Source: Dehalococcoidia bacterium (GTDB taxonomy: Bacteria > Chloroflexota > Dehalococcoidia > DSTF01 > JACRBR01). Taken from it: a stretch of 64,000 nucleotides of DNA. The notes under the pieces are model-generated. The model saw only the letters and a list, made by a program, of their open reading frames with translations. It was not told the DNA's origin and did not search any database. Below are positions 1 through 64,000 of the stretch, piece after piece (positions within the stretch are counted from its first letter, which is position 1; each line of letters begins with the position of its first letter). The stretch is taken from the NCBI GenBank assembly GCA_040902535.1, contig JBBDXD010000019.1, positions 6,773 through 70,772 of the forward strand, in the 5' to 3' direction. Both the position numbers and the translations under genes were made by a program.

Positions 1-13
1 CCAGCGCGCAAGA

Positions 14-622
14 ATGTTTGGGGCGAGAGGCGAATACTTGGAGCACTTTGAGCTCACGATCCCCGAACGCCTTTACGGCGACTGGCACCGCTGCTTCGTA
101 TTTCATCGGCTCGCACTTCAATCGATCAAGAACAATAAGGTCTCGCCCGTCTGGATAGGCGATGCCAGGATCTCAATCGCGGCCTCGTCTAGCATCGATC
201 GCGGAACGGTGGACCCTAACAAGGGCGAGATGTCCTTTCAGATCTTCGTCTGTCCCGATCTTGCGAAGTTGGACCAGATCGTCGGGATCGATCCGACGAA
301 TCTCGAGACGCTTCGCCGTTTGGCTAGGGAAGTGGGCGAAGGCTTGCCGCCCTTCCTGATCGAGTATCTAAAGGCTGCTCTCAAGGTCGCGCCGGGCGCT
401 TTGGCGATACACACGTCTAGTTCTATCGAAGGCTACAAGGCCGGAGCTGACCAACGGGCCATATCCCGAACGAAAGGATTCTTTGGGAACCCTCAACTAG
501 AGCCGGCGAAGTTTCCTAATGCGATTCACCACGTAAAGATCTTTCACAACGGCAAAGGCAAGGCGCGCCTTTTCTATAAGAACCTAGGAGGTGTGCAGTT
601 CGTTCAGAATCTCAAAGGATGA
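14..622 (+). CDS. hypothetical protein (5' end may be truncated by window edge); candidate restriction-endonuclease partner of adjacent DNA methyltransferase
   Basis: 202-aa ORF, co-directional and 70 bp upstream of a DNA MTase; AT-richer than surrounding genome; no recognisable catalytic motif. Confidence 0.4.
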   Translation: MFGARGEYLEHFELTIPERLYGDWHRCFVFHRLALQSIKNNKVSPVWIGDARISIAASSSIDRGTVDPNKGEMSFQIFVCPDLAKLDQIVGIDPTNLETLRRLAREVGEGLPPFLIEYLKAALKVAPGALAIHTSSSIEGYKAGADQRAISRTKGFFGNPQLEPAKFPNAIHHVKIFHNGKGKARLFYKNLGGVQFVQNLKG

Positions 623-692
623 CGCGCTTAGAGAGCGATCCAAGGTGTCCCTTGCCCCGCATGAAGCTCCCAATCGCGGGTGATATGACGAG

Positions 693-1991
693 ATGTTGAG
701 TGTCCATAAGCAGACCGTGTTTGAGGCGCTTGGGCGCAACCCTATCCATCCATTTCCCGCGCGAATGGCTCCCGGAATAGCGATGAAGGCGCTCGGCCAA
801 GCTGGCCCCACGCTTAGGGTTCTTGATCCGATGGCCGGCTCTGGCACCGTGCTCGCCGTGGCGAGAGCCCAAGGGCACAGAGCCTTTGGAGTGGACCTAG
901 ATCCCCTCGCGGTGCTTCTTTCAGACGTCTGGACGCGGAGCATTGAGCCCGAGGACATTCGCGGTAGCGCGAGAATTGTGTTGCGCCGGGCAGAACGCGA
1001 ACTCGTAGAGACGGGATCCGCGCGTGCGTATCCACGCCGTAGCGACCGAGAGACGCGCGATTTCATTCGTTACTGGTTTGACGCTCACTCACGCCGACAG
1101 CTAACGGCCCTCTCGCTCGTGATCTCTCGGATCCGTGAAGAGACGACACGAAAGGTACTTTGGTGCGGCTTCTCACGTTTGATTATCACGAAGCAGGCTG
1201 GAGCCTCGCTGGCGATGGACTTGTCCCACAGTCGCCCGCATAAAAAGTTTGACCGAGCTCCGATCGAGCCTTTTAGTCGGTTTGTCGCCGCAGTGGATGC
1301 GGTTGTTGCTAACTGTCCGCAAGTGGGCCGAGGACAAGTTGGACCCCCTGCAGTCGTTCGGGAAGGCGACGCCCGAAACCTTCCGATTCGCGACCGGTCG
1401 ATCGATCTTGTGTTGACCTCTCCGCCCTATCTAAACGCGATTGATTACCTGCGTTGCAGCAAGTTTGCCCTGGTATGGATGGGTTACACAGTCGCCGACT
1501 TGCGCAAGATCCGAGGCATGTGCATAGGGAGTGAGGTGTCGCTAAGTGCGGGACGCGAGCCGGACTGGATGCCTGCTTTGTTAGACGAACTTCGTCTGCG
1601 CCCGCCACTATCGGATAGAAATCGAGCGATAATGGCGCGCTATATTACGGATATGGATCGTGCCGTGGCCGAAGTAGCGCGCGTGTTGAGGCCAGGCGGG
1701 CGCGCGGTCTATGTCGTCGGTGATTCAACCGTTCGAGGAACCTTTGTCCGCAATTCGACGGCCGTAGCCAGCCTTGCACGGCGACATGGCCTCTCGCTGA
1801 TATCGCGTCAGTCAAGGTCTTTACCTCCGAATCGCCGCTACTTGCCACCGCCCACCAGTGATAAGGCATCACCGACACTCAGCGCCCGCATGCGTCGAGA
1901 GGTGGTGATGGTTTTTAGTCAGCCCGGCGAACAAACGGCGACCCGTCGCGTTATGCAAAAGCCATTGAAGCGCCACTCGCACAGCGCCTAG
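693..1991 (+). CDS. DNA methyltransferase, alpha-class amino-MTase (N4-cytosine or N6-adenine)
   Basis: Motif X-like PIHPFPARMAP, motif I DPMAGSGT (FxGxG SAM pocket) at aa ~45, motif IV SPPY at aa ~245 (order X-I-TRD-IV = alpha class); region is lower GC than flanks. Confidence 0.8.
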   Translation: MLSVHKQTVFEALGRNPIHPFPARMAPGIAMKALGQAGPTLRVLDPMAGSGTVLAVARAQGHRAFGVDLDPLAVLLSDVWTRSIEPEDIRGSARIVLRRAERELVETGSARAYPRRSDRETRDFIRYWFDAHSRRQLTALSLVISRIREETTRKVLWCGFSRLIITKQAGASLAMDLSHSRPHKKFDRAPIEPFSRFVAAVDAVVANCPQVGRGQVGPPAVVREGDARNLPIRDRSIDLVLTSPPYLNAIDYLRCSKFALVWMGYTVADLRKIRGMCIGSEVSLSAGREPDWMPALLDELRLRPPLSDRNRAIMARYITDMDRAVAEVARVLRPGGRAVYVVGDSTVRGTFVRNSTAVASLARRHGLSLISRQSRSLPPNRRYLPPPTSDKASPTLSARMRREVVMVFSQPGEQTATRRVMQKPLKRHSHSA

Positions 1992-2351
1992 TACGAGAAA
2001 GTCGTTCCACAAGCCGGGGTCGGGTCGCTTCGTGGGTACGTGTACGCGCTCAGCTACGTCTACCGTCGCCGTCATGCGATAGGCACCCTTCTCCATGCAC
2101 GGTCAGATACCAGACACCCCGTCCGCCTCGTGCGGCTGCCGTCGCATTCGGCAATGAACAGCGACCCTTCGATGCGTGATCCGCGCGTGGGAGTGTTACG
2201 CCCGTGATCCTTCGCGTGCGCTCAGGACGGACTGTCGCTTTGGCCGCTCAGGATGACTCGGCTTCGGCGCCGTCTGGCTCATGTTGCCGCTGTCGCATAG
2301 CATGTCGCCGGTTCGAGGCGAATCTGAGCGCCGGCGCGTGGCGCGGGTGAG

Positions 2352-3065
2352 GTGCGCATGGCGGGAAGTTCTATCGTGGAGAAGGCGCGGGCCGAAGGGC
2401 GCACGCTGCTGACGGAGATCGAGGCGAAGCAGATGCTCGAAGAGGCGGGGGTGCCGGTGTCGCCGGCGCGGCTCGCCACGACGCGCGACGAGGCGATGGC
2501 CGTCGCGCGGGAGCTGGGCTTTCCGGTCGTGCTGAAGATCGTGTCGCCGCAGATCACGCACAAGAGCGACGTCGGCGGCGTGGCGCTCGGGCTGACGTCG
2601 GCGGCGGAGGCGGGCGAGGCGTTCGACCGCGTGGTGGCATCGACGAAGCAGCACGTGCCGGACGCGACGATCGAGGGCGTGGCGGTGCAGCGGATGGAGC
2701 GCCAGGGCACGGAAGTGATCGTCGGCGTGACGAGGGACCCGCAGTTCGGGCCGGTGCTGATGTTCGGGCTCGGCGGCGTGCTCGTCGAGGTGCTGAAAGA
2801 CGTCGCGTTCCGCGTCATCCCGATCAACGAGCGCGACGCGCGGCAGGTGATCCACGAAATCAAGGGCTACCCGCTGCTCGAAGGCTATCGCGGCAGCGAA
2901 GCGGCGGACATCGGCAAGCTGCAGGAATTGTTGCTGCAGGTATCGTCGTTCGTCGAGGCGCATCCGGAGATCGCGGAGTTGGACCTGAATCCCGTGTTCG
3001 CGTACGCGGACGGGGCGATCGCGGTGGATGCGCGGATCGTGATTGACGAGACAACAGACAACTGA
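2352..3065 (+). CDS. acetate--CoA ligase (ADP-forming) beta subunit, ATP-grasp domain
   Basis: 237 aa; ATP-grasp-like GFPVVLKIVSPQITHKSDVGGV, LGGVLVEV, ELDLNPVF motifs typical of NDP-forming acyl-CoA synthetase beta subunits. Confidence 0.75.
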   Translation: MRMAGSSIVEKARAEGRTLLTEIEAKQMLEEAGVPVSPARLATTRDEAMAVARELGFPVVLKIVSPQITHKSDVGGVALGLTSAAEAGEAFDRVVASTKQHVPDATIEGVAVQRMERQGTEVIVGVTRDPQFGPVLMFGLGGVLVEVLKDVAFRVIPINERDARQVIHEIKGYPLLEGYRGSEAADIGKLQELLLQVSSFVEAHPEIAELDLNPVFAYADGAIAVDARIVIDETTDN

Positions 3066-3166
3066 CAACAGAGGGAACAGCAAACAGCAAACGGCAAACG
3101 GCAGACGGCAAAGGGTTGGAACGGCACCGCGAACGTGCGAACTGGTGAGGGCTGATGCATAACGTC
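3062..3166. repeat. ~100-bp direct repeat unit, copy 1 (contains heptamer array CAGCAAA/CGGCAAA x5)
   Basis: ctgacaacagagggaacagcaaac...cgaacgtgcgaactggtgagggctgatgcataacgtc; second copy at 3215-3312 (~85% identical). Confidence 0.7.
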
Positions 3167-3385
3167 ATCCTGAGCGAAGCTACGTCCCTACGATCGGCGC
3201 GCAACGATAGACGACTGACAACAGAGGGAACAGCAAACAACAAACAGCAAACACCAAATGGTTAGAACGACACCGCGAACGTGCGAACTGGTGAGGGCTG
3301 ATGCATAACGTCCCTACGATCGGCGGATCGCGGCGGTGGGCGTTACGCACCGAGAGATGCTTCGCTTCGCTCTGCATGACGGGGC
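3163..3385. repeat. composite REP/MITE-like element with imperfect terminal inverted repeats
   Basis: Left end tcatcctgagcgaagc (3164-3180) is reverse-complementary to right end gcttcgcttcgctctgcatgac (3353-3378); contains two copies of core ctacgtccctacgatcgg (3179-3202, 3308-3333) that recur at 33838-34020 and inverted at 39290-39345. Confidence 0.45.
3215..3312. repeat. ~100-bp direct repeat unit, copy 2
   Basis: Same 5' (ctgacaacagagggaacagcaaac) and 3' (cgaacgtgcgaactggtgagggctgatgcataacgtc) ends as copy 1; internal heptamer array diverged. Confidence 0.7.
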
Positions 3386-3433
3386 ATGGTGTGTGCAGCA
3401 CGCCAACGACGTAGAACTGATAACTGAGCACTT

Positions 3434-4873
3434 ATGACTCAATCCTTCGATCTCAAGCGCGCATTGAACCCGAAGACCGTCGTCGTTGTCGGGTCGAAGC
3501 GCGCTGACGGGTATATGTGGCTGCGCAACTACGCGCCGTTCGGCGAGAACGGCGGCGCCCTGTACTCGGTGCAGATCGACCCGAACGAGATCCCCGGCAT
3601 CGAAGAGATGGGCGTGAAGAACTTCACGTCGCTGATGGACGTGCCGGGCGACGTCGACTACGTGATGCTCGCGGTGCCGCGGCCGGTGGCGCCGCGTGTC
3701 ATGGCGGACTGCGCGAAGAAGGGCGTGGGGGCCGCTGCGCTGTTCACGTCGGGGTTCGCGGAGACCGGCGAAGAAGAGGGCATCAAGCTGCAAGCGCAAC
3801 TGTTGCAGATCGCGCGCGAGGGCTACATCGCGCTGATCGGGCCGAACTGCATGGGCCTGTACAACCGCAAGCTGGGCATCCGGCAGAGCGGCGAGCAGGG
3901 CGCGGGCGAGGCGGGCGACGCCGGCTTCATCTCGCAGAGCGGGACGCACGCGATCAACTTCGGGCTCGTCGGCGAGGCGCACGGCGTGCGCGTCAGCACG
4001 TCGATCAGCATCGGCAACGCAATCGTGCTCGATGTGCCCGACTATCTCGACTACCTAGCCGACGACGTCGACACGAAAGTGATCGCGATGTACGTCGAGG
4101 GGTTCAAGGACGGCCCGCGCTTCGTGCAGTCGCTCAAGCGCGCGACGGCGAAGAAGCCTGTGGTCGTCTGGAAGGGCGGCGTGACCGACGCGGGCGCGCG
4201 CGCGACGATGTCGCACACGGGATCGCTGGCGGCGTCGAACGCCGTGTTCAGCGCGATCGTCAGGCAGGCGGGCGCGATCGCCGCCGACAGCCTCGAAGAC
4301 ACGATCGACGTCGTAAAGGCGCTGCTGTACACGAAGCCGGCGACGGGGCGGCGCATGGGGCTGATGGCGATGACGGGCGGCCAGTCAGTGGTGATCACCG
4401 ACGCGTTCGTGAACGCGGGGCTCGAAGTGCCGCGGCTGTCCGACGCTTCGTACGAGCAGCTTGCGTCGTTCTTCAACATCATCGGCGGCAGCTACCAGAA
4501 CCCGCTCGACATGGGCGGCACGATCGGTTTCGGCGGCGCGCCGGGAAACTTGCAGAAGCTGCTCGACATCCTCGACGCCGACCCGAACGTCGACGCGATG
4601 GCGATGGAGATGGCGTCTGGCTTCCTGGCGCGGATGTGGCGCGCGAACCCGGCGAGCCTCGACAGCATGCTCGACACGCTGACGGCGCATCGCGACCGCT
4701 CGTCGAAGCCGTTCCTGGTGATCTTGCAGCCGCAGCACGTCGAGGACATCGTGCGGGAGGCGCGGCTGCGCGTGCAGGAGCGCGGGCTGGCGGTGTTCGC
4801 GTCGTTCGAGCGCGCGGCACACGCGCTGCGGAGGGCTGTGGAGTACCGGCGGTTCGCGGCGGGGATGGATTAA
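3434..4873 (+). CDS. acetate--CoA ligase (ADP-forming) alpha subunit (CoA-binding + succinyl-CoA-synthetase-like domains)
   Basis: 479 aa; N-terminal CoA-binding Rossmann (KTVVVVGSKRADGYMW), LIGPNCMG, ISQSGT motifs. Confidence 0.8.
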   Translation: MTQSFDLKRALNPKTVVVVGSKRADGYMWLRNYAPFGENGGALYSVQIDPNEIPGIEEMGVKNFTSLMDVPGDVDYVMLAVPRPVAPRVMADCAKKGVGAAALFTSGFAETGEEEGIKLQAQLLQIAREGYIALIGPNCMGLYNRKLGIRQSGEQGAGEAGDAGFISQSGTHAINFGLVGEAHGVRVSTSISIGNAIVLDVPDYLDYLADDVDTKVIAMYVEGFKDGPRFVQSLKRATAKKPVVVWKGGVTDAGARATMSHTGSLAASNAVFSAIVRQAGAIAADSLEDTIDVVKALLYTKPATGRRMGLMAMTGGQSVVITDAFVNAGLEVPRLSDASYEQLASFFNIIGGSYQNPLDMGGTIGFGGAPGNLQKLLDILDADPNVDAMAMEMASGFLARMWRANPASLDSMLDTLTAHRDRSSKPFLVILQPQHVEDIVREARLRVQERGLAVFASFERAAHALRRAVEYRRFAAGMD

Positions 4874-4897
4874 GTCCCGGTAGTGGCTCGAAGTCTG

Positions 4898-5992
4898 TCA
4901 GTTGTGCGTTGATGCGCCGGCCGGTGGGGTGCGACGGTACACCCGCGCGAGTGCCAAACTCGAGGCCAACGGAAGCGCGATCGATAGAGCGCCGACGCTC
5001 GCGAACGCCACCCGGTGGGACGTCTGACAGAGAAGGGCGTCTGCACTAGCCCCTGAGCATTCGTGGCGCGATGTTTCCGGCGAAGTAAACCAGACTACGG
5101 ATATAGCGAGCACGCCTATAAGAATGGGCCGCAACGCCCCGTGGATGAGCGTGACTATGAATCCCAGCGGTGGGTTCCACATGAGCCAGCCAGCGCCCGG
5201 TGCCAGTGCGAGGAGGCTAGCCCAGAGAATCCAATTGGGTGCGGACCCTGGGAGTAACACCCCGGTTAGGACAACGCCGGTTACAAGCGCCGGAAGCAAT
5301 TCAAACGTGAGTGCGAAGCGAAGGAAGGGTCTGCCCTCGGGATTCAGGAGGCCCTGCGCACGAAGGGCAAGCAGGACCCCCGACAATACGGGTATCAGCA
5401 CAAGGATGCCAGCCAGTGCGAAGTAACCCCAGGCATCATCCTGCATCGCGGACAGACACTCTGCCTGACCGGCAGCTGTATCGCCGTAATCGAGGCAGAT
5501 TGGGTCGCCTTCGATGTCGGTTGCACGCGCGCCAAGGGCCAATTGTTGAGCGTAATACAGCAGAAGTGCCACCATCATGAACCGATAGACACCGTGAACA
5601 ACGGTAAACGGCATGCCGTACCGCAACGGCCGAGACACGAGCCAACCGATTCCAGGAAGTATCGCAACGGCGGCGAAGGAGATGGCAACGGGTTCAGGGA
5701 TATCACCCGGAAGCAGAGCCGTGAGAACCAATAAGAGGAGCGCAGCACCCGGGAGCACTTCGAGCGCTACGGACAGTGTCACCGGGACGGGCGTGGGAGC
5801 CCCGACCGCCGGGCGCCGTGCGGCCAAGCCGCAACCGAAACACGGGGCGCCGTTGTCGTCGATGGGGCGACCACACAGGTGGCAGTGGACGCCATCGACA
5901 CTCGCGGCCGGAGTGTCGCATCGCTGCCGCCGTGTGTGGCGCATACTGCATCCAAGCTCGTGCCGGTACTCCATCCTGCAAAGCGTAGGCAC
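4898..5992 (-). CDS. integral membrane protein with N-terminal zinc-ribbon (CxxC...CxxC)
   Basis: HCHLCGRPIDDNGAPCFGCG followed by ~8 hydrophobic helices; start codon uncertain. Confidence 0.45.
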   Translation of the reverse strand: MPTLCRMEYRHELGCSMRHTRRQRCDTPAASVDGVHCHLCGRPIDDNGAPCFGCGLAARRPAVGAPTPVPVTLSVALEVLPGAALLLLVLTALLPGDIPEPVAISFAAVAILPGIGWLVSRPLRYGMPFTVVHGVYRFMMVALLLYYAQQLALGARATDIEGDPICLDYGDTAAGQAECLSAMQDDAWGYFALAGILVLIPVLSGVLLALRAQGLLNPEGRPFLRFALTFELLPALVTGVVLTGVLLPGSAPNWILWASLLALAPGAGWLMWNPPLGFIVTLIHGALRPILIGVLAISVVWFTSPETSRHECSGASADALLCQTSHRVAFASVGALSIALPLASSLALARVYRRTPPAGASTHN

Positions 5993-6107
5993 CTAGAAGC
6001 CCGATGACAATACCAAGCTACCGGAGGTTTGGCGCCCTCGACCGTGGAGCGTAGGTTAGGGCCCCCTAGGCTCCACGGCGGGCGCTGGTGCCGGCGATTG
6101 CGAGAGA

Positions 6108-6135
6108 GACCCTTCGCTTCGCTCTGAGTGACGGT
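6108..6135. repeat. solo copy of REP/MITE terminal motif (gcttcgcttcgctctgagtgacgg)
   Basis: Near-identical to 3353-3380 (gcttcgcttcgctctgcatgacgg). Confidence 0.4.
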
Positions 6136-6207
6136 TGATGGCACCCGCTTCGTCTGCGCGCGAAGCCGTACAATTCGCCATCGGCGGCGTAAGGGAGAGC
6201 GGCAGCT

Positions 6208-6627
6208 ATGCGACGAAACATCAGCAGCGGATCGAAGTGGGAGCCGATCGTCGGGTATGCGCGGGCGGTGGTGGCGGGCGGCTACGTGCACGTCTCGGGC
6301 ACGACGGCGACCGGCGCTGACGGCGAGATCGTCGGCGCGGGGGATGCGTACGCACAGGCGATGCAGGCGCTGCGAAACATCGAGGCGGCGCTGGCGCAGG
6401 CCGGCGCTTCGATGCGGGACGTCGTGCGGACGCGGATGTACGTGACGGACATCGAGCGCGACTGGGAGGCCGTCGGGCGGGCGCACGGCGAGTTCTTCCG
6501 CGACGTGCTGCCGGCGACGTCGATGGTGCAGGTGGCGCGGCTGATCGACGAGCGGATGCTCGTCGAGATCGAGGCGGACGCATTCGTTGGAAGCGGGATG
6601 CGGGAGGCCGGAGGCGGGAACTCGTGA
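6208..6627 (+). CDS. RidA/YjgF family reactive-intermediate deaminase
   Basis: 139 aa; [24 protein letters not shown] ... RTRMYVTD ... [10 protein letters not shown] typical of YjgF/RidA fold. Confidence 0.8.
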
Positions 6628-6776
6628 TTCGGCGTCAAGTTTGCGTTCGACCACGGGTCCCGCAACCGATGTTGCGATTGCTATCCCGTCCTGTGGCTTA
6701 GAATATGTTCAGTGGCGGCCGCGCGATCCAGACTGACCGCCGACCCGCTGACCGCTGACCGCTCGCCCCCGCAAGC

Positions 6777-7790
6777 GTGAAGGACTCTGCCTTGCACATG
6801 CCATTTCTGCCATCGCCCGGTGGGCGCTTCCGGATGCCGCTGTTCGGGTTGGCGTTGCTGCTGCCGCTGGCGTTCATCCCGCTGTCGCACTGCAAGTCGG
6901 ACAAGCCGCCGCCGCCGCCGGGCCCGGTCGGCTACGGCGTGCTGGAGTTCGCCGGCAGCGAGGACAGCGACGCGCTCGAGCACGTCAACTCGCTCGGCAT
7001 CAACGTCTTGTTCAACTGGTCGGAGCTGGAGCCGGAAGAAGGCGTGTACGACTGGGGCGAACTGGACGACGCGCTCGCCATCGCCGAGATACACGGGAAG
7101 CGCGTCGCGCCGCGCGTGTACACCAGCGCCAGCGACTTTGGCGAAGCGACGCCGGACTGGGTATTCGATGCCGGTGCCGAGGGTTACATCCCGGACGACG
7201 ACAAGGAAGTCGTGCAGCCGGTGCCGACCGACCCGGTGTTCACGCAGAAGTTCGGCGCGTTCCTGCAAGCGCTCGGCGACCGCTACGACGGACACCCGGC
7301 GATCGAGTTCTTCCAGACGAACGCGGGCATGGGCACGTTCGGCGAGATGGTGTGGGGTGTGCCCGATCACAACAAGCCGGACGGCTGGTCGCCTGACGTG
7401 CAGATCGAGACGTCGAAGTACTGGATCGACGAGTGGCGCGAAGCGTTTCCGAATACGCCGCTCGTGTTGATGGAGAACTTCGTCGGATTCGGGATCCTCG
7501 AGGAAGTAGCGGAGCACGCCGTCGACCGCGGCTTTTATCTGCAGGCGAACGACCCGGACCAGCCCGACGAATCGATCGACGTCATGCGCGAGTACGACGG
7601 CGACACGAAGATCATCATGGAGATCGAGGACGCCGGCTGCCAGTCGGCGCTGGGCGACGAGTTCGACGAGACGGTCGAAGAGGTGTTCGCGATGGACTTT
7701 TCGATCGACTATCTGACGATCTGCGGCGAGACGTTCGAGTTCGAGTCGGAGCGCGTAGACCGGGCGATCGCGAAGCTGCGGCGGCCGTGA
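6777..7790 (+). CDS. lipoprotein, putative TIM-barrel glycoside hydrolase (GH42/GH35-like N-terminal motif)
   Basis: Signal peptide with lipobox LSHC; NWSELEPEEGVYDW resembles GH42/GH35 beta-galactosidase N-terminal motif. Confidence 0.5.
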   Translation: MKDSALHMPFLPSPGGRFRMPLFGLALLLPLAFIPLSHCKSDKPPPPPGPVGYGVLEFAGSEDSDALEHVNSLGINVLFNWSELEPEEGVYDWGELDDALAIAEIHGKRVAPRVYTSASDFGEATPDWVFDAGAEGYIPDDDKEVVQPVPTDPVFTQKFGAFLQALGDRYDGHPAIEFFQTNAGMGTFGEMVWGVPDHNKPDGWSPDVQIETSKYWIDEWREAFPNTPLVLMENFVGFGILEEVAEHAVDRGFYLQANDPDQPDESIDVMREYDGDTKIIMEIEDAGCQSALGDEFDETVEEVFAMDFSIDYLTICGETFEFESERVDRAIAKLRRP

Positions 7791-7801
7791 GTTTGGCGGC
7801 C

Positions 7802-7822
7802 GGATGCTGGATGCTGGATGCT
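7802..7822. repeat. heptamer tandem repeat (GGATGCT)x3
   Basis: ggatgctggatgctggatgct 12 bp after stop of 6777-7790; followed by aacctgacttaaaactgagaacttaaaactgac low-complexity spacer. Confidence 0.6.
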
Positions 7823-7913
7823 GGCGCAGCACTTAGAGCCTCGAACCCGGAACCTGACTTAAAACTGAGAACTTAAAACTGACGCCTTAGCACTGCGACC
7901 GAAGGGAGCCACC

Positions 7914-8261
7914 ATGCCCAACGACGCCTGTCTGTTCTGTCGCATGGCGTCCGGCGAGATCGATGTCCCGAAGTTGTACGACGACGACCTGGTGTTCGCG
8001 ATCCGCGACATCAATCTCCGCGCGCCGGTGCATCTGCTGATCATCCCGAAGAGTCACATCGACGACGCGCGCGTCGTCGGCGACCGGCAGTCGGCGACGC
8101 TGGGCCGCATGTTCGCGGTGTCGTCGGCGCTGGCGGAGGGCGAGGGGCTGCGGGAGCGGGGGTATCGCATCGCGTTCAACGTCGGCGAGGACGCAGGCAT
8201 GACGGTGTCGCATCTGCACATGCATGTGCTGGGCGGGCGGCGGTTGGGGGCGGAGGGGTAG
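7914..8261 (+). CDS. HIT-family (histidine triad) nucleotide hydrolase
   Basis: 115 aa; C-terminal HLHMHVLGG histidine triad. Confidence 0.85.
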   Translation: MPNDACLFCRMASGEIDVPKLYDDDLVFAIRDINLRAPVHLLIIPKSHIDDARVVGDRQSATLGRMFAVSSALAEGEGLRERGYRIAFNVGEDAGMTVSHLHMHVLGGRRLGAEG

Positions 8262-8282
8262 GTGGCAGGGAGTTCGGAGGGC

Positions 8283-8423
8283 GGAGTTGGGAGAGAGAGC
8301 AAACGGCAAACGGCAAACGGTGAACAGCAAAGTGGACGACGGACAACAGACAACAGACAGCAGACAACAGACAACAGAGGGTACGTCGCTGACACCTGAC
8401 ACCTGACACCTGACACCTGACAC
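8283..8423. repeat. mosaic of heptanucleotide tandem arrays (GCAAACG)x3, (GACAACA/GACAGCA)x5, (CTGACAC)x5
   Basis: Directly readable 7-nt periodicity; the (CTGACAC)5 block (8389-8423) ends 13 nt before the ATG of 8437. Confidence 0.8.
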
Positions 8424-8436
8424 CCTGGAGTGCACG

Positions 8437-9018
8437 ATGCGGATCTCGTTGTTGTGGCTGTTCGTATTGGCGGCGCTGATCCTTCACGCCGGGCCACAAC
8501 AGGCGTTCGCGTGTTCGTGCGGCGGCTCGCCCCCGACGGACGACGAGTTGATGCGGGCGCGGCTGGCATCATCGGAGCGCGCGCTGGTCGTCGCGATCGT
8601 CGAGGGGCCGGTTGAGGCGAAGCCGATCGATGGCAGCCGATATGCCACGCTTCCAGGCGCCGCCTTCCGCGCCGAGCGCGTGTATCGCGGCGACGTGCCG
8701 GCGCGCTTCGAGATGGGGTACGTCACATGCACGAGGCCGCCCGAGTTCACCCGCGGCAGCCGCTGGCTCGTCGAAATGACGCAATTCGAGGGTCGGTGGC
8801 AATCTGACCTCTGCTCAATCACGACCGAGGTCGGATCACGGCAGGGGCAGCGCTACGTCCCTTCGATCAATCGGATCCTGGGAACGCCGCCGCTGCTGCC
8901 GAACGATGACGGCGGCGCGTCGATGCTCACGGTGGCACTCGCAGTCGCCGGATTGGGCGCGGCCGCGGGTGCGGCGGGGTACGTTGCGCGGCGGTGGCAA
9001 CGGGAACATCATTCGTGA
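8437..9018 (+). CDS. secreted, C-terminally membrane-anchored N-TIMP/NTR-like (OB-fold) putative metalloprotease inhibitor, paralog 1
   Basis: Signal peptide MRISLLWLFVLAALILHAGPQQAFA|CSC; mature Cys1, Cys3, Cys73, Cys101 (TIMP-2 disulfides are C1-C72, C3-C101); ERALVVAIVEGPVEAK ~ TIMP ADVVIRAKAVSEK; RVYRGDVPARFEMGYVTC ~ TIMP KMYKGF..IRFVYTP..SVCG; C-terminal TM + RRWQREHHS. Confidence 0.55.
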   Translation: MRISLLWLFVLAALILHAGPQQAFACSCGGSPPTDDELMRARLASSERALVVAIVEGPVEAKPIDGSRYATLPGAAFRAERVYRGDVPARFEMGYVTCTRPPEFTRGSRWLVEMTQFEGRWQSDLCSITTEVGSRQGQRYVPSINRILGTPPLLPNDDGGASMLTVALAVAGLGAAAGAAGYVARRWQREHHS

Positions 9019-9059
9019 GCGGGGCGTCATACTCGTAGGCAAGGCGGATGAGGTGGGCT

Positions 9060-9629
9060 ATGCGCGTCCTCATGCCATTGGTGGCGGCGATCAGCGCGGT
9101 GGCGGTGCTGTTTCACGCGGGACCGCAGCAGGCGTTCGCGTGCATATGCGAAGAGATGCCACATGACGACGCAAGGACGCGAGAGGTACTGGCGGACGAC
9201 CGGCTGGACACGAACTTCATCGTCGCACGCGTCGTTGAGGACCTGACGGTGCCCGGCGACGCGGCCGCCGCTGTGCGGACGCAACGCGTCTATCACGGCG
9301 GGACGCCGCCGTCGTTCGAGGTGCACCTGGTGGGCTGCAGCGGCGGCGCCGGGCCCTTTCGCGCAGGCGATGAGTGGCTCCTCGACGTGTGGCACGCGAG
9401 GGGCGAGTGGCGAGCGAGCGACTGCTGGTCCGGACCCGTGCAGTCCGGCCGTACGCAGCGATTCCTGGCGTCGCTCGACCGCGTGTCGCCGTCGCGACCG
9501 TTCGTGTGGACGGGAGAAGACGACGGCTGGCCGATGCCGGTCGCCGCCTCGGTCGCGGCGGCCGTCGCCCTGCTGACACTCGCGGGCGTATGGCGTGGCA
9601 ACCGGGGTCGGCCGGACAGCGAGCGTTAG
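9060..9629 (+). CDS. N-TIMP/NTR-like putative metalloprotease inhibitor, paralog 2
   Basis: MRVLMPLVAAISAVAVLFHAGPQQAFA|CIC; Cys1, Cys3, Cys66, Cys95; RBS GAGGTG 5 nt upstream; C-terminal TM anchor; start 9060 preferred over ORF-track 9048. Confidence 0.55.
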   Translation: MRVLMPLVAAISAVAVLFHAGPQQAFACICEEMPHDDARTREVLADDRLDTNFIVARVVEDLTVPGDAAAAVRTQRVYHGGTPPSFEVHLVGCSGGAGPFRAGDEWLLDVWHARGEWRASDCWSGPVQSGRTQRFLASLDRVSPSRPFVWTGEDDGWPMPVAASVAAAVALLTLAGVWRGNRGRPDSER

Positions 9630-9715
9630 GGCGCAGTCGTCGTGCCCGAAGCGGAACTTCCGTCGCGACGTATTCGTCCTGCTCGCGCGGGCATCAGACG
9701 TCTCAGGAGGAACGC

Positions 9716-10316
9716 GATGCGATTCGTAATGCCGATGGTTGCGACGATCGCCGCGGTGGCGGTGCTGTTTCACGCGGGACCGCGGCAGGCGTTCGCGTGC
9801 ACGTGCGCGCCGTTGCCGGACGGTCCAAGCCGCGCCCGGGAAGTCATGGAGTCCGTCGACGTGCTTGTGCTGGGCGAGGTCGACGAACGGACGAATGGCG
9901 AGCATGATCCGTATCCAACAGCGCGCGTGCGCGTCGAGCGGGCGTATGCGGGAAACATCGCGTCAGATGTTGCCGTGAGATCGGCGAACTGCAACGGGAT
10001 CATCGTGGACTTCAAGAAAGGTCAGCGATGGTTGATGGCGTTGTCGGAGCGCGACGGCGGCTGGCAGGCGCATGGATGCAGCGCAGGCCTGGTAGACGGC
10101 GTACGGACCGGGCGCTACAACGACGGCGACGTGTGGCTCGCAGCGCTCGACCAGATCGTCCCGCCTCCAACCGTCGGCGATACCCCGCTGTCAGCGACAG
10201 TCATCGTGGATGACGAGGATGACGCACCCACTCTCGCGATCGCATCCACCGTGGTCGGGTTAATGACCGTGATGCTCGGGTGTGTGTACCTGGCGGGGCG
10301 GCGCGCGCGGGTGTGA
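9716..10316 (+). CDS. N-TIMP/NTR-like putative metalloprotease inhibitor, paralog 3
   Basis: MRFVMPMVATIAAVAVLFHAGPRQAFA|CTC; Cys1, Cys3, Cys65, Cys94; RBS AGGAGG; C-terminal TM + RRARV; start at 9716 rather than ORF-track 9642. Confidence 0.55.
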
Positions 10317-10344
10317 GCGCTCCGCTGCGCCTTGCACCAGATCG

Positions 10345-10777
10345 CTAGCTGCGCGCAGCCAGCCCTGCCACCACCTTCGGCAGCGCGGCGAGCATGCGGT
10401 CCCATCCGTACTCGGCGCCGCGCAGCGCCTGCGTGCCCCACGGCTGCGTCATGTCGAAGCCCGACTGCTCGAAGAAGAGGCGCGTGCCGTCGCCGTCCGG
10501 CTCGAGCCGGTAGCTGACGCGGGTGTCGATGCCGCCGCCCGCCCACGAGTACGCGAGACGGCTCGGCTGCGCGCACTCGAGCACCTCGCAGCGGACGATG
10601 CCGTCGAAGCCGGCCTGCGGGTTCGGGTCCGTCTTGAACGTGAAGCGATGCCCGACGCGCGGCTCGAAGTCGTTCGGTATCAGCCAGCCAGCGAGCGCGG
10701 CGCTGTCTGTGAGCGCGCGCCAGACGTCTTCGGCGGGCGTGCGGGACGACGATCTCTCGTTGAATGCTGTCGGTCAT
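10345..10777 (-). pseudogene. SRPBCC / AHSA1-like (activator of Hsp90 ATPase homolog) protein, apparently frameshifted near N-terminus
   Basis: Good RBS (GGGAG) + ATG at 10777 encodes MTDSIQREIVVPHA then goes out of frame; the SRPBCC-like reading frame (…PAEDVWRALTDSAALAGWLIPNDFEPRVGHRFTFKTDP…YRLEPDGDGTRLFFEQSGFD…) is open from 10774 to 10345 but has no start codon before M at 10584; shift lies in cacgcccgccgaagac. Confidence 0.5.
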
Positions 10778-11109
10778 TGTTCGCTCCCTTTCGTCAGTTG
10801 TTGCTGAAGACGCTGCAGGTGTTCGTCCCAGAACCGCTCGTAGTGCGCGATCCAGTCCCGCACGGCGCCGAGCCCCTCGGGCGCCAGCCGATAGCGACGC
10901 TCGCGGCCGTGACGTTGTTCGCTCACGAGACCGGCATCGAGCAGGATGCGGAGGTGCTGCGAGACGGCGGGCCGGCTCATGTCGAAGTGCCCGGCGAGCG
11001 CGTTGACGGGGCGGTCGCCCTCTGCGAGGAGATCGAGCATGCGACGCCGCGCCGGATGGCTGATCGCGCCGAAGACCTCGGGTTGGCGCTCGGCAGTCGC
11101 AGTGGCCAT
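10774..11109 (-). CDS. ArsR/SmtB-family HTH transcriptional regulator
   Basis: HPARRRMLDLLAEGDRPVNALAGHFDMSRPAVSQHLRILLDAGLV; TATAAT hexamer 7 nt upstream of ATG suggests leaderless mRNA; start at internal M (11109) preferred over 11259. Confidence 0.7.
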   Translation of the reverse strand: MATATAERQPEVFGAISHPARRRMLDLLAEGDRPVNALAGHFDMSRPAVSQHLRILLDAGLVSEQRHGRERRYRLAPEGLGAVRDWIAHYERFWDEHLQRLQQQLTKGSEQ

Positions 11110-11257
11110 GCGGAGATTATAGGTAAGGCTTTGCTTACGTGTCAGCCGGCGTGCGGCGCCGTCTTCGCATGGCTGGCGCTGGCCCGGTGCCCGATTGAGG
11201 CGCCGCCGCGCCGCGTGCCACACTGATCTCGCGCACCACACCCGCGCCCGGTAAGCC

Positions 11258-12484
11258 ATGACTCACGTGCTCTCCCGATTCGTCCCGCACGCGATCCTCG
11301 CCGCCGTGGCGGCGCTGTGCGTCGTCGTTTCGGCGGCGGTGGCGGCCGCGACGCCGCTGCCTTCGGGCGACGATTACAACTCGGCGGGATTCATCGTCCG
11401 GCACGCGTGGCAGAAGTTCGCCTACCAGGCGACGGACATCTTCCGCGACGACCTCAGCCGCGCCGGCGAAGATGCGCGGCTGGCGCGCTTCTTCGAGTTG
11501 AACCGGCTGATCCGCGACGGCGAACGCGTCGCCGGCGACCCCGCGACATCGACGTCGGCGGCGGCGGCGACGCACGCGCAGCTCGAGACGTGGCGCGACG
11601 AGCGCGCGGGCATCGAGAACAGCGTCGAGGTGATCCTCGAAGGCCGGCTGACGGCGACGGTCGAGGACCTCGGGCTGACGCGCCGGTTCGGCGGCGAGAT
11701 CGTCTGGCCACCGGTGAACATCGAGTTCGAGGGCACGCCGTCGGTGCTGGTGCGCTCGCCGCGGTCGGAGATCCGCAAGGATTCGCAGCGGCTGCTGCAG
11801 GGCGACCTGCCCGTCGAGCGCGTGCAGGAGATCGAGGCGGCGGCGGAGCGCGACGGCGCGACGTCGGCGCTGGTCGTGCGCATCGGCGGCATCGCTATGT
11901 ACCCGGCGATCATCCCGCCGTCGGAGGACTATCGCTTCGTGCTGCAGGACATCGCGCACGAGTGGCTGCACCACTACCTGTACTTCGCGCCGCTGGGGCG
12001 CCGCTACTACGAGAGCGGGGAGCTGACGACGCTGAACGAGACCGTAGCGAACATCGCCGGCAACGAGATCGGCGAGTTGATGTACGAGCGCTATCCGCTG
12101 CCGGAGACGCAGGCGAGCGCCAACGCGCAGCCGGCGCCGCCGGTCGCGCAGGCGCCCGCGTCGACGTTCGACTTCACGTCGGAGATGCGCGCGCTGCGTC
12201 GCGACGTCGAGGCGCTGCTCGCTAGCGGCGACGTCGTCGGGGCGGAGCGGCTGATGGAGGAGACGCGGCTGTACCTGGCCGAGAGCGGCCGCTACATCCG
12301 CAAACTCAACCAGGCGTACTTCGCGTTCCACGGCTTGTACGCCGATGGCGCCGCGTCGATCGACCCGATCGGCCCGAAGCTGGAATCGTTGCGCCAGCGC
12401 AGCGGATCGGTGGGCGCGTTCGTGCGTGCGGCGCAGGAGCTGCGTTCGGCGGGGGAGTTGGACGAGATGCTTCACGGGCCGTAA
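11258..12484 (+). CDS. secreted hypothetical protein with HExxH motif (putative zinc metallopeptidase)
   Basis: N-terminal signal peptide; IAHEWLHHY (HExxH) with E ~22 residues downstream (gluzincin-like spacing); otherwise no recognisable family. Confidence 0.5.
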   Translation: MTHVLSRFVPHAILAAVAALCVVVSAAVAAATPLPSGDDYNSAGFIVRHAWQKFAYQATDIFRDDLSRAGEDARLARFFELNRLIRDGERVAGDPATSTSAAAATHAQLETWRDERAGIENSVEVILEGRLTATVEDLGLTRRFGGEIVWPPVNIEFEGTPSVLVRSPRSEIRKDSQRLLQGDLPVERVQEIEAAAERDGATSALVVRIGGIAMYPAIIPPSEDYRFVLQDIAHEWLHHYLYFAPLGRRYYESGELTTLNETVANIAGNEIGELMYERYPLPETQASANAQPAPPVAQAPASTFDFTSEMRALRRDVEALLASGDVVGAERLMEETRLYLAESGRYIRKLNQAYFAFHGLYADGAASIDPIGPKLESLRQRSGSVGAFVRAAQELRSAGELDEMLHGP

Positions 12485-12503
12485 GGCCTCGCAGAAGGCT
12501 GGG

Positions 12504-12532
12504 CGTGAAAAAAATGGGTTGCTTTTTTCACG
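12504..12532. promoter_or_regulatory. 10-bp perfect inverted repeat cgtgaaaaaa-N9-ttttttcacg between 11258-12484 and abiEi
   Basis: Read directly; lies 14 bp upstream of AbiEi ATG and 20 bp after preceding stop. Confidence 0.35.
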
Positions 12533-12545
12533 AATTAGATTCACA

Positions 12546-13184
12546 ATGCCTCATGGGTGGACAGTGAGCACTACGGCGACGATCTCACATCGGATTCGAA
12601 AGCGCATTGATCAGCACCGTCCTGGCTGGGTCTTCACCCCGTTCGACTTCATCGACCTAGGATCACCAAGCGCCATCGGGATGACGCTGCAGCGGCTTCG
12701 ACAAGAGGGGAGCATCCGTCGCATCGCACGGGGAATTTACGAGCTGCCGAAGTCGCACCCACGCCTTGGCAAACTCGCTCCCACTCCTGATGCGGTGGCC
12801 GAGGCACTTGCCCGCCGCAGCGGTGCGCATTTCCAGCCGTCGGGTGGGGCGGCGGCGAACATACTACGCCTGTCTGAGCAAGTCCCCGCCCAGCATATGT
12901 ATGAAACTGACGGCAGAGGCCGGACGCTTCACATCGGAAACCAGACCATCACGCTTAGAAAGGCCGCGACGAAGAAGCTAACGGCTGCGCCGACAAGCAA
13001 TCTGGTATTCGCTGCTCTTCGAAGCATTGGAAGACAGAACACAACGAAGAGGCGCGTCTCCCACCTGCGTTCAACATTATCTCCACGAGATCGGAGACAG
13101 CTACTCAAAGATCTCCCACGGGCTCCGGTATGGATGCACGAGCTGCTGCGCTACATCGCGATCGACTCCGGCGATGAACGATGA
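12546..13184 (+). CDS. AbiEi-family type IV toxin-antitoxin/abortive-infection antitoxin (wHTH)
   Basis: 213 aa; IARGIYELP wHTH-like N-terminal domain; 4-bp ATGA overlap with downstream AbiEii; lower GC. Confidence 0.7.
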   Translation: MPHGWTVSTTATISHRIRKRIDQHRPGWVFTPFDFIDLGSPSAIGMTLQRLRQEGSIRRIARGIYELPKSHPRLGKLAPTPDAVAEALARRSGAHFQPSGGAAANILRLSEQVPAQHMYETDGRGRTLHIGNQTITLRKAATKKLTAAPTSNLVFAALRSIGRQNTTKRRVSHLRSTLSPRDRRQLLKDLPRAPVWMHELLRYIAIDSGDER

Positions 13185-14200
13185 ATTTTGCTCAACTGCC
13201 AATAGAGGAGCGACAGACCTTCATCGCCGAGGCAGCAGCCCGCCTTGGCGTCTCCGAGGTTCTTGTTGAGAAGGACTTCTGGGTTTGCTGGACTCTGGCG
13301 CGGATATTCGGCGTTCCTGAGATCGCTCCGCACCTCGTGTTCAAGGGGGGAACGTCGCTTTCCAAGGTCTTCAATGCAATCAAACGTTTCTCTGAAGATA
13401 TAGATCTCTCAATCTCGCCTGGGATTCTTGGAGTTGAGGAGAGCACCCTATGGGAGGCACCGTCAAAGAAGCAACGCCAACAGCGCGTGGAAGCATTGGA
13501 GATTGCATGCATCGCCTACGTCCGGGACGACGTGCAGCCGAAGCTAAGGGCGGCGTTCCGGGACGTGCTGAACGGCTATAGCGAACAGTGGGAGTTGAGG
13601 TTCGAACTTGACGGCGCTGTCGGATCGCCGAACCTCTTGTTCTCATATCCCTCCGCCGGGACAACACCCGTCTCCTACTTTCGGAAGAGCGTCAAACTTG
13701 AGTTTGGCTCTCTCTGCGATCAGATTCCGTTCGACAAGCACGCCATCACTCCTCTGATTCAGCGGGTAATTGATGAGCCATTCGACGACTTCGAGATCCT
13801 AGTGATCGCGCTTGAGTTCGGGCGCACATTCTGGGAAAAGGCAACGATACTTCATGCAGAGAACCATAGACCAACGGATCGTCCATTCCGCGATCGGATC
13901 GCACGTCACTATTCAGACTTCGCGGCTCTTTGGAGCCATCCGTTGGCGGGGCGGGCTGTTGAGAACCGCGAGATGCTGAGATCCGTGGTTCGACACAAGC
14001 AAATGTTCTTCCCGTCGGGCTGGGCGAGCTACGACACGGCTCAGTCACCCACGATGCGGTTAGTCCCACCGAAACGTAGGCTTCGCGAACTAGAGACTGA
14101 TTACCTCGCTATGCAGGAGATGTTCCTGAAGGCGCCTCCTGGCTTTGCCTTGGTTGTCGAGGAGTTGCAGCGCGCAGAGATCGCGATTAATTCGTCCTAA
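13181..14200 (+). CDS. AbiEii/AbiGii-family nucleotidyltransferase toxin (DUF1814)
   Basis: 339 aa; LVFKGGTSLSKVF...FSEDIDLSI nucleotidyltransferase fold signature of AbiEii. Confidence 0.75.
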   Translation: MNFAQLPIEERQTFIAEAAARLGVSEVLVEKDFWVCWTLARIFGVPEIAPHLVFKGGTSLSKVFNAIKRFSEDIDLSISPGILGVEESTLWEAPSKKQRQQRVEALEIACIAYVRDDVQPKLRAAFRDVLNGYSEQWELRFELDGAVGSPNLLFSYPSAGTTPVSYFRKSVKLEFGSLCDQIPFDKHAITPLIQRVIDEPFDDFEILVIALEFGRTFWEKATILHAENHRPTDRPFRDRIARHYSDFAALWSHPLAGRAVENREMLRSVVRHKQMFFPSGWASYDTAQSPTMRLVPPKRRLRELETDYLAMQEMFLKAPPGFALVVEELQRAEIAINSS

Positions 14201-14204
14201 CCGT

Positions 14205-14879
14205 CTACGCCCGCACCTTCGATGCAGCTTCGCGGAGCATCCGGAGGTTGGTTTGCGGCGAGGCTTCGCTGTTGAAGACGCTCGAGCCGCAGACGAGGAT
14301 GTCGGCGCCCGCTTCGATGCAGGTGGCGACGTTGTGCGCCTTGACGCCGCCGTCCAGTTCGACCTCCGGCGCGACGCCGCGCATGGCGAGCATCGCGCGC
14401 AGGCGGCGCACTTTGTCGAGCATCGACGGCAGCAGCTTCTGGCCGCCCCAGCCCGGGTTGATCATCATCACCATCACCTGGTCGGCGACGTCGAGCACGT
14501 CTTCGATCGCGGCGAGCGGCGTCGCGGGGTTGATGCAGATGCCGGCGCGCTTGCGCATGGCGTGGATGCTGCGCAGCAGCCGGTCGGCGTGCGCGGTCGC
14601 TTCGACGTGGAAGTTGATCGTGTCGCCGCCGGCCTCGATGAACGCTTCGAACTGGCGCTCGGGGTTCGCGATCATCAGGTGGATATCGAGCGGCAGGCGC
14701 GTCACCTTGCGCACGGCCTCGACGACGATGGGGCCGAACGTGATCGGCGGCACAAAGTGTCCGTCCATGACGTCGAGGTGGATCATGTCGGCGCCACCCG
14801 CCTCGGCGGCGCGGATCTGGTCGGCGATCTGGCCGAAGTCTGCGGTGAGGACCGACGGTGCGAGCTTGATGCTCATCGC
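14205..14879 (-). CDS. rpe: ribulose-phosphate 3-epimerase
   Basis: 225 aa from [15 protein letters not shown]; HLDVMDGHFVPPITFGP, DIHLMI, MMINPGWGGQK. Confidence 0.9.
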   Translation of the reverse strand, partial: AMSIKLAPSVLTADFGQIADQIRAAEAGGADMIHLDVMDGHFVPPITFGPIVVEAVRKVTRLPLDIHLMIANPERQFEAFIEAGGDTINFHVEATAHADRLLRSIHAMRKRAGICINPATPLAAIEDVLDVADQVMVMMINPGWGGQKLLPSMLDKVRRLRAMLAMRGVAPEVELDGGVKAHNVATCIEAGADILVCGSSVFNSEASPQTNLRMLREAASKVRA

Positions 14880-16381
14880 GGGCGCGATCGCTTCTTCTTC
14901 GGCGCGACGGCCGGCTTCGGGGCGAGCGCATCGATGCGCTTGCGGGCGCGGCGCAGCGCGGCGGCGACCTGTCGCGGCGCCGTGCCGCCGGGCACGTCGC
15001 GCGAGCGCAGCGACGCCATGACGTCGATGCCGAGCGCGTCCTTGTCGAACAGCGGCGAGAAGCGTCGCATGTCTTCGAGCGTCAGCATCTGCAATTCGAC
15101 GCCGTTGCTCTCGGCGTAGCGGACGAGCTTGCCGACGGCCTCGTGCGCGTCGCGGAACGGCAGCCCCTTGCGCACCAGGTAGTCGGCGAGGTCCGTGGCG
15201 AGCGAGTAGTTCGCGACTGCGGCCTTGCGCGCGCGCTTCGCATCGACCTCGATGCGCGGGAGCATCGCGGCGAGCACGTCGAGCGTCGCCAACAGCGTGT
15301 CCTCGGCGTCGAAGAGGGCTGGCTTGTCTTCTTGCAGGTCGCGGTTGTAGGCGAGCGGCAGCCCCTTGAGCATCGTCAGCACGTTGACGAGCTGGCCGGT
15401 GACGCGGCCAGTGCGCCCGCGCGCCAGTTCGGCGACGTCGGGGTTCTTCTTCTGCGGCATGATGCTCGAGCCGGTGGCGAACGCATCGGGCAGGCGGATG
15501 AACGCGAACTCGGCGCTCGACCACAACACCACCTCTTCGGCGAGGCGCGACGCGTGTACCATTGTGAGCGCGGCGGCGCTGATGAAGTCGACGACGAAAT
15601 CACGGTCGGACACCGCGTCGATGCTGTTCGCCGTCACGTCGCTGAAGTCCAACTCCTCGGCGACGGACGCGCGGTCGACGGGATACGGCACGCCGGCGAG
15701 GGCGCCGCTGCCCAGCGGTGACTGGTCCACCATCAGGTGCGCGAAGCAAAAGCGCGTGTGGTCGCGCGCGAACATCTCGACGTACGCGAGCATGTGATGC
15801 GCGAAGAGCACGGGCTGCGCGCGCTGCAAATGCGTGTAGCCGGGCATGACGGCTGTGCGGTTCGCCTCGGCGAGGTCGAGCAGCGCGGACTGCAGCGCGA
15901 GGAGCCCCGCCGCGGCGCGTTCGACGGCGTCCTTCGCGTACATGCGGAAGTCGGTCGCGACCTGGTCGTTGCGCGAACGCGCGGTGTGCAGCTTGCCAGC
16001 GACCGGGCCGATCTTCTCGGCAAGACGCGTCTCGACGTTCATGTGCACGTCTTCGAGGTCGGGGCGCAGCACAAACTCGCCGCGCGCGTACTCATCCATG
16101 ATCTCGACGAGCCCGCGGACGATCGCGTCGGCGTCTTTCTTCGGGATGATGCGCTGGCGTCCGAGCATGCGGGCGTGCGCGATCGAGCCGGCGATGTCGT
16201 ACGGAAGCAGGCGCGCATCGGCGGCGATCGACGCGGTATACGCTTCGACGAGCGCATCGGTCGGCTGCTCGAAGCGGCCGCCCCAGGGCTTCTGGCGGGC
16301 GCCGTTCAGGGACTGCGGGGCGGACTTGCCACGCTTGCCTGCACCGCGACCGGCTGGCGGCGGACCAGCATGTTGAACCAA
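14873..16381 (-). CDS. argH: argininosuccinate lyase
   Basis: WGGRFEQP..., fumarate-lyase signature [12 protein letters not shown]; annotated ATG overlaps upstream gene by 75 bp so true start may differ. Confidence 0.85.
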
Positions 16382-17988
16382 CGCCCCTCCTCGATCTCGA
16401 CGCTGCGCGCTTCGTACTCGGCCCAGAGCCGCGGCCGGCTCAGCAGGTCGGCGCGCGCCGCGATGAGCGTGCCGCCCAGCGCGCTGTATGCCCCCTCATC
16501 GAAGGGATAGTCGGTGAGGGAGTCTGCGAGGATGATGATATCAGGCCGCCGATCGAGGACGTATTCCGAGTCGTACTTCTCGTGGCCGGCGGGCAGCAGG
16601 CCGACCTCGATGTCGCGGTGCGCGATGTGCTCGTCGTTGAGGCCGAGCATGTCGATGGTCTCGAGCCCCGATTCGTACGGGATAGCGCCCGCCGCGACAA
16701 CGGCGATCAGCGTCTCGTCGGGGACGTTGTCGCGCAGCCAGCGGCCGATCTCGATGCGGTCGCGCATGGCGTCGCGTTCGCCGGTGAGCGCCGTATCGCG
16801 CGACGACGGGTGCAGCGTGAACGCCAGCAGGCCGGCGAACGCCACGGCGACGGCGACTTCGGCGAACCAGCGCGGCGGCCGGCGCTCGAAGTGCGCCTCG
16901 ACGATCAGCGCGGCGGCCGCAGCGGCGACGGCGCCGTAAAACAACGGCGATATCGACGAGAAGAAACGCAGGCGCACGAGCGAATCGCCGCCGACGTAGA
17001 CCACGTACGCGAACCAGGCGAGAAGCAGCACGAAGCTGTAGAGCGCGGCCATGCGGCGTATCGACGTCAGCGTGCCGGCGAGCGGCAAGAGCAGCACGAG
17101 CCACGCCGCATACTGCTGCGCGAACGCTTGCAGGTACTGGATGCCGCGCTCGTACTGGTCGACGCCGGAGCCGACCTTCGCGTAGTAGGTGTTCGGGAAG
17201 AACCAGTCGTACGCCGCGTAGCGCCAGGCGAAGTACGGCAGGTAGAGCACCGCGAAGCCGGCGAGCCAGAGCGCGAAGCGGCCCGCCTCTCGCAGTACCG
17301 CGCCGCGGACGTACGAACGGCGACGCAGCGCGTAGACGCGCGTACTTGCTTCGAGGATCTTGAAGAGGACCGACACGCCGAAGAGCAGCACGCCTTCCGG
17401 TCGCGTCATCGCAGCGAGCGCCCAGACGGCGCCCGACGCCGGCGGCCAGCCGTGCTCGAGCTCGCGGATGTGCAGCAGCACCGCGACGATGATCAAGAGC
17501 GCGAACATGCCGTTTTCCAGGCCTGCGCCGGACCACGCCGCGAACGGGCCGGAGGCAGCGAGGATCAACGCCGCGCCGATGCCGGCGATGCGCCCCGCGT
17601 CGCCTTCGAGCAGTTCGCGGGAGAGCGCGTAGGCGCCGCCGATCGCGCCCAGGCTGAGCGCGAAGCCCAACCAGCGCGCCGAGTCGGCGATGTCAGCGCC
17701 GGCCTTCGCGAGACCGGCGAGCGACACGACCCAGAGAAAGTTCGTGTAGCCCTCGACCCACTCGCCGCGGTTCCACACCAGGCCCATGCCGTCGGCGAAG
17801 TTCTGCGCGTAGCGATACGAGATGTACGCGTCGTCCGACGTGTAGTCGAAGTAGACGATGCCGTGCAGCCACAACACCACGCCGCCCCCGACGACCGCCG
17901 CGACAGCGTAGAGGTTCGTGACGCGCGCGAACGCCCACGCGATGGCCGCGATAGCCATCGTGAAGGCCACGAGTGCGGGGAAGGGCAT
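16306..17988 (-). CDS. large integral membrane protein, GT-C-fold glycosyltransferase-like (ArnT/PMT-like)
   Basis: 560 aa, >10 TM helices, conserved [13 protein letters not shown] loop motif near N-terminus, C-terminal soluble domain. Confidence 0.45.
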
Positions 17989-17991
17989 CGG

Positions 17992-18831
17992 TTACGGAAA
18001 GATCGGGAGCTGTGTCAGCTCCGTGAGGGTCCAGATTGTGTAATCGGGCGTGACGCCTTCGCCGCCGCCCCACTCGCCGAGCGCGCGGCCGGTCTCGGCG
18101 CGAGTGGCGCCGGGCTTACCCTGCTGCGGCGGGCCTTCGCCGACCTGCTCCTTTTCGTGCGGCGGGTCGGCATTGTGGACGCGTCGCCAGATGGCGGTCA
18201 TGCCGAGCGTCTGCGCCGCGGCGACGTCGGCGCGGAGCGAGTCGCCGACCATCGCGGTCTCCCTTGGATCGATCTTCATCTCGTCGATGACGTGCTGGAA
18301 GATCTGCGGATGCGGCTTCATGTAGCCCAGGTCGCACGAGACCGCGACCGACTCGAAGTAGGTGTCGAGGCGCAGTTCGCGCATCTCCTCGGCGAAGCGC
18401 GGCCCACCGAACACGCGGTTCGTCACGACGCCGAGACGGATGCCGCGGTCACGCAGCCAGTCGAGCACCGGGTAGGCGTCATCAAACATGGTGCGGCCCA
18501 GCATCAGGCCGCCGAGGTTCCAGGCGTCCCAGAGCTGCGCCGCCTGCTCGTGCGTGATATCGACCCCCTTGCCGGCGACGATCTGGCGGACCGCCTCGTT
18601 GAAGTCGGGGCTGACGCAGTCGGACTCGTAGGCGGCGCGGTCGGCCTTCTCGATGCCGAGGCGGATGTCGCGGCCGAGGAAGCGCAGTTCACCTTCGAAG
18701 GGCACGCCCCACGACTTCACGGTGTCGCCGACGCGCCGCACGGTCTCCATGCGGATGTGGTCGGTCGACGGCATCTTCGGGAAGTGCCAGAGCGTGTCGC
18801 CGAGGTCGAACAGGACGCTTTTGATCGCCAT
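17992..18831 (-). CDS. HAD-superfamily hydrolase
   Basis: MAIKSVLFDLGDTLW (DxD motif I), VVTN (motif II), MVGDSLRADV (motif IV). Confidence 0.8.
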   Translation of the reverse strand: MAIKSVLFDLGDTLWHFPKMPSTDHIRMETVRRVGDTVKSWGVPFEGELRFLGRDIRLGIEKADRAAYESDCVSPDFNEAVRQIVAGKGVDITHEQAAQLWDAWNLGGLMLGRTMFDDAYPVLDWLRDRGIRLGVVTNRVFGGPRFAEEMRELRLDTYFESVAVSCDLGYMKPHPQIFQHVIDEMKIDPRETAMVGDSLRADVAAAQTLGMTAIWRRVHNADPPHEKEQVGEGPPQQGKPGATRAETGRALGEWGGGEGVTPDYTIWTLTELTQLPIFP

Positions 18832-18954
18832 GGTGTCGAGGATAACGCGTCCGGGGGTTAGACGCTGCCTGCCGCCGGGGACGTGACGTTCCGTCTGGAG
18901 GATGATGCAGCGCATGGACGAACCCGTATCATTGGCGCACTGGGAGGCGCAGGC

Positions 18955-19395
18955 ATGCGTAAGGTCGTGATCGGAATCGCGCTGGTGGCCGGGTTACTCT
19001 TCGCCGGATGCGGTGGTGTCGACGTGCCGGATCATCCCGATCCCCTGGGTCATCGACCTGAGACCACCCACGAGCTGCGCGTTCAGGCCAGGGCGGCGAC
19101 GTTCATTCCGGCGGAACTCACCGTGAAGGTCGGCGCGACGACGCAGCTAACATTCGAGAACGTCGATGAGGCCGAGCACGACTTCCAGATTGACCAGATC
19201 GATGTTGATGTGATGGAAGGCGAAGTCGAACACGAAGCCGGGCACGAGAGCGGCGACCTGGTGGTCCACACGCAGGGCGGCGAAACGGATACCATCACGT
19301 TCGTGATCAACGAGCCGGGCACGTATGACTTCTACTGCACCCTCCCGGGCCACAAGGACGCAGGTATGGCAGGGACACTCGAGGCGACATCGTAG
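18955..19395 (+). CDS. cupredoxin (type-1 copper) lipoprotein
   Basis: MRKVVIGIALVAGLLFAGCGG lipobox; Cu ligands H...C-x4-H-x4-M in EHDFQ...YCTLPGHKDAGM. Confidence 0.75.
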   Translation: MRKVVIGIALVAGLLFAGCGGVDVPDHPDPLGHRPETTHELRVQARAATFIPAELTVKVGATTQLTFENVDEAEHDFQIDQIDVDVMEGEVEHEAGHESGDLVVHTQGGETDTITFVINEPGTYDFYCTLPGHKDAGMAGTLEATS

Positions 19396-19518
19396 CTGCA
19401 CGAGGTAACCGGAACGACCAACCTTGAAGCAGCCGTGCTGGCACGTAGGGAAATCCATACTCAAAAGTCCATACCGCCTGTCGATACTCCCGAAAGCGAC
19501 GATTGGGAGGAACCTGCG

Positions 19519-20916
19519 ATGGCAAGCGGACGCATATGGATTGTGGCTGGTGCTGCCCTGCTCGCACCGCTGGCGCTGCTGGCGGTGTTCCGGGCGTTCA
19601 CCGAAGCTGACCGCCTGATCATGGGCGACGGCCTGCACTTCTGGTCGGTCGGCGTTACGGCACTCGCCGCAGCCGTCGCGTGCGCCATCGTCGTGGCTTC
19701 CGCGCGGTCGCTTCGGGAGACGCGGCTGCTGTTCCTGGCGCTCGCATTTATGTCAATCGGCGGCGTCTTCTCGATTCACGGCCTGCTGACGCCGGGCGTC
19801 CTCGTACACCAGTTCCACCCCGCGCTTGTCGTTTCGAGCTGGGTGAGCATCCTCTGCGGCTCGGTGTTCGTCGCGATGAGCGCGATGACGCTGCCGCAGG
19901 CCTTCGACCGCGGCGTCCGCCGCGCCGGCACGACGATCTTCGCCTGGGCGACCGTCGCCATCGCCACCTACATTGCGATGAGCTTCGCGTACCCGGGCTG
20001 GCTCGACTGGGCGCCGACCGACGACCGCACGGTGCAGTACTTCCTGACGGCGCTCGCGACCGGGCTGTTCGCGTTTGGCGCGCTGCGCTACTGGCAGGCA
20101 TACCAGTTCGCGCGGCTTCCATCGCAGGGCGCGATGGTGGTGGCGCTCGTGCTGCTCGCGCAGGTGCCGGCGATCCTGCTCTGGGGCGTCGTCTGGCACG
20201 CGTCGTGGTGGATGTATCACGTCGTCTACGGCGCGGCGTTCTGCGTGCTGTTCGCCGGCTGGGCGGTCGAAGTGCGGCGCGCCGGCTCGCTGAAGGTGAT
20301 CTCCGAAGGGCTTTCGATGCGCGACGCGCTCTCGCAACTGGCGCGCGGGCAGGACGCGCACGTGCTGGAGCTGGTCGACGCGATCGAGGCGAAGGACCAC
20401 GCGACGCTCGGCCACGTCCGGCGCGTGAGCGCGTACGCACTCTCGATCGGTCGGAAGCTCGGGCTTTCGGCGCCGGAACTGCGCTCGCTGGCGATCGCGG
20501 CCGAACTGCACGACGTCGGCAAGATCGGCGTGCCGGACTGGATCCTGGGCAAGCCGTCGAAGCTCACGGAAGAAGAGTTCGCCGAGATCAAGAAGCACAC
20601 CGGCCGCGGCTACGAGATCGCCACGCGCATCGACGTCCTGCGCGAGATCGCGCCCGTGATCCGCGCGCACCACGAGCGCATGAACGGCAGTGGCTACCCG
20701 GACGCCCTGCGCGGCGACGACATTCCGATGGCGGCGCGCATCATCGCCGTCGCCGACACGTACGACGCGATGACGTCGACGCGGCCGTACCGCCCGGCGA
20801 TGACGCACGACGCAGCGATCGCCGAACTGCGGCGCGTCAGCGGCGTGGAACTGGACGCGCGGTGCGTCGATGCGTTCCTGTCGTCGTTGGATGAAGAGTT
20901 GGCGGCCGCGGCGTAG
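19519..20916 (+). CDS. membrane-anchored HD-GYP domain c-di-GMP phosphodiesterase
   Basis: 8 predicted TM helices then HD domain (HATLGHVRRVS, ELHDVGKIGVP) and GYP (RMNGSGYPD); RBS GGGAGG before ATG 19519. Confidence 0.75.
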   Translation: MASGRIWIVAGAALLAPLALLAVFRAFTEADRLIMGDGLHFWSVGVTALAAAVACAIVVASARSLRETRLLFLALAFMSIGGVFSIHGLLTPGVLVHQFHPALVVSSWVSILCGSVFVAMSAMTLPQAFDRGVRRAGTTIFAWATVAIATYIAMSFAYPGWLDWAPTDDRTVQYFLTALATGLFAFGALRYWQAYQFARLPSQGAMVVALVLLAQVPAILLWGVVWHASWWMYHVVYGAAFCVLFAGWAVEVRRAGSLKVISEGLSMRDALSQLARGQDAHVLELVDAIEAKDHATLGHVRRVSAYALSIGRKLGLSAPELRSLAIAAELHDVGKIGVPDWILGKPSKLTEEEFAEIKKHTGRGYEIATRIDVLREIAPVIRAHHERMNGSGYPDALRGDDIPMAARIIAVADTYDAMTSTRPYRPAMTHDAAIAELRRVSGVELDARCVDAFLSSLDEELAAAA

Positions 20917-20985
20917 CGCGCGAGTTGTTATTTGTCGGTCTCAGCTTCTCGTTTTTGACTACGTTGGCGCTTAAGTCAATTCAAC

Positions 20986-21258
20986 CTACGCGCCTACAAG
21001 CAAGTCCGAAGTTAGGCGTCCCTGCACTATCCATGCGTTGTCCCATCCGTCACCCATAGGCAGGTGCGGCGTGAACTCAACGAGATAGATGTGCATGGGG
21101 TCGGGGATGTCCACCACGGTCGCGGGAGCATCTCGGTGTTTTGTACGCGGGTCGATCTTCTGAAGCTGTACGGTCACCTTGTCGCCGATTTGGAACATCT
21201 GAACCTCCATCTCGATTATGTCGCGATGTGCTTCCAGTATGCCAGATTGGTGAGACAC
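20986..21258 (-). CDS. small hypothetical protein
   Basis: 90-aa ORF downstream of and co-directional with P63C gene in a low-GC islet. Confidence 0.35.
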   Translation of the reverse strand: MSHQSGILEAHRDIIEMEVQMFQIGDKVTVQLQKIDPRTKHRDAPATVVDIPDPMHIYLVEFTPHLPMGDGWDNAWIVQGRLTSDLLVGA

Positions 21259-21325
21259 GAGTGGCGGAACTCGTCACCGAACGTGCGGTTAGCCGTAGCT
21301 CGAAGAGCGGCGAGAAGCGCCGGGA

Positions 21326-22345
21326 CTACAGGCCCTTACCGTCGTCGTCATCGAACTCGATCACCATCGGCAACGTTGCGTCGTACCTTGGGTGAATCCG
21401 ATCGAGCTTGGCCTGAAAGTCTTTCCAGTCTCCACTCAACTTCATGAGTGTCACAACCGAGCCCAAGTGCTCGCGCAACTTGGGATAACCGAGATTGGAT
21501 GTTAGTCGCTGAAAGTAGCGATGCTTGGGTCGCCCGTCCTCTGTCCTGGGCGTCACCTTCTTGAGTTCGTCGAGCACGCCGGGTGCTAGGCGCTTGTAGA
21601 TAAAATCGTTCGTGAGGTGCCCGAAGTATTGTGGTCTGCGCACCGAGTCAGCCGGGTAATCCAACCCTCGAAGTCTGAATAGATGCCGGTAGTAGTCGTC
21701 GGGGAAGGTTTGCACCCACGCTTGAATCTCCTTCGCGACGAACGCCTCCAGAATGCGCGCCAATGCATCCTTAGCGCGGAGTTCTTGAAATCCGGTGGCC
21801 TCATCGACAAGTGCGATGATCCCGGTGTGGGCCAGACCTCGAACGAGGATTTCGGCCTGCCGTGCAACAGGCCGTTGCTGATGGGGCAGGGCCCCGGCAT
21901 CGTTCGCTCGCAGATAGATGTCACAGACCAAAGGCAGCAACTCGGCGCGATAACCACTCGCGCGGCTCCCACTCGGCGTGTGAAACGTGATGGGCCTGCT
22001 TTTCTCCACAACCTCGTCGGGGATGAACGGACGGATCGCCTTTCCTTGTAGGATTGCCGGTAGCTGCTCTTCTCCTTCCTTGCGGACGTTGGCCTTTCGG
22101 TGGCGACCGAGCGCCTCAAGGAACCCCGCCTGGGATAGGACACGTGTGCCGTCCTCCAACACGTAGCACTGGATCTCGACTTCTCCGATTCTGATCGGTC
22201 GGTCCGGCGATCCACACACGGCCTGCGGCAGCTCTTGCTGCCACCTGGCAGCCGCCGCCCGCCGTGCGATCTTGTTGCGCTCCTCTTGTGTAAGGCTCTT
22301 CGCTCTCGCGACTCCGCCCCTCGCTCTTCCGACCACCATTGGCAT
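21326..22345 (-). CDS. phage-related P63C-domain protein
   Basis: 339 aa; N-terminal basic KSLTQEERNKIARRAAAARW and central region typical of bacteriophage P63C domain proteins; low-GC islet. Confidence 0.65.
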   Translation of the reverse strand: MPMVVGRARGGVARAKSLTQEERNKIARRAAAARWQQELPQAVCGSPDRPIRIGEVEIQCYVLEDGTRVLSQAGFLEALGRHRKANVRKEGEEQLPAILQGKAIRPFIPDEVVEKSRPITFHTPSGSRASGYRAELLPLVCDIYLRANDAGALPHQQRPVARQAEILVRGLAHTGIIALVDEATGFQELRAKDALARILEAFVAKEIQAWVQTFPDDYYRHLFRLRGLDYPADSVRRPQYFGHLTNDFIYKRLAPGVLDELKKVTPRTEDGRPKHRYFQRLTSNLGYPKLREHLGSVVTLMKLSGDWKDFQAKLDRIHPRYDATLPMVIEFDDDDGKGL

Positions 22346-22385
22346 TCCCTCCTTGTGCTTGCATTATCGCCCTGGTAAGCGGATC

Positions 22386-22416
22386 TTGCAAGCATGACAT
22401 GGCCCATGCTTGCATT
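22386..22416. promoter_or_regulatory. inverted repeat cttgcaagcatg-acatggcc-catgcttgcat upstream of P63C gene
   Basis: Read directly; 40 bp upstream of P63C start, 75 bp downstream of GH13 stop; no U-tract so not a canonical terminator. Confidence 0.35.
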
Positions 22417-22489
22417 TCTCTCCTCTCTGCCCCAACAGGGGCGAAGTCTGTGGGCCTTCGGGAACCAGGGGGCTCACGCTGGCCGGGCG

Positions 22490-24139
22490 TTATGCCCGCA
22501 ACAGCCGTCCTTCGTTCGGCGCCAGTTCGATCCGGCGTGCAGCCGGCGCATTGCCGTGCGTGCTTGCGATCATCTCCGCCCGCGTCATTCCATCCGGCAG
22601 GTCGAAGGTCGCCGCATCGTTCGTGAAGTTCAGCGTCACGAGCAGCCGCTCATCGCCGTGCGTGCGGGTGTACGCGAAGACGCCCTCGGGCACGCCGTCG
22701 ACTGCGGCGTAGTCGCCGTGCGTCAGCGCCTTCGACGAGCGGCGGAACCAGATCAGCCGCCGGTACAGCGACAGCAGCGAGCCGTCATCTTTCGCCTGGT
22801 CTTCGACGTTCACGCGCAGGTCGCCGTACGGAAGCCACGTCGTCGCGCCGCGGCTGAAGCCGCCGTCACGTGACCATGGCATGGGCGTGCGCTCCGGATC
22901 GCGCCCTTTCGCGAAGAAGCGCGCCGGATCCTGCAATTGCGCCTCCGGCACGTCGACGTCCTCCATGCCGATCTCTTCGCCGTAGTAGATGAATGGCGTG
23001 CCGCGCAGCGTCAGCAGCAGCATCGCGCCGACCCGCGCGCGCGCCTGCCCCAGCCCGTCGCCGTCGACGCGCGATGCGAACCGGGAGACGTCGTGGTTGC
23101 CGAGCACGTAGTTCGGCCACAGCGACGGCGGCAGCGCCGCCTCGAACTGGTCGATGCGCTTGCGCACGTGGTCGGCGCGCCAGCGTTCGGTGAAGATGCG
23201 CACGAGCGGAAAGTTGAAGGCCAGGTGCAGGCCATCGGCGGCCTCACCGCCGTAGTAGCGCACGATGTTCTCCGGCGGCCCGAACACTTCACCGATGGTC
23301 ATGCGCTCCGGGAACTCGTCGACCGTCCTGCGGATGCGCTTCACCGCGTCGAAGGTATCGGGCCAGTCGCGGTCGTAGATGTGCCGCTGCAGCATGGTCT
23401 GCGCCAGCACGCGGAAACGCTCGTCGGTCTCGGGCGGGTTGTCGCGCAGTTGCTCGTCCTTGATGATGCGGTCCATGACGTCGATGCGGAAGCCGTCGAT
23501 GCCGCGTTCCATCCAGAAGCGCAGCACGTCGTGCATCGCGCGCTCGACGTCCGGATTGCGCCAGTTGAGGTCGGGCTGCTCGACGAGGAACGAGTGCAGG
23601 TAGTACTGCTGCGTCTTCTGGTCCCATTCCCACGCCGGACCGCCGAACGCGGCGATCCAGTTGTTCGGCGGACTGCCGTCGGGTTTGGCGTCGCGCCAGA
23701 CGTACCAGTCGCGCTTCTGCGAATCTTTCGACGAGCGTGACTCGATGAACCACGGATGCAGGTTCGAGCTGTGATTCGGCACGAAGTCGAGCAGCACGCG
23801 GATGCCGCGCTTGTGCGCCTCTCCGATCAGGCGGTCCATCGTCTTCAGGTCGCCGAAGTCGGGGTGGACGCCGCTGTAGTCCGAGACGTCGTAGCCGAAG
23901 TCCTTCATCGGCGAAGGAAACGTCGGCGAGAACCAGATGGCGTCGACGCCCAGCGACGCCGGCGTGCCGTCGTTCAGGTAGTCGAGACGCTCGATGACGC
24001 CCGCCAGGTCGCCGATGCCATCGGCGTTCGAGTCCATGAAGCTGCGCGGATAGATCTGGTAGATGATGCCGTGCTTCCACCACAGGTAGTCCAAGCGGTT
24101 CTCCCGTGCTCGTTGGCGTTCCGTTGGGGGCAAGTGCAT
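22490..24139 (-). CDS. GH13 alpha-glucosidase / oligo-1,6-glucosidase family
   Basis: WWKHGIIYQIYPRSFMDSNADGIGDL, GVDAIWFSPTFPSP, GFRIDVMD, catalytic region typical of GH13_subfamily alpha-glucosidases. Confidence 0.85.
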   Translation of the reverse strand: MHLPPTERQRARENRLDYLWWKHGIIYQIYPRSFMDSNADGIGDLAGVIERLDYLNDGTPASLGVDAIWFSPTFPSPMKDFGYDVSDYSGVHPDFGDLKTMDRLIGEAHKRGIRVLLDFVPNHSSNLHPWFIESRSSKDSQKRDWYVWRDAKPDGSPPNNWIAAFGGPAWEWDQKTQQYYLHSFLVEQPDLNWRNPDVERAMHDVLRFWMERGIDGFRIDVMDRIIKDEQLRDNPPETDERFRVLAQTMLQRHIYDRDWPDTFDAVKRIRRTVDEFPERMTIGEVFGPPENIVRYYGGEAADGLHLAFNFPLVRIFTERWRADHVRKRIDQFEAALPPSLWPNYVLGNHDVSRFASRVDGDGLGQARARVGAMLLLTLRGTPFIYYGEEIGMEDVDVPEAQLQDPARFFAKGRDPERTPMPWSRDGGFSRGATTWLPYGDLRVNVEDQAKDDGSLLSLYRRLIWFRRSSKALTHGDYAAVDGVPEGVFAYTRTHGDERLLVTLNFTNDAATFDLPDGMTRAEMIASTHGNAPAARRIELAPNEGRLLRA

Positions 24140-24199
24140 CAGGTTGGGAGCGGAAGCGCAACGGTGGTGGAAGCGGGAAGCGAGAAGCGGGAGGCGGGA

Positions 24200-24919
24200 T
24201 CAGGTTGAGACGGTGTAGACGTCTGACGACGTGACCTCGCGGGGCATGGATTCGAGCATCGCGAGCCGCGGGTCGCCGTGCGCCGCCAATATGCGCGACA
24301 GCAGGCGGTCGCCGAAGCGCTCGAAGTAGGAGCACTCTTTGCGAAACGCGAGCAGCGTGCGACGGTCGCCGCCCAGCAGCACATGTTCGATCTCGTCATC
24401 GTACGGCGTCAGCTTCTCGTGCGACGTCTCGCACGCCTTCTCGAACAGTTCGTGTACCTGCTTGTCGCGGATGCGGGCGAAGCGCGTCGAGGATTGGCCG
24501 CCCTTGCGATGCTTGTTCTTCACGAAGCGCTGGTCGACCTTCGAGTCGACGAGCTTGTTGCCGCGAAAGAAGCCGACGGCAAAGCCGCCGAGGCGCAGCA
24601 GGAAGACCGCGTACGCCCGCTGGCGCTCAAGCGATTCGACGAGCGGCGCGACGTGGACCTCGTCGAAGGCGCCGTCGCGGTCGAGCCGGAAGGGCGGCAC
24701 GACGAGCGTCACGCCGCCCGCATGTTCGAACAGGACCGATCCCGTGTCCGACGCCGCAGCGATCTCCTCGAGCCGGGCAGCGTCGTCGGGATCGATGACG
24801 GCCGTCAGCGAGAGAGCGTCGCCGGGATTCGCATACACGGTGCGGCCGGCGCTGCCGTCGGGGGGCAGTGTCGCCAGCACGCGCTGCTTCGGCTCGTGAG
24901 TGCGCTCGATGGCCATTGG
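24200..24919 (-). CDS. acVLRF1-family (Vms1/ANKZF1-like, eRF1-fold) putative peptidyl-tRNA hydrolase
   Basis: FVKNKHRKGGQSSTRFARIRDKQ (GGQ/GSQ-like loop in conserved context). Confidence 0.6.
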   Translation of the reverse strand, partial: PMAIERTHEPKQRVLATLPPDGSAGRTVYANPGDALSLTAVIDPDDAARLEEIAAASDTGSVLFEHAGGVTLVVPPFRLDRDGAFDEVHVAPLVESLERQRAYAVFLLRLGGFAVGFFRGNKLVDSKVDQRFVKNKHRKGGQSSTRFARIRDKQVHELFEKACETSHEKLTPYDDEIEHVLLGGDRRTLLAFRKECSYFERFGDRLLSRILAAHGDPRLAMLESMPREVTSSDVYTVST

Positions 24920-24987
24920 CGGCAGCGTACCGGTCGCGCCGCGCGGCTGCTCGCCGCTAACGGCGGCTCGCTGTACGGTAGCGCGAC

Positions 24988-25794
24988 ATGGCAAGCGAAA
25001 CGAGCGGAGGTGCGCGCGTGCGGACGTTGGTGAGGGACGGCGTAGGCCTGGCCGTCGAGGAGGCGGGTGCGCCTGACGCGCCGGTGCTCGTCTTCGTACA
25101 CGGCTGGACGTGCGACCGGTCGCACTTCGCGCCGCAGGTCGCGCACTTCTCGCCGGCGTATCGCTGCGTGTCCGTCGACCTGCGCGGCCACGGCGAAAGC
25201 GACGCGCCGGAGCAGGATTACACGATCGAAGCGCTCGCGGATGACGTCGCGTGGATCTGCGACAGCGCGAATGTCGCGGACGCGGTGTTCATCGGGCACA
25301 GCATGGGCGGGACGATCGTGCTGGCGTTATCGCACGCGCGTCCGGACCTGGTGCGCGCGCTTGCGCTGTTCGACCCGGCAATCCTCTTTCCGCCCGACGT
25401 GCAGACGCTCGCCAACCAGCTCGCCGATGCGTTCGCCGCGCCAGGCGGCATGGACACGGTGCGCCAGTTTGAAGATCAGCGATTCTTCACGTCGACGAGC
25501 GACGCGACGCTCAAGCAGCGCGTCGTCGATGCCGCCTGCTGCACGCCACAGCACGTGGTGGCGTCGGCGTTCAGGAGCGTCGCGACGTGGGATGCGCGGC
25601 CGGCGCTCGAAGCCGTGCGCGTGCCGATGCTGTACGTCGGTGCGGAGCCTCAGACCGCCGATATGGCGGTGCTTCGCGAACTGGCGCCGAAGACGATGAT
25701 CGGCAACACCGTGGGTTCGGGGCACTTCCACCAGCTCGAGGTGCCCGAGCAGATCAACGCGATGCTCGCGCGGTTTCTGCAGATCGCCGGGTAG
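24988..25794 (+). CDS. alpha/beta-fold hydrolase
   Basis: VFVHGW ... IGHSMGG nucleophile elbow ... GHFHQLE. Confidence 0.75.
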   Translation: MASETSGGARVRTLVRDGVGLAVEEAGAPDAPVLVFVHGWTCDRSHFAPQVAHFSPAYRCVSVDLRGHGESDAPEQDYTIEALADDVAWICDSANVADAVFIGHSMGGTIVLALSHARPDLVRALALFDPAILFPPDVQTLANQLADAFAAPGGMDTVRQFEDQRFFTSTSDATLKQRVVDAACCTPQHVVASAFRSVATWDARPALEAVRVPMLYVGAEPQTADMAVLRELAPKTMIGNTVGSGHFHQLEVPEQINAMLARFLQIAG

Positions 25795-25911
25795 GAAGAA
25801 GGCCGCCACCGTCTCCGAAATTCGCACATATGCGCCTGAATCCGCGTAAACCTCGCGGCGCGGGCGCGACGGTTGACGTACGGCCCTTGTCCTAAGCCTC
25901 TGCACACCCAA

Positions 25912-25939
25912 CACTTAAGTACATACTAATACTTGAGTG
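25912..25939. promoter_or_regulatory. AT-rich palindrome cacttaagta-N8-tacttgagtg; candidate IdeR/DtxR-type operator
   Basis: 10-nt arms with 1 mismatch, 20 bp upstream of Fe3+-SBP start; TTGACG -35-like at 25873. Confidence 0.4.
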
Positions 25940-25958
25940 CTTTGGGACGGTTTACCCT

Positions 25959-26972
25959 ATGAAGAGACTACGAATCCTGGCGGCGGCCGGCGTGGCGCTG
26001 CTTACGCTCGCAGCCGCCGCCGCTTGCGGTGGCGACGATCGCTCGACACTCACCGTGTACTCCGGCCGCTCGGAGAGCCTCGTCGGGCCGCTGCTCGAGC
26101 GCTACGCCGACGAGACCGGCGCCAGGGTCGAGGTCCGATACGCCAGCACGGCCGAACTCGCCTCGACGATCCTCGAAGAGGGCGGCAACAGTCCGGCGGA
26201 CGTGTACTTCGCGCAGGACGCCGGAGCGCTCGGCGCGCTCGCGAAGGAACGGCGGCTGGTGGCGCTGCCGCAGTCCATCCTGGACCTCGTCGACGCGCGA
26301 TTCCGCTCCGACGATGGTCGCTGGGTCGGGATCTCGGCGCGGGCGCGCGTCGTGGCGTATAACACGAACAACGTCGATCCGGCGGATCTGCCGGCTTCGA
26401 TCCTGGACTTCACGGATCCGAAGTGGAAGGGCCGCATCGGCTGGGCGCCGACGAATGGTTCGTTCCAGGCGTTCGTCACGGCGCTGCGTCTCACGCAGGG
26501 CGACGCCGGCGCGCGCGCATGGCTCGAGGGCATCGAGGCCAATGACCCCGTCGCGTTTGACGGCAACCTGCCCGCGCTCGTAGCCGTCGCGAGTGGCGAA
26601 CTCGACGTCGCGTTCATCAATCACTATTACCTGTACCAGCTTCGCAGCGAGACCGACGGGAACGTCGATGCGGCGAACTACTTTCTGCCGGGCGGCGACG
26701 CGGGCGCGCTCGTCAACGTCGCCGGCGCCGGCATTCTCGATTCCGCCGACAGCAGCGAAGAGGCGGAGCGGTTCATCGAGTGGCTGCTGACCGACGAGTC
26801 GCAGCAGTACTTCGCGTCGGAGACGCACGAGTACCCGATCGTCGACGGCGTGCCGGCCGAAGCTGAGCTGGTCGCGCTGAGAGATATCCAGACGCCGGCC
26901 ATCGACCTGAGCGACCTGGATGACCTCGAGGGCACGCTGGAACTGCTGAGGGATACCGGAGTCATCCCGTAG
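25959..26972 (+). CDS. Fe(3+) ABC transporter substrate-binding protein (FbpA/AfuA family)
   Basis: Signal peptide; type-II SBP with VYSGRSES..., Tyr-rich iron-binding region NHYYLYQL. Confidence 0.8.
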   Translation: MKRLRILAAAGVALLTLAAAAACGGDDRSTLTVYSGRSESLVGPLLERYADETGARVEVRYASTAELASTILEEGGNSPADVYFAQDAGALGALAKERRLVALPQSILDLVDARFRSDDGRWVGISARARVVAYNTNNVDPADLPASILDFTDPKWKGRIGWAPTNGSFQAFVTALRLTQGDAGARAWLEGIEANDPVAFDGNLPALVAVASGELDVAFINHYYLYQLRSETDGNVDAANYFLPGGDAGALVNVAGAGILDSADSSEEAERFIEWLLTDESQQYFASETHEYPIVDGVPAEAELVALRDIQTPAIDLSDLDDLEGTLELLRDTGVIP

Positions 26973-26974
26973 CG

Positions 26975-28561
26975 ATGGCCGCAATCACCGTACGCACCAG
27001 GCGTCCGCTCGACATCCCGATCGCATTGATCGGGACGTCCGCGCTTGTGGCTGCGGCGATGCTGCTGCCCATTGCGTACCTGGTCGTGCGCGTGTGGAAC
27101 GCCGGCGTGTTCTGGGATGAAGTGACGGCGCCAGCAACGCGCGACGCGATCGTGCGCACGGCACTTCTGGCTGCGGCGACGACGGCGGGTGCGATCGCGA
27201 TCTCGCTGCCGCTGGCGTGGCTGACGACGCGCACCGACCTGCCGTTCCGGCGCGCCTGGTCCGTGCTGCTGGTGTTGCCGCTCGCAATCCCGTCGTACGT
27301 CGGGGCGTTCACGTTCATCGCGGCATTGGGACCGCGCGGGATGCTGCAGGATGCGCTGGAGCCGCTGGGCGTCGACCGCTTGCCGGAGATCTATGGCTTC
27401 TGGGGCGCGTGGGCGGCGTTGACGCTCTTCACGTTCCCGTACGTGATGATGCCGGTGCGGGCGTCGTTGCGCGGCATCGACCGCTCGATCGAGGAAGCGG
27501 CGCGCGGGCTTGGCGCGGGCAGTCTTCGCGCATTCGCGCGCGTCACGCTGCCGCAACTGCGGCCGGCGATCGCGGCGGGCGGGCTGCTGGTGGCGCTGTA
27601 CACGTTGAGTGACTTCGGCGCCGTGTCGCTGCTGCGCTTCGATTCGCTGACGCGCATCATCTACGTGCGATACACGTCATCGTTCGACCGGTCGTCGGCG
27701 GCGGCGCTGGCGTTGCTGCTGGTGGCGTTGACGCTCGTCGTTGTGACGCTGGAGAGCGCGACACGTGGCCGCGCGCGGTACCACGCCACATCGCGCCATC
27801 AGCCGCCTTCCGTCGTGCGGCTGGGGCACTGGCGCTGGCCCGCGCTGGCGTTTTGCAGCTTCATCCTGACGGTGTCGCTGTTGCTGCCCGTCTCGGTGAT
27901 CGCGTACTGGCTCTTCCGGGGCATCGACGCCGGCGAGCCCGTAGGCTTCGTCCGCGAAGCGGCGTACAACTCGGTCTACGCGTCAGGGTTCGCGGCGGTG
28001 GCGGCCGCGATCGCGTGCATGCCGGTGGCGATCCTGGCGGTGCGCTATCCGAGCATGCTGAGCAGCGCCATCGAGAAGATCACCTACTCGGGATTCGCGC
28101 TGCCGGGTATTTCGATCGCGCTGGCGCTGGTGTTCTTCGCCGCGAATTACGCTGAGCCGGTGTACCAGACGCTGCCGCTGCTCGTGTTCGCGTACGTCGT
28201 ACGGTTTCTGCCGCAGGCATATGGCGCCGTCCGCGCGTCGCTGTTGCAGGTCAACCCCAACACAGAGACGGCGGCGCGAGGGCTCGGGCGCGGCAAGGCG
28301 TACGTCTTCTGGCGCGTGACGCTTCCGCAGGTGCTGCCCGGGGTGTCCGGAGGGGCCGTGTTAGTCTTTCTTACGGTCATGAAAGAACTGCCTGCGACAC
28401 TCATTCTCAGCCCGATCGGCTTCGATACGCTCGCCACCCGCATCTGGTCCGCGACCTCGGAGGGGTTTTACACGCGCGCCGCATTGCCGGCGCTGATCCT
28501 TGTGGCATTGTCGTCCTTGCCGATGCTGTTCAGCGTATTGCGCGAGGAGCGCCGCGCATGA
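26975..28561 (+). CDS. iron ABC transporter permease (fused two-domain FbpB type)
   Basis: 528 aa, 12 TM, two EAA-like ABC permease loops. Confidence 0.8.
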   Translation: MAAITVRTRRPLDIPIALIGTSALVAAAMLLPIAYLVVRVWNAGVFWDEVTAPATRDAIVRTALLAAATTAGAIAISLPLAWLTTRTDLPFRRAWSVLLVLPLAIPSYVGAFTFIAALGPRGMLQDALEPLGVDRLPEIYGFWGAWAALTLFTFPYVMMPVRASLRGIDRSIEEAARGLGAGSLRAFARVTLPQLRPAIAAGGLLVALYTLSDFGAVSLLRFDSLTRIIYVRYTSSFDRSSAAALALLLVALTLVVVTLESATRGRARYHATSRHQPPSVVRLGHWRWPALAFCSFILTVSLLLPVSVIAYWLFRGIDAGEPVGFVREAAYNSVYASGFAAVAAAIACMPVAILAVRYPSMLSSAIEKITYSGFALPGISIALALVFFAANYAEPVYQTLPLLVFAYVVRFLPQAYGAVRASLLQVNPNTETAARGLGRGKAYVFWRVTLPQVLPGVSGGAVLVFLTVMKELPATLILSPIGFDTLATRIWSATSEGFYTRAALPALILVALSSLPMLFSVLREERRA

Positions 28562-29583
28562 GCGACGGCTTCCTGCGCTGCGAGGCTGTGACGAAGCGCT
28601 TCGGCAGCGTGCCTGCGGTCGATGGCGCCTCGCTTGACGTCGAACGCGGCCACACGCTGGCCCTGCTGGGCGCGAGCGGCTGCGGCAAGACGACGCTCCT
28701 GCGCCTGATCGCCGGATTCGAGCGCCCCGATGCCGGCGTCATCGAACTGGGCGGGCGCAGGTTGAACGGTCCGGGCACCTTCGTCGCGCCCGAGAAGCGG
28801 CGCGTCGGGTTGGTGTTCCAGGACTTCGCGCTGTTCCCGCACCTGAGCGTCGCGTCGAACGTGGCGTTCGGCATGACGGGCCGCAACGGTCGCCGCGCGC
28901 GCATCGAGGAGTTGCTGGCGCTGGTCGGGCTCGAGGGCCTGGGAGCGCGCATGCCGCATCAACTCTCGGGCGGACAGCAGCAGCGCGTGGCGCTCGCGCG
29001 TTCGCTCGCGGCGGAGCCAGAGCTGATCCTGCTCGACGAACCCTTCTCGAACCTCGACTCGGCGCTGCGACAACGCGTCCGCGCCGAAGTGCGGCAGATC
29101 ATCGAGACGCTCGGCACAACGGCGATCTTCGTGACGCATGACCAGGAGGAGGCGCTGAGCCTCGCCGAGCACATCGCCGTGATGATCGAGGGCCGCATCG
29201 AGCAGGTCGGGCGCCCGGAAGAGGTCTACGGCCGCCCGGCGACGCGCGCCGTCGCCGAGTTCTTGGGCGACGCTAACTTCCTGCGTGGGGAGGCGCGCGA
29301 AGGCGCCGTCACGACGTCGATCGGCGTGATTTCGGCTCCCGAATCGCCGGCGGGCGCCGTAGAAGTGATGGTGCGCCCCGAAGATCTGCTCCTGTCATCC
29401 GAAGGTGGCGCGCCCGTGGAAGTCGTGAGCCACGAGTATTACGGCCACGATCAGATGGTCACGGTGCGCCTCCAGGGCGGCTCACTCGTGAAGGTGCGCG
29501 AGATCGCCGGGCACGCGTTCACGTCGGGCCAGAAGCTCGGCCTGCAGGTGCGCGGCCGCGTCGTGGTGTTTCCGGACCGCTAA
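28558..29583 (+). CDS. ABC transporter ATP-binding protein (FbpC type)
   Basis: Walker A GASGCGKTT, signature LSGGQQQRV, Walker B ILLDEPFS; C-terminal TOBE-like domain. Confidence 0.85.
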   Translation: MSDGFLRCEAVTKRFGSVPAVDGASLDVERGHTLALLGASGCGKTTLLRLIAGFERPDAGVIELGGRRLNGPGTFVAPEKRRVGLVFQDFALFPHLSVASNVAFGMTGRNGRRARIEELLALVGLEGLGARMPHQLSGGQQQRVALARSLAAEPELILLDEPFSNLDSALRQRVRAEVRQIIETLGTTAIFVTHDQEEALSLAEHIAVMIEGRIEQVGRPEEVYGRPATRAVAEFLGDANFLRGEAREGAVTTSIGVISAPESPAGAVEVMVRPEDLLLSSEGGAPVEVVSHEYYGHDQMVTVRLQGGSLVKVREIAGHAFTSGQKLGLQVRGRVVVFPDR

Positions 29584-29619
29584 AGCTTAGACGCACTCCG
29601 GCTTCTCCCCAAGACGATC

Positions 29620-29637
29620 GATTAGCATATACTCATC
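29620..29637. promoter_or_regulatory. palindrome GATtAGcATATaCTcATC upstream of ideR; candidate auto-operator
   Basis: 14/18 self-complementary, centred on ATAT, 23 bp upstream of ATG. Confidence 0.35.
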
Positions 29638-29660
29638 CCCAACCCCCAAGGAGCGCATCG

Positions 29661-30362
29661 ATGGCGAACGCAGCCACGACGAACGATCACCCCACCGACA
29701 CGATCGAGGACTATCTCCAGACGATCTACAGCCTGGAGACGGAAGGCGAGAAGCCGATCTCGGCGCGGCTGGCGCGCTGGATGAACGTGACGCCGCCGAC
29801 GGCGTGGGCGACCGTGCAGCGCATGCACCGCGACGGGCTGGTGGAACTGGACGAAAAGAAGGTGATCCACCTCACCGAGCACGGGCGCGAGCTGGCGATG
29901 AGCGTCGCGCGGCGCCACCGGCTCGCGGAGCGCTTTCTGACGGACGTGCTAAAGCTCGGCTGGGCGGAGGCGCACCACCAGGCGCACCAGTTCGAGCACG
30001 GCATGACGCCGCTCATCGAAGAGCGGCTCTTCAAGCTGCTCGATAATCCGATGACGTGCCCGCACGGCAGCCCGATTCCCGGCACAGGCGCGGTGCTCGG
30101 GCCCGACTGGGTGCCGCTCGACACGCTCGCGCCCGGCGATGGCGCGGTGATGAAGTTCATCTCGGAGGAGCTTGAAGAGGACACGGAACTGCTCGGCTAC
30201 TTGGACCGTCACAACCTGAAGCCGGGACAGGAGATCCGGATCGTCGAGAAGGTGACGTCGACGGGGCTGATCTCGATCGATAACGGCAACGAAACGGTGT
30301 CGCTGGGGTTGGCGGTGGCGGGGCGGATGCGGGTGTTGCCGGTCGACGGGACGAGCGAATAG
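29661..30362 (+). CDS. DtxR/IdeR-family iron-dependent transcriptional repressor with C-terminal FeoA/SH3-like domain
   Basis: N-terminal wHTH, metal-site residues in HRLAERFL, MTCPHGSPIP; FeoA-like C-terminal domain. Confidence 0.85.
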   Translation: MANAATTNDHPTDTIEDYLQTIYSLETEGEKPISARLARWMNVTPPTAWATVQRMHRDGLVELDEKKVIHLTEHGRELAMSVARRHRLAERFLTDVLKLGWAEAHHQAHQFEHGMTPLIEERLFKLLDNPMTCPHGSPIPGTGAVLGPDWVPLDTLAPGDGAVMKFISEELEEDTELLGYLDRHNLKPGQEIRIVEKVTSTGLISIDNGNETVSLGLAVAGRMRVLPVDGTSE

Positions 30363-30485
30363 CGGATGAGGGACGACGAAGCAAAAACGCAAACGGCAAG
30401 AGCAATCGGGAATCATCAAGGCTACCTCGATGAGCATGCTTGGCGGTACAACCATCGCTCTGACGAGCGGGCGCAGTTTGGGACG

Positions 30486-30623
30486 TTACTTCGGCGGGCA
30501 CTTGCGCGGTGACGCTTTCGACACCTTCCGCAAGTCCTTCATGAAGTCGCTGCGCTTGGGAACGGGAATCTCCGCGCCCTGCTTCGTGCGCTGCTTCGTC
30601 TTGTCTTCGCGCTTGCCGTTGTT
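30486..30623 (-). CDS. possible small basic protein (46 aa)
   Basis: MNNGKREDKTKQRTKQGAEIPVPKRSDFMKDLRKV; Lys-rich in AT-richer islet; divergent from 30643 gene; weak. Confidence 0.25.
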   Translation of the reverse strand, partial: NNGKREDKTKQRTKQGAEIPVPKRSDFMKDLRKVSKASPRKCPPK

Positions 30624-30642
30624 CATGAGGTGAGTTGACTCC

Positions 30643-31431
30643 ATGCCCATAGCAGAGTTGGTCGGCGTAGCGTTGCGGCTCGAACGAGCGTACGAGCACA
30701 TCGATGCTCTCAAGCACGAATCGCGGATGTTCATGATGGAGCTTCCGCAGCCCTATGCCATCACCATCGATAGTGAACTCGAAGGCGGAGAGCATATCGT
30801 GAGGGCCAAAGTGTTCCGTCGCCCGCCAGCGCGTCTCGGCATCCTGGCCATCGATGCTGCGCACAACCTCCGCGCGGCACTCGACATGGTTGCGTGGGAG
30901 TTGGCCCTCAAAGGGGATGATCCGCCGCCCCGAGACGATAGCCACACAGCGTTCCCCATTTGCACTAAGCCAGAGTATTGGGAATCGAATGGCACAAAGC
31001 GGAAGATCGAGCGAATCCCCTCTGAAGCGGTTGAGGTCATCAGGTCGTTTCAGCCGTACAACCGCTCACACACCGAGCCGCCCCGTCTCAGAGTGGTGCA
31101 ATCGCTGGATAACTGGGGCAAGCACAAAGCTATACCAGAGATCACGAGTTTCTACATCGGACGCCTCACCATCCTGTCCGGATATGAACTCATCTCGTTC
31201 AACACCCGTGCGTTCGAGGACGGCGACGAAGTAGGCCGCGTCCGACGGATTGGCCCGCGGAATGATACGAATGAGCGCTTCCACGCGGAGGCCCTGTGCC
31301 ACGTAGGGTTCTCTGTTGATGGCCCCGCGTATGGCTGGCCCATCGACTTCCTTGAGAACGCCTACAAGACGATCAGTGACGAGATAGTGCCAGCCTTCCA
31401 GCGATTCTTTGAGATCGTGCCGGGTAACTAG
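30643..31431 (+). CDS. hypothetical protein (no recognisable domain) in low-GC islet
   Basis: 262-aa ORF with balanced composition in a ~1-kb AT-richer stretch between ideR and an aldo/keto reductase. Confidence 0.5.
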   Translation: MPIAELVGVALRLERAYEHIDALKHESRMFMMELPQPYAITIDSELEGGEHIVRAKVFRRPPARLGILAIDAAHNLRAALDMVAWELALKGDDPPPRDDSHTAFPICTKPEYWESNGTKRKIERIPSEAVEVIRSFQPYNRSHTEPPRLRVVQSLDNWGKHKAIPEITSFYIGRLTILSGYELISFNTRAFEDGDEVGRVRRIGPRNDTNERFHAEALCHVGFSVDGPAYGWPIDFLENAYKTISDEIVPAFQRFFEIVPGN

Positions 31432-31573
31432 CCTGCCAAGCGTTTGCATGTTGACTCCTTAGTCCTTATACAGACAAAGGATAATTGCAACAGCCAACCG
31501 TCAATGGCGAACAGCGAAACAGCCAACAGCACAACAGAAAGACCACAGAGGCGCACGTCACAGGAGCTACGCA

Positions 31574-32437
31574 ATGATTCCTGCGCAGCCTTTCGGGAAG
31601 ACCGGGCACCACAGCACGAAGATCATCTTCGGCGCGGCGGCGATGTGGGGCGCGAGCGATGCTAGCGAGACGGCGCCGGTGCTCGACGTGCTGCTGCGAT
31701 ACGGCATCAACCACATCGACACGGCCGCGAGCTACGGTCGCTCGGAGCGCCGCGTCGGCGAGTGGATGGGCGCGCATCGCGACAAGTTCTTCCTCGCGAC
31801 GAAGACCGGCGAGCGCACGTACGAAAAGGCGCGCGACCAGTTTCGACATTCGCTCGAGCGGCTGCAGGTGCAGAGCGTCGACCTGCTGCAACTGCACAAT
31901 CTCGTCGATCCCGGCGAATGGGAGACGGCGCTGGCGCCCGGCGGCGCGCTCGAAGCGGCGGTCGAAGCGCGCGACGCGGGCCTGACGCGCTTCATCGGCG
32001 TGACCGGGCACGGCGTTACGGTCGCGGCGATGCACCTGCGCAGCCTCGAGCGCTTTCCGTTCGACTCCGTGCTGCTGCCGTACAACTACGTGATGATGCA
32101 GAACCCGCAGTACGCCGCCGACTTCGAGCAGCTCTCGAAGCTGTGCGCGGAGCGCGGCGTCGCCATGCAGACGATCAAGGGCATCACGCTCGGCCCGTGG
32201 AGCGATGAGCAACAGCGCACGCACACGACGTGGTACGAGCCGCTGACGGAACAGCGCGACATCGACCTCGCAGTGAGCTACGTGCTCGGCCGCGACGGCA
32301 TCTTCCTGAACACCGTCGGCGACCTCTCGCTGCTGCCGCGCGTGCTCGACGCCGCGTCGCGCGCTTCCGGGCGGCCGGCGGACGCCGACATGCGCTCGCT
32401 CGTCGCGAGCCGCGCCATGACGCCGCTGTTCGTGTGA
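31574..32437 (+). CDS. aldo/keto reductase
   Basis: [31 protein letters not shown] motifs. Confidence 0.8.
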
Positions 32438-32478
32438 GTGGAGTTCCAAGTCTTAGGTTTAAGTTCTAAGTGCGTCGT

Positions 32479-32940
32479 TCAATGATGATGCGCTTCGCCC
32501 AGGATCGCGTCTTCGCGCACGCGCATGTTGCGCTCGTCATCGGCGATCTCGTGGTCGTAGCCGAGCAGATGCAGAATGCCGTGCACGAGAAGATGCGAAA
32601 CTTCGTCCTGCAGCGACAGTCCGTACTCCTCCGCCTGGCGACGCGCCGTATCGATCGAGATGATGACGTCGCCGAGATGCGGCGACGCTTCAGCCGGACG
32701 CGCGAAGCCGTCGCCTTCCGTCTGCGAGAATGACAGCACGTCGGTCGGCGCGTCGATGCCGAGGTACTCGCGGTTGAGCGCCTGCACCATGGCGTCGCCG
32801 GCGAGCACGATGCTCAGTTCCGACGGCTTCACGACATCCTCCGCCTCGAGCACACGATGCGCGAGCCGCTCCAGTTCATGCGCATCGACGCCCGCTTCGC
32901 GCGCGTCCGACTGGAACTCGATGACGTAGCCGCTCATGCA
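32479..32940 (-). CDS. ybeY: rRNA maturation endoribonuclease YbeY
   Basis: 154 aa; HLLVHGILHLLGYDH zinc-binding motif. Confidence 0.9.
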   Translation of the reverse strand, partial: CMSGYVIEFQSDAREAGVDAHELERLAHRVLEAEDVVKPSELSIVLAGDAMVQALNREYLGIDAPTDVLSFSQTEGDGFARPAEASPHLGDVIISIDTARRQAEEYGLSLQDEVSHLLVHGILHLLGYDHEIADDERNMRVREDAILGEAHHH

Positions 32941-33162
32941 CGGATCGTATGTCGTGGGCGTGAGCGGAGCCAGTGCGGGGCGGTGCGGGCGCCGCCCGTT
33001 CGTCGCGACGCTGAAGCGGCCGCCGCCGGCCGCATCAGCCCACAATCGGTGAGAAGGAGGTGGATACTCCGCATCCGCGCCGGCGCCCGCACGGACGATC
33101 TACGTGCGGGTGAGTGCGCCGGTTCTTGAGCCGCGTGCCCCGGCACGATGTGGAGGGCCTCG

Positions 33163-33693
33163 CTACGGGGCGTCCGCCGCGTGCTGGGACCGGCGCGATG
33201 CAGAAACGGTCTGCCCGAGGTTCTTCGGGCCATCGCTGAGCGTGGCGGCCTCCGCGGCGGAGAGTGACTTCTTCAACTGGCCAAACGCGAAGTTGTGCTC
33301 ACCCGTCGTCGCGTCGACCGGGATCGTCGCGAGCAGTTGTTCGACGGTCATCGCCTTCGCGCCGGCGATGGCGTAGAGCTTGAAGATCGCGCCCAAGCCG
33401 ATGCCCCGGGCGTGCAGTGCGGTGACCTCGTCGGGTTGCACGCCGTAGGCTTCTGCGATGATCGCGGCCATGTCGACCGGCGTCTCGCCGTCCTCCTGCT
33501 GCTCCTGGAGGTTGCTGCTTACCGCCGTCTCGTGATCCGCCGCGTCGCTGCGCCGTTCCAGCGCCACCGCCGCTGCGTGCTCATCGCTGCGCCCGCGGTC
33601 GGAGAACGCGTAGGCGCTGCCGCCCGCGAGCATCGCGACGAGCGCGAGCGCAGCTACGCCGCTCCCGATGATCCAGCCCTTGGTCATGAGCAT
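33163..33693 (-). CDS. secreted hypothetical protein
   Basis: Signal peptide/TM MLMTKGWIIGSGVAALALVAMLAGGSAYA; Ala/Glu-rich mature region. Confidence 0.45.
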   Translation of the reverse strand: MLMTKGWIIGSGVAALALVAMLAGGSAYAFSDRGRSDEHAAAVALERRSDAADHETAVSSNLQEQQEDGETPVDMAAIIAEAYGVQPDEVTALHARGIGLGAIFKLYAIAGAKAMTVEQLLATIPVDATTGEHNFAFGQLKKSLSAAEAATLSDGPKNLGQTVSASRRSQHAADAP

Positions 33694-33837
33694 CCTCCGT
33701 TTGGTTAACGACTCAAGTGTCGGATCCGCGACGGGCGCGCGTCAACCCCGGATGGCGCGCAAAAGCCGGTTCGGCGTGTCGCGAGTCAAGAAACGAGGCT
33801 GGCGCGCCGGTCGCCTCACCCCGCCCCTCGCGCGGGA

Positions 33838-34020
33838 ACATCCGCGTCGCGGACGCAGCTAAGGCGGCAACTCGCCACACCCCACCCCCCTGTGCGCGGG
33901 AACATCCGCGCGCGGACGCAGCTAAGGCTACGTCCCTACGATCGGGTCGATCGCGACGATGGCGTGGGACAACGACTTGCTGGAGCTACGTCCCTACTAT
34001 CGCGTTCGATCGCGGAGACC
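33838..34020. repeat. REP-like repeat cluster: two gaacatccgcg(t/c)gcggacgcagctaaggc sub-repeats followed by two tandem ~50-bp units starting gctacgtccctac(g/t)atcg
   Basis: Units share core with 3179-3202 / 3308-3333 and inverted 39290-39345. Confidence 0.7.
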
Positions 34021-34042
34021 GCGTGGGGAATGACTTGCGCGA

Positions 34043-34654
34043 TCAGACGTCCTGGCGGTTTTCGATCGCGCGCGAGAGCGTGACGTCATCGGCGTACTCG
34101 AGGTCGCTGCCCATCGGCAGGCCGCGCGCGAGCCGCGTCACGCGGACGCCGAGCGGCGTCAGCAAGCGGCTCACGTACATCGATGTCGCTTCGCCTTCCA
34201 GGTTGGGGTTCGTCGCCATGATCACTTCGTGCACGGAGCCGCCTCGAATGCGCGCCAGCAACTCGTTGATCTTGAGATCGTCGGGGCCAATGCCGTCCAT
34301 CGGGGAGATGACGCCGTGCAGGACGTGGTAGCGCCCGTGAAAACCCCGCGTGCGCTCGACGGCGAGAATATCGAGCGGCTCCTCGACGACGCAGATGACC
34401 GAGCGGTCGCGGCTGTCGTCGCGGCAGACGGAGCAGGGGTCCTCTTCGGTGACGTTCTGACACGTCGAGCAGAGGACCGTGCGCTCCTTCAGGTCGATGA
34501 CGGCCTGGGCCAGCGCGAGCGCTTCGTCCGGCGGGATGCGCAGGAGATGGTACGTGAGGCGCTGTGCGCTCTTGGGGCCGATGCCCGGGAGCTTGTGGAA
34601 CTCTTCGATGAGCTTGGCGACGGGTGCGGGTGCGGCGGTGAGCGGTTCGTTCAT
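34043..34654 (-). CDS. recR: recombination protein RecR
   Basis: HhH (KLPGIGPKSAQRL), C4 zinc finger CSTCQNVTEEDPCSVC, Toprim. Confidence 0.9.
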   Translation of the reverse strand: MNEPLTAAPAPVAKLIEEFHKLPGIGPKSAQRLTYHLLRIPPDEALALAQAVIDLKERTVLCSTCQNVTEEDPCSVCRDDSRDRSVICVVEEPLDILAVERTRGFHGRYHVLHGVISPMDGIGPDDLKINELLARIRGGSVHEVIMATNPNLEGEATSMYVSRLLTPLGVRVTRLARGLPMGSDLEYADDVTLSRAIENRQDV

Positions 34655-34727
34655 CGGATGCGGCCGGTTCCGGCGCTCCGATGCGCGGGTGGCGCATGTG
34701 GCAGGCCGGTCGCGACGCCGTCTCTTC

Positions 34728-35051
34728 CTAGGGCTGCAAACCCGGTACGCCGCCGATGCCGAGGCTCCCCGCGAGTCCGGCAAGCTGCGACATCTGCATC
34801 GACTGCACCTTCGCGAGCACCTCGTTGAGCGCCGCCGTCAGCATGTCCTCTAGCATCTCCGGGTCATCGGGATCGATCACTTCCTTATCGATGTGGAGCG
34901 AATCGATCTTCATGCCGCCGGTCACGGTGACCTTCACCATGCCGCCACCGGCCGAGCCTTCGGCTTTCTGCTCGGCCAGATCCGACTGCGCCTTCACCAG
35001 GCGCTCCTGCATCTGCGCGAGCTTCGCCATCATGTCGCGGTTCATGGCCAT
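34728..35051 (-). CDS. ybaB: YbaB/EbfC nucleoid-associated protein
   Basis: 107 aa; MMAKLAQMQERL...GMVKVTVTG...LEDMLTAALNE. Confidence 0.85.
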   Translation of the reverse strand: MAMNRDMMAKLAQMQERLVKAQSDLAEQKAEGSAGGGMVKVTVTGGMKIDSLHIDKEVIDPDDPEMLEDMLTAALNEVLAKVQSMQMSQLAGLAGSLGIGGVPGLQP

Positions 35052-35064
35052 GGGCCGGGGCTCC

Positions 35065-36843
35065 CTACTCGTCCGTCACGATCTTTGCGCCGTGGTTCTG
35101 CACGGCGTGCTGCACCAGCGGGCTCTTCGATACCGGCTTCGCGGACTTCTCGACAATGATACATCGCAGCGTCACCGGCGCGCCGAGCAACTCCGACGCG
35201 ATCGCTTCGTATTGCTTGCGGTTCGCCGCCTGTTCGACTTCCTTCTTGTGATGCGCATCCTGGTAGAAGCCGAGCGTAAGCACGCCGTCCTCGAACGACA
35301 CCGCGTGGCACGAACCGTTGAGCAGCGCGTCGAGCTTCACCGTGCGCTTGCGGGCTTCCGGCCGCAACTGCGCATCGACGAACGAAGCGAGATCGATGCT
35401 GCCGTTCGACGTCTTGCCATTCGCAGCCGCGGGCGCGGCGGCGTGCGTCGTCGGAGCCGCAGGTTCGACGGGCTCGTCCGCCGCCTCCGGGATCACCGGC
35501 GAGGTGCTGCCAACCATCTTCGCGATGTCTTCGGGCGAAGCGCCCGTGATGTTGTCCTTGCGCAGGTCGGCCGGCACACGGTCGGCGGCGGGCTTCGTCG
35601 CGGGCGCTGGTGGCGTCGGGCGCGCGGGCGCGGGACGCGCGTTTGCCTGCGGGCGGTTCGAGAACTCCGGCACCCGCGTCGGTGGCGGCTGCCGCTGCGC
35701 CTGTGGGCGCGCCGCCGGCTCCGGCGCCGAGCGCACCGATACGTCGGGCGCCACGGTCGATTCGGCGAGCGCGATCTCGAGCGGCAGCGGCGACAGCGGG
35801 TCCTGTCGCAGATCCGCCTGGCTGAGCAGCTTCAATACTTGCACGATCTTGTCGCGCGACACGTTCTCGACGCTCGCGCGCGCGTCCTGCACCTGCTCGG
35901 GCGTCAGCAGGCCGCCTGCCTCAGCGCCCGCTTGCACGAGCAGCAGTTCGCGGAGGCGCAAGAGCACTTCCTTCTGGAACTGGATCAGGTTGCGCCCATC
36001 GTCGCGCACGGCGTTGACGATCTGGAGCGCGCGCGCCAGGTCGCCCTTCACCGCCGCGAGCGCGACATCGCTCGAACGTTCGTCGGCGACGAGACCGAGG
36101 CCTTCGCGCACCGCTTCGAGCGACGCGTCGGCGCCGTAGGAGTCGCAGATCTGTTCGAGCAGGTTGATCGCGTCCCGCAGGCTGCCGGTCGCGGCGCGCG
36201 CGATCAGCTCGAGCGCCTCGCGCGGGATGTGCAGGTCTTCCTGCTGCGCGATGTACTCCAGCCGGTCGGTCGTCGCCGACAGGGGGATGCGTTTGAAGTC
36301 GTGCCGCTGGCAGCGCGATACGATCGTCGCCGGCACCTTGTGCGCGTCCGTCGTCGCCATGATGAAGACGATGTGCGGCGGCGGCTCTTCCAGCGTCTTC
36401 AGAAGCGCGTTGAACGCCGGGTCGGTGAGCATGTGCACCTCGTCGATGAGGTAGACCTTGTGCGCCAGCGCGCCGCCGGTCGGCGCGTAGCCGATCTTGT
36501 CGCGGAGCTGGCGGATCTCTTCGACGCCGCGGTTGCTGGCGCCGTCCATCTCGACCAGGTCCAGCGCGCGTCCCTCGTCGTACGCCACGCACGATGCGCA
36601 GGCGTTGCACGGCTCGCCGGGGCTTTTCTTCTGGTCGACGGCGTTCTTCTCGCAGTTGATCGCCTTCGCGAGCAGCCTGCCGACAGTCGTCTTGCCGGTG
36701 CCGCGCGGCCCGGAGAACAGGTAGGCGTGCGACACCTTGTGCGATGTCAACGCGTTGATCAGCGTGCGCGTGACGATCTCCTGACCGGAGACGTCGGCAA
36801 AGCGCTGCGGGCGCCATTTTCGATAGAGAACTTCGGTCGGCAT
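35065..36843 (-). CDS. dnaX: DNA polymerase III subunit gamma/tau
   Basis: Walker A GPRGTGKTT, clamp-loader Zn module CNACASC, SRC/sensor motifs; Pro/Ala-rich linker. Confidence 0.9.
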   Translation of the reverse strand: MPTEVLYRKWRPQRFADVSGQEIVTRTLINALTSHKVSHAYLFSGPRGTGKTTVGRLLAKAINCEKNAVDQKKSPGEPCNACASCVAYDEGRALDLVEMDGASNRGVEEIRQLRDKIGYAPTGGALAHKVYLIDEVHMLTDPAFNALLKTLEEPPPHIVFIMATTDAHKVPATIVSRCQRHDFKRIPLSATTDRLEYIAQQEDLHIPREALELIARAATGSLRDAINLLEQICDSYGADASLEAVREGLGLVADERSSDVALAAVKGDLARALQIVNAVRDDGRNLIQFQKEVLLRLRELLLVQAGAEAGGLLTPEQVQDARASVENVSRDKIVQVLKLLSQADLRQDPLSPLPLEIALAESTVAPDVSVRSAPEPAARPQAQRQPPPTRVPEFSNRPQANARPAPARPTPPAPATKPAADRVPADLRKDNITGASPEDIAKMVGSTSPVIPEAADEPVEPAAPTTHAAAPAAANGKTSNGSIDLASFVDAQLRPEARKRTVKLDALLNGSCHAVSFEDGVLTLGFYQDAHHKKEVEQAANRKQYEAIASELLGAPVTLRCIIVEKSAKPVSKSPLVQHAVQNHGAKIVTDE

Positions 36844-37335
36844 GCGGGCTCCGAAATGCGGTCAACCGATGGGGTACGGGCAGTATAAGTCAGCCCGCCG
36901 CGAGGTGGAACGCCTGTGCGAAAACCCGCCATAACGTGCGATCGGGAACGATGTGCGACGGGCGGCGCCGTTCGTTACTTGGGACGGCGAGGGCACTGGC
37001 TGGAGTCGTCGAACTCGCCGGTGGCCTGCACGAGGCCGCAGGCCGAGCAGATGCGGCCGAGGGCGATGGCCGTCCAGCGGTGCGGGTTGGCAGGGAGCTT
37101 CCTCGGCGGCTTGGGGTCAGCGGGCACCGGGCGTCCTCTCGGGTAAGCGGGTGACGTCAAGTACAGGATTGCGATTTCATCGCAGTATCGCAAGTAGACA
37201 TTGCGATTCCGTTTCACGGCCATCCAGGTTGAATCCGCGGTTCCACGAGGCAAATCGTGCCTGCAATGCAGCCGAATGCTCTCCGATGTTGCTGTGATGG
37301 TTTTGAGATGGTGTCGAGGGCGATGATCCCGCAAG

Positions 37336-39192
37336 ATGCGGCGTAACGCTCTTTTGATAGGCGGTGCTGGATCGGCAGGTATGACCCTTCCCACACCCTT
37401 GCGCAGCATCCGGGCGCGCCTCGCCGTCATCATCGTGCTGGCGATGACGGCGCTCGTCGGATTCTTGGTCTACCAGGCGGTGCAGGACCGCTCGGACGAA
37501 AAGGTTCGCGCGCACGATGATCTTCAGCGTCTCGCGGTGTTCGCGGCGCACGCGGAGCGCGAACGCTTCGAAGCGACGGAACGGCTGCTGAAGCTCGTGA
37601 CGGCGGCCGAGGCCCTGCGCAACGTCGCGCAGGATCCCACCAACCAGGAATACTTCGATGGCTGCACGCGGTCGCTGTTCATCATCGACCAGTTGTTGCC
37701 GGGCACGCGCTCGTCGCTGTACGACACCTCCGGCAACGTGCTGTGCTCCAGCCGCGCCGCTGAGCGCGGCGAATTCAGCGCCGCCGATAGCCCCTGGTTC
37801 ACGACAGCCGTCGAGCGGCAGGACTTCGCCACCGGTGGCTTCGAGTTTCATCCTCAGACGGGCGAGCCGGGACTGACGTTCGGCCTTCCGCTGCAGGATG
37901 CAACCAGGACAAACGTCGTTGCCTACCTCTCGTCGCAACTCGAGGTGAGCGAGACGGCGGAACTGCTCGAAGGCAACAACCTTCCGAACAGCGGCCGGCT
38001 CTCGGTGGTCGATGCGAACGGCATCGTCATCAACTCCTCGGGGTTCCCACCCGGCGAGGCGCTGCCGTGGTTCCCGGCGGCGTTCGGCAATCTGTCTACC
38101 TACCTGGATGCGGAAGTACTGGAAGGTCAAGGCCGCACAGGCGCCGGCGTCCGCATCACGGATGGAGGCGACGCGCTGGTCGCGGTCGTTGTTTCCGGCG
38201 ATACGGACGCCCTGGTGACGCCGCTGTTCGAATCGTTGAGGAACGACCTGCTGCCGGTGGCGATCGTCACGCTGTTGACCCTCATCGCTGTATGGATGCT
38301 CAGCCACCAGTGGATCGTGCGCCCCGTCGGCTCGCTGGTCCGCGCGAGCGATCGGCTGGCCGCCGGCGAACTGGGCGCGCGCGCGGAAGTCGTCGGAGGC
38401 GTGAGCGAATTCCAGCGACTGGCGGCGGCGTTCAACGAGATGGCCGATACCCGCGAGCGCGCCAGCGAGGCGAAAGACGAATTCCTCGGCCTCGTGTCCC
38501 ATGAGTTGAAGACGCCGATCACGACGACGCTGGGCAACGCGGAGATCCTGCGCTATCGCGGCGAGCAGCTCGACCCGGAGTTGCGCCAGACAGCGCTCGA
38601 CGACATCCACGAGAGCGCGCTGCGTCTTGCATCGCTCATCGACAACTTGCTGGTGCTGGCGCGGCTCGAGCGCGGCGTCGCGCTGGAGACCGAGCCGCTG
38701 GCGTTGATGCGCATGGCGCAGGAAACCAGCGACCAGCTATTGCGAAGCCATCCAGACCGGCACGTCGTCGTGCGCGGCGAGAGCAAGGTCCTCGCGCTCG
38801 GCGGCGAGACGTACGTCGAACAGGTGGTGCAAAACCTCATCGCCAACGCGGTCAAGTACAGCCCGCACGATGAACCCGTCGAGGTGGTCGTCGAGGACGA
38901 CGGCGGCATGGCGGTCGTGCGCGTGCTCGACCGCGGCCCCGGCATCGAGGAGGCAGAGCGAGAGGCGATCTTCGAGCCGTTCTACCGGTCCGAGCGCACG
39001 GCGGCGGCGGCGGAAGGTATCGGCATCGGCCTGTCCGTATGCCGCAGACTGATCGAAGCCATGGGCGGCACGATCTGGTATTCGGAACGGCCCGACCGCG
39101 GCGGCGAGTTCGCGTTCAGCCTGCCGCTCGTCCCGGTGGAAGAGAACCTGCGCGTCCTTGACGACGAGCAGCTCAAGGTCGTCACTGCGTGA
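37336..39192 (+). CDS. sensor histidine kinase (TM-sensor-HAMP-HisKA-HATPase)
   Basis: HisKA H-box LGLVSHELKTP; N, G1, G2 boxes (NLIANAVKYS, DRGPGI, GIGIGL); no adjacent response regulator. Confidence 0.8.
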   Translation: MRRNALLIGGAGSAGMTLPTPLRSIRARLAVIIVLAMTALVGFLVYQAVQDRSDEKVRAHDDLQRLAVFAAHAERERFEATERLLKLVTAAEALRNVAQDPTNQEYFDGCTRSLFIIDQLLPGTRSSLYDTSGNVLCSSRAAERGEFSAADSPWFTTAVERQDFATGGFEFHPQTGEPGLTFGLPLQDATRTNVVAYLSSQLEVSETAELLEGNNLPNSGRLSVVDANGIVINSSGFPPGEALPWFPAAFGNLSTYLDAEVLEGQGRTGAGVRITDGGDALVAVVVSGDTDALVTPLFESLRNDLLPVAIVTLLTLIAVWMLSHQWIVRPVGSLVRASDRLAAGELGARAEVVGGVSEFQRLAAAFNEMADTRERASEAKDEFLGLVSHELKTPITTTLGNAEILRYRGEQLDPELRQTALDDIHESALRLASLIDNLLVLARLERGVALETEPLALMRMAQETSDQLLRSHPDRHVVVRGESKVLALGGETYVEQVVQNLIANAVKYSPHDEPVEVVVEDDGGMAVVRVLDRGPGIEEAEREAIFEPFYRSERTAAAAEGIGIGLSVCRRLIEAMGGTIWYSERPDRGGEFAFSLPLVPVEENLRVLDDEQLKVVTA

Positions 39193-39289
39193 CGGACGAG
39201 TCGTAAGTGTTCAGTGTTGTAAGTTTTAAGTAGGACGTCGGGGCGGTCACACCACCACGCGTAGCAACCCGAAGCGCACGCTCCGAAAG

Positions 39290-39345
39290 CGGAAAGTAGG
39301 GACGTAGCTTTAGCTGTGTCCGCGCGCGGATACTCCCGCGCGCAC
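39290..39345. repeat. inverted copy of REP-like element (agtagggacgtagc ... gtccgcgcgcggatactcccgcgcgcac)
   Basis: Reverse complement of gctacgtccctact and of gtgcgcgggaacatccgcgcgcggac seen at 33895-33944. Confidence 0.65.
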
Positions 39346-39375
39346 GGGCGGGGGCGACGTGCCTCGATTGCCCGA

Positions 39376-39441
39376 CTTCACTTAAGACTTACAACTGAAA
39401 ACTGACAACTAACTGCAGACTTACAACTGACAACTCGCCCC
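39376..39441. repeat. degenerate heptamer/low-complexity array (acttaca actgaaa actgaca ... caactgacaact)
   Basis: Abuts stop of GS gene; reverse-complementary in motif to array at 40837-40878. Confidence 0.55.
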
Positions 39442-40824
39442 TCACACCTGCTCGAAGTAGCGGCGGCGCTCCCATTCGGTGACGGCGCGGCTTCCCTTGT
39501 CCACCTCCCACCGCCGCATGGCGACGTAGTGGTCGACGAAGGCGTCGCCGAAGCAGTCGCGCGCCAGGCTGCTCGCTTCGAAGAGCGCTATCGCCTCGCC
39601 GAGCGTGGCGGGCAGCGGCGTAAGGCCTTCTGACTTGTACACGTCGGACTGCATCGGCGGCGGCGGCGCCAGGTTGCGCTCGATGCCGGACAGGCCGCCG
39701 GCGATGCACGCGGCGAACCCCAGGTACGCGCAGACGTCGGCGCCCGGCGTGCGGTTTTCGACGCGCATGCCGGTCGCGTTCGGCGCGATCGCACGGATCG
39801 CCGCCGTGCGGTTCTCGATGCCCCACGTCGCTGCCGTCGGCGCCCAACTGCCCGCGACGTAGCGCTTGTACGAATTGATGTTCGGCGCGTAGAGCGCCAT
39901 CAACTCCGGCAGAGTTTCGAGCAGTCCGGCGGCAAACGACGACATCACCGGCGCGATGTGGTGCTCCGCCGCACCGTCCCAGAACGCGTTCGCGCCGTCG
40001 CGCCAGAGACTGACGTGCAGGTGGCCGCTGCATCCGTCCATGTCGTCGGCGTACTTGGCCATGAATGTCGGAGTACAGCCTGACTGCGCGAGGATCTCCT
40101 TCGCGCCGGACTTGAAGAGCATGCCGCGGTCCGCCGCTTCGAGCGCCGGCGCGTACCGCATATTCATCTCGTACATGCCTTCTCCGTGCTCGCGGTTATA
40201 ACCTTCGATCTCGATGCCGTACGCGTCCATGTAGCGCCGCACCGCGCCGACGACCGGCTCGTCGATGCTGGCGTGGCTGATCGAGTAGCAGTTGAGGCCG
40301 GGATTGAGCGGGCTGATGCCCTGCGGCGCAGGGGCGTAGTCCTTCTCGCGCAGGGACTGCTGGTCCTCGCGGAAGATGCGGAACTCGTACTCGGCCGCCA
40401 TCTCGGCGCTGTAGCCGAGTTGCGCGGCGCGGTCGACCATACGGCGCAGGACGGCGCGCGGCGACTGCTGCACGACGTCGCCGTGCTCGTCGTAGACGTC
40501 GCAGATGACGGCTGCGGTCGCCGGCTCCCACGGCACGATGCGGAACGTCGCGAGGTCGGGGCACAGCAGCACGTCGGCGAAGCCCGTATCGGCGCTGCCG
40601 AGCGCGAGCTTGCGGCCCGTGATCACCTCTTCGGCGATGTCCCAGCCGAAGATCACGTCGCACTGCGCGAAGCCGGGGCCGTCGCAGCCGGCGAGGAACT
40701 GCTTGGTGGAGACGCGCTTGCCGCGGTAGACGCCATCCATGTCGGGTGTACCGATCTTCACGGTCTCGACGCCGTGGTCGCGGATCAGGCGAGCGATGTC
40801 ATCGCGGGTCATGGTGGGGAGCAT
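39442..40824 (-). CDS. glutamine synthetase family protein (type I-like; GlnA/PuuA-like)
   Basis: 460 aa; beta-grasp N-domain and GS catalytic domain (…NPGLNCYSISHAS…, …RVENRTPGADV…). Confidence 0.8.
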   Translation of the reverse strand: MLPTMTRDDIARLIRDHGVETVKIGTPDMDGVYRGKRVSTKQFLAGCDGPGFAQCDVIFGWDIAEEVITGRKLALGSADTGFADVLLCPDLATFRIVPWEPATAAVICDVYDEHGDVVQQSPRAVLRRMVDRAAQLGYSAEMAAEYEFRIFREDQQSLREKDYAPAPQGISPLNPGLNCYSISHASIDEPVVGAVRRYMDAYGIEIEGYNREHGEGMYEMNMRYAPALEAADRGMLFKSGAKEILAQSGCTPTFMAKYADDMDGCSGHLHVSLWRDGANAFWDGAAEHHIAPVMSSFAAGLLETLPELMALYAPNINSYKRYVAGSWAPTAATWGIENRTAAIRAIAPNATGMRVENRTPGADVCAYLGFAACIAGGLSGIERNLAPPPPMQSDVYKSEGLTPLPATLGEAIALFEASSLARDCFGDAFVDHYVAMRRWEVDKGSRAVTEWERRRYFEQV

Positions 40825-40836
40825 GATATACGGTTC

Positions 40837-40878
40837 GTCAGTTGTCAGTTGTCAGTCGTCGGTCGTCAGTCGTCAGTG
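40837..40878. repeat. heptamer tandem array (GTCAGTT)2(GTCAGTC)(GTCGGTC)(GTCAGTC)(GTCAGTG)
   Basis: Six perfect-register heptads 13 nt upstream of GS start codon (in 5' leader as CUGACRA on mRNA strand). Confidence 0.8.
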
Positions 40879-41015
40879 GAGACGGGGCCGCCGACTCTTC
40901 GAGCCACGCCGCAGCCGCAGCGCAGGTGGAGAACAGCCGCCCTCGGCTGTTGCGCGGCGCAGCCGCGAATCCGCGACCACTTACAACTGATTACTGACCA
41001 CTGAAGACTAAAAAC

Positions 41016-42038
41016 CTACTTCTGCGCCTTGAAGGCCTCGAGTTCGGCGCCGATGTCAACGTACTTGTCGGCGACGGCTTTCAGTTCCGCCGATGCGGTC
41101 TCGCTGAAGGCGGCGACCTCGACGCGGACGCCGCGGCTCGCGATCAGCTCGACGAGGCGCCGGAAGTCGCCATCGCCCGACATCAGCACCACGACGTCGA
41201 GGCGGTCCGACATCGTCAGGATGTCGATCGCCAGTTCGATGTCGAAGTTCGCTTTCATCGAACCGTCGGCGAAGCGCTTCAGCGGCTTCGTGACAATGCG
41301 ATAGGGGTGCCCCATGAAGTGGTGCACAAAGCGCTGCTGCTCGAGCTTCGCCTGCGGGTCGTCGGTGATCGGCGCGTAGGCGCTCGCGCGTACGAGTTGG
41401 CGGTCGCGCGTGAAATAGTCCAGCACACGGCCGAAGTCGAGCGTGACGTTGCGGCGCTCCGCCGCGTAAATCACGTTCGGGACATCGACGAACAGCGCGA
41501 CGCGCGGATGCGACGTCATTGCCGGGCGGTGCGCCACCTGGCCCTGCAGGTCGCCGACGGTCTGTTGCAGGTTGCGGATCGCGGCGGTGACGTCTTTCGC
41601 GAAGGCCTCGAGCGTCGACACTTGGCGGGCGATCAGGATTTCGAGCGTCGCCGGCTCGGCGAGCGCGTCTGCCTCTTCGACGTCGACGCCGTCTACTTTG
41701 GCGCCGGGCTTCTTGCGGCCGCGGCCGCCGCGCGTGCCACGGCGGCGCTTCGTGGGGGCCGCGCCGTTGGCGTCGGAATCTGCGTCCTCGGACTCAGAGC
41801 TTGCTTGCGAGGAGGCCTTCGGCGCCGGGACATCCAGCGGCAGCGATGCTGCTTCGGCGGCCCAGTCGCGCCGTGGCGGGCGCGCGGGTGCGCGTCGCGT
41901 GCGGGTGCGCGGTGTTTTTTCGGTAGTCGTGGCGGGTTCCTTTTCGATTTTGGGGGGCGCCGGGGGCGCCTCGTCCGCGGTCTTGGACTTCCGCGTATCG
42001 CGGATCGTCTTGCGCGGCCTGTTGAAGAATTTGACCAA
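41016..42038 (-). CDS. NYN-domain (LabA-like) ribonuclease with N-terminal Lys/Arg/Pro-rich RGG-type disordered tail
   Basis: C-terminal VALFVDVPNVIYAAE...VVLMSGDGDFRRLVE NYN core; N-terminal ~130 aa low-complexity with RRRGTRGGRGRKKPG. Confidence 0.65.
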   Translation of the reverse strand: MVKFFNRPRKTIRDTRKSKTADEAPPAPPKIEKEPATTTEKTPRTRTRRAPARPPRRDWAAEAASLPLDVPAPKASSQASSESEDADSDANGAAPTKRRRGTRGGRGRKKPGAKVDGVDVEEADALAEPATLEILIARQVSTLEAFAKDVTAAIRNLQQTVGDLQGQVAHRPAMTSHPRVALFVDVPNVIYAAERRNVTLDFGRVLDYFTRDRQLVRASAYAPITDDPQAKLEQQRFVHHFMGHPYRIVTKPLKRFADGSMKANFDIELAIDILTMSDRLDVVVLMSGDGDFRRLVELIASRGVRVEVAAFSETASAELKAVADKYVDIGAELEAFKAQK

Positions 42039-42041
42039 TGC

Positions 42042-43094
42042 TTATGCCCCTGCGGCGTACTCTAGCACACTGCACCGCGCCGCCACTTGCTTCGCGACGG
42101 CGAGGAATGCCTGCGCCTGCAGGCTCTCCGGCGCGGCGTGTACGATGGGCTCACCCTCATCCGAGGCCTTGCGCGTCGCCGGGTCGATCGGCAGTTCGCC
42201 GAGGAACTCCAGCCCGAGATCTTCGGCGGCCGAGCGGGCGCCGCCGTGACCGAAGATCTCCGTGCGCTCGCCGCAGTGCGGGCAGGCGAAGTAGCTCATG
42301 TTCTCGATGATGCCGAAGATTGGCACGTTCAGCTTGTCGAACATCGACACGGCCTTCGCGGCGTCTTCCAGCGCGACGTCTTGCGGCGTGCTGACGACGA
42401 CGACGCCGGAGATCGGCGCTTCCTGCGCCATGCTCATCGAAGCGTCGCTGGTGCCCGGCGGCAGGTCGATCAGCAGGTAGTCCAACTCGCCCCAGTCGAT
42501 GTCGTGCAGCAACTGGCGCACCGCCGTCCCGATCATCGGGCCGCGCCAGACGACGGGCGTGCCGCGCGGCAGCACGAAGCCGATCGAGCAGACCTTCACG
42601 CCGTAGCGCTCTTCGACGCGCAGTCCGCCGGCCTCGACCTGCGCGCCCTGGCCGATGCCCATCATCGTCGGGATGTTCGGGCCCGTGATGTCGGCGTCCA
42701 TCAGTCCGACGCGCGCGCCGAGGCGCGCCATCGCCACGGCGAGATTCGCCGCCACCGTCGACTTTCCGACGCCGCCCTTGTTGCTGGCGACGGCGATGAT
42801 GTTGCGCACGCCTTCGATCGGGTGCTGGCCGCCGGGGCGGTGCTGCGCGACGTTCGCCTCCATCGTGACGTTCGCCTCGCGCACGCCGGGAAGTTGCAGC
42901 AGCAGTTCGCGCGCCTCGGTCTCCATCTTGTCGCGCACCGGGCACGCCGGCGTCGTGAGGACGATGCGCACGCTGACGGTGTCGCCATCGATGTCGGGCT
43001 TCTGCACGAACCCGAGCGAGACGATGTCACGGTGCAGGTCCGGGTCTTCGATCTGGCTGAGCGCGCGCAGGACGTCCTGTTCTGTGATGCTCAT
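42042..43094 (-). CDS. Mrp/NBP35/ApbC-family Fe-S cluster carrier ATPase
   Basis: N-terminal DUF59-like domain, Walker A ASNKGGVGKST, CxxC (CPHC) motif. Confidence 0.85.
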   Translation of the reverse strand: MSITEQDVLRALSQIEDPDLHRDIVSLGFVQKPDIDGDTVSVRIVLTTPACPVRDKMETEARELLLQLPGVREANVTMEANVAQHRPGGQHPIEGVRNIIAVASNKGGVGKSTVAANLAVAMARLGARVGLMDADITGPNIPTMMGIGQGAQVEAGGLRVEERYGVKVCSIGFVLPRGTPVVWRGPMIGTAVRQLLHDIDWGELDYLLIDLPPGTSDASMSMAQEAPISGVVVVSTPQDVALEDAAKAVSMFDKLNVPIFGIIENMSYFACPHCGERTEIFGHGGARSAAEDLGLEFLGELPIDPATRKASDEGEPIVHAAPESLQAQAFLAVAKQVAARCSVLEYAAGA

Positions 43095-43750
43095 GCGTTA
43101 CCTCTGTTCTGGGCGAGCACGCTGGCGGCGATCACGTAGCGGCAGCACATGGCGCAGCCGTCTTCCGGCCGCATTTCGAGGCGCACCTCCGCGCCGAAGA
43201 CCTCCGAGAGGAAGGTCTGGTGCCACTCGCAGGGGCCGCTGCCGACGTTCTCGCGAATGATGCAGTTGAAGTCCCGAAGCTCGAATCCGTCCTCGTGCTC
43301 GTGGAACTCCGCGAAGCCCCCGTACGTCTTCAGGATAGCGACCACGCGCTCCATCTTGTCCAATCCGACGGCCGCAGCGACATCGGCGCGGTGCCGGTTG
43401 GCGAGGGCGCGGGCGGCGCGGCGGACCAGGGCGTTGCGGCGCTCCACCGGTGCCGGACCGGCGACCTCGCCGGGTTCCAGCGCTCCCGCCTCTTCGATGA
43501 GCAATGCGACGAGGCGGTCGTAGCCGTCGGAGATGCGGCGGTGACCCTCGTCGGTGAGGCGGTAGCGGAAGTGAGGGCGGCCCGTCGCGCGGCGCACCTC
43601 ATCCGCCTGCACCAGGGCGTCGCGCTCGAGGGCCACCAGGTGCTGGCGGACGGTCATAGAAGCGAGGCCGATGGAGGTGGACAGATCGTCGACGGTGGCG
43701 CCGTCGGAGCGTTTTAGGAGGGTGAGGATCTCGGTTTTGGTCGAATGCAT
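43091..43750 (-). CDS. wHTH transcriptional regulator with C-terminal cysteine cluster (SufR/ArsR-like)
   Basis: N-terminal HTH (TKTEILTLLKR...LSTSIGLASMTVRQHL); C-terminal CIIREN...C...CAMCC; 4-bp overlap with Mrp gene. Confidence 0.6.
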   Translation of the reverse strand: MHSTKTEILTLLKRSDGATVDDLSTSIGLASMTVRQHLVALERDALVQADEVRRATGRPHFRYRLTDEGHRRISDGYDRLVALLIEEAGALEPGEVAGPAPVERRNALVRRAARALANRHRADVAAAVGLDKMERVVAILKTYGGFAEFHEHEDGFELRDFNCIIRENVGSGPCEWHQTFLSEVFGAEVRLEMRPEDGCAMCCRYVIAASVLAQNRGNA

Positions 43751-43953
43751 AGATAGAAATCGAACGTTTGCGCTCCCAGTATAGCTACGATTCAGCTTAG
43801 CAGGGATGGAAATGTGGCTAATTTGTAAAGGTTTTCCAGTAAAAACCGGAGGTAGCTTGACGGGGTAAAAAGTAGTGCGCCATAATAGGGCTCCAGAACC
43901 CGCTCCAGCACGTAGGGAAGGTGACGAGCGTTGGGGGATGGAAGGAGGCGCGA

Positions 43954-44186
43954 TGAGTGACGTGGCAGTGCAGGAGACCCAGGAGACCGGTGAGGTACAG
44001 GCGGTCTGCGTCCATCGCTGGGTGATCGAGAGCCCGAACGGGGCTACCAGTCACGGCACGTGCCGGAACTGTGGCGCCGAAAAAGAGTTCCCGAACTCGG
44101 CTGAGGACTACCTCTGGGAGCGCGACGTCCCGCAATCGCGCTGGACCGGGCGCTCCGACTGGAAGCCCAGCTCAGAGGGATTCTAA
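43954..44186 (+). CDS. small zinc-ribbon-like hypothetical protein
   Basis: 77 aa; GGAGG RBS 6 nt upstream; CVH...C...CRNC pattern. Confidence 0.35.
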
Positions 44187-44304
44187 GCCGCCAGCGTCAC
44201 AATCGAATAGCACCGCCAGGGGCCGCGCTCGCGCGGCCCCTTTGGCTCCCCATCGGCCACCGCGCGGTTCAAGGCGCCAGCGGCCGACCGGGAAGTGGGG
44301 ACGC

Positions 44305-44961
44305 TTAGCGGCGCGGGCGCGCGACCCTTACCAACGCGAGCGAGCCGGCACCAACCACCAGTGCGGCGGCGGCCAGTCCTAGGAATGCAATTCGGTTGAT
44401 GCCCGTGTCCGTTGCACCGCCGCCCGTGCCGGGTAGGACGTCCGCCGAAACACGCGTCCCAGTGGCAACAACCATGCAGCTCTCGGCGCGAAAGTTCGCG
44501 CTGAATCCGGCGACCACGACGCCGTCGGCGTCCCGCGCCGTGATCTCGAGCGGGTCGTAGCTGATCACCAACCACCGATCCGCGACCGGGAGCGACGGAA
44601 GCGGGAGAACGAACGATGTCGCCGTTCCCGGCAGGGTCTCGTCGAGCGTGAGTTGCTCTCGCCGGACCTGCGAAACAGGTCCGCAGACGTTACTTGCGTT
44701 GATGTTGATCGCCGAGACGCGGCCGGTAATCGATATCGATGCAGCTCCCGGAACCGGGGGCCATGTGATGCCCTCGTTGGTCAGGGCGGCGTTGATTTTC
44801 GCGATAGGCGGAGGCGTAGCCACCGTGGTCGGGGTAACAGCCAGGCTGGGAGTCTCAGCCTGACCAGCTTCCAAGCGACCAGGCGCAGCGGCTTGCGCGA
44901 GTGCTATCAATATGGCCGCGAGCAAGGTAATCGAGAAGATCGCCAATAGCGGCGCCTTCAT
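44305..44961 (-). CDS. LPXTG cell-wall-anchored surface protein (sortase substrate)
   Basis: N-terminal signal peptide; C-terminal LPGTG + hydrophobic segment + RVARPRR positive tail. Confidence 0.55.
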   Translation of the reverse strand: MKAPLLAIFSITLLAAILIALAQAAAPGRLEAGQAETPSLAVTPTTVATPPPIAKINAALTNEGITWPPVPGAASISITGRVSAININASNVCGPVSQVRREQLTLDETLPGTATSFVLPLPSLPVADRWLVISYDPLEITARDADGVVVAGFSANFRAESCMVVATGTRVSADVLPGTGGGATDTGINRIAFLGLAAAALVVGAGSLALVRVARPRR

Positions 44962-45119
44962 AGGTGTGATGCTCCTACTTCAAAAGATTAGGGATTGACA
45001 AACTGAATGGAACGCGGACACACCTGTTGATTCCCTCACGAGACTTGGCCCCGATAACGAGACACTGGGCAGATAATCTCGCGCCTGAACCGCCGCGGAT
45101 CGGGGCAGCTAACGCCAGT

Positions 45120-45425
45120 TCACGAGCCCCAGGGTTCCGAGGAGGAGACATGAAAGAGCGTCGCCTCCGGTTCTGCAGCGAGAACCTCTTCGAGGAGCGC
45201 GATCGCCTTCTGGACCGTCGGCAGCGCCTCCTGACGCTCGAGTGCGGCCCGGTCCTCGAACACCTCAAAGGCAATGAACGAATCGGGGTCAGAGAGGTCG
45301 CGGCCCATGTCGAAGCTGACAACGCCGTGCAGAATCCGGCTCGCGGCGACGACTTCGCGGAAAGCCGCCATCGCTTCTTCACTCTTGTCGGGCTGACACT
45401 GCACCTTGAAACGGACGACGATCAC
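45120..45425 (-). CDS. antibiotic-biosynthesis-monooxygenase (ABM)/Dabb-fold protein
   Basis: 101 aa ferredoxin-like MIVVRFKVQCQPDKSEEAMAAFREVV...FEVFEDRAALE. Confidence 0.65.
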   Translation of the reverse strand: MIVVRFKVQCQPDKSEEAMAAFREVVAASRILHGVVSFDMGRDLSDPDSFIAFEVFEDRAALERQEALPTVQKAIALLEEVLAAEPEATLFHVSSSEPWGS

Positions 45426-45783
45426 TGCCTACCTCCAGACCTGAGCTTACCCCAGTTTCCCGGACTGCTTGCTTCTTGGCGCATCGTGCCGCACTGCTCC
45501 TGCTCGTGAGCGCAGCAATGATAGCCCAGTATCCTCAGGCTGGGGGAGCAGCCGAGGAGGAGCCAGCCCCTACTCCTGCTGAAACACCCACCGCGCTGGC
45601 CGAACCGCCGGAGCCGAGCCCAGCGAAGGTCTGCGATTCCCCGCGGCCAGACAGGATAGATCCCAACAGGTTGACGGCGGCCCAGCGCGGCCCTCTTACT
45701 ACGCCTATCGAGGAATCTCAGGCAAACAAGGGCCGGACTTGCGGCGCACGCAGGGTTGGCCGCACCAATCAGTTGAACAGAGC

Positions 45784-46974
45784 CTACTTCGAGCTCAGCC
45801 GGTGGCGCGAGACGAAGTTCCGCATACGCTCCATGGCCTGCTCGATCTGGTCGTAGCTCTGCGCGTAGCAGATGCGCACGTGGCCGGCGCCGCCCTCCCC
45901 GAACGCCGAGCCGGGGATGACGGCGACGCGTTCTTCCATCAGCAGGCGTTCGGCGAAGGTCTCGTCGTTCATGCCGGTGCCGCCGATCTTCGGGAAGGCG
46001 TAGAAGGCGCCGTGGGGCTCGGCGCACGGCAGGCCCATGGCGTTGAGCGCGTTCACGACGAGTTTGCGGCGGCGATCGTACTCGCTGACCATGCCGCGCA
46101 CGTCTTCTTCGCCGTGATTGAGCGCCTGCAGCGCCGCGAACTGTGCCGGCGTCGGCGCCGACATCATGACGTACTGGTGTACCTTCATCATCGCTTCGGT
46201 CAGTTCGTTGCGCGCGCAGGTGTACGCCAGGCGCCAGCCCGTCATGGCGTACGCCTTCGAGAAGCCGCCGAGCAGGATCGTCCGCTCACGCATGCCCGGC
46301 AACGACGAGAAGCACACGTGCTCGGTCTCGTAGACGAGGCGGTCGTAGATCTCGTCGGAGATCACGAACAGGTTGTGCCGCTCGACGATCTCGGCGATCC
46401 GCAGCATGACGTCGCGCGAGAGCACGGCGCCCGTAGGATTCGCCGGGTAGCCGATGAGCAGCGCCTTCGTGCGCGGCGTGATGCGCTGCTCCAATTCGGA
46501 CGGGTGCAGCGTGAAGCCGTCGGCGGCGTGCGTCGGGACATGCGTGTACGTGCCCCCGGCGATCTGGACGCACGGCAGGTATGCGACGTAACCGGGATCG
46601 GGGCTCAGCACCTCGTCGCCGGGGTCGATGATCGCTTCCAGCGCGATGTTCAGCGCCTCGCTGACGCCGGCCGTCACGATGATCTCGGTGCCGGGGTCGT
46701 AGCGGACGCCGTACAGGCGAGAGAGGTGGCGCGAGATCGCCTGCCGCAGCGCGACGATGCCGTAGTTCGACGTGTAGTACGTCTCGCCGTCCTCGATCGA
46801 CTTGATCGCTGCCCGCCGGATGTGGTCCGGCGTGACGAAGTCGGGCTGGCCGACGCCGAGTGAAATGACGCCGTCCATGCTGGCCAGGAGGTCAAAGAAG
46901 CGTCGAATGCCGGACGAGGGAATCGCCTGGACGTGCTGGGAGATGTTTCCCCGGTGGGTGACGCCTTCGTGCAT
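45784..46974 (-). CDS. class I/II PLP-dependent aminotransferase
   Basis: PLP-lysine context SFSKAYAMTGWRLAY, N/R residues; 396 aa. Confidence 0.85.
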   Translation of the reverse strand: MHEGVTHRGNISQHVQAIPSSGIRRFFDLLASMDGVISLGVGQPDFVTPDHIRRAAIKSIEDGETYYTSNYGIVALRQAISRHLSRLYGVRYDPGTEIIVTAGVSEALNIALEAIIDPGDEVLSPDPGYVAYLPCVQIAGGTYTHVPTHAADGFTLHPSELEQRITPRTKALLIGYPANPTGAVLSRDVMLRIAEIVERHNLFVISDEIYDRLVYETEHVCFSSLPGMRERTILLGGFSKAYAMTGWRLAYTCARNELTEAMMKVHQYVMMSAPTPAQFAALQALNHGEEDVRGMVSEYDRRRKLVVNALNAMGLPCAEPHGAFYAFPKIGGTGMNDETFAERLLMEERVAVIPGSAFGEGGAGHVRICYAQSYDQIEQAMERMRNFVSRHRLSSK

Positions 46975-46986
46975 GCGCTCAGGCCG

Positions 46987-47307
46987 TCAGGCCCGGTCCT
47001 TCCTCCTGGCGGCTCGATGTGGCGCCGGCGCAAAGGGGATGCCGGACCAGAGATCGAGTTCCGGCACATAATACAACAGCAACAGCGAACCATCCTGAAG
47101 CCGCACGCGGAAGCCGATCCGCTCCTCTTCGCGCCACGCGGCGAGCACTTCTTCGACGCTCAGGCGCTGCCCTTCGCGCAGCACCCATTCGGGGCGCTCC
47201 GGGTACGACGCGCCCGCGTAGGCGCCGACTTCGACGGCGAACGCACGCAGGCCCGCTTCTTCGCCGTTGTCGATGGGTGGAGCGCCCTGCGCGCCGCGAT
47301 CCGTCAT
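46987..47307 (-). CDS. hypothetical protein
   Basis: 106 aa, 4-bp overlap (ATGA) with upstream DHFR-like gene suggests operon. Confidence 0.45.
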   Translation of the reverse strand: MTDRGAQGAPPIDNGEEAGLRAFAVEVGAYAGASYPERPEWVLREGQRLSVEEVLAAWREEERIGFRVRLQDGSLLLLYYVPELDLWSGIPFAPAPHRAARRKDRA

Positions 47308-47840
47308 CCCTTCGGGCCGTATTTGAGCACGACGATGCCGGTGCTGAAGGTGGTCGTGTCCTTGAGTGTCAGGTGCGTGGTGTCGATCCCTTCGAACAGG
47401 CGCTGACCGCCCCCGACGGCGACGGGAAACAGCCAGAAGTGAAACTCATCTACCAGGTTGTGTTCCATCGGCGCGCGGTCGAACACGCCCGTGCCGAACT
47501 TCAGCAGATTCTTCCCCGGCCGCTCCTTGAGCGTTGCGACCTCGCCCGCCACGTCACCGCCGATGATGCTGGCATTCCACGTGGCGTCCTTCAGCGTGTT
47601 CGACGCCACGTACTTCGGCATGGCGTTCATCTTGTCCGCCATTTCGTCGCCGCTGCGCGATGGCCACGCCTGCGCAAAGACCTCGTACGTCACGCGCCCG
47701 AGCAGCAGCGCATCCGCATCGAAGAGCAGGCCGCGCGCGTAGTTCGCGTGCTCGTCGTTCCAGTACGGCGGCCCCCATTCCTGAGGTGAGCCAATCACGC
47801 CGTCGAGGGTCACGAACGTCGATTCAACCAGTTTTCGCAC
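47304..47840 (-). CDS. dihydrofolate-reductase-like (RibD C-terminal domain) family protein
   Basis: FVTLDGVIGSPQEW...LLLGRVTYE...LLKFGTG. Confidence 0.8.
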   Translation of the reverse strand: MRKLVESTFVTLDGVIGSPQEWGPPYWNDEHANYARGLLFDADALLLGRVTYEVFAQAWPSRSGDEMADKMNAMPKYVASNTLKDATWNASIIGGDVAGEVATLKERPGKNLLKFGTGVFDRAPMEHNLVDEFHFWLFPVAVGGGQRLFEGIDTTHLTLKDTTTFSTGIVVLKYGPKG

Positions 47841-47907
47841 TTCAGGGCTCCTTCATCCGTTGCAAACACCGCGGCTGTCCTTGCATCCCCAACGCCGACA
47901 ACATCCG

Positions 47908-48207
47908 TTACGCGTTGGCGATCGTGTATGCCCCGTCATCGATGCGCACTTCGACGATAGATCCCCGCTCGAAGTCCATGCGGTCGCGGAAGTGGTTCGC
48001 CTCGAGATGATAGTGCTGGTGCGGCGGCGGCACGCAGTCGCAATCTTCGGCGACGATGCGCGTGAGAAAGCGCGCGCCGCCGACGCTCACCGCGAATTCG
48101 CGCATGGGCGGCGGAAAGCGGTGCCAGCGGGACTTCTCGATCAGGATGCTGCCGGTGGCGGCGTCTTCCGCCGAGAGATTGCGCCGGTACGTAATCGTCG
48201 GGGCCAC
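47908..48207 (-). CDS. hypothetical protein
   Basis: 99-aa ORF with non-biased composition; competing antisense ORF is Arg-rich. Confidence 0.3.
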   Translation of the reverse strand: MAPTITYRRNLSAEDAATGSILIEKSRWHRFPPPMREFAVSVGGARFLTRIVAEDCDCVPPPHQHYHLEANHFRDRMDFERGSIVEVRIDDGAYTIANA

Positions 48208-48280
48208 GCCGCAGTATAGGCGGACGCGAAGACGGACGGCCGTGATGGCCGCCCGTCTCTACGGAGGTGAGGCCTCTGCG

Positions 48281-48832
48281 TTACGGCTCTGCGACGAACC
48301 AGACGCCGGCGACTTCGTGGCCGTTGGTGTCCCCCGGCGCGGTATCGCTGGCGAAGTAGTACAGCGGCATGCCGTCATACGTCACCTGCGTCGTGCCGTC
48401 CGTGCGCTCGATCGTGGCGATCTCGCCGTCGACGCCTTCGCCTGCCGTCGCATCCCCATCGACGGTGAGCGCCGGCCACAATGTAGCGCAGTTGTCGTAG
48501 CAGGCGCTCTCGCCGCTGCCCGCCGTGTCGGTCGTGAACGTGTACAGCGTGAGGCCGTCCGGCCCGACGAGGATCGTGCCGAGTTCGGCATCCTCCGCCG
48601 TGGACAGCGTCTCGTCGCCGCCGGCTGCGGGCGCCGTCGCATCGTCCGCCGGCTCTGTCGGTTCGTCGGCCGGTTCCGTCGCGGTCGTGGCCGGCGTGTT
48701 CGCGGCGGGCGTGGTGCCGCCGTTGTCGTCATCATCGTCGTCGCCGCACGCCGCGGCGAAGATCGCCCCGATCGCGAGCACGGCGACGGCCAGCATGGCG
48801 ATCCATCGCCAGTTGTTATGTTGTGTCATCCA
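48281..48832 (-). CDS. lipoprotein with acidic linker and YHYH-like C-terminal domain
   Basis: GAGGAGG RBS; MTQHNNWRWIAMLAVAVLAIGAIFAAACGDDDDDDNGG lipobox; start at internal M preferred. Confidence 0.5.
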   Translation of the reverse strand, partial: WMTQHNNWRWIAMLAVAVLAIGAIFAAACGDDDDDDNGGTTPAANTPATTATEPADEPTEPADDATAPAAGGDETLSTAEDAELGTILVGPDGLTLYTFTTDTAGSGESACYDNCATLWPALTVDGDATAGEGVDGEIATIERTDGTTQVTYDGMPLYYFASDTAPGDTNGHEVAGVWFVAEP

Positions 48833-48979
48833 TTCCTCCTCGGTACTCAACCTCTGTGGTCTCTCCAACCACAAAGGTACGGCTGCTATCGCTATGTGGA
48901 TGTTTCGGGATGGTAACGGCGCGTCGCCCACGGCGTGGCGCACCGCAACGCGACCTTTCAAATTCGCGTACACATTGAA

Positions 48980-50440
48980 TTACAACGCTGGACGCTGATG
49001 CCGCCACTCCGTCGTCTGCTCGTAGGCATACGCTGCGCAGAGCACTGTCGCTTCGTCGAACGGCCTGCCGATGATCTGGAGGCCGACCGGCAGCCCATCG
49101 ACGAATCCCGCCGGCACCGACACGCCCGGCAGGCCGGCGATATTTACCGGCAGCGTGAAGACGTCGTTGAGATACATGGCGTACGGGTCTGCCGTCTTCT
49201 CGCCGATCTTGAAGGCCGGCGTCGGCGTCACCGGCGCGGCGATCACGTCGTACCTTTCGAACGCGGCATCAAATTCGCGCCGGATCACGGTGCGCACCTT
49301 TTGCGCTTTCAGGTAGTACGCATCGTAGTAGCCCGACGACAGCGTGTACGTGCCGATCATAATGCGGCGTTTTACTTCGGCCCCGAAACCGAGTCCGCGT
49401 GTCTTCTCCATGTTCTCCCACATCGTCGCTCCCTGTTGATATGAGAGTCCGTACTTCACGCCGTCGTATCGGGCGAGGTTCGCCGAAGCCTCGCTCGGCG
49501 CGATGATGTAGTAAACGGCGAGCGCCGCCTCCGTGCTCGGAAGCGCCAGGTCGCGGTCGATCTCCGCGCCCTGCGCCTGCAGCGCCGCCAACGCGTCTTC
49601 GATGCGCGCGCGCACGCCGGCATCGAGCGTGTCCGGCATGTACTCCTTGGGCACGCCGACGCGCAGTCCTCGCACGCCCTTCTTGAGGTCCGCGGTAAAG
49701 TCCGGCGTCTCCACCGGCGCCGACGTGGAGTCGCACGGATCGTGGCCGCAGATCGCATTGAGCACGATCGCGCAGTCCCGCACGTCGCGCGTGAACGGGC
49801 CGATCTGGTCGAGCGAGCTCGCGAACGCGACGAGGCCGTAGCGGCTGACGCGGCCGTACGTCGGCTTCATGCCGACGACGCCGCACAGCGCGGCCGGCTG
49901 GCGGATGCTGCCGCCGGTGTCGGAGCCGAGCGCATAGATCGCTTCGCCCGCTGCGACGGCCGCCGCACTGCCGCCCGATGAGCCGCCGGGCACGCGGTCG
50001 AGGTCCCAGGGGTTGCGCGTCGGGAAGAACGCGGAGTTTTCGGTCGACGAGCCCATCGCGAACTCGTCCATGTTCGTCTTGCCGGCCATCACGGCGCCGG
50101 CGTCGAACAGGCGGCGGACGACGGTGCCGTCGTACGGCGGCACGAAGTTCTCGAGCATCTTCGAGCCGCACGTCGTCGCGACGCCCTTCGTCACCATCAG
50201 GTCCTTGATCGCGACGGGCACGCCCAGCAGCGCACTCCGTTCACCCTTCGCGAGCCGCGCGTCGGCGGCATCAGCCTGCGCCAGCGCAAACTCCGGCGTC
50301 GCGCGGATGTACGCGCGCACCTTCTCGTCTACCGTATCGATGCGGTCAAGCACGCCCTGCGTCAGTTCGCGCGAAGAGACTTCGCGCGCGGCGAGCTTCT
50401 CCGCCGACTCGTGGATCGTGAGCCAGTGCAGGTCGGGCAT
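48980..50440 (-). CDS. gatA: Asp-tRNA(Asn)/Glu-tRNA(Gln) amidotransferase subunit A
   Basis: Amidase signature [14 protein letters not shown], Ser-cisSer-Lys triad context. Confidence 0.9.
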
Positions 50441-50727
50441 TACTCGAGCACCGCCCTGACGCGCAGGTAGCCGTCCTCGACGTTCGGCGCCATCTCCAGC
50501 ACCTCGTCCTGCGTCAGCGACGGCCGCGAAGCGTCAGCGGCGAGCACGTTGCGCAGCGGCAGCGTGTGCGCTGTCGGCTCAACGCCGTCGGTGTCGACCG
50601 CGTTCAGCACATCGAAGTGACCGATGATCTCCGAAAGCTGGCTCGCGTACGTCTCGATCTCGTCGTCCGTGAGGTCGATGCGGGCGAGGCGCGCGATGTG
50701 CTGGACGGATGCGCGGTCGAGTTTCAT
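50440..50727 (-). CDS. gatC: Asp-tRNA(Asn)/Glu-tRNA(Gln) amidotransferase subunit C
   Basis: 95 aa [23 protein letters not shown]...; stop/start overlap with gatA. Confidence 0.85.
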
Positions 50728-50840
50728 CGGCGACAGCGTAGCGCATGGCCCGGATTCGGGCAGCCGCGGCAAGTTAACCAAACAGCATCGCCCGGTGTTC
50801 TATCAGCACAGCGATCCGATGCGAAAGGGACGTAACTGTC

Positions 50841-51941
50841 ATGGGGATCTCACTCGTTGCACTCGGGTGCGCGGCGCTGCTGCTGCTGGCGGTGTCCACG
50901 GCGCACGCCGGCGAAGAGACGCCGTCTCCGCTGCCGACGATGATCCCGGTCGCGGAGGGGGAAATTCGCCTGCGCGTCGTCAACGATGCGAATGGCGATG
51001 GCCTGGCGCAGGTAGACGAAATTGGCATCAGCGGCGTCGACATCATCGGCGGCTGCAGCGACGCGCTGTCTCTCTATACCACGGGCGACGGCGGATACGT
51101 AACGGTGTCGGCGAGCGTGAGGTGCTTCAGCCTCGAGCGCGCGTTCGGCTGGTTGCCGACAACGCCGGCGCGTATCGAAGTCGACGCAGCGCAGATCGAT
51201 CGAGACTTCCCTGTCTTGTTCCTGATCCACGACCTCGGGACAACCGTCATGGAACTGCACGGCGAAGTGATCGTGGATGGACTCCCGGGCGACCCCGCGG
51301 GCCTCGGCCAGCAAGCGCCGCCGTTCAGCGGCGCGGCAGGGTGCGTTGAGCGAGCGGACGATCCGTTCGCGCCGTCGGTGCTGATCGTCGTCGGCGCCGA
51401 CCAACGCACGGGCTGTCCGACGGGAGGGTCGTCGTTTGGCATTGTGCTGAACGGCGAGACGATCGCGAGGAGGTTCGCATTCGCCCCCGCACACACGCTG
51501 GTGACGACCTTCGTCCTCGGCCCCGACTCGATGCGATTCTTCGCGATAGACGTCGACGCGGCGGCGGTGATCGATGCGGGCGGATATGGTGTAAAGGCAC
51601 CATCTGAGGCCGCCAGGGCATCTGTTACCATAGTCTGCGGCAGGGGTACTGGAAGGATCTATGGTCAACGCGCCCGACAGGGCGGAAGTAGCCCTCGGGA
51701 ACCCGAGTTTCGTGTGGCGGTTCGGTCAGGACCGCCGGCTCAATCTCATCCGCCACTACGCACCGCTCGAAAACGCGCGCATCCTGGACATCGGCTGCGG
51801 GCTCGGCGTCTACGTGCGGAAGTTCCGCGAGTTCAGCGACCGCGTCTGCGGCATCGACATCGATGCCAAGCGCCTGCGCGAAGGGGCCCGCACGACGCCG
51901 GGGCTGATGCTGGCGGTCGGCGAACACCTGCCGTTCCGTGA
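50841..51941 (+). CDS. secreted hypothetical protein (3' end uncertain; frame stays open 280 bp into next gene)
   Basis: Signal peptide MGISLVALGCAALLLLAVSTAHA; plausible sequence to ~51660 then Arg-rich tail overlapping MTase gene. Confidence 0.4.
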   Translation: MGISLVALGCAALLLLAVSTAHAGEETPSPLPTMIPVAEGEIRLRVVNDANGDGLAQVDEIGISGVDIIGGCSDALSLYTTGDGGYVTVSASVRCFSLERAFGWLPTTPARIEVDAAQIDRDFPVLFLIHDLGTTVMELHGEVIVDGLPGDPAGLGQQAPPFSGAAGCVERADDPFAPSVLIVVGADQRTGCPTGGSSFGIVLNGETIARRFAFAPAHTLVTTFVLGPDSMRFFAIDVDAAAVIDAGGYGVKAPSEAARASVTIVCGRGTGRIYGQRARQGGSSPREPEFRVAVRSGPPAQSHPPLRTARKRAHPGHRLRARRLRAEVPRVQRPRLRHRHRCQAPARRGPHDAGADAGGRRTPAVP

Positions 51942-52410
51942 CGGCGCCTTCGACGTCGTGGTGCTGAACGAGGTGATCGAACACGTGAACGATGACGCCG
52001 CGACGATGCGGGAGGCGCTCCGGATCCTGGGGCCCGGCGGCCGCGTCGTCGTGTACGCGCCGAACAGGCTTTACCCGTTCGAGACGCACGGCATCTATAT
52101 CGGGGAGAAGTTCATTTTCGGGAACATTCCGCTGATCAACTGGCTCCCGGACCCGCTGCGCAACCGGCTGGTGCCGCACGCGCGCGCCTACACGAAGGGC
52201 GGCATTCGCAAGACGTATCGCGGCCTCGGCGCGCGCGTGCTCGCGGAGACATACGTCTATCCGGGATTCGACAACGTGATCGCGCGGAGGAAGCGCCTGG
52301 GCGGCGTGCTGCGTTCGGTGCTCTACCGCGCGGAGCGGACGCCGCTGAAGATGTTTGGGCTGTCGCACTTCGTGGTGCTGCAAAAGCACGACCAGGCGGC
52401 GGGGAGGTAG
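51661..52410 (+). CDS. class I SAM-dependent methyltransferase (Methyltransf_11-like)
   Basis: ILDIGCGLGVY motif I, VVVLNEVIEHVND, LRPGGRVVV. Confidence 0.75.
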   Translation: MVNAPDRAEVALGNPSFVWRFGQDRRLNLIRHYAPLENARILDIGCGLGVYVRKFREFSDRVCGIDIDAKRLREGARTTPGLMLAVGEHLPFRDGAFDVVVLNEVIEHVNDDAATMREALRILGPGGRVVVYAPNRLYPFETHGIYIGEKFIFGNIPLINWLPDPLRNRLVPHARAYTKGGIRKTYRGLGARVLAETYVYPGFDNVIARRKRLGGVLRSVLYRAERTPLKMFGLSHFVVLQKHDQAAGR

Positions 52411-52413
52411 GGA

Positions 52414-55254
52414 GTGGCGAAGAACATCGCGACGCGGCGGCTGCTGCGGAGCAGGCTGCGGGGGCAGGACAAGGGCTCGAACCATCGCCCGAGCGCGCCG
52501 CGTTGGGCGCAGCTCTTGATCGCGGCGGCGGGCATCTTCGTCGTCATGTTCGCGATCGCCGGCGCGACGGGCTATGGCGTCTACCGGTCGTACGCGAACG
52601 ACCTGGAACCGCCGGATGAGGTGATCGCGTCGCAGCCTTCGGGCGGTGCGAAAATCTACGACCGCAACGGCAAGCTGCTCTACGAGTACGTCGACGACAA
52701 GTCGGGCCTCCGCTCGCCGGTCAAGCTCGAAGACATCTCGCCCTGGATGATCGCCGCGACAATCTCGACGGAGGACTGGAGCTTCTGGGACAACCGCGGC
52801 GTCAACGAGAAGGGCCTGGCGCGCGCCGCGCTCGAGACGCTCGGCCTGCGCGATTCCGGATCCAGCAACACGACGGGCGGCTCGTCGATCACGCAGCAAC
52901 TCGTCAAGAACATCTACATCCCCGTCGAAGAGCGCTACGAGCGTTCGTACGAGCGCAAGCTCAAGGAGACGATCTACGCCGTCGAGCTGACCAATCGCTA
53001 CTCCAAGGACCAGATCCTGGAGTGGTACCTGAACCAGATTTCGTACGGCGGCTTGTACAACGGCGTCGAGGCCGCTTCGCTCGGTTACTTCGGCAAGCAG
53101 GCGAAGGACTTGAACCTCGCGGAGGCGGCGCTCCTGGCGGGCATTCCCGCCAGCCCCACCGAGTACGACCCGATCAACAACCCGCAGGCGGCGGTCGACC
53201 GGCGCAACCAGGTGCTTCGTCTCATGCACCGCCGCGCGGAAACGACGGAGGAGATCGACGGCCAGAACGTGACGGTCTCCGAGTTCCAGGTGAACGACGA
53301 CGGTACGAAGATCACGGCCAGCGACCCGGCGTTTTATCTCTCGACGATCGCGCCGGTGAACATCGTGCCGCAGCGGTTCCCGGTGCAGGCGCCGCACTGG
53401 GTCTTCGACTACGTCGAGAAAGAGTTGATCCGGTTGTTCGGCCGCGACGCGCTGTACAGCGGCGGCCTGCGCGTCACCACGACGCTCGACCTCGACTTGC
53501 AGCAGAAGGCGCAGGTTGCGCTCGAGACGTGGATCAGCGAGTTCGAAGTCTCCGCCGACGGCCACAACGGCGCGCTCGTCGCCATGGACCCGCGCACGTC
53601 GGAGATCCTGGTGATGGTGGGGTCGCGTGACTACTTCCGCGACGACATCGAGGGGCGCAACAACAACGCGACGTCGTACAACTCACCGGGCTCGACGCTC
53701 AAGCCGTTCGCCTACGCGGGCGCCTTCGAACAGCTCGGCTGGGGCACCGAAACGCCGATCCTCGATACGCCGATCAGCTTCCAGGACGGCGACAAGGTGT
53801 TCACGCCGCGAAACCCCAACGGCGGCTTCGTCGGACAAATCAGCATTCGCAACGCGCTGGGCAACTCGCTGAACATCCCGGCGTTCAAGACGGCGCTCTA
53901 CCTGGGCGTGCCGAACACCGTCGCGGCGTACAAGAAGTTCGGCCTCACCGGCCCCGCCGAAGACGGTGTGACGCCGGCGCCGCTCGATTCGCGCACGCTA
54001 GGGCCGTCGCTGACGATCGGCGGCATCGACATTCGTCTCGTCGACGTGACGTACGCCTACACCGTACTGGCGAACAACGGCGTCATGCGCGGCGTCCCGA
54101 CGACGCTCAACCTGGATGACACCAACCGCAAGCTCGATCCCGTCTCGATCCTGCAGGTGACGCGCGAGATCAGCGGCGACGTGCTCTACCCGACGACGGA
54201 AGATCACCGCGTGAAGGTGCAGGAAGAGCGCGTACTCGACGCCCCGTACGCGTACATGATCAACGACATCCTCTCCGACCCGAACGCGTTCTGCATCACG
54301 TACGGCTGCGGCTCGCTCTCGATCGGGCGGCCGTGGGGTGTGAAGACCGGCACCAGCGAGCCGTTCGAAAACAGCCGCGCGATCGGCGAGACGTGGACCT
54401 ACGGCTACACGCCGGAACTCGTCGCCGGCGTCTGGGCCGGCAACTCCGACAACTCGCCGATGTTCAACATCACGTCGACGTCGATCTCCTACCGGGCGCT
54501 GCGCGACTTCATGGTGGCAGCGCTGGAAGAAGTGCCGGCGAGCGACTTCACGCGGCCACCGGGGCTCAAGGAAGTCGAAGTCTGCATACCTTCGGGCATG
54601 AAGCCCGACGCCGACTGCGCGCGAAAGGTCAAGACGCTGCTGCCCGACGCGAAGGCGCCGAAGGACGATGACGACTGGTGGCGCCGCGCGAAGATCGACA
54701 TCCGCGACGGCCTGCTGGCGACGGAACTGACGCCGCCGCAGTTCGTGCAGGAGCGCTTCGGGATCGTGATCCCGGACGGTCTCTCGGAGTTCGCGATGGG
54801 GCAGGCACAGGAATGGGCGCGCAGGCTCGGTGCGGGCTCCGTACCGACGCAGCGCAGCACAGGCGAAGCGCCGGTGCGGATCGTCACGCCGCGCTCCGGC
54901 GAGCGTCTCGATCAAATCGTCGAGATCACCGGGCAGGCGGCTTCGGAGGGGTTCATCGCGTATCGGCTCGAGTTCGGTCTCGGCGATCCGCCCGCCGGAT
55001 GGACGCTGATCATGCGCTCGGAGACGCCGCAACCAGGTGGTGGGCTGGGGCTGTGGAACACGGCGGACCTGCCGGCGGGCGAGTACACGCTGCGCCTCGT
55101 GCTCGAAGATCGCGATCGCGGCGAACTTTCGACGTACGTCGTCGTGCGCGTCGGCAACGCCGGCGACAACGGCGGCGATGATGAAGATGACGACGATGAC
55201 GATGACGACGACGACGGACCGGGGCGAGGGCCGCCGAACCTGCCACGTAACTGA
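52414..55254 (+). CDS. class A penicillin-binding protein (PBP1A family: glycosyltransferase + transpeptidase) with extended C-terminal domain and poly-Asp tail
   Basis: N-terminal TM; GT51 motifs (EDWSFWDNRG, GGSSITQQLVKN); transpeptidase SxxK (STLKP), SxN, KTG(T); C-terminal DDEDDDDDDDDDDGPGRGP. Confidence 0.9.
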   Translation: MAKNIATRRLLRSRLRGQDKGSNHRPSAPRWAQLLIAAAGIFVVMFAIAGATGYGVYRSYANDLEPPDEVIASQPSGGAKIYDRNGKLLYEYVDDKSGLRSPVKLEDISPWMIAATISTEDWSFWDNRGVNEKGLARAALETLGLRDSGSSNTTGGSSITQQLVKNIYIPVEERYERSYERKLKETIYAVELTNRYSKDQILEWYLNQISYGGLYNGVEAASLGYFGKQAKDLNLAEAALLAGIPASPTEYDPINNPQAAVDRRNQVLRLMHRRAETTEEIDGQNVTVSEFQVNDDGTKITASDPAFYLSTIAPVNIVPQRFPVQAPHWVFDYVEKELIRLFGRDALYSGGLRVTTTLDLDLQQKAQVALETWISEFEVSADGHNGALVAMDPRTSEILVMVGSRDYFRDDIEGRNNNATSYNSPGSTLKPFAYAGAFEQLGWGTETPILDTPISFQDGDKVFTPRNPNGGFVGQISIRNALGNSLNIPAFKTALYLGVPNTVAAYKKFGLTGPAEDGVTPAPLDSRTLGPSLTIGGIDIRLVDVTYAYTVLANNGVMRGVPTTLNLDDTNRKLDPVSILQVTREISGDVLYPTTEDHRVKVQEERVLDAPYAYMINDILSDPNAFCITYGCGSLSIGRPWGVKTGTSEPFENSRAIGETWTYGYTPELVAGVWAGNSDNSPMFNITSTSISYRALRDFMVAALEEVPASDFTRPPGLKEVEVCIPSGMKPDADCARKVKTLLPDAKAPKDDDDWWRRAKIDIRDGLLATELTPPQFVQERFGIVIPDGLSEFAMGQAQEWARRLGAGSVPTQRSTGEAPVRIVTPRSGERLDQIVEITGQAASEGFIAYRLEFGLGDPPAGWTLIMRSETPQPGGGLGLWNTADLPAGEYTLRLVLEDRDRGELSTYVVVRVGNAGDNGGDDEDDDDDDDDDDGPGRGPPNLPRN

Positions 55255-55308
55255 TGTTCCAAGGACGGCGCGTGTACACGCGCCGTTCTTGCTTTACGGT
55301 TGCCGCGA

Positions 55309-57318
55309 CTACGGGATCGTCTGGATCTTCGACGGATCGTCGGCGTTGATATCGTAGCCGTGCTCGTCGTGTTCAAGGTTCGCGACCGCGGCCGTGAACG
55401 GCGGTTCGGCGGCCAACGCGCCGCCCGCAATCGTCGCGAGGCAACTGCCATCGGCGCCGGTGACGCATGCGCTCGTCGTCAGGGCATCCTCGGGCAGTGC
55501 GTCTTCAAGCGGCACGCCTTCCCACAGGACGATCACGCGCACGGCCGGTAACGGCGCGCCTGCGGCGTCCTGCACGCGCACGAGGAGTTGCAGCGTGCCG
55601 CCGGTGCTCGACGCGTCGGCCGACGCGACGTGCATGGCCCGGGCAAACGGCGGCAGGCCGTCGGGGGCCGGCGAGCGGCGCGCCGGCTGCAGGAAATCTT
55701 CGTAGGCGGTCATGGCGTAGAGCCACATGCCGTCGTTCGCCAGCGCCGTCTCGCCGGCGGCGAACCCGTCATCATACGCAAAGTCTGCGCGAAAGCCGTT
55801 GACGATCGTGCCGTGGCGCCGCGGGCGCAGCCATTCCCATATGGCCCACGGCCGGGCGGTGCTCACCGGCAAGCCCGTCAAGAATGAAGCCGCTTCGACC
55901 TCCGACGCACCGTCCGTCGTCCGCACGCGCTCGACGGGGACGCCGGGATTGAGGCCGGTGATCCATCCGATGCCTGCGGCCGCCATCACGCCGAGGTTCG
56001 CATCGCCGGTCATATCCGCGAGGTGCGCCGCGTCGATCGCGCGCGCCATGAACCACGTGTTGAGGAGCGCGCCGTCGTCGCCTGCGCCCGGCGGCGGCTC
56101 GGTCGCGACTTCGTCCCACTCGGCGATAGCGTTGGTGTCGAACTCCTCACTGGTAATCCCGGGCGGCACGATCGCAAACGGATTGGCCTGGAAGATCTGC
56201 ATGTACTGCGCGGCGATCGCCGTGGCCGCGTTGGCCCAGAGCTGACGGTCGGGATGCGACGTCAGGTCGCGCCACATGCGGTACAGGCCTTCGACGTGCG
56301 GCAGCGAGTCGTCGCTCGGGCGCTCCATCGTGCGCAGGTCATACGTCCCGATTTGCTCGCGCAACGCCGCCGCGGCGACGTCCATGTACGTATCGATGAG
56401 GGCGTATCGGTAGAAGTCGTAGTTCACCGTCGCGCGCAGTGCGGGCGGATACGCGTCCGGTGCGTTCGCCGCCAGCCACAACTCTGCGACCAGGGAGCGC
56501 CGATGCGCGCGCTCGGCCTTCACCGGATCTTCGTTGTGGAACGCGACGGCGTATCGCGCCAGCGCGCGCATGCCCATCGCCGTGTTGTGCGGCCCGGTGA
56601 TGCCGGCTCCGCGCGTCGGCGATGTGGACCGAAACTCGCCCGTCGCCGGATCCGCGAGCAACAGCAGGTAGTCGACCGAGCGTGAGATCGCGTCGCGCAT
56701 CTGCCGCCGCTGCTCCTCGGTGATGACGTTGCGCCGCCGCTCGTACGCCTCGATCAGCCCGACGAGCCAGTCCGCGTGCGCGGCGGCGGAGCCCGTCTTG
56801 CCGTTGCTGTCGTAGAAGCCGTAATCGAGTTCGATCGGCGCCTCGCGCGCGGCCGCGTTCTGGATCGCGACGGCGTCGAACGTCGTGCGGAACAGCAGGA
56901 ACTCGTCGACAGCGAACTCCTGCGTCGCCAGCCGCACCTCCGGGGCTTCGACGACGATCCGGTAGCGTCCGGCTTCATCGAGCGCGCTGAAGTCGACGGT
57001 CCAGATCGGGATGCCCCAGCCGGTGCCGCTGTACGCCGCGCGGCCTTCGAGCGCGACGCCGTCGCCGTCATCGACCAGGCGCCACGAGAAGGAGAGGCCC
57101 TCGCTGACCGCCGCATCGACGTCGTTCTGGCGAATCAGGACGCGCTTCGCGCCGGCGAGTTCGTAGCCGAGCGTGCTGTACAGCAGCGTGTATTGCGCGT
57201 CCGAAGTCTGGTACGACGCCGGGATCTCGAAGCTCTTGCCTTCGCTGCACGAGGCGGCGGAAAGGAGGACGGCGGCCCCGGCGAGCAGCGCCAGGCAGCG
57301 GCGGGCGAAGCAGCTCAT
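55309..57318 (-). CDS. secreted putative glycoside hydrolase (N-terminal Ig-like CelD_N-type domain + alpha/alpha-barrel; GH9-like, uncertain)
   Basis: Signal peptide MSCFARRCLALLAGAAVLLSAASC; Ig-like N-domain; HRRS-like motif; family assignment tentative. Confidence 0.4.
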   Translation of the reverse strand: MSCFARRCLALLAGAAVLLSAASCSEGKSFEIPASYQTSDAQYTLLYSTLGYELAGAKRVLIRQNDVDAAVSEGLSFSWRLVDDGDGVALEGRAAYSGTGWGIPIWTVDFSALDEAGRYRIVVEAPEVRLATQEFAVDEFLLFRTTFDAVAIQNAAAREAPIELDYGFYDSNGKTGSAAAHADWLVGLIEAYERRRNVITEEQRRQMRDAISRSVDYLLLLADPATGEFRSTSPTRGAGITGPHNTAMGMRALARYAVAFHNEDPVKAERAHRRSLVAELWLAANAPDAYPPALRATVNYDFYRYALIDTYMDVAAAALREQIGTYDLRTMERPSDDSLPHVEGLYRMWRDLTSHPDRQLWANAATAIAAQYMQIFQANPFAIVPPGITSEEFDTNAIAEWDEVATEPPPGAGDDGALLNTWFMARAIDAAHLADMTGDANLGVMAAAGIGWITGLNPGVPVERVRTTDGASEVEAASFLTGLPVSTARPWAIWEWLRPRRHGTIVNGFRADFAYDDGFAAGETALANDGMWLYAMTAYEDFLQPARRSPAPDGLPPFARAMHVASADASSTGGTLQLLVRVQDAAGAPLPAVRVIVLWEGVPLEDALPEDALTTSACVTGADGSCLATIAGGALAAEPPFTAAVANLEHDEHGYDINADDPSKIQTIP

Positions 57319-57477
57319 ACGATAGTGTCGGCTCCCCGTGCGGCCCGCGGCATGGCGTCGGGGCCGGGGCGAGCGCATGGTAGCGGAGGCGGCGGCGGCG
57401 GGCGACGCGCGCTTTATCGCGCCGGTGCCGACGGGGTATACTGGGTGGCGGAACGCGCTGGCGCAGCGCGTTCTTTC

Positions 57478-57562
57478 GCCGAGGTGGTGGAATAGGCAGA
57501 CACGCGGTCTTGAGGGGGCCGTGCCGCAAGGCGTAGGAGTTCAAATCTCCTCCTCGGCACCA
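57478..57562 (+). tRNA. tRNA-Leu (anticodon GAG), type II with long variable arm, CCA encoded
   Basis: Acceptor GCCGAGG/CCTCGGC, D-stem GTG/CAC, anticodon stem CGGTC/GGCCG, loop TTGAGGG (U33, G37), variable arm TGCCGCAAGGCGT, T-arm AGGAG-TTCAAAT-CTCCT, discriminator A + CCA. Confidence 0.9.
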
Positions 57563-57580
57563 CAGAGGATACGACCGTAC

Positions 57581-57609
57581 CCGCCCGGCGCCTCCGGGCG
57601 GCTCGTTTT
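57581..57609 (+). terminator. intrinsic terminator between the two tRNAs
   Basis: 8-bp GC stem ccgcccgg / ccgggcgg with 5-nt loop followed by ctcgtttt. Confidence 0.5.
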
Positions 57610-57627
57610 GCGAGGCGGCGGGGCGGC

Positions 57628-57701
57628 GGACACACATGGCGACGTGGCCAAGTGGCAAGGCAGGGGTCTGCAAAACCCCGATCACCGGTTCGAATCCGGT
57701 C
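57628..57701 (+). tRNA. tRNA-Cys (anticodon GCA), CCA encoded
   Basis: Acceptor GGCGACG/CGTCGCC, D-stem GCC/GGC, anticodon stem GGGGT/ACCCC, loop CTGCAAA, T-arm ACCGG-TTCGAAT-CCGGT, discriminator T + CCA; 74 nt. Confidence 0.9.
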
Positions 57702-58000
57702 GTCGCCTCCATAGAAAACAGATTCGGGATCGGCTATTTCGGCCGGTCCCGATCTCGTTTCCGCGACGCGACTTCTGACGATCTTCTAACGGCGCTCTCG
57801 ATACAGCCCCGTATACCGCTGTACAATCGCGCCGATGCCGATCCCCAGCGGATAAACCTTACTTCGTGGCGCAATCGCACACTGTAGTCCGTTGGCCACC
57901 GACGAGGGGTTCGCGGCTTCAGTTGGCGCTCAAGGACTTTTTTGCTCATGGAGTGAGTTTGAGCCATTCGCGGGAATCGCTGGGCGCGAAGAGGTGATCG

Positions 58001-58501
58001 ATGCCATCACGTATAGCGAGCCACCATAACTGCAGTGACTGTGCGCTGCTGGCCCTGATGGAAGACGATAAAGACAGCGCGCGCATTGATAGTCGCGAGG
58101 TGAATCCATTCGATCGGTTCGATGGTGCAACGTCATTTCCCGTCTGCATGGTCTCGGCCTTTGACCTAACGGGAGAGCTTCCGGATCTTCCCGCGGCGGA
58201 GCCTGACACACATGCATGGTTTAGACGAGAGACCAAGAAGGTGTTCGGAGTCGACCGTACCTGTGACGAGTGGATTGAATTCAGGCCGGGTGAGACACCG
58301 CGAGGAGGATTGCGGAGGCGCGACGAGATGCGGCAAGATCGATTCAATGCCATGTATCAGCGCCGGCTCCTGATCTTGACCGTCGCAACGGCTGGGGTGG
58401 CGGTGGCCGCGCTGATCGCGGCGCTGCTACCTCTTGCGTACCCTGATGGCATCGGATACTTCGTTGACCACACGCCGGGTCAAGCTCAATCGCGTCCTTG
58501 A
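58001..58501 (+). CDS. hypothetical protein with C-terminal TM segment
   Basis: 166-aa ORF in low-GC stretch downstream of tRNA genes. Confidence 0.3.
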   Translation: MPSRIASHHNCSDCALLALMEDDKDSARIDSREVNPFDRFDGATSFPVCMVSAFDLTGELPDLPAAEPDTHAWFRRETKKVFGVDRTCDEWIEFRPGETPRGGLRRRDEMRQDRFNAMYQRRLLILTVATAGVAVAALIAALLPLAYPDGIGYFVDHTPGQAQSRP

Positions 58502-58786
58502 CTAGGCAGCAGAAAGGACTGCGACAGTCGCGCCCTAGTCGTCACTCGAATAAACTTTCGGGCAACCTCGCCCCGCCATGGTTACAACTCCCGGCGGTCG
58601 AACGCGACGATCACCGCAACCACACGACCCGCACAGGATTCAACTGCACCCCACCCGCCTGCGCCGTCCACGACGTCGTGAGCGGCAGCAACGTTCGCAC
58701 CTGGAACACCAGTCGTCCCTGCTGGTCGGTGCTGGTGGCCCGCGGCACGATCGACGTCAGCAGGCTGCCGCCGCCCATGAGTATCG

Positions 58787-59191
58787 CTACGCATCGAACC
58801 GGTCCAGCCGTTCGAGCAGCGACAGCGCGCCGTGCACGCCCGCCCCGAGCGCCGTCGCGCGGCCGGTGAGATCGCGGTCCGACGTGATCACTTCGAACGC
58901 GCGCGGATCCGACTGCGCGCGCAGGAACTCGACGATGCGGTCGTCGGCGGCGTTGCGGCCTGAGCGCGCCGCGTAGAGCACCTCCACGCCCTCGTGGTCG
59001 CCCTCGGGCAGTCCGGAGATCGGCCGGCCATCGACGATCACCGTGATCCCGTGTGCGTCGGCCGCAGCCAGCGCGCGCAGCCGGTCGACGAGCGCGCGCA
59101 CGGCGCCGTCGCGGTCGCGCCACCAGCCCGTTGGGCGCGCGCCGATCACGTTCATGGCGTCGACGACGAGGTCTAGCGGGCGAGCAGACAA
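58787..59191 (-). CDS. YacP-like NYN/PIN-domain protein
   Basis: LVVDAMNVIGARPTGWW ... ITVIVDG ... EVITSDRDL pattern of YacP/Rae1-like NYN domains. Confidence 0.6.
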   Translation of the reverse strand: MSARPLDLVVDAMNVIGARPTGWWRDRDGAVRALVDRLRALAAADAHGITVIVDGRPISGLPEGDHEGVEVLYAARSGRNAADDRIVEFLRAQSDPRAFEVITSDRDLTGRATALGAGVHGALSLLERLDRFDA

Positions 59192-59300
59192 GGATTACTC
59201 CGTCGGTACGGCCATCGCAGCCGTCCGTGCGAGCGATGGCTCGGGCGGCTGCCAGGATCTGTCAGTAGGCGGGAATCCGTAGTCAAGATAAGATCGGCGC

Positions 59301-59555
59301 ATGAAGCACGCTACACCGATCGCGCTCGACGCGCTGGAGCCGCTGCTCGATCAGCTACGCGCGCTCGACGGCGTGACCGAGCGCAAGCGCGGCGTGTTCT
59401 ATCGCAAGTCGCAGGCCATGCTGCACTTCCACGAGGATCCGGCGGGCTTCTTCGCCGACCTGCGCCTGCCGCCCGGCTGGGTGCGGCTGCCGGTGAACAC
59501 CGCGGCGGAACGTAAGCGGCTGGTGGCTCAGCTTCGAACGGCGCTCAAGGCCTGA
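59301..59555 (+). CDS. hypothetical protein
   Basis: 84-aa ORF, balanced composition. Confidence 0.4.
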   Translation: MKHATPIALDALEPLLDQLRALDGVTERKRGVFYRKSQAMLHFHEDPAGFFADLRLPPGWVRLPVNTAAERKRLVAQLRTALKA

Positions 59556-59597
59556 CCGGCTGACGCCTGAAAGGATGGACGACCCAACGGACGCACG

Positions 59598-60266
59598 GTG
59601 ACCGGCGGCCGTCCGACCATCGCCCGGGACGACAGCCCGCGACCGGCGGCGTATGCTACGCGCGTGGAAGAGACCTGGGACGACTACGAGGACGAAGGCC
59701 CCCACACGCACTCGGCGTTCGAGACGCGACTGGGCCTGATCTTCTATCACGACGCCCGCCCCGACGCAGGCGCCGGCCACCCTGTCTACATGCGCTTTCG
59801 TACGGCCCCGGTGCTCCTGGCGGCGACGGTCTGGTTCATCGTTGCGTGTGCCGTGCCGTTTTACGGCGTGCGGGACGGCGCCATCGACGCCGCCGCACTG
59901 GTCATCATCGTCGCGGCGCCGGTCGTGCTCGCGAACTTCTGGTGGTTCGACTACGTGCGCATCGACGAGACGACGGTCGAGCGCAGCCACCTGTTCGGCT
60001 TCGTGCGCCATCGCGGTCGAATCGACGTACTGCGCGATGTGCAGTCGCGGCCGCTGCGCGGCCTCTACGGCATCACCACGCCGTCGATGCGCTTCGTGTT
60101 CCCTGACCAGCGCTTTGAAGTACGCGCCGCGGCGTATCACTGGGTCGACGGCCGCAAGCTGGCGATGCGGCTGCACAAGCGCGGCATCGCGATCGCGCCG
60201 AAGCTGATCCAGCACTTCGAACTCGACGATCCGCCGCCAACAGCCGGCGCGGAGGACTGGAAGTAG
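59598..60266 (+). CDS. membrane hypothetical protein (two TM + bPH-like C-terminal region)
   Basis: VLLAATVWFIVACAVPFYG / AAALVIIVAAPVVLANFWWF; start may be internal (M at ~59785). Confidence 0.4.
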   Translation: MTGGRPTIARDDSPRPAAYATRVEETWDDYEDEGPHTHSAFETRLGLIFYHDARPDAGAGHPVYMRFRTAPVLLAATVWFIVACAVPFYGVRDGAIDAAALVIIVAAPVVLANFWWFDYVRIDETTVERSHLFGFVRHRGRIDVLRDVQSRPLRGLYGITTPSMRFVFPDQRFEVRAAAYHWVDGRKLAMRLHKRGIAIAPKLIQHFELDDPPPTAGAEDWK

Positions 60267-60277
60267 GAGGCACGCGT

Positions 60278-61123
60278 ATGCGCACAGGCACCTTCCGCGG
60301 CTTCGACGTCGAGATGCACGACCGCGGCATCTGCGTCATCACGTTCAACCAGCCGGAACGTCTCAACGGCATGACCCAGACGATGAAACGCGACCTCGTC
60401 GAGACGATCGCGCAGTCGCAGATGCACGACGACGTGCGCGTCGTCGTCGTCACCGGCAGCGGACGCGCGTTCTCGGCCGGCGACGACATCAGCGGCCACG
60501 GCCGGGGCGGCGGCACTGACGCCGAGGCCGAGGCGCTGGCGCAGGACATTCCGGGCGGCCATCGCGACGCGGTCGGCACGTACGAAGGCCTGCGCTGGAT
60601 CTCACAGCCGCTGAACGCCGCCATGCGCGCGCTCGACAAGCTCTCGATCGCGGCGATCAACGGCGTCGCGGTGCAGACCGGCTTCTCGCTGGCGCTGTCG
60701 TGCGACTTTCGCATCGCATCGAGCGAAGCGCGCGTCGGCAGCGGCACGCTGCGCTTCGGGCTGCTGCCGGACGAAGGCGGCCAGTACCTGCTCGTGCACC
60801 TGCTGGGCGTCGCGAAGACGATGGACTTCCTGATGCGCAACCGCCTCGTCATGGCAGACGAAGCGCTGGCGCTCGGCCTCGTGCACGAAGTGACGCCGCC
60901 GGACGCGCTGATGCCCCGCGTCATGGAACTTGCGCGCGAACTCGCCGAAGGGCCGCAGGCGGCGCAACGTCTCCTCAAGCGCTCGATCTACAACGCCGCG
61001 CACCAGACCTTCGAGCAGGCCTGCGACGACATCGCGGCGAAGACGGCGATCACGGACCACCTGCCCGACGCGCGCGAGGGTGTGCGCGCCTTCCAGGAAA
61101 AGCGCAAGCCGAACTTCAGCTAA
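60278..61123 (+). CDS. enoyl-CoA hydratase/isomerase (crotonase) family
   Basis: VVVTGSGRAFSAGDDI, AAINGVAVQTG oxyanion-hole motifs. Confidence 0.85.
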   Translation: MRTGTFRGFDVEMHDRGICVITFNQPERLNGMTQTMKRDLVETIAQSQMHDDVRVVVVTGSGRAFSAGDDISGHGRGGGTDAEAEALAQDIPGGHRDAVGTYEGLRWISQPLNAAMRALDKLSIAAINGVAVQTGFSLALSCDFRIASSEARVGSGTLRFGLLPDEGGQYLLVHLLGVAKTMDFLMRNRLVMADEALALGLVHEVTPPDALMPRVMELARELAEGPQAAQRLLKRSIYNAAHQTFEQACDDIAAKTAITDHLPDAREGVRAFQEKRKPNFS

Positions 61124-61197
61124 ACACGGCGCGGCCTGCTACGGCGGCGCCGATGCACGGTTAACGGCCGTGCGTTCGCGTCCGCGACCAGCGCCGA

Positions 61198-62337
61198 TCA
61201 GGCGTCCGCCAACCCCTCCCGCACGCGGCTGCCGATGATCTGGTGCGACACCGGCGCCGACGGCGGGTGAAAGCGGCCCGCTCGCACATCGCGCGCCAGG
61301 CGTTCGAGCGGCGACTTGCGGAAGTACGCCGTGCCGCCGGCGATCGCGACGGCCTTCTCCACCGTCTCGATCGCGCGGTCCACGACGATCTCCTTGAGCG
61401 TGATGCTCAACGCCACTACTTCTTCCACCTCTGCCTCGGCGAGGCGCGGCGCCAACTGGTTGCGCACGGCAGACGCCGTCGTGAACGCCACCTCCATCTC
61501 GCCGAGCAGCACGTCGGTGAGCACGGGGTCGCGGAAGTTGCTGTTGCGCGCCTTCTGCAGCGACTGCAGCGCAAAGTGGCGCGCCTCCTCCGCGACGCCC
61601 AGGTACACGCTCGACATCAACGGGTAGAACCAGCGCATGATCGCCGCGTACTGCGGCGTGCGCAGCGGCTCCTTGCCGGCCAGCCGCGCACCGACCGCGC
61701 TCTCGGGCACGGTCACATTTTCGAACACGACCTCGTGGCTGGCGGTCGCGCGCATGCCCGTCGTGTCCCACGTCGGGTCGATGCGCACGCCTTCGAGGTT
61801 GCACGGCACGGCGACCACGATCAGTTCGCCCGTCTCCGTGTCCACGGCGTTGACACGCAGCACGTTCACCCCGGGCGCCTGCGACACGAAGTACTTGCGG
61901 CCGTTGATGACGTAGTTGCCGTCCTTCTTCTCCGCCCTTGTCGGCGTGCTCCATTCGCCGGCGACGATGGCCTCCGCGCCCGCCGAGCCGAGCACGATGC
62001 CCTCATCCGCGACGCGGCGCAGCGGCGCTTCATTGGCGCCGGTCTTCAGGAAGCCGTCGCGGGCGGCGCCGACCTGGAACAGGTGCATGTTCACCGCGAG
62101 CGCCGTCGATGCGCAGCCCCGCGCGAGCGCCTGCTGTGCCTGCGCCATCTGAGGCAACGTCGCGCCGAGGCCGCCGAGCTGCTCGGGGACGGGCGCGCGC
62201 AGGTAGCCGGACTCCCGCATGCGGTCGTAGTTCTGCTTCGGAAACTCGCCCGTGCGGTCGTACTCGGCCGCGCGCTCCCGGAATTCGTCCGCGAGGTCCT
62301 TCGCTATAGTGACTGCGTCTTTCGTCATCGTGGTCAT
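61198..62337 (-). CDS. acyl-CoA dehydrogenase
   Basis: 379 aa; ACAD N/M/C domains, GGTAYFRKSPLERLARDVR C-terminal motif. Confidence 0.85.
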   Translation of the reverse strand: MTTMTKDAVTIAKDLADEFRERAAEYDRTGEFPKQNYDRMRESGYLRAPVPEQLGGLGATLPQMAQAQQALARGCASTALAVNMHLFQVGAARDGFLKTGANEAPLRRVADEGIVLGSAGAEAIVAGEWSTPTRAEKKDGNYVINGRKYFVSQAPGVNVLRVNAVDTETGELIVVAVPCNLEGVRIDPTWDTTGMRATASHEVVFENVTVPESAVGARLAGKEPLRTPQYAAIMRWFYPLMSSVYLGVAEEARHFALQSLQKARNSNFRDPVLTDVLLGEMEVAFTTASAVRNQLAPRLAEAEVEEVVALSITLKEIVVDRAIETVEKAVAIAGGTAYFRKSPLERLARDVRAGRFHPPSAPVSHQIIGSRVREGLADA

Positions 62338-62562
62338 CGTCGACCTCCCTACTGCTCATACACGCGCCGATTGTTACGAAGTGCGGCGGCGCGGCGCTAT
62401 GAACGCGTTCACAGAACGCGTTCACACGTCTACGTTACGCCGATCGCGGTGGCGTATTCCAGCCCCAATTCGTCCGCGCGCGTCGCTGGCGCCGGACGAC
62501 CGAGGCGGCTGATCGCAGGCTCGTTCGAAGCTAAACCGCTGGCTATACTCAACGGTGGCCCT

Positions 62563-64000
62563 CGACCAGCAGTTTCTCGACGAAGTTGAGCGAAAGCTCA
62601 CGCAGCATTCGCCTTCGCTGGCGACCGAGTTCCGCCGCGCCTCCGAGGAGCTGATGCCGCTCCTGGACGAAGCCGACTTCCGCACCTGGGCGGACGAAGG
62701 CGTCGAGCTGGCTGGCCACTCTCTGCGGTCCTGGGAGGCCGCCGTCGACTACTTTCGCGTCTCGCCTGAAGTGCTGAAGGTGCTGCCTTCGGCCGGATTT
62801 CGGCGCTGGGCGCATGCCGGCCGCTCGCTGGCCGAGTACTCCTCGGTGGTCGCCGCGGCGTTCCTGCGCGCGAGTCCGGACACGGTGCGCTACCTCGACG
62901 AGCATCAGATCGTCGAGTGGGCGACGCTGGGCCAGCGTCTGTACAAGGGGCACTGGAAGTCGATCTCGCTCACGACGGTCTATTTCAGCGCCAGCCCCGG
63001 CCTGCTGACCAGCATGACGATGGGCGAACTGGCCCGGCTCGTGACGCTCATCGAATCGGTGGCCGAGCGCTCGTACGAGCTGGCGTCGGCGTGCCTCGAT
63101 GCGGCGCCGCACCTGTTCCGCTCGCTCGACAAGTCCGACCGCGGCGCGTTCCTGACGCTCGCGACGGCGGTCGGCGATGCGTCGTGGGCCGACGTGCGCA
63201 TCTGCTTCGAGCGCGCGCCGAACCTGCTCGCACCGATCGACGCGTCGGCGCGCAGCCGCTTCCTCACGCTCGCGTCGAACGTCGCACGGCAGAGCGGGCG
63301 CCACGCCTACTCGCTCTTCGCCGAGGGCGCGATGGCGCTCGAATCCGTGCCGCAGGACAGCCACCACGACCTGCTGTCGATGGCCGAAGAGCTGGCGACT
63401 GCGTCGCCGACGGCGGCGATGGAGTTTCTGAAAAGCTCGCCCGAAGTGCTGAAGCGCATCCGCATCGCCGAACTGGCGCGCTGGCACGAAGCGGGCACGC
63501 GCATCCTCGGCCAGAGCGTCGAGGGCGGCGAAGCGTACTTCCGCCTCGAGTCCGGCAAGGGCGAGGAAATGCTGCAGACGCTGTCGTCGCGCGTCGAACT
63601 GACGCGCGTCGGCGAAGTGCTGCGGCTCTACTGCAAGGCGCTCACCGGCACCAACGTCTCGATCCATCCGGTGTCGTATCTCGCGGAAAAAGGCATCGGC
63701 TGGGTGAGCGAAAATCGTCCGAGCACCGAGGGCACGACGGTCTACCTGCCGGAGTTCGTCGAAGAGTACGTCGAGCGCGCGCAGAACTTCTCCGTGTACA
63801 AGGTGTTCGCGACGCACCAGGCGGCGCACCTGGAGTTCGGCAGCTTCTTCTTTCGCTGGCTGCGCCCCGGCTCGCTCGTCGAGACGAAGCGCCAAGAGCG
63901 CGAGCGCGCGCGCATCGTGTCCGGCGCGCAACAGGCGCGCGAGCGCGGCTATCTCACCGACATGGAGCGCTTCTTCGACCTCTTCGACGACCGGCTGCTC
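62563..64000 (+). CDS. partial (3'-truncated by window end) repeat-containing hypothetical protein, GTG start; possibly NorD/CbbO-like
   Basis: Not in ATG-only ORF track; plus-strand translation VALDQQFLDEVERKL... is protein-like with internal repeats (SPEVLKVLPSAGFRRWAHAG / SSPEVLKRIRIAELARWHEAG; APHLFRSLDKSDRGAFLTLA / APNLLAPIDASARSRFLTLA), whereas the listed antisense ORF 62549-63931 is Arg-rich. Confidence 0.45.

Follow-up and report, generated by a model that had tools for sequence, protein, structure and literature searches.

A spacer written in steps of seven: heptanucleotide arrays between a HIT-family gene and a TIMP-like gene of an uncultured soil Dehalococcoidia bacterium

Why should the intergenic spacer ahead of a small cluster of genes for secreted proteins be composed almost wholly of tandem heptanucleotides, and do these repeats serve that gene cluster in particular? 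The spacer in question separates a HIT-family gene from a gene that we call T1, and lies within a 64,000-nucleotide stretch of genomic DNA from a Dehalococcoidia bacterium that was analysed as a whole and is referred to below as the window. A preliminary description of this DNA had placed three abutting arrays of 7-nt repeats in the 5′ leader of a 'TIMP-like operon', and had proposed that they act either as slipped-strand variable spacers that alter promoter or ribosome-binding-site geometry, or as arrays of binding sites for protein or RNA. The account that we favour, with moderate confidence, is that the HIT-T1 spacer is a slippage-driven heptanucleotide microsatellite of the LSSR or STRR-like kind, one of many in the genome, which does not constitute a dedicated switch.

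The three period-7 arrays of the 175-nt spacer were confirmed both by the sequence itself and by TRF, as was the distance of 13 nt between the last full CTGACAC unit, which is on the sense strand, and the T1 ATG (Table 1). The arrays do not strictly abut, since stretches of degenerate heptads, 21 nt and 12 nt long, lie between them, yet all three share one 7-nt register, and a fourth array, (GGAGNNN)4 at 8270-8297, had been missed. The HIT stop codon occupies 8259-8261 and the T1 ATG begins at 8437; between them a single register of about 24 heptads spans 8270-8436, such that the spacer is written in steps of seven. Read from position 8270, these heptads are GAGTTCG GAGGGCG GAGTTGG GAGAGAG AGCAAAC GGCAAAC GGCAAAC GGTGAAC AGCAAAG TGGACGA CGGACAA CAGACAA, and they continue up to the T1 ATG as CAGACAG CAGACAA CAGACAA CAGAGGG TACGTCG (CTGACAC)x5 CCTGGAG TGCACGA TG. 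The autocorrelation of the spacer falls from 0.64 at lag 7 to 0.57 at lag 14 and 0.49 at lag 21, and is about 0.25 at other lags. Array 1 contains 3 perfect GCAAACG copies at 8299-8320, the remainder being degenerate units, and in array 2 the third of five copies is the variant GACAGCA. Array 3, (CTGACAC)5, carries TGA in all three frames. The spacer is poor in T (16 T in 175 nt) and has a GC content of 58%, as compared to 66% for the window. A motif related to the junction between arrays 2 and 3, GACAACAGAGGG, is found again near 3060-3075 and 3215-3230. A small ORF at 8224-8406 within the tract, which overlaps the HIT gene out of frame, was considered and discarded as unsupported.

Table 1. 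Heptad arrays and associated features of the window, with positions numbered from its first nucleotide.
Feature	Position	Strand	Description
GACAACA, AACAGCA/AACGGCA arrays	3045-3267	+	ACD beta-alpha spacer, duplicated 146-nt module
GAACTGA TAACTGA GCACTTA heptads	3411-3433	+	run into ACD alpha ATG, no SD visible
CTGACCG array	6733-6763	+	upstream of GH42-like gene; conserved with variation in L018
(GGATGCT)3 and ACTTAAA/ACTGAGA heptads	7802-7894	+	GH42-HIT spacer
HIT-family gene	7914-8261	+	Pfam HIT, E=1.5e-22
HIT-T1 intergenic spacer	8262-8436	+	175 nt; A58 C44 G57 T16
Sub-array (GGAGNNN)4	8270-8297	+	GAGTTCG GAGGGCG GAGTTGG GAGAGAG
Array 1, GCAAACG	8299-8331	+	TRF: 4.7 copies, 80%
Array 2, GACAACA	8342-8378	+	TRF: 5.3 copies, 93%
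Junction GAGGGTACGTCG	8377-8388	+	two degenerate heptads in register
Array 3, (CTGACAC)5	8389-8424	+	TRF: 5.1 copies, 100%
GGAG Shine-Dalgarno-like site	8427-8430	+	6 nt upstream of T1 ATG, outside repeats
T1	8437-9018	+	secreted, C-terminally anchored; Cys-x-Cys N-terminal after signal peptide; predicted NTR/TIMP-like fold
T2, T1 paralogue	9048-9629	+	
T3, T1 paralogue (ORF)	9642-10316	+	
GGAAGCG array	24158-24211	+	between two minus-strand genes
CAACAGC-type array	31488-31537	+	upstream of aldo-keto reductase gene
ACTGACA/ACTTACA array	39378-39437	+	convergent region downstream of glnA-like gene
ACTGACG/ACTGACA array	40835-40877	-	sense orientation, just upstream of glnA-like gene
ACTGAnn array	40972-41023	+	inverted relative to 40835-40877

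Since an independent Logan contig (L001) matches the tract exactly until it ends inside the CTGACAC array, and since homologous arrays are also present in the JGI contigs L018 and L024, the tract is not an artefact of assembly. The same-strain contigs L001, L019 and L020 all match the window at 100% identity; as L001 stops within the CTGACAC array, it yields no copy-number polymorphism. Exact look-ups of T1 and T2 found no contig.

The HIT relatives, whose identity is 52-72%, are without exception from Dehalococcoidia/Chloroflexota MAGs, and T1 is identical to the hypothetical protein WEB52_09690 of an NCBI Dehalococcoidia MAG. The host is a free-living, uncultured soil member of the Dehalococcoidia. 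T1, T2 and T3 each possess a signal peptide, a conserved AFA-C-x-C motif, two more conserved cysteines and a C-terminal membrane anchor. Comparison of T1 with Pfam and PDB sequences gave no match, including none to Pfam TIMP. An AlphaFold (AF2) model of T1 (pLDDT 79) was compared by Foldseek, and its top matches were N-TIMP-1/2/3 and complement C345C/NTR domains, with probabilities of 0.97-0.99 but weak E values (about 0.02) and TM scores of 0.52-0.59. The label 'TIMP-like', which the preliminary description had used, is a fair one at the level of the modelled fold, and an inhibitor function for the T1 family is putative. Five of these relatives, which are more distant ones, carry the genes in the order ACD-beta, ACD-alpha, RidA, GH42-like, HIT and p408, with short, array-free spacers. 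In the window T1-T3, an AHSA1-like ORF and an ArsR gene sit between HIT and p408, and this block is an insertion relative to L002, L003, L005, L006 and L010.

Heptads are by no means confined to this one spacer. TRF detected 13 period-7 arrays in the window with a score of at least 40, as compared to an expectation of 0.07, which is the mean over 30 dinucleotide-preserving shuffles of the window at the same threshold. In the same TRF analysis, multiples of three aside, none of the remaining periods was enriched, and nearly all of the strong period-7 arrays are intergenic. A sliding lag scan of the window returned nine segments at lag 7, totalling 643 nt, and zero segments at lags 4, 5, 8, 10 and 11. 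According to the window gene map all nine are located in spacers or at gene ends, and the longest of them, 8275-8441, is the HIT-T1 tract. Within the window, 9 or more spacers besides this one contain the unit families of the tract. For example, GACAACA and AACAGCA/AACGGCA units reappear at 3045-3267, and ACTGAnn units also occur at 3411-3433, 6733-6763, 7857-7894, 39378-39437, 40835-40877, 40972-41023 and 59553-59575. The arrangement CTGA-N3-CTGA is present 13 times in the window against 1.3 expected, a count reached in none of 100 shuffles. The arrays at 40835-40877 and 40972-41023 pair as a long hairpin. Neighbours of the arrays include genes for ADP-forming acetyl-CoA synthetase subunits, the GH42-like and HIT genes, a glutamine-synthetase-family gene, an alpha-amylase-family gene, an aldo-keto reductase and an NYN-domain protein, which have no common function. 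Given that unit families are shared between spacers with unrelated flanking genes, the HIT-T1 tract is one case of a genome-wide phenomenon and, contrary to the earlier description, is not peculiar to the 'TIMP-like operon'. In related loci totalling 246 kb the lag scan gave 17 segments at lag 7 versus 0-3 at lags 4, 5, 8, 10 and 11; here too, lag 7 alone was enriched among lags not divisible by three. These loci use other units, such as the GGGAGCA-type unit of which L011 holds about 19 copies (93% matches), and inverted heptad pairs are found in L007 and L015.

A metagenome scan with T1, together with look-ups of T1 homologues, yielded an allele series of six informative contigs. L018, which shares about 80-85% DNA identity with the window, has a like architecture with a spacer of 150 nt. 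Its array 2 comprises two GACAACA units as compared to five in the window, a gap of 21 nt or three units, and its third array is degenerate (CTGACAA A CTGACAC CTGACGA CGA CTGACAA CTGATAA). L024 is about 99% identical to L018 over 412 nt, from which it differs by 5 substitutions and a single indel of exactly 7 nt, namely an extra AGCAAAC unit in array 1 of L024. Copy number among strains, which the preliminary description had suggested comparing, therefore varies in whole units, with one unit separating alleles of about 99% identity and three units separating the window from its roughly 85% identical relative, and the proposal of a slipped-strand variable spacer is borne out to this extent. The sequence of the units turns over as well. 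Array 3 is degenerate in both L018 and L024 and absent in L021, L016 and L023. In L021, whose T1 is 87% identical, at least four GATGGAC units are followed by GACGGAC GACAGAC AACCGAC AACAGAC AACAGAA and a further 75 nt of unrelated sequence, with no CTGACAC array. In L022 about seven CTGGAGG-type units, 4 of them exact, follow the HIT stop codon, an expansion of the GGAG sub-array. L016 and L023 (T1 83-84% identical) have a spacer of just 36 nt, which consists of GGAG-type units without the three arrays and ends GGAGGTCGGGTG-ATG; the three-array tract is thus dispensable in these lineages. The (GGAGNNN)4 sub-array is the only part of the spacer common to all relatives. The junction GAGGGTACGTCG is the same in the window, L018 and L024, and the GGAG site upstream of T1 is kept in L018, L024 and L016. 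Turnover is also evident in the GH42-HIT spacer, where L016 has ACTGA-type heptads in reversed orientation and L018 has T/G-rich TGTGAGT heptads.

The relationships of these alleles bear on how the differences arose. At four-fold sites of the HIT gene L016 and L018 are identical at a fraction of 0.81, and either compared to the window at 0.67-0.69. Because L016 is nearer to L018 by this measure, either the L016 lineage lost the three-array tract or the tract has passed from one lineage to another. Where the spacers of the window and L018 can be aligned they share 85% identity, which is level with the flanking coding DNA and above four-fold sites (64-67%), and therefore some constraint or homogenisation acts on the spacer. 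The perfect (CTGACAC)5 of the window, as compared to the degenerate arrays of L018 and L024, looks like the product of recent homogenisation or expansion.

Could changes in unit number reset the geometry of a promoter? Scans for sigma-70-type promoters and for terminators found none in or near the tract. The CTGACA units resemble a -35 element, and a promoter based on them was considered and rejected, as by inspection none of the units has an acceptable -10 at a distance of 16-18 nt. Near 6695-6706 there is a conserved GGCTTAGAATAT that could, at a guess, be the -10 of the GH42-like gene, with poor -35 spacing. At the gathering threshold Rfam gave only a tRNA in the whole window, and permissive searches (E<=1) of 7700-8700 and 3000-3450 gave no match. 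The 36-nt spacer of L016 and L023 is too short to hold a promoter and a leader. Co-transcription of T1 with HIT is therefore probable, which would make the tract an intercistronic spacer and not the 5′ leader with a promoter of its own that had been supposed. With a stop codon on one side of the tract, an intact Shine-Dalgarno site on the other and no promoter found, unit changes would alter only the length of an untranslated spacer. The suggested switch of promoter or ribosome-binding-site geometry is thus unlikely, given the missing promoter-like site, the conserved GGAG outside the repeats and the array-free spacers of L016 and L023, and on/off phase switching by the tract is not supported. 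A conserved array of binding sites is unlikely too, since neither unit sequence nor copy number is conserved among relatives.

Taken together, we infer that replication slippage or unequal exchange, in steps of entire 7-nt units, built the tract and probably still remodels it. Such a process is indicated by the single register, by the exact one- and three-unit indels, and by unit families that lie one or two substitutions apart, as do AACGGCA, AACAGCA, AACAGAC and ACCTGAC. Point mutations in single units, followed by local amplification, would produce a mosaic of related unit families in one register. The tract would be transcribed, between the HIT stop codon and the intact GGAG site of T1, as an intercistronic spacer of a GH42-like/HIT/T1-T3 transcript, and its copy number would drift among strains without on/off switching of T1. 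Any effect on T1 would be at most quantitative, by way of spacer length, local RNA structure or all-frame stop codons, and the tract would thus have no dedicated function.

The alternative with the next best claim, unlikely but deserving of consideration, is that the tract is an RNA-level cis element whose sense-strand, A/C-rich, CTGA-core heptads act in translation from upstream of the ribosome-binding site. They could form a single-stranded standby or landing region, or an all-frame stop 'insulator' at which stray ribosomes come off ahead of T1, or a multivalent site for an RNA-binding protein of the S1, Csp or CsrA type. A role of this sort has been proposed for the TAACTGA repeats of Beggiatoaceae. 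The TGA codons in three frames of array 3 and the conservation of the spacer above synonymous sites are consistent with such a role. So is the placement of the arrays: all nine of the window arrays that lie upstream of start codons (9/9) are A/C-rich on the sense strand, arrays end 0-30 nt ahead of start codons, and a like placement has been described for TAACTGA (MacGregor 2015, PMC4679880). The spacer RNA of the window is predicted to be less structured than 200 of 200 shuffles (z=+2.9 and +2.6), but z is -0.2 for L018, -1.4 for L024 and -0.7 for L022; selection for an unstructured spacer was accordingly rejected as a conserved property, low structure being particular to the window allele. 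Further evidence comes from contigs of a viral collection, 40 of which contain (CTGACAC)3 and 16 (GACAACA)3, as compared to 8 and 9 for two control heptamers of the same composition; (CTGACAC)3 is 4-5 times commoner than these controls. The ratio of sense-upstream to antisense positions relative to an ORF is 16:3 for (CTGACAC)n and 6:1 for (GACAACA)n in a crude, heuristic count (ORF of at least 80 aa, array at most 80 nt upstream of the ORF start) in which both control units lean likewise (3:1 and 2:1). Many of the viral cases are ordered stop codon, (CTGACAC)n, Shine-Dalgarno site, ATG. The orientation bias and the excess of (CTGACAC)3 suggest RNA-level selection, at least as a filter, and our reading is that selection filters the orientation and composition that are tolerated in leaders, a positive translational role being possible. 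What weighs against an RNA element at the HIT-T1 spacer is that unit sequences and copy numbers vary among relatives, that the tract is absent in L016 and L023, and that even the orientation and composition of the GH42-HIT heptads differ in L016 and L018, respectively. An RNA-based alternative of another kind, which is the least probable of all those weighed here, would make the RNA of arrays 2-3 a putative Rho-loading (rut-like) site, with T1-T3 expression tied through polarity to efficient translation initiation. Positions 8342-8424 do contain 28 C versus 17 G in 83 nt with little predicted structure, within a 175-nt untranslated stretch, but this region is missing in L016 and L023, and in L018 and L024 it is predicted to fold against the G-rich 5′ part of the spacer.

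Two further explanations concern the DNA. It is very improbable that the tract is a contingency locus, phase-variable or rheostat-like, that tunes or switches the secreted T1-T3 proteins through slippage. Copy number does differ between strains, the downstream T1-T3 are secreted, membrane-anchored proteins, and a 5′-UTR tetranucleotide repeat tunes expression of Moraxella UspA2 (cited in PMC4679880). However, the tract is located outside ORFs and not between promoter hexamers, with no promoter-like site found, and the Shine-Dalgarno-to-ATG geometry of T1, which falls outside the repeats, stays as it is when units change. Moreover, like repeats adjoin housekeeping genes throughout the window, and the host is a free-living soil bacterium and no host-adapted pathogen. 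Improbable as well is the notion that the arrays belong to a small composite element of the MITE-like kind, dispersed or mobile, which arrived with or beside the T1-T3 island. In its favour, GACGAC-n-GACAACAGAGGG stands before or after AACAGCA/AACGGCA units at 3045-3124, 3204-3267 and 8334-8388, the block from T1-T3 to ArsR is itself an insertion relative to five related loci, and another dispersed repeat (33881-33939 / 39296-39354, and 3166-3195) adjoins arrays. Gain by transfer also fits as well as loss to the observation that L016, which has no arrays, is nearer to L018, which has them, than to the window. Terminal inverted repeats, target-site duplications and a transposase are nonetheless lacking, the order of the modules varies between copies, and the island is present in L016 and L023 without arrays. 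A single register with one-unit polymorphism is, by contrast, what in-place slippage predicts.

Slippage would also align the tract with a class of heptanucleotide repeats that is already described from cyanobacteria, Xanthomonas, Burkholderia, Beggiatoaceae and Chloroflexus. In the cyanobacteria Calothrix and Anabaena the STRR units are CCCCAGT, TTGGTCA and CAACAGT (STRR3). The arrays of the window are like these STRRs in being tandem intergenic heptamers with several unit families per genome, and GACAACA, when rotated to CAACAGA, is identical to STRR3 at 6 of 7 positions. Unlike STRRs they occur in a host with Dehalococcoidia/Chloroflexota and not cyanobacterial affinities, and none of CCCCAGT, TTGGTCA or CAACAGT is found in tandem on either strand of the window. 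The earlier designation 'STRR-like' is thus apt for heptanucleotide repeat DNA of that general kind, but no canonical STRR unit is tandem here.

In contrast, the accompanying statement that such arrays are foreign to high-GC heterotrophs is incorrect, because heptamer arrays have been reported in high-GC Burkholderia, Xanthomonas and Actinobacteria. According to the summary in PMC4679880 of Mrazek, Guo and Shah (2007), heptanucleotides are the most abundant class of long SSR in many bacterial genomes, abundant heptamer SSRs occur in these three high-GC groups among others, and polymerase slippage was proposed as their origin. Rehm et al. 2015 (PMC4692102) described intergenic GGGAATC-type heptameric repeats in Xanthomonas and Nostoc. 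These vary in length and sequence among close relatives, include inverted pairs and bear no relation to gene function. The HIT-T1 tract resembles these LSSRs closely: its 7-nt units run head to tail, and such arrays exceed chance in the window (13 versus 0.07 in shuffles), occupy many non-coding loci (the nine lag-7 segments in spacers or at gene ends), change by whole units among close relatives (7 nt between L018 and L024, 21 nt between the window and L018), form some inverted pairs and follow no functional gene theme. It differs from the Xanthomonas and Nostoc repeats in its Dehalococcoidia host and in its A/C-rich units (GACAACA, CTGACAC, GCAAACG), which are not G-quadruplex-forming, and from known LSSRs in that four unit families make up the entire 175-nt spacer as a mosaic in a single register. 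Within the same phylum, Chloroflexus aurantiacus has 22 satellites derived from (GATAGRA)n (Subirana and Messeguer 2019, PMC6749651), which are likewise heptamer-derived tandem arrays at many loci, although the unit sequence differs and the class is Chloroflexia, as compared to Dehalococcoidia here. In a search of the literature, no report of heptamer repeats from Dehalococcoidia in particular came up.

The TAACTGA heptads offer another comparison. MacGregor 2015 (PMC4679880) reported them a short way ahead of start codons in marine Beggiatoaceae, some cyanobacteria and Bacteroidetes, and proposed a translational role for them. The window arrays share with them a CTGA core, a forward orientation and a position few nucleotides upstream of the start codons of many unrelated genes; (CTGACAC)5 and the arrays at 3411-3433 and 40835-40877 are all in the sense orientation just upstream of start codons. 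In particular, the GAACTGA-TAACTGA heptads that run into the ACD alpha ATG without a Shine-Dalgarno site resemble the Beggiatoaceae repeats. At the HIT-T1 spacer, in contrast, the unit is CTGACAC, and a normal GGAG site follows the array and is neither replaced nor overlapped by it. TAACTGA occurs in the window as two single copies (3421 and 55248) and never in tandem, its neighbour at 3421 being GAACTGA. As none of the STRR or TAACTGA units is tandem in the window, the tract belongs strictly to neither family. Finally, phase-variation repeats and 5′-UTR rheostats, such as the AGAT repeat of Moraxella UspA2, are similar in that they, too, place a variable repeat ahead of a gene whose product is a surface or secreted protein. 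They differ in that a contingency repeat is situated in an ORF or at promoter elements; the HIT-T1 tract, positioned between the HIT stop codon and the Shine-Dalgarno site of T1, is tied to neither promoter spacing nor reading frame, and its kind occurs genome-wide at housekeeping genes in a free-living host.

A broader proposal can be framed from these comparisons, one that we regard as quite doubtful. CTGA-core, A/C-rich heptads such as CTGACAC, ACTGACA and TAACTGA could be a cross-phylum class of sense-oriented repeats in 5′ leaders and intercistronic spacers, kept for their action on translation, with members in Dehalococcoidia, in many phage or prophage contigs and, from earlier work, in Beggiatoaceae, cyanobacteria and Bacteroidetes. 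If this were true, the heptads would serve as all-frame stop and ribosome landing pads or as multivalent docking sites of a conserved RNA-binding protein, and the HIT-T1 tract would be a functional member of a post-transcriptional network and not junk. At the least, the idea of a translational role would be revived if the sense-strand bias of CTGA-core heptads holds. In the slippage account that we favour, the HIT-T1 tract would be a clean natural case of a bacterial intergenic spacer built almost wholly by 7-nt slippage. Tracts of this kind break short-read assemblies and could serve as strain markers, and with the alleles resolved here to a single unit, the range over which heptanucleotide microsatellites are known comes to include uncultured soil Dehalococcoidia.

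Heptad arrays, i.e. tandem repeats of period 7, are found in many spacers of the window, and the (CTGACAC)n family also occurs in viral sequences. We found (CTGACAC)3 or longer in 40 contigs of the IMG/VR collection (L025-L064), ranging from 37 to 70% GC, while two control heptamers of the same composition were 4-5 times rarer in this collection than (CTGACAC)3. The usual site in these contigs is on the sense strand, between a stop codon and the SD-ATG of the following gene, and in several of the 40 an inverted GGTGTCA-type array lies immediately upstream. In the same strain as the window, the Logan k-mer assembly L001 ends within the perfect CTGACAC array (window ~8418), a break that would fit the presence of further (CTGACAC)n loci or else of variants within the sample that differ in copy number.

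The spacer between the subunit genes of the ADP-forming acetyl-CoA synthetase (3066-3433) measures 368 nt, as compared to 38-75 nt in the related loci L002 and L005. It includes a 146-nt tandem duplication (3064-3166 versus 3210-3312, 83%), whose duplicated module is a composite of heptad arrays and approximately 60 nt of unique sequence. The 3′ end of the spacer, GAACTGA-TAACTGA-GCACTT, directly abuts the ATG, with no Shine-Dalgarno site visible before this start codon, and an Rfam search of the spacer returned no match.

Arrays also flank the gene of the glutamine synthetase family. Pairing between the two inverted arrays on its 5′ side is predicted to give a long hairpin (MFE -98 kcal/mol, z=-5.0), and the array on its 3′ side (39378-39437) is oriented opposite to the 5′ array. 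Inverted heptad pairs of a similar kind were also observed in the related loci L007 and L015 and in several viral contigs. One copy of a dispersed repeat of approximately 59 nt is directly adjoined by a heptad array; the core of this repeat recurs at 33927-34052, where it belongs to a tandem duplication of 58 nt, and again in the 3.1-3.3 kb spacer (3166-3195). The repeat may represent a small mobile or REP-like element.

Repeats, genes and motifs located in the window
Feature	Position	Strand	Description
Dispersed repeat, ~59 nt	33881-33939 and 39296-39354		Copies complementary, 86%; contains GCTACGTCCCTACGATCGG
Inverted heptad-array pair	40835-40877 and 40972-41023, within 40825-41030	minus	Between NYN-domain gene and glutamine-synthetase-family gene
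AbiEi/AbiEii-type toxin-antitoxin pair	12345-14200		Low-GC stretch, 55-58%; Pfam families listed for contigs L019 and L020, which are 100% identical to the window
Gene with Actinobacteria/Chloroflexi VLRF1-type release-factor domain (acVLRF1, baeRF family 10)	24200-24994		
Operator-like motif	62401-62426		Upstream of gene; palindrome-containing 13-mer GAACGCGTTCACA, two copies as direct repeat
Operator-like motif	25915-25955		AT-rich inverted repeat CACTTAAGTA...TACTTGAGTG, immediately 5′ of ATG at 25959

The block at 8437-11259 comprises three tandem paralogues (T1-T3), an AHSA1-like ORF and a divergent ArsR-family regulator, and in comparison with five other Dehalococcoidia MAGs it sits as an insertion between HIT and p408, the gene that follows HIT in those genomes. 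The paralogues are secreted proteins with a C-terminal anchor, and their predicted fold is NTR/TIMP-like; their family has no Pfam model, and a search of 5.8 billion proteins yielded only 7 homologues. The AbiEi/AbiEii-type pair was probably gained by horizontal transfer, as a defence or toxin-antitoxin module.

A GGAAGCG heptad array separates the acVLRF1-domain gene from an alpha-amylase-family gene. In the RidA (L-PSP) gene, a heptad array rich in G (GGAAGCG GGATGCG GGAGGCC GGAGGCG; 6586-6633) makes up the final ~13 codons, which suggests that a repeat tract was absorbed into the 3′ end of this gene; the RidA 3′ tail of L018, a relative ~80-85% identical to the window in DNA, differs from this heptad-encoded tail.

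Follow-up and report, generated by a model that had tools for sequence, protein, structure and literature searches.

The window analyzed here, a 64,000-nucleotide stretch of Dehalococcoidia DNA, carries three adjacent genes for a new, prokaryotic form of TIMP-like protein that is membrane-tethered and has two disulfides (pairing predicted). The three proteins are members of a prokaryotic branch of the family that is unannotated and, in bacteria, unstudied; judging from their predicted fold, their cysteine pattern, and the predicted exposure of Cys-x-Cys at the N-terminus, they are probably tethered inhibitors of zinc proteases, a putative activity.

Organization and maturation of the three paralogs

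Paralogs 1 to 3 (p1, p2, and p3) and their parts are as follows:

8437-9018, + strand: p1, 193 aa
8437-8511: p1 signal peptide (aa 1-25)
From 8512: p1 mature NTR/TIMP-like domain, starting at Cys26 and structured to approximately aa 148 (8880)
8911-8988: p1 hydrophobic stretch with the TM helix (aa 159-184), preceded by an acidic, Pro-rich stalk and followed by the tail RRWQREHHS
9060-9629, + strand: p2, 189 aa
9060-9140: p2 signal peptide
From 9141: p2 mature domain, starting with CIC
9525-9593: p2 hydrophobic stretch with the TM helix, followed by the basic tail RGNRGRPDSER
9717-10316, + strand: p3, 199 aa
9717-9797: p3 signal peptide
From 9798: p3 mature domain, starting with CTC
10224-10298: p3 hydrophobic stretch with the TM helix, followed by the tail RRARV

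These open reading frames match the three co-directional paralogs described in the first-pass annotation, which gave their sizes as 193, 190, and 200 aa; the first size is correct and the other two are each off by one. The p2 start at 9060 has a GAGGTGG ribosome-binding site and is also the start used by NCBI (the maximal ORF begins at 9048 and encodes 193 aa), and the p3 start at 9717 is preceded by AGGAGG (maximal ORF from 9642). The NCBI counterparts of p1, p2, and p3 are WEB52_09690, WEB52_09695, and WEB52_09700, respectively, all hypothetical proteins of a Dehalococcoidia MAG; p2 is identical to WEB52_09695 (P0008) and p3 to WEB52_09700 (P0009), and orthologs were found for p2 (P0010-P0013) and p3 (P0014-P0020).

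In agreement with the earlier description, each protein ends in a TM helix and a basic tail, with a hydrophobic stretch of at least 19 residues ahead of the tail; in p1, the hydropathy peak starts at approximately aa 163. The ectodomains contain only four Cys, and the NTR domain is followed by the Pro-rich, acidic stalk, which is longer in p3, and the TM helix. The TM helix of p3 contains an extra Cys (mature position 162). A dedicated C-terminal sorting signal is not supported because all anchor-like matches are sub-threshold (MtfM, 20.6 bits versus a cut-off of 37.5; GVDTG_CTERM and LPXTG, well below the cut-off).

All three signal peptides end in HAGP(Q/R)QAFA followed by CSC, CIC, or CTC, and the ectodomains have two further cysteines at mature positions 73/101, 66/95, and 65/94, exactly as previously reported for these genes; these third and fourth cysteines are invariant. 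Based on the -3/-1 rule, cleavage at A-F-A↓C-(S/I/T)-C is predicted to give a mature N-terminus of Cys1-X-Cys3. The arrangement A-x-A↓C-x-C is present at approximately residue 25-30 in 68 of 85 family sequences, and the C-x-C start is thus retained in distant homologs. Among these 68 sequences, residue 2 is Ser/Thr in 58, matching the CTC/CSC of TIMPs, Ala is found at -3 in 55 and at -1 in 63, and 51 have a C-terminal TM helix. The c-region HAGPQQA(F/Y/W/L)A is kept even between relatives that are less than 30% identical, which fits selection for exact cleavage. We note that a one-residue N-terminal extension of TIMPs abolishes inhibition.

A Cys directly after a signal peptide could also be a lipoprotein cysteine, in which case signal peptidase II would cleave, Cys1 would carry a diacylglyceryl group, and the buried N-terminus could not form a TIMP-type wedge. 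Three of the 68 relatives indeed fit a strict lipobox. However, Q-A-F-A-C, with Gln, Ala, and Phe at positions -4, -3, and -2, fails the strict lipobox as well as the permissive PROSITE and G+LPP patterns, a second, lipid anchor would be redundant given the C-terminal TM anchor, and the TIMP Cys opposite Cys1 in the alignment is disulfide-bonded, making this alternative highly improbable. The site predicted for p1-p3 is that of signal peptidase I, as the first-pass annotation had proposed.

Among 20 family members from several metagenomes, no variation was seen at the four Cys, at the A-x-A ahead of Cys1, or at the Pro in mature position 8, and the complete p1-p2-p3 array is also present in two other samples (L017 and L019); therefore, this pattern is not a product of chance. 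The array is old and maintained. At the syntenic locus L001, there is a single copy, of the p3 type only. Near-identity between the paralogs is confined to the first 90 nt, and their mature domains are 27-32% identical in all three pairs; because identity is equally low for every pair, a recent p2/p3 duplication was rejected, and the suggestion that p2 and p3 are the most recent pair does not hold for the mature domains.

Relationship to TIMPs and other NTR modules

Scans of p1-p3 against Pfam and NCBIfam assigned no family, and PF00965 (TIMP) did not match them even at E-values up to 10. An exhaustive search of 1.8 billion proteins with the family profile (E ≤ 1e-3) identified 83 representative relatives, and the branch comprises at least 83 clusters at 50% identity. 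Ten relatives match Pfam TIMP, of which five (P0070, P0090, P0079, P0083, and P0051) pass the gathering threshold of 23.1 bits with scores of 26.4-36.7 bits and a match starting at C-x-C. Using hhalign, the family aligned to the human N-TIMPs together with these five relatives with a probability of 97.9% (E 3.9e-13), and the homology to TIMPs claimed earlier is thus supported. This homology is transitive rather than direct because p1-p3 are unscored by PF00965 and the link runs through their relatives. Identity to vertebrate N-TIMPs is 12-16%. Proposed motif alignments were reproduced by hhalign, i.e., ERALVVAIVEG with SDLVIRAKFVG, ERVYRG with TKMYKG, and the strand ahead of the last Cys.

Against the three human TIMPs alone, hhalign in local mode gave a weak match (E 0.011, probability 3.8%) in which Cys aligned to Cys, with C1, C3, C73, and C101 opposite C1, C3, C70, and C99 of TIMP-1; in the stronger profile alignment, C73 is three columns from Cys70, in a loop. 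The predicted disulfides are Cys1-Cys65-73 and Cys3-Cys94-101. Compared to vertebrate N-TIMP-1, -2, and -3 (PF00965), p1-p3 lack the Cys13-Cys124 disulfide and the three-disulfide C-terminal TIMP domain, and they are prokaryotic proteins with a C-terminal TM anchor, whereas TIMPs are soluble or matrix-bound.

The relatives that pass Pfam TIMP are prokaryotic proteins that resemble p1-p3 in having an A-x-A signal peptide followed by C-S-C, four Cys, and often a C-terminal TM helix with an Arg-rich tail. They differ in that their third Cys is followed by a TIMP-1-like CGY and that they score 26-37 bits on PF00965, whereas the subfamily in the window has TC(T), GC(S), or NCNG at this site and falls below detection by PF00965; also, most of them are encoded by single genes and not by a tandem trio. 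Cluster look-up returned only the name hypothetical protein and a single accession (Nonomuraea WP_336212277.1). No relative was found in two scans of GTDB representative genomes or in a scan of viral contigs, and a metagenome scan gave only two short loci. Profile matches in the PDB to AstC and squalene-hopene cyclase are spurious and caused by a QW-motif-like DGGW; the same motif accounts for four long multi-repeat false positives (P0041, P0093, P0096, and P0097), all of them proteins with prenyltransferase or TED families.

The predicted fold of the mature domain is a five-stranded OB-fold β-barrel with flanking helices in the N-TIMP/NTR topology, supporting the NTR/TIMP-type reading of both fold and homology. 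Of the observations that the first-pass annotation named as refuting, none turned up in the sequence and profile analyses. Many NTR modules, including agrin NtA, C345C, netrin, and sFRP, are binding modules and not inhibitors; agrin NtA binds laminin, and C345C and netrin modules mediate protein-protein contacts. By analogy, p1-p3 could be surface receptors or adhesins for a protein or glycan that lack inhibitor activity and in which the N-terminal disulfides are only structural. We consider this rather unlikely. The non-inhibitory modules (C345C of C3/C4/C5, the NTR module of PCOLCE, agrin NtA, meteorin, and netrin) are internal or C-terminal in large eukaryotic proteins, usually have six Cys in a different context, and have no free N-terminal C-x-C; generally, they do not open the mature chain with C-(S/T)-C right behind a signal-peptidase site. 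In contrast, p1-p3 have four Cys in a stand-alone N-terminal domain, and the C-(S/T)-C at the mature N-terminus and the cleavage region are the most conserved part of the family. Moreover, Pfam NTR had no matches among the 85 relatives, and the sequence profiles connect to Pfam TIMP instead.

OB-fold proteins such as CusF and SilF suggest another reading, in which Cys-x-Cys, with or without the other two Cys, would be a metal or redox site and p1-p3 would function at the surface in copper or zinc binding or in thiol redox chemistry. This appears quite improbable because CusF/SilF-type matches span only 66-75 residues compared to 100-109 for NTR modules, because the Met, His, and Trp residues of CusF-type sites are not kept in the trio family, and because one (weak) alignment places the four Cys opposite the disulfide partners of TIMPs. 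It also counts against this reading that the genes for an ArsR-family regulator and an AHSA1-like protein next to the trio, described below, are missing from the syntenic locus L001.

Gene neighborhood and candidate target proteases

Downstream of p3, the window contains the following genes:

10345-11259, - strand: two genes, for an AHSA1/SRPBCC-like protein and an ArsR-family regulator (Pfam), between the trio and the HExxH gene
11258-12484, + strand: HExxH membrane protein, 405-408 aa; TM anchor at the N-terminus, invariant HEWxH, and NET (Glu) further downstream

The AHSA1-like and ArsR genes have the same arrangement on the P0014 contig, and we regard them as context with no demonstrated functional link to the trio. 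The AHSA1-like gene has an apparent frameshift. Based on its motifs, the HExxH protein is a putative gluzincin-like metallopeptidase of an uncharacterized, Dehalococcoidia-wide family. It is encoded by the only credible HExxH gene in the window, and no other protease candidate lies close to the trio; no metzincin genes were detected in the window. In L001, the HExxH protein is encoded immediately downstream of the p3-type gene. Nevertheless, we rejected it as a firm cognate target and consider its link to the trio weak: HIT followed by HExxH is an ancestral junction in Dehalococcoidia that have no TIMP-like ORF, and the adjacency arises because the trio was inserted into this conserved junction. 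Moreover, the HExxH family is widespread in genomes without TIMP-like genes.

A comparison of the neighborhoods of L001-L004, L010-L017, and the P0014 contig identified no conserved neighboring protease, neither a metzincin nor another secreted protease, in nine independent contexts. The neighbors are unrelated and include genes for cupin, amidohydrolase, methyltransferase, RelA/SpoT, PAS-GAF, glycosyltransferase, and acetyltransferase proteins. Two cases were judged to be coincidental: a cytoplasmic TldD/PmbA gene adjoining L010 and, in L015, an M56 gene at a distance of 3.4 kb.

The first-pass annotation stated that no bacterial TIMP-like protein had been characterized, which overlooks Tim of Listeria monocytogenes, the TIMP-like lipoprotein of the Mtz-Tim pair (PMC8235301). 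Similar to p1-p3, Tim is bacterial and membrane-tethered, has a predicted TIMP-like domain, and has been considered alongside a zinc metalloprotease, but it is anchored N-terminally through the lipobox LTAC, its TIMP-like part is released by cleavage approximately 50 residues in, and its gene, which is associated with phages and mobile elements, never occurs without a metzincin partner gene (PMC8235301). Tim, the only bacterial TIMP-like protein studied, behaves as a substrate or effector and not as a demonstrated inhibitor (PMC8235301). p1-p3 might likewise be protease substrates or pro-factors that are clipped by a cognate metallopeptidase, possibly the HExxH neighbor encoded directly downstream in L001, to free an NTR domain acting on the envelope, and a sheddase could act on the long Pro-rich, acidic stalk before the TM helix. 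We view this scenario as improbable, given that the mature end of Tim lacks C-x-C and its similarity to TIMPs was found by threading only, that p1-p3 have neither a lipobox nor an adjacent metzincin gene nor, in the viral-contig scan, relatives indicating an association with phages, and that the insertion into the HIT-HExxH junction explains the adjacency to the HExxH gene.

Proposed mechanism and implications

In the reading that we favor, p1-p3 would be type I membrane proteins of a monoderm Chloroflexota cell. Signal peptidase I would cut the Sec signal peptide after A-F-A, so that the mature chain would start with Cys1-x-Cys3, and the C-terminal TM helix and positive-inside tail would display the protein on the membrane's outer face via the Pro-rich, acidic stalk. 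The ectodomain consists of one OB-fold domain of the NTR/TIMP type, which is homologous to the inhibitory N-domain of TIMPs in animals, and the two predicted disulfides would staple its N-terminus as in TIMPs. The resulting rigid N-terminal ridge would wedge into the catalytic cleft of a zinc metallopeptidase outside the cell, where the free α-amino group and carbonyl of Cys1 would chelate the zinc, as described for the inhibitory mechanism of TIMPs (PMC9409782), and residue 2 (S, I, or T) would point toward S1'. The paralogs differ in exactly the ridge residues, i.e., at positions 2 and 4-6 and in the residues ahead of the third Cys, and would therefore cover different proteases; positions 4-6 are clade-specific yet kept within each clade (GG(S/G), E(E/Q)(M/I), and APL). 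The outcome could be shielding of the cell surface from, or local control of, metalloproteases secreted by the cell or its neighbors. In this picture, the data show the gene structure, the conservation, the fold, and the homology, whereas the cleavage site, the disulfide pairing, the inhibition, and the targets are inferred. A functional analogy is provided by the serralysin inhibitors APRin/Inh of Pseudomonas and Serratia, bacterial proteins in which N-terminal residues block a metzincin active site (PMC8235301), but these are unrelated, soluble periplasmic eight-stranded β-barrels encoded beside their own protease.

For this explanation as a whole, comprising tethered TIMP-like inhibitors of zinc metallopeptidases with three specificities, we see the chances as evenly balanced. 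Inhibition has been reported for no bacterial member of the family, and the absence of a Pfam TIMP score for p1-p3, of the Cys13-Cys124 disulfide, and of the TIMP C-domain also speaks against an inhibitor. The same applies to the adjoining HExxH protein, which is gluzincin-like and from a family that is common where TIMP-like genes are absent. Gluzincins are not known as targets of TIMPs. A bolder version, which we find possible though doubtful, is that the proteins are genuine prokaryotic TIMPs, i.e., surface-tethered, Cys1-chelating zinc-metallopeptidase inhibitors of Chloroflexota and Actinomycetota with three specificities, at least one of which is perhaps directed against a class for which TIMP sensitivity is not known, such as the adjoining gluzincin-like membrane peptidase.

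In reviews, TIMPs are described as a metazoan family (PMC9409782, PMC4860685), and a search by the authors of the Listeria study for previous reports of TIMP-like structures in bacteria had no success (PMC8235301). The prokaryotic branch keeps the mechanistic hallmarks of TIMPs, i.e., a signal-peptidase site at an exact position, a Cys-(S/T)-Cys start, and two disulfides predicted to staple the N-terminus, and differs by its membrane anchor. If p1-p3 are not inhibitors, they would show that an NTR fold whose N-terminus is a free C-x-C also serves another purpose. If they are inhibitors, they would offer a bacterial system in which TIMP evolution can be tested directly, a further class of protease defenses displayed on the surface of environmental monoderm bacteria, and small two-disulfide TIMP scaffolds for engineering. 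Were they genuine prokaryotic TIMPs, the inhibitory mechanism would predate, or have been exchanged with, Metazoa, the currently presumed origin of the family.

Gene organization and predicted topology of the trio

The window encodes three paralogous TIMP-like proteins, here named p1, p2 and p3:

8437–9018, plus strand: p1, 193 aa, start with a ribosome-binding site
9060–9629, plus strand: p2, 189 aa, start with a ribosome-binding site
9717–10316, plus strand: p3, 199 aa, start with a ribosome-binding site

ORF calls as well as the NCBI gene calls (WEB52_09690, WEB52_09695 and WEB52_09700 of a Dehalococcoidia MAG, with the same starts and each annotated as hypothetical) bear out the three co-directional ORFs at 8437–10316 described in the first-pass annotation; its length for p1 stands, while those for p2 and p3 (190 and 200 aa) were one residue off. 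In each protein, the N-terminal signal peptide ends in HAGP(Q/R)QAFA and is directly followed by CSC (p1), CIC (p2) or CTC (p3). Counted from the first of these cysteines (Cys1), each ectodomain has exactly two further cysteines, at 73/101 (p1), 66/95 (p2) and 65/94 (p3), and each C-terminus is made up of a hydrophobic helix and then a basic tail. The C-x-C start, the cysteine positions and the C-terminal transmembrane (TM) helix with its basic tail had been read accurately in all three proteins; p3 has one additional Cys within the TM helix.

The signal peptides have a short positive n-region (MR), an h-region of 14–18 residues and a c-region containing helix-breaking Gly-Pro (−7/−6), polar Gln-Gln (in p3 Arg-Gln) and Ala at both −3 and −1, from which we infer a textbook signal peptidase I site. 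That p1–p3 are lipoproteins is scarcely credible: Q-A-F-A-C fails the lipobox patterns, as had been proposed, and only 3 of the 68 family sequences with a C-x-C start have a strict lipobox. The c-region LFHAGPQQA(F/Y/W/L)A is kept even in relatives with <30% identity, a degree of conservation unusual among signal peptides. A single residue appended to the N-terminus of a TIMP abolishes inhibition. The Cys1 α-amino group is a zinc ligand in TIMPs (PMC9409782), and selection for exact cleavage would account for the conservation of the c-region.

The C-terminal TM helix and Arg-rich tail predict a type I orientation, N-out and C-in, with a Pro-rich and acidic stalk of 25–45 residues between domain and membrane. 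Close family members and many distant relatives have a conserved acidic motif, G/N-(D/E)-D-(D/G), directly before the TM helix (in the window, e.g., at 8890–8920, 9505–9530 and 10195–10225). NCBIfam sorting-signal models (LPXTG, GVDTG-CTERM) scored far below cut-offs on the C-termini, and a dedicated C-terminal sorting signal in p1–p3 is conceivable but not supported.

Fold and family membership

AlphaFold2 modeling of mature p1 with a 20-sequence alignment gave a prediction with pLDDT 89.5 and pTM 0.84 and the element order helix, five strands, helix. Among the structural matches, complement C3/C4/C5 C345C, PCOLCE NTR, agrin NtA, TIMP-1 and meteorin ranked above generic OB folds (SSB, RPA, CusF/SilF), for which only 60–80 residues aligned. 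Foldseek E-values were weak (~1e-2), and the highest TM-scores were for N-TIMP-3 (0.55/0.60), TIMP-1, C345C and NtA. A non-inhibitory NTR binding module is a possible, if doubtful, reading of the ectodomain.

Word-indexed searches returned no more than 23 close relatives; each comes from a metagenome or MAG and lacks a Pfam domain. Invariant in 20 members are A-x-A before Cys1, Cys1, Cys3, a Pro at position 8 of the mature chain, both remaining cysteines and a Trp preceding the last Cys. With a profile of the mature ectodomain, an exhaustive HMM search of 1.84 billion representatives (E ≤ 1e-3) yielded 83 proteins, most of them 180–215 aa long with a match from residue 25–29. A few long multi-repeat matches were rejected as spurious, since a DGGW QW-like motif had produced them. 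We inspected 85 sequences, i.e., 80 representatives and five close family members including p1–p3; the relatives P0023, P0027 and P0032 were omitted from this alignment. As the first-pass annotation requires, the C-x-C start is kept in homologs, being located at approximately residue 25–30 in 68 of the 85 sequences. Among these 68, Ala occupies position −3 in 55 and position −1 in 63, Ser (in 44) or Thr (in 14) separates the two cysteines, and 51 have a C-terminal TM helix. A hypothetical protein from Nonomuraea (Actinomycetota) is among the relatives; scans of viral contigs and, by pattern, of GTDB representative genomes found no family member.

Pfam gave no score for the p1–p3 sequences, which do not count as members of the TIMP family PF00965. 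PF00965 matched 10 of the 85 family sequences, and five relatives (P0070, P0090, P0079, P0083 and P0051) exceeded its gathering score (26.4–36.7 versus 23.1 bits), their matches beginning at profile position 2–3, i.e., at the C-x-C. Using hhalign, the family profile matched an alignment of human N-TIMP-1/2/3 and these five relatives (of the human sequences, TIMP-1 was verified, as identical to PDB 1d2b) with a probability of 97.9% and an E-value of 3.9e-13 over 92 columns that span Cys1 through the last Cys. The match to the three human TIMPs alone was weak (E 0.011); it places Cys1, Cys3, Cys73 and Cys101 on TIMP-1 Cys1, Cys3, Cys70 and Cys99 and reproduces the motif pairs with TIMPs suggested earlier. 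A metal or redox site, another conceivable role for these cysteines, is very unlikely. Structure prediction, Foldseek and profile comparison, the checks proposed for a TIMP/NTR fold, all found NTR/TIMP similarity. We conclude that p1–p3 belong to the TIMP/NTR superfamily as divergent members and regard this structural assignment as solid. They differ from TIMPs in being without a C-domain and in having two predicted N-domain disulfides, whereas N-TIMPs have a third.

Genomic neighborhood and history

The trio is flanked by the following genes:

Upstream: a RidA-like gene, a gene for a GH42-like secreted protein and a HIT-family gene
10345–10777, minus strand: AHSA1/SRPBCC-like gene, apparently frameshifted
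Downstream of the trio, minus strand: ArsR-family regulator
11258–12484, plus strand: HExxH protein (putative gluzincin-like metallopeptidase), 405–408 aa, N-terminal TM helix and HEWLHH motif

The AHSA1/SRPBCC-like gene appears to have a frameshift near its 5′ end, with the start MTDSIQREIVVPHA in one frame and the remaining domain in another, and is either a pseudogene or a MAG assembly error. The HExxH protein had no match in Pfam, NCBIfam or PDB sequences; 449 homologs passed the E-value threshold among scored candidates, those with a source name all being from Dehalococcoidia or Chloroflexota, and every one of them keeps HEWxH and the N-E-T that lies downstream. On L001, a syntenic metagenomic contig, a single p3-type gene is followed after 152 nt by an 82%-identical HExxH gene. 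In the more distant Dehalococcoidia loci L005, L006 and L008, HIT adjoins the HExxH gene (in L006 with one gene between) and no TIMP-like ORF is present, which indicates that the TIMP-like genes were inserted beside an HExxH gene that is widely conserved and was already in place. It is this conserved HIT-HExxH junction that the trio and the ArsR/AHSA1 pair break.

GC3 is 0.76–0.84 in the trio versus 0.90–0.93 in flanking core genes, which fits acquired DNA; the ArsR/AHSA1 pair, at 0.77, is also below the core genes. The region 8437–11259 resembles a small island of acquired DNA, assembled in two steps. On the downstream side of the HExxH gene, an ORF (maximal extent 12345–13184) has a DUF6088/AbiEi-antitoxin-like domain in residues 83–250 and is followed, with a 4-nt overlap, by a 339-aa ORF (13181–14200); together they may form an AbiE-type toxin-antitoxin or abortive-infection module, and GC content falls to 0.60 around it. 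The intergenic region upstream of p1 (8299–8424) contains three consecutive heptamer arrays (GCAAACG x4.7, GACAACA x5.3 and CTGACAC x5.1), the last ending 12 nt before the p1 start codon. Arrays of GATGGAC and GACAACA types lie upstream of the p1-type gene on contig L017 (1–70). Such arrays could be regulatory or prone to slippage.

Nonetheless, p1–p3 are real genes and have orthologs. The close relatives form three clades, one for each paralog, and clade members from other samples have 65–88% identity to p1 and p3. The p1-p2-p3 order recurs in two further samples (contigs L017 and L019), and on the P0014 contig a p3-type gene precedes the same AHSA1 and ArsR genes that the window has. The mature domains of p1, p2 and p3 have only 27–32% pairwise identity, so the triplication is an old one. 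The view of p2 and p3 as the most recent pair does not hold, as it stems from their 5′ ends: 77 of the first 90 nt, the signal-peptide region, are identical (9060–9149 versus 9717–9806), while the remainder is ~50% identical. We take this as a sign of gene conversion, or of selection, in that region.

Proposed function and relation to known TIMPs

With regard to mechanism and ALTERNATIVES, the best-supported model, in which we place about even confidence, is that p1–p3 are putative surface-tethered TIMP-type inhibitors. The N-terminal ridge, stapled by disulfides, would insert into the cleft of a metallopeptidase, whose zinc would be chelated by Cys1 and whose primed subsites would be read by residue 2 (S, I or T) together with residues 4–6. 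Residues 4–6, which are GG(S/G), E(E/Q)(M/I) or APL depending on the clade, and those before the third Cys, VTC (p1), VGC (p2) and ANC (p3) in the window, are clade-specific and conserved inside each clade, the pattern expected if the three paralogs differ in specificity.

The adjacency of the trio and the HExxH gene is suggestive of a functional pair but is not evidence of one. Other family members are single genes with unrelated neighbors, and gluzincins are not known to be inhibited by TIMPs. The HExxH gene is the only credible one of its kind in the window, and any targets of such inhibitors could be proteases from elsewhere in the genome or secreted by other organisms.

TIMPs are described as metazoan (PMC9409782, PMC4860685). 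Our literature search for bacterial TIMPs identified only the Listeria Mtz-Tim study, whose authors found no earlier bacterial precedent; Listeria Tim is a TIMP-like lipoprotein cleaved by its partner metzincin (PMC8235301). That p1–p3 are likewise a shed effector or substrate is unlikely. Because some prokaryotic proteins pass Pfam TIMP, bacterial TIMP domains are already known at the database level. What is new here is a subfamily below the Pfam detection limit that is C-terminally membrane-anchored and triplicated in the window, and its structural assignment would surprise many TIMP specialists.
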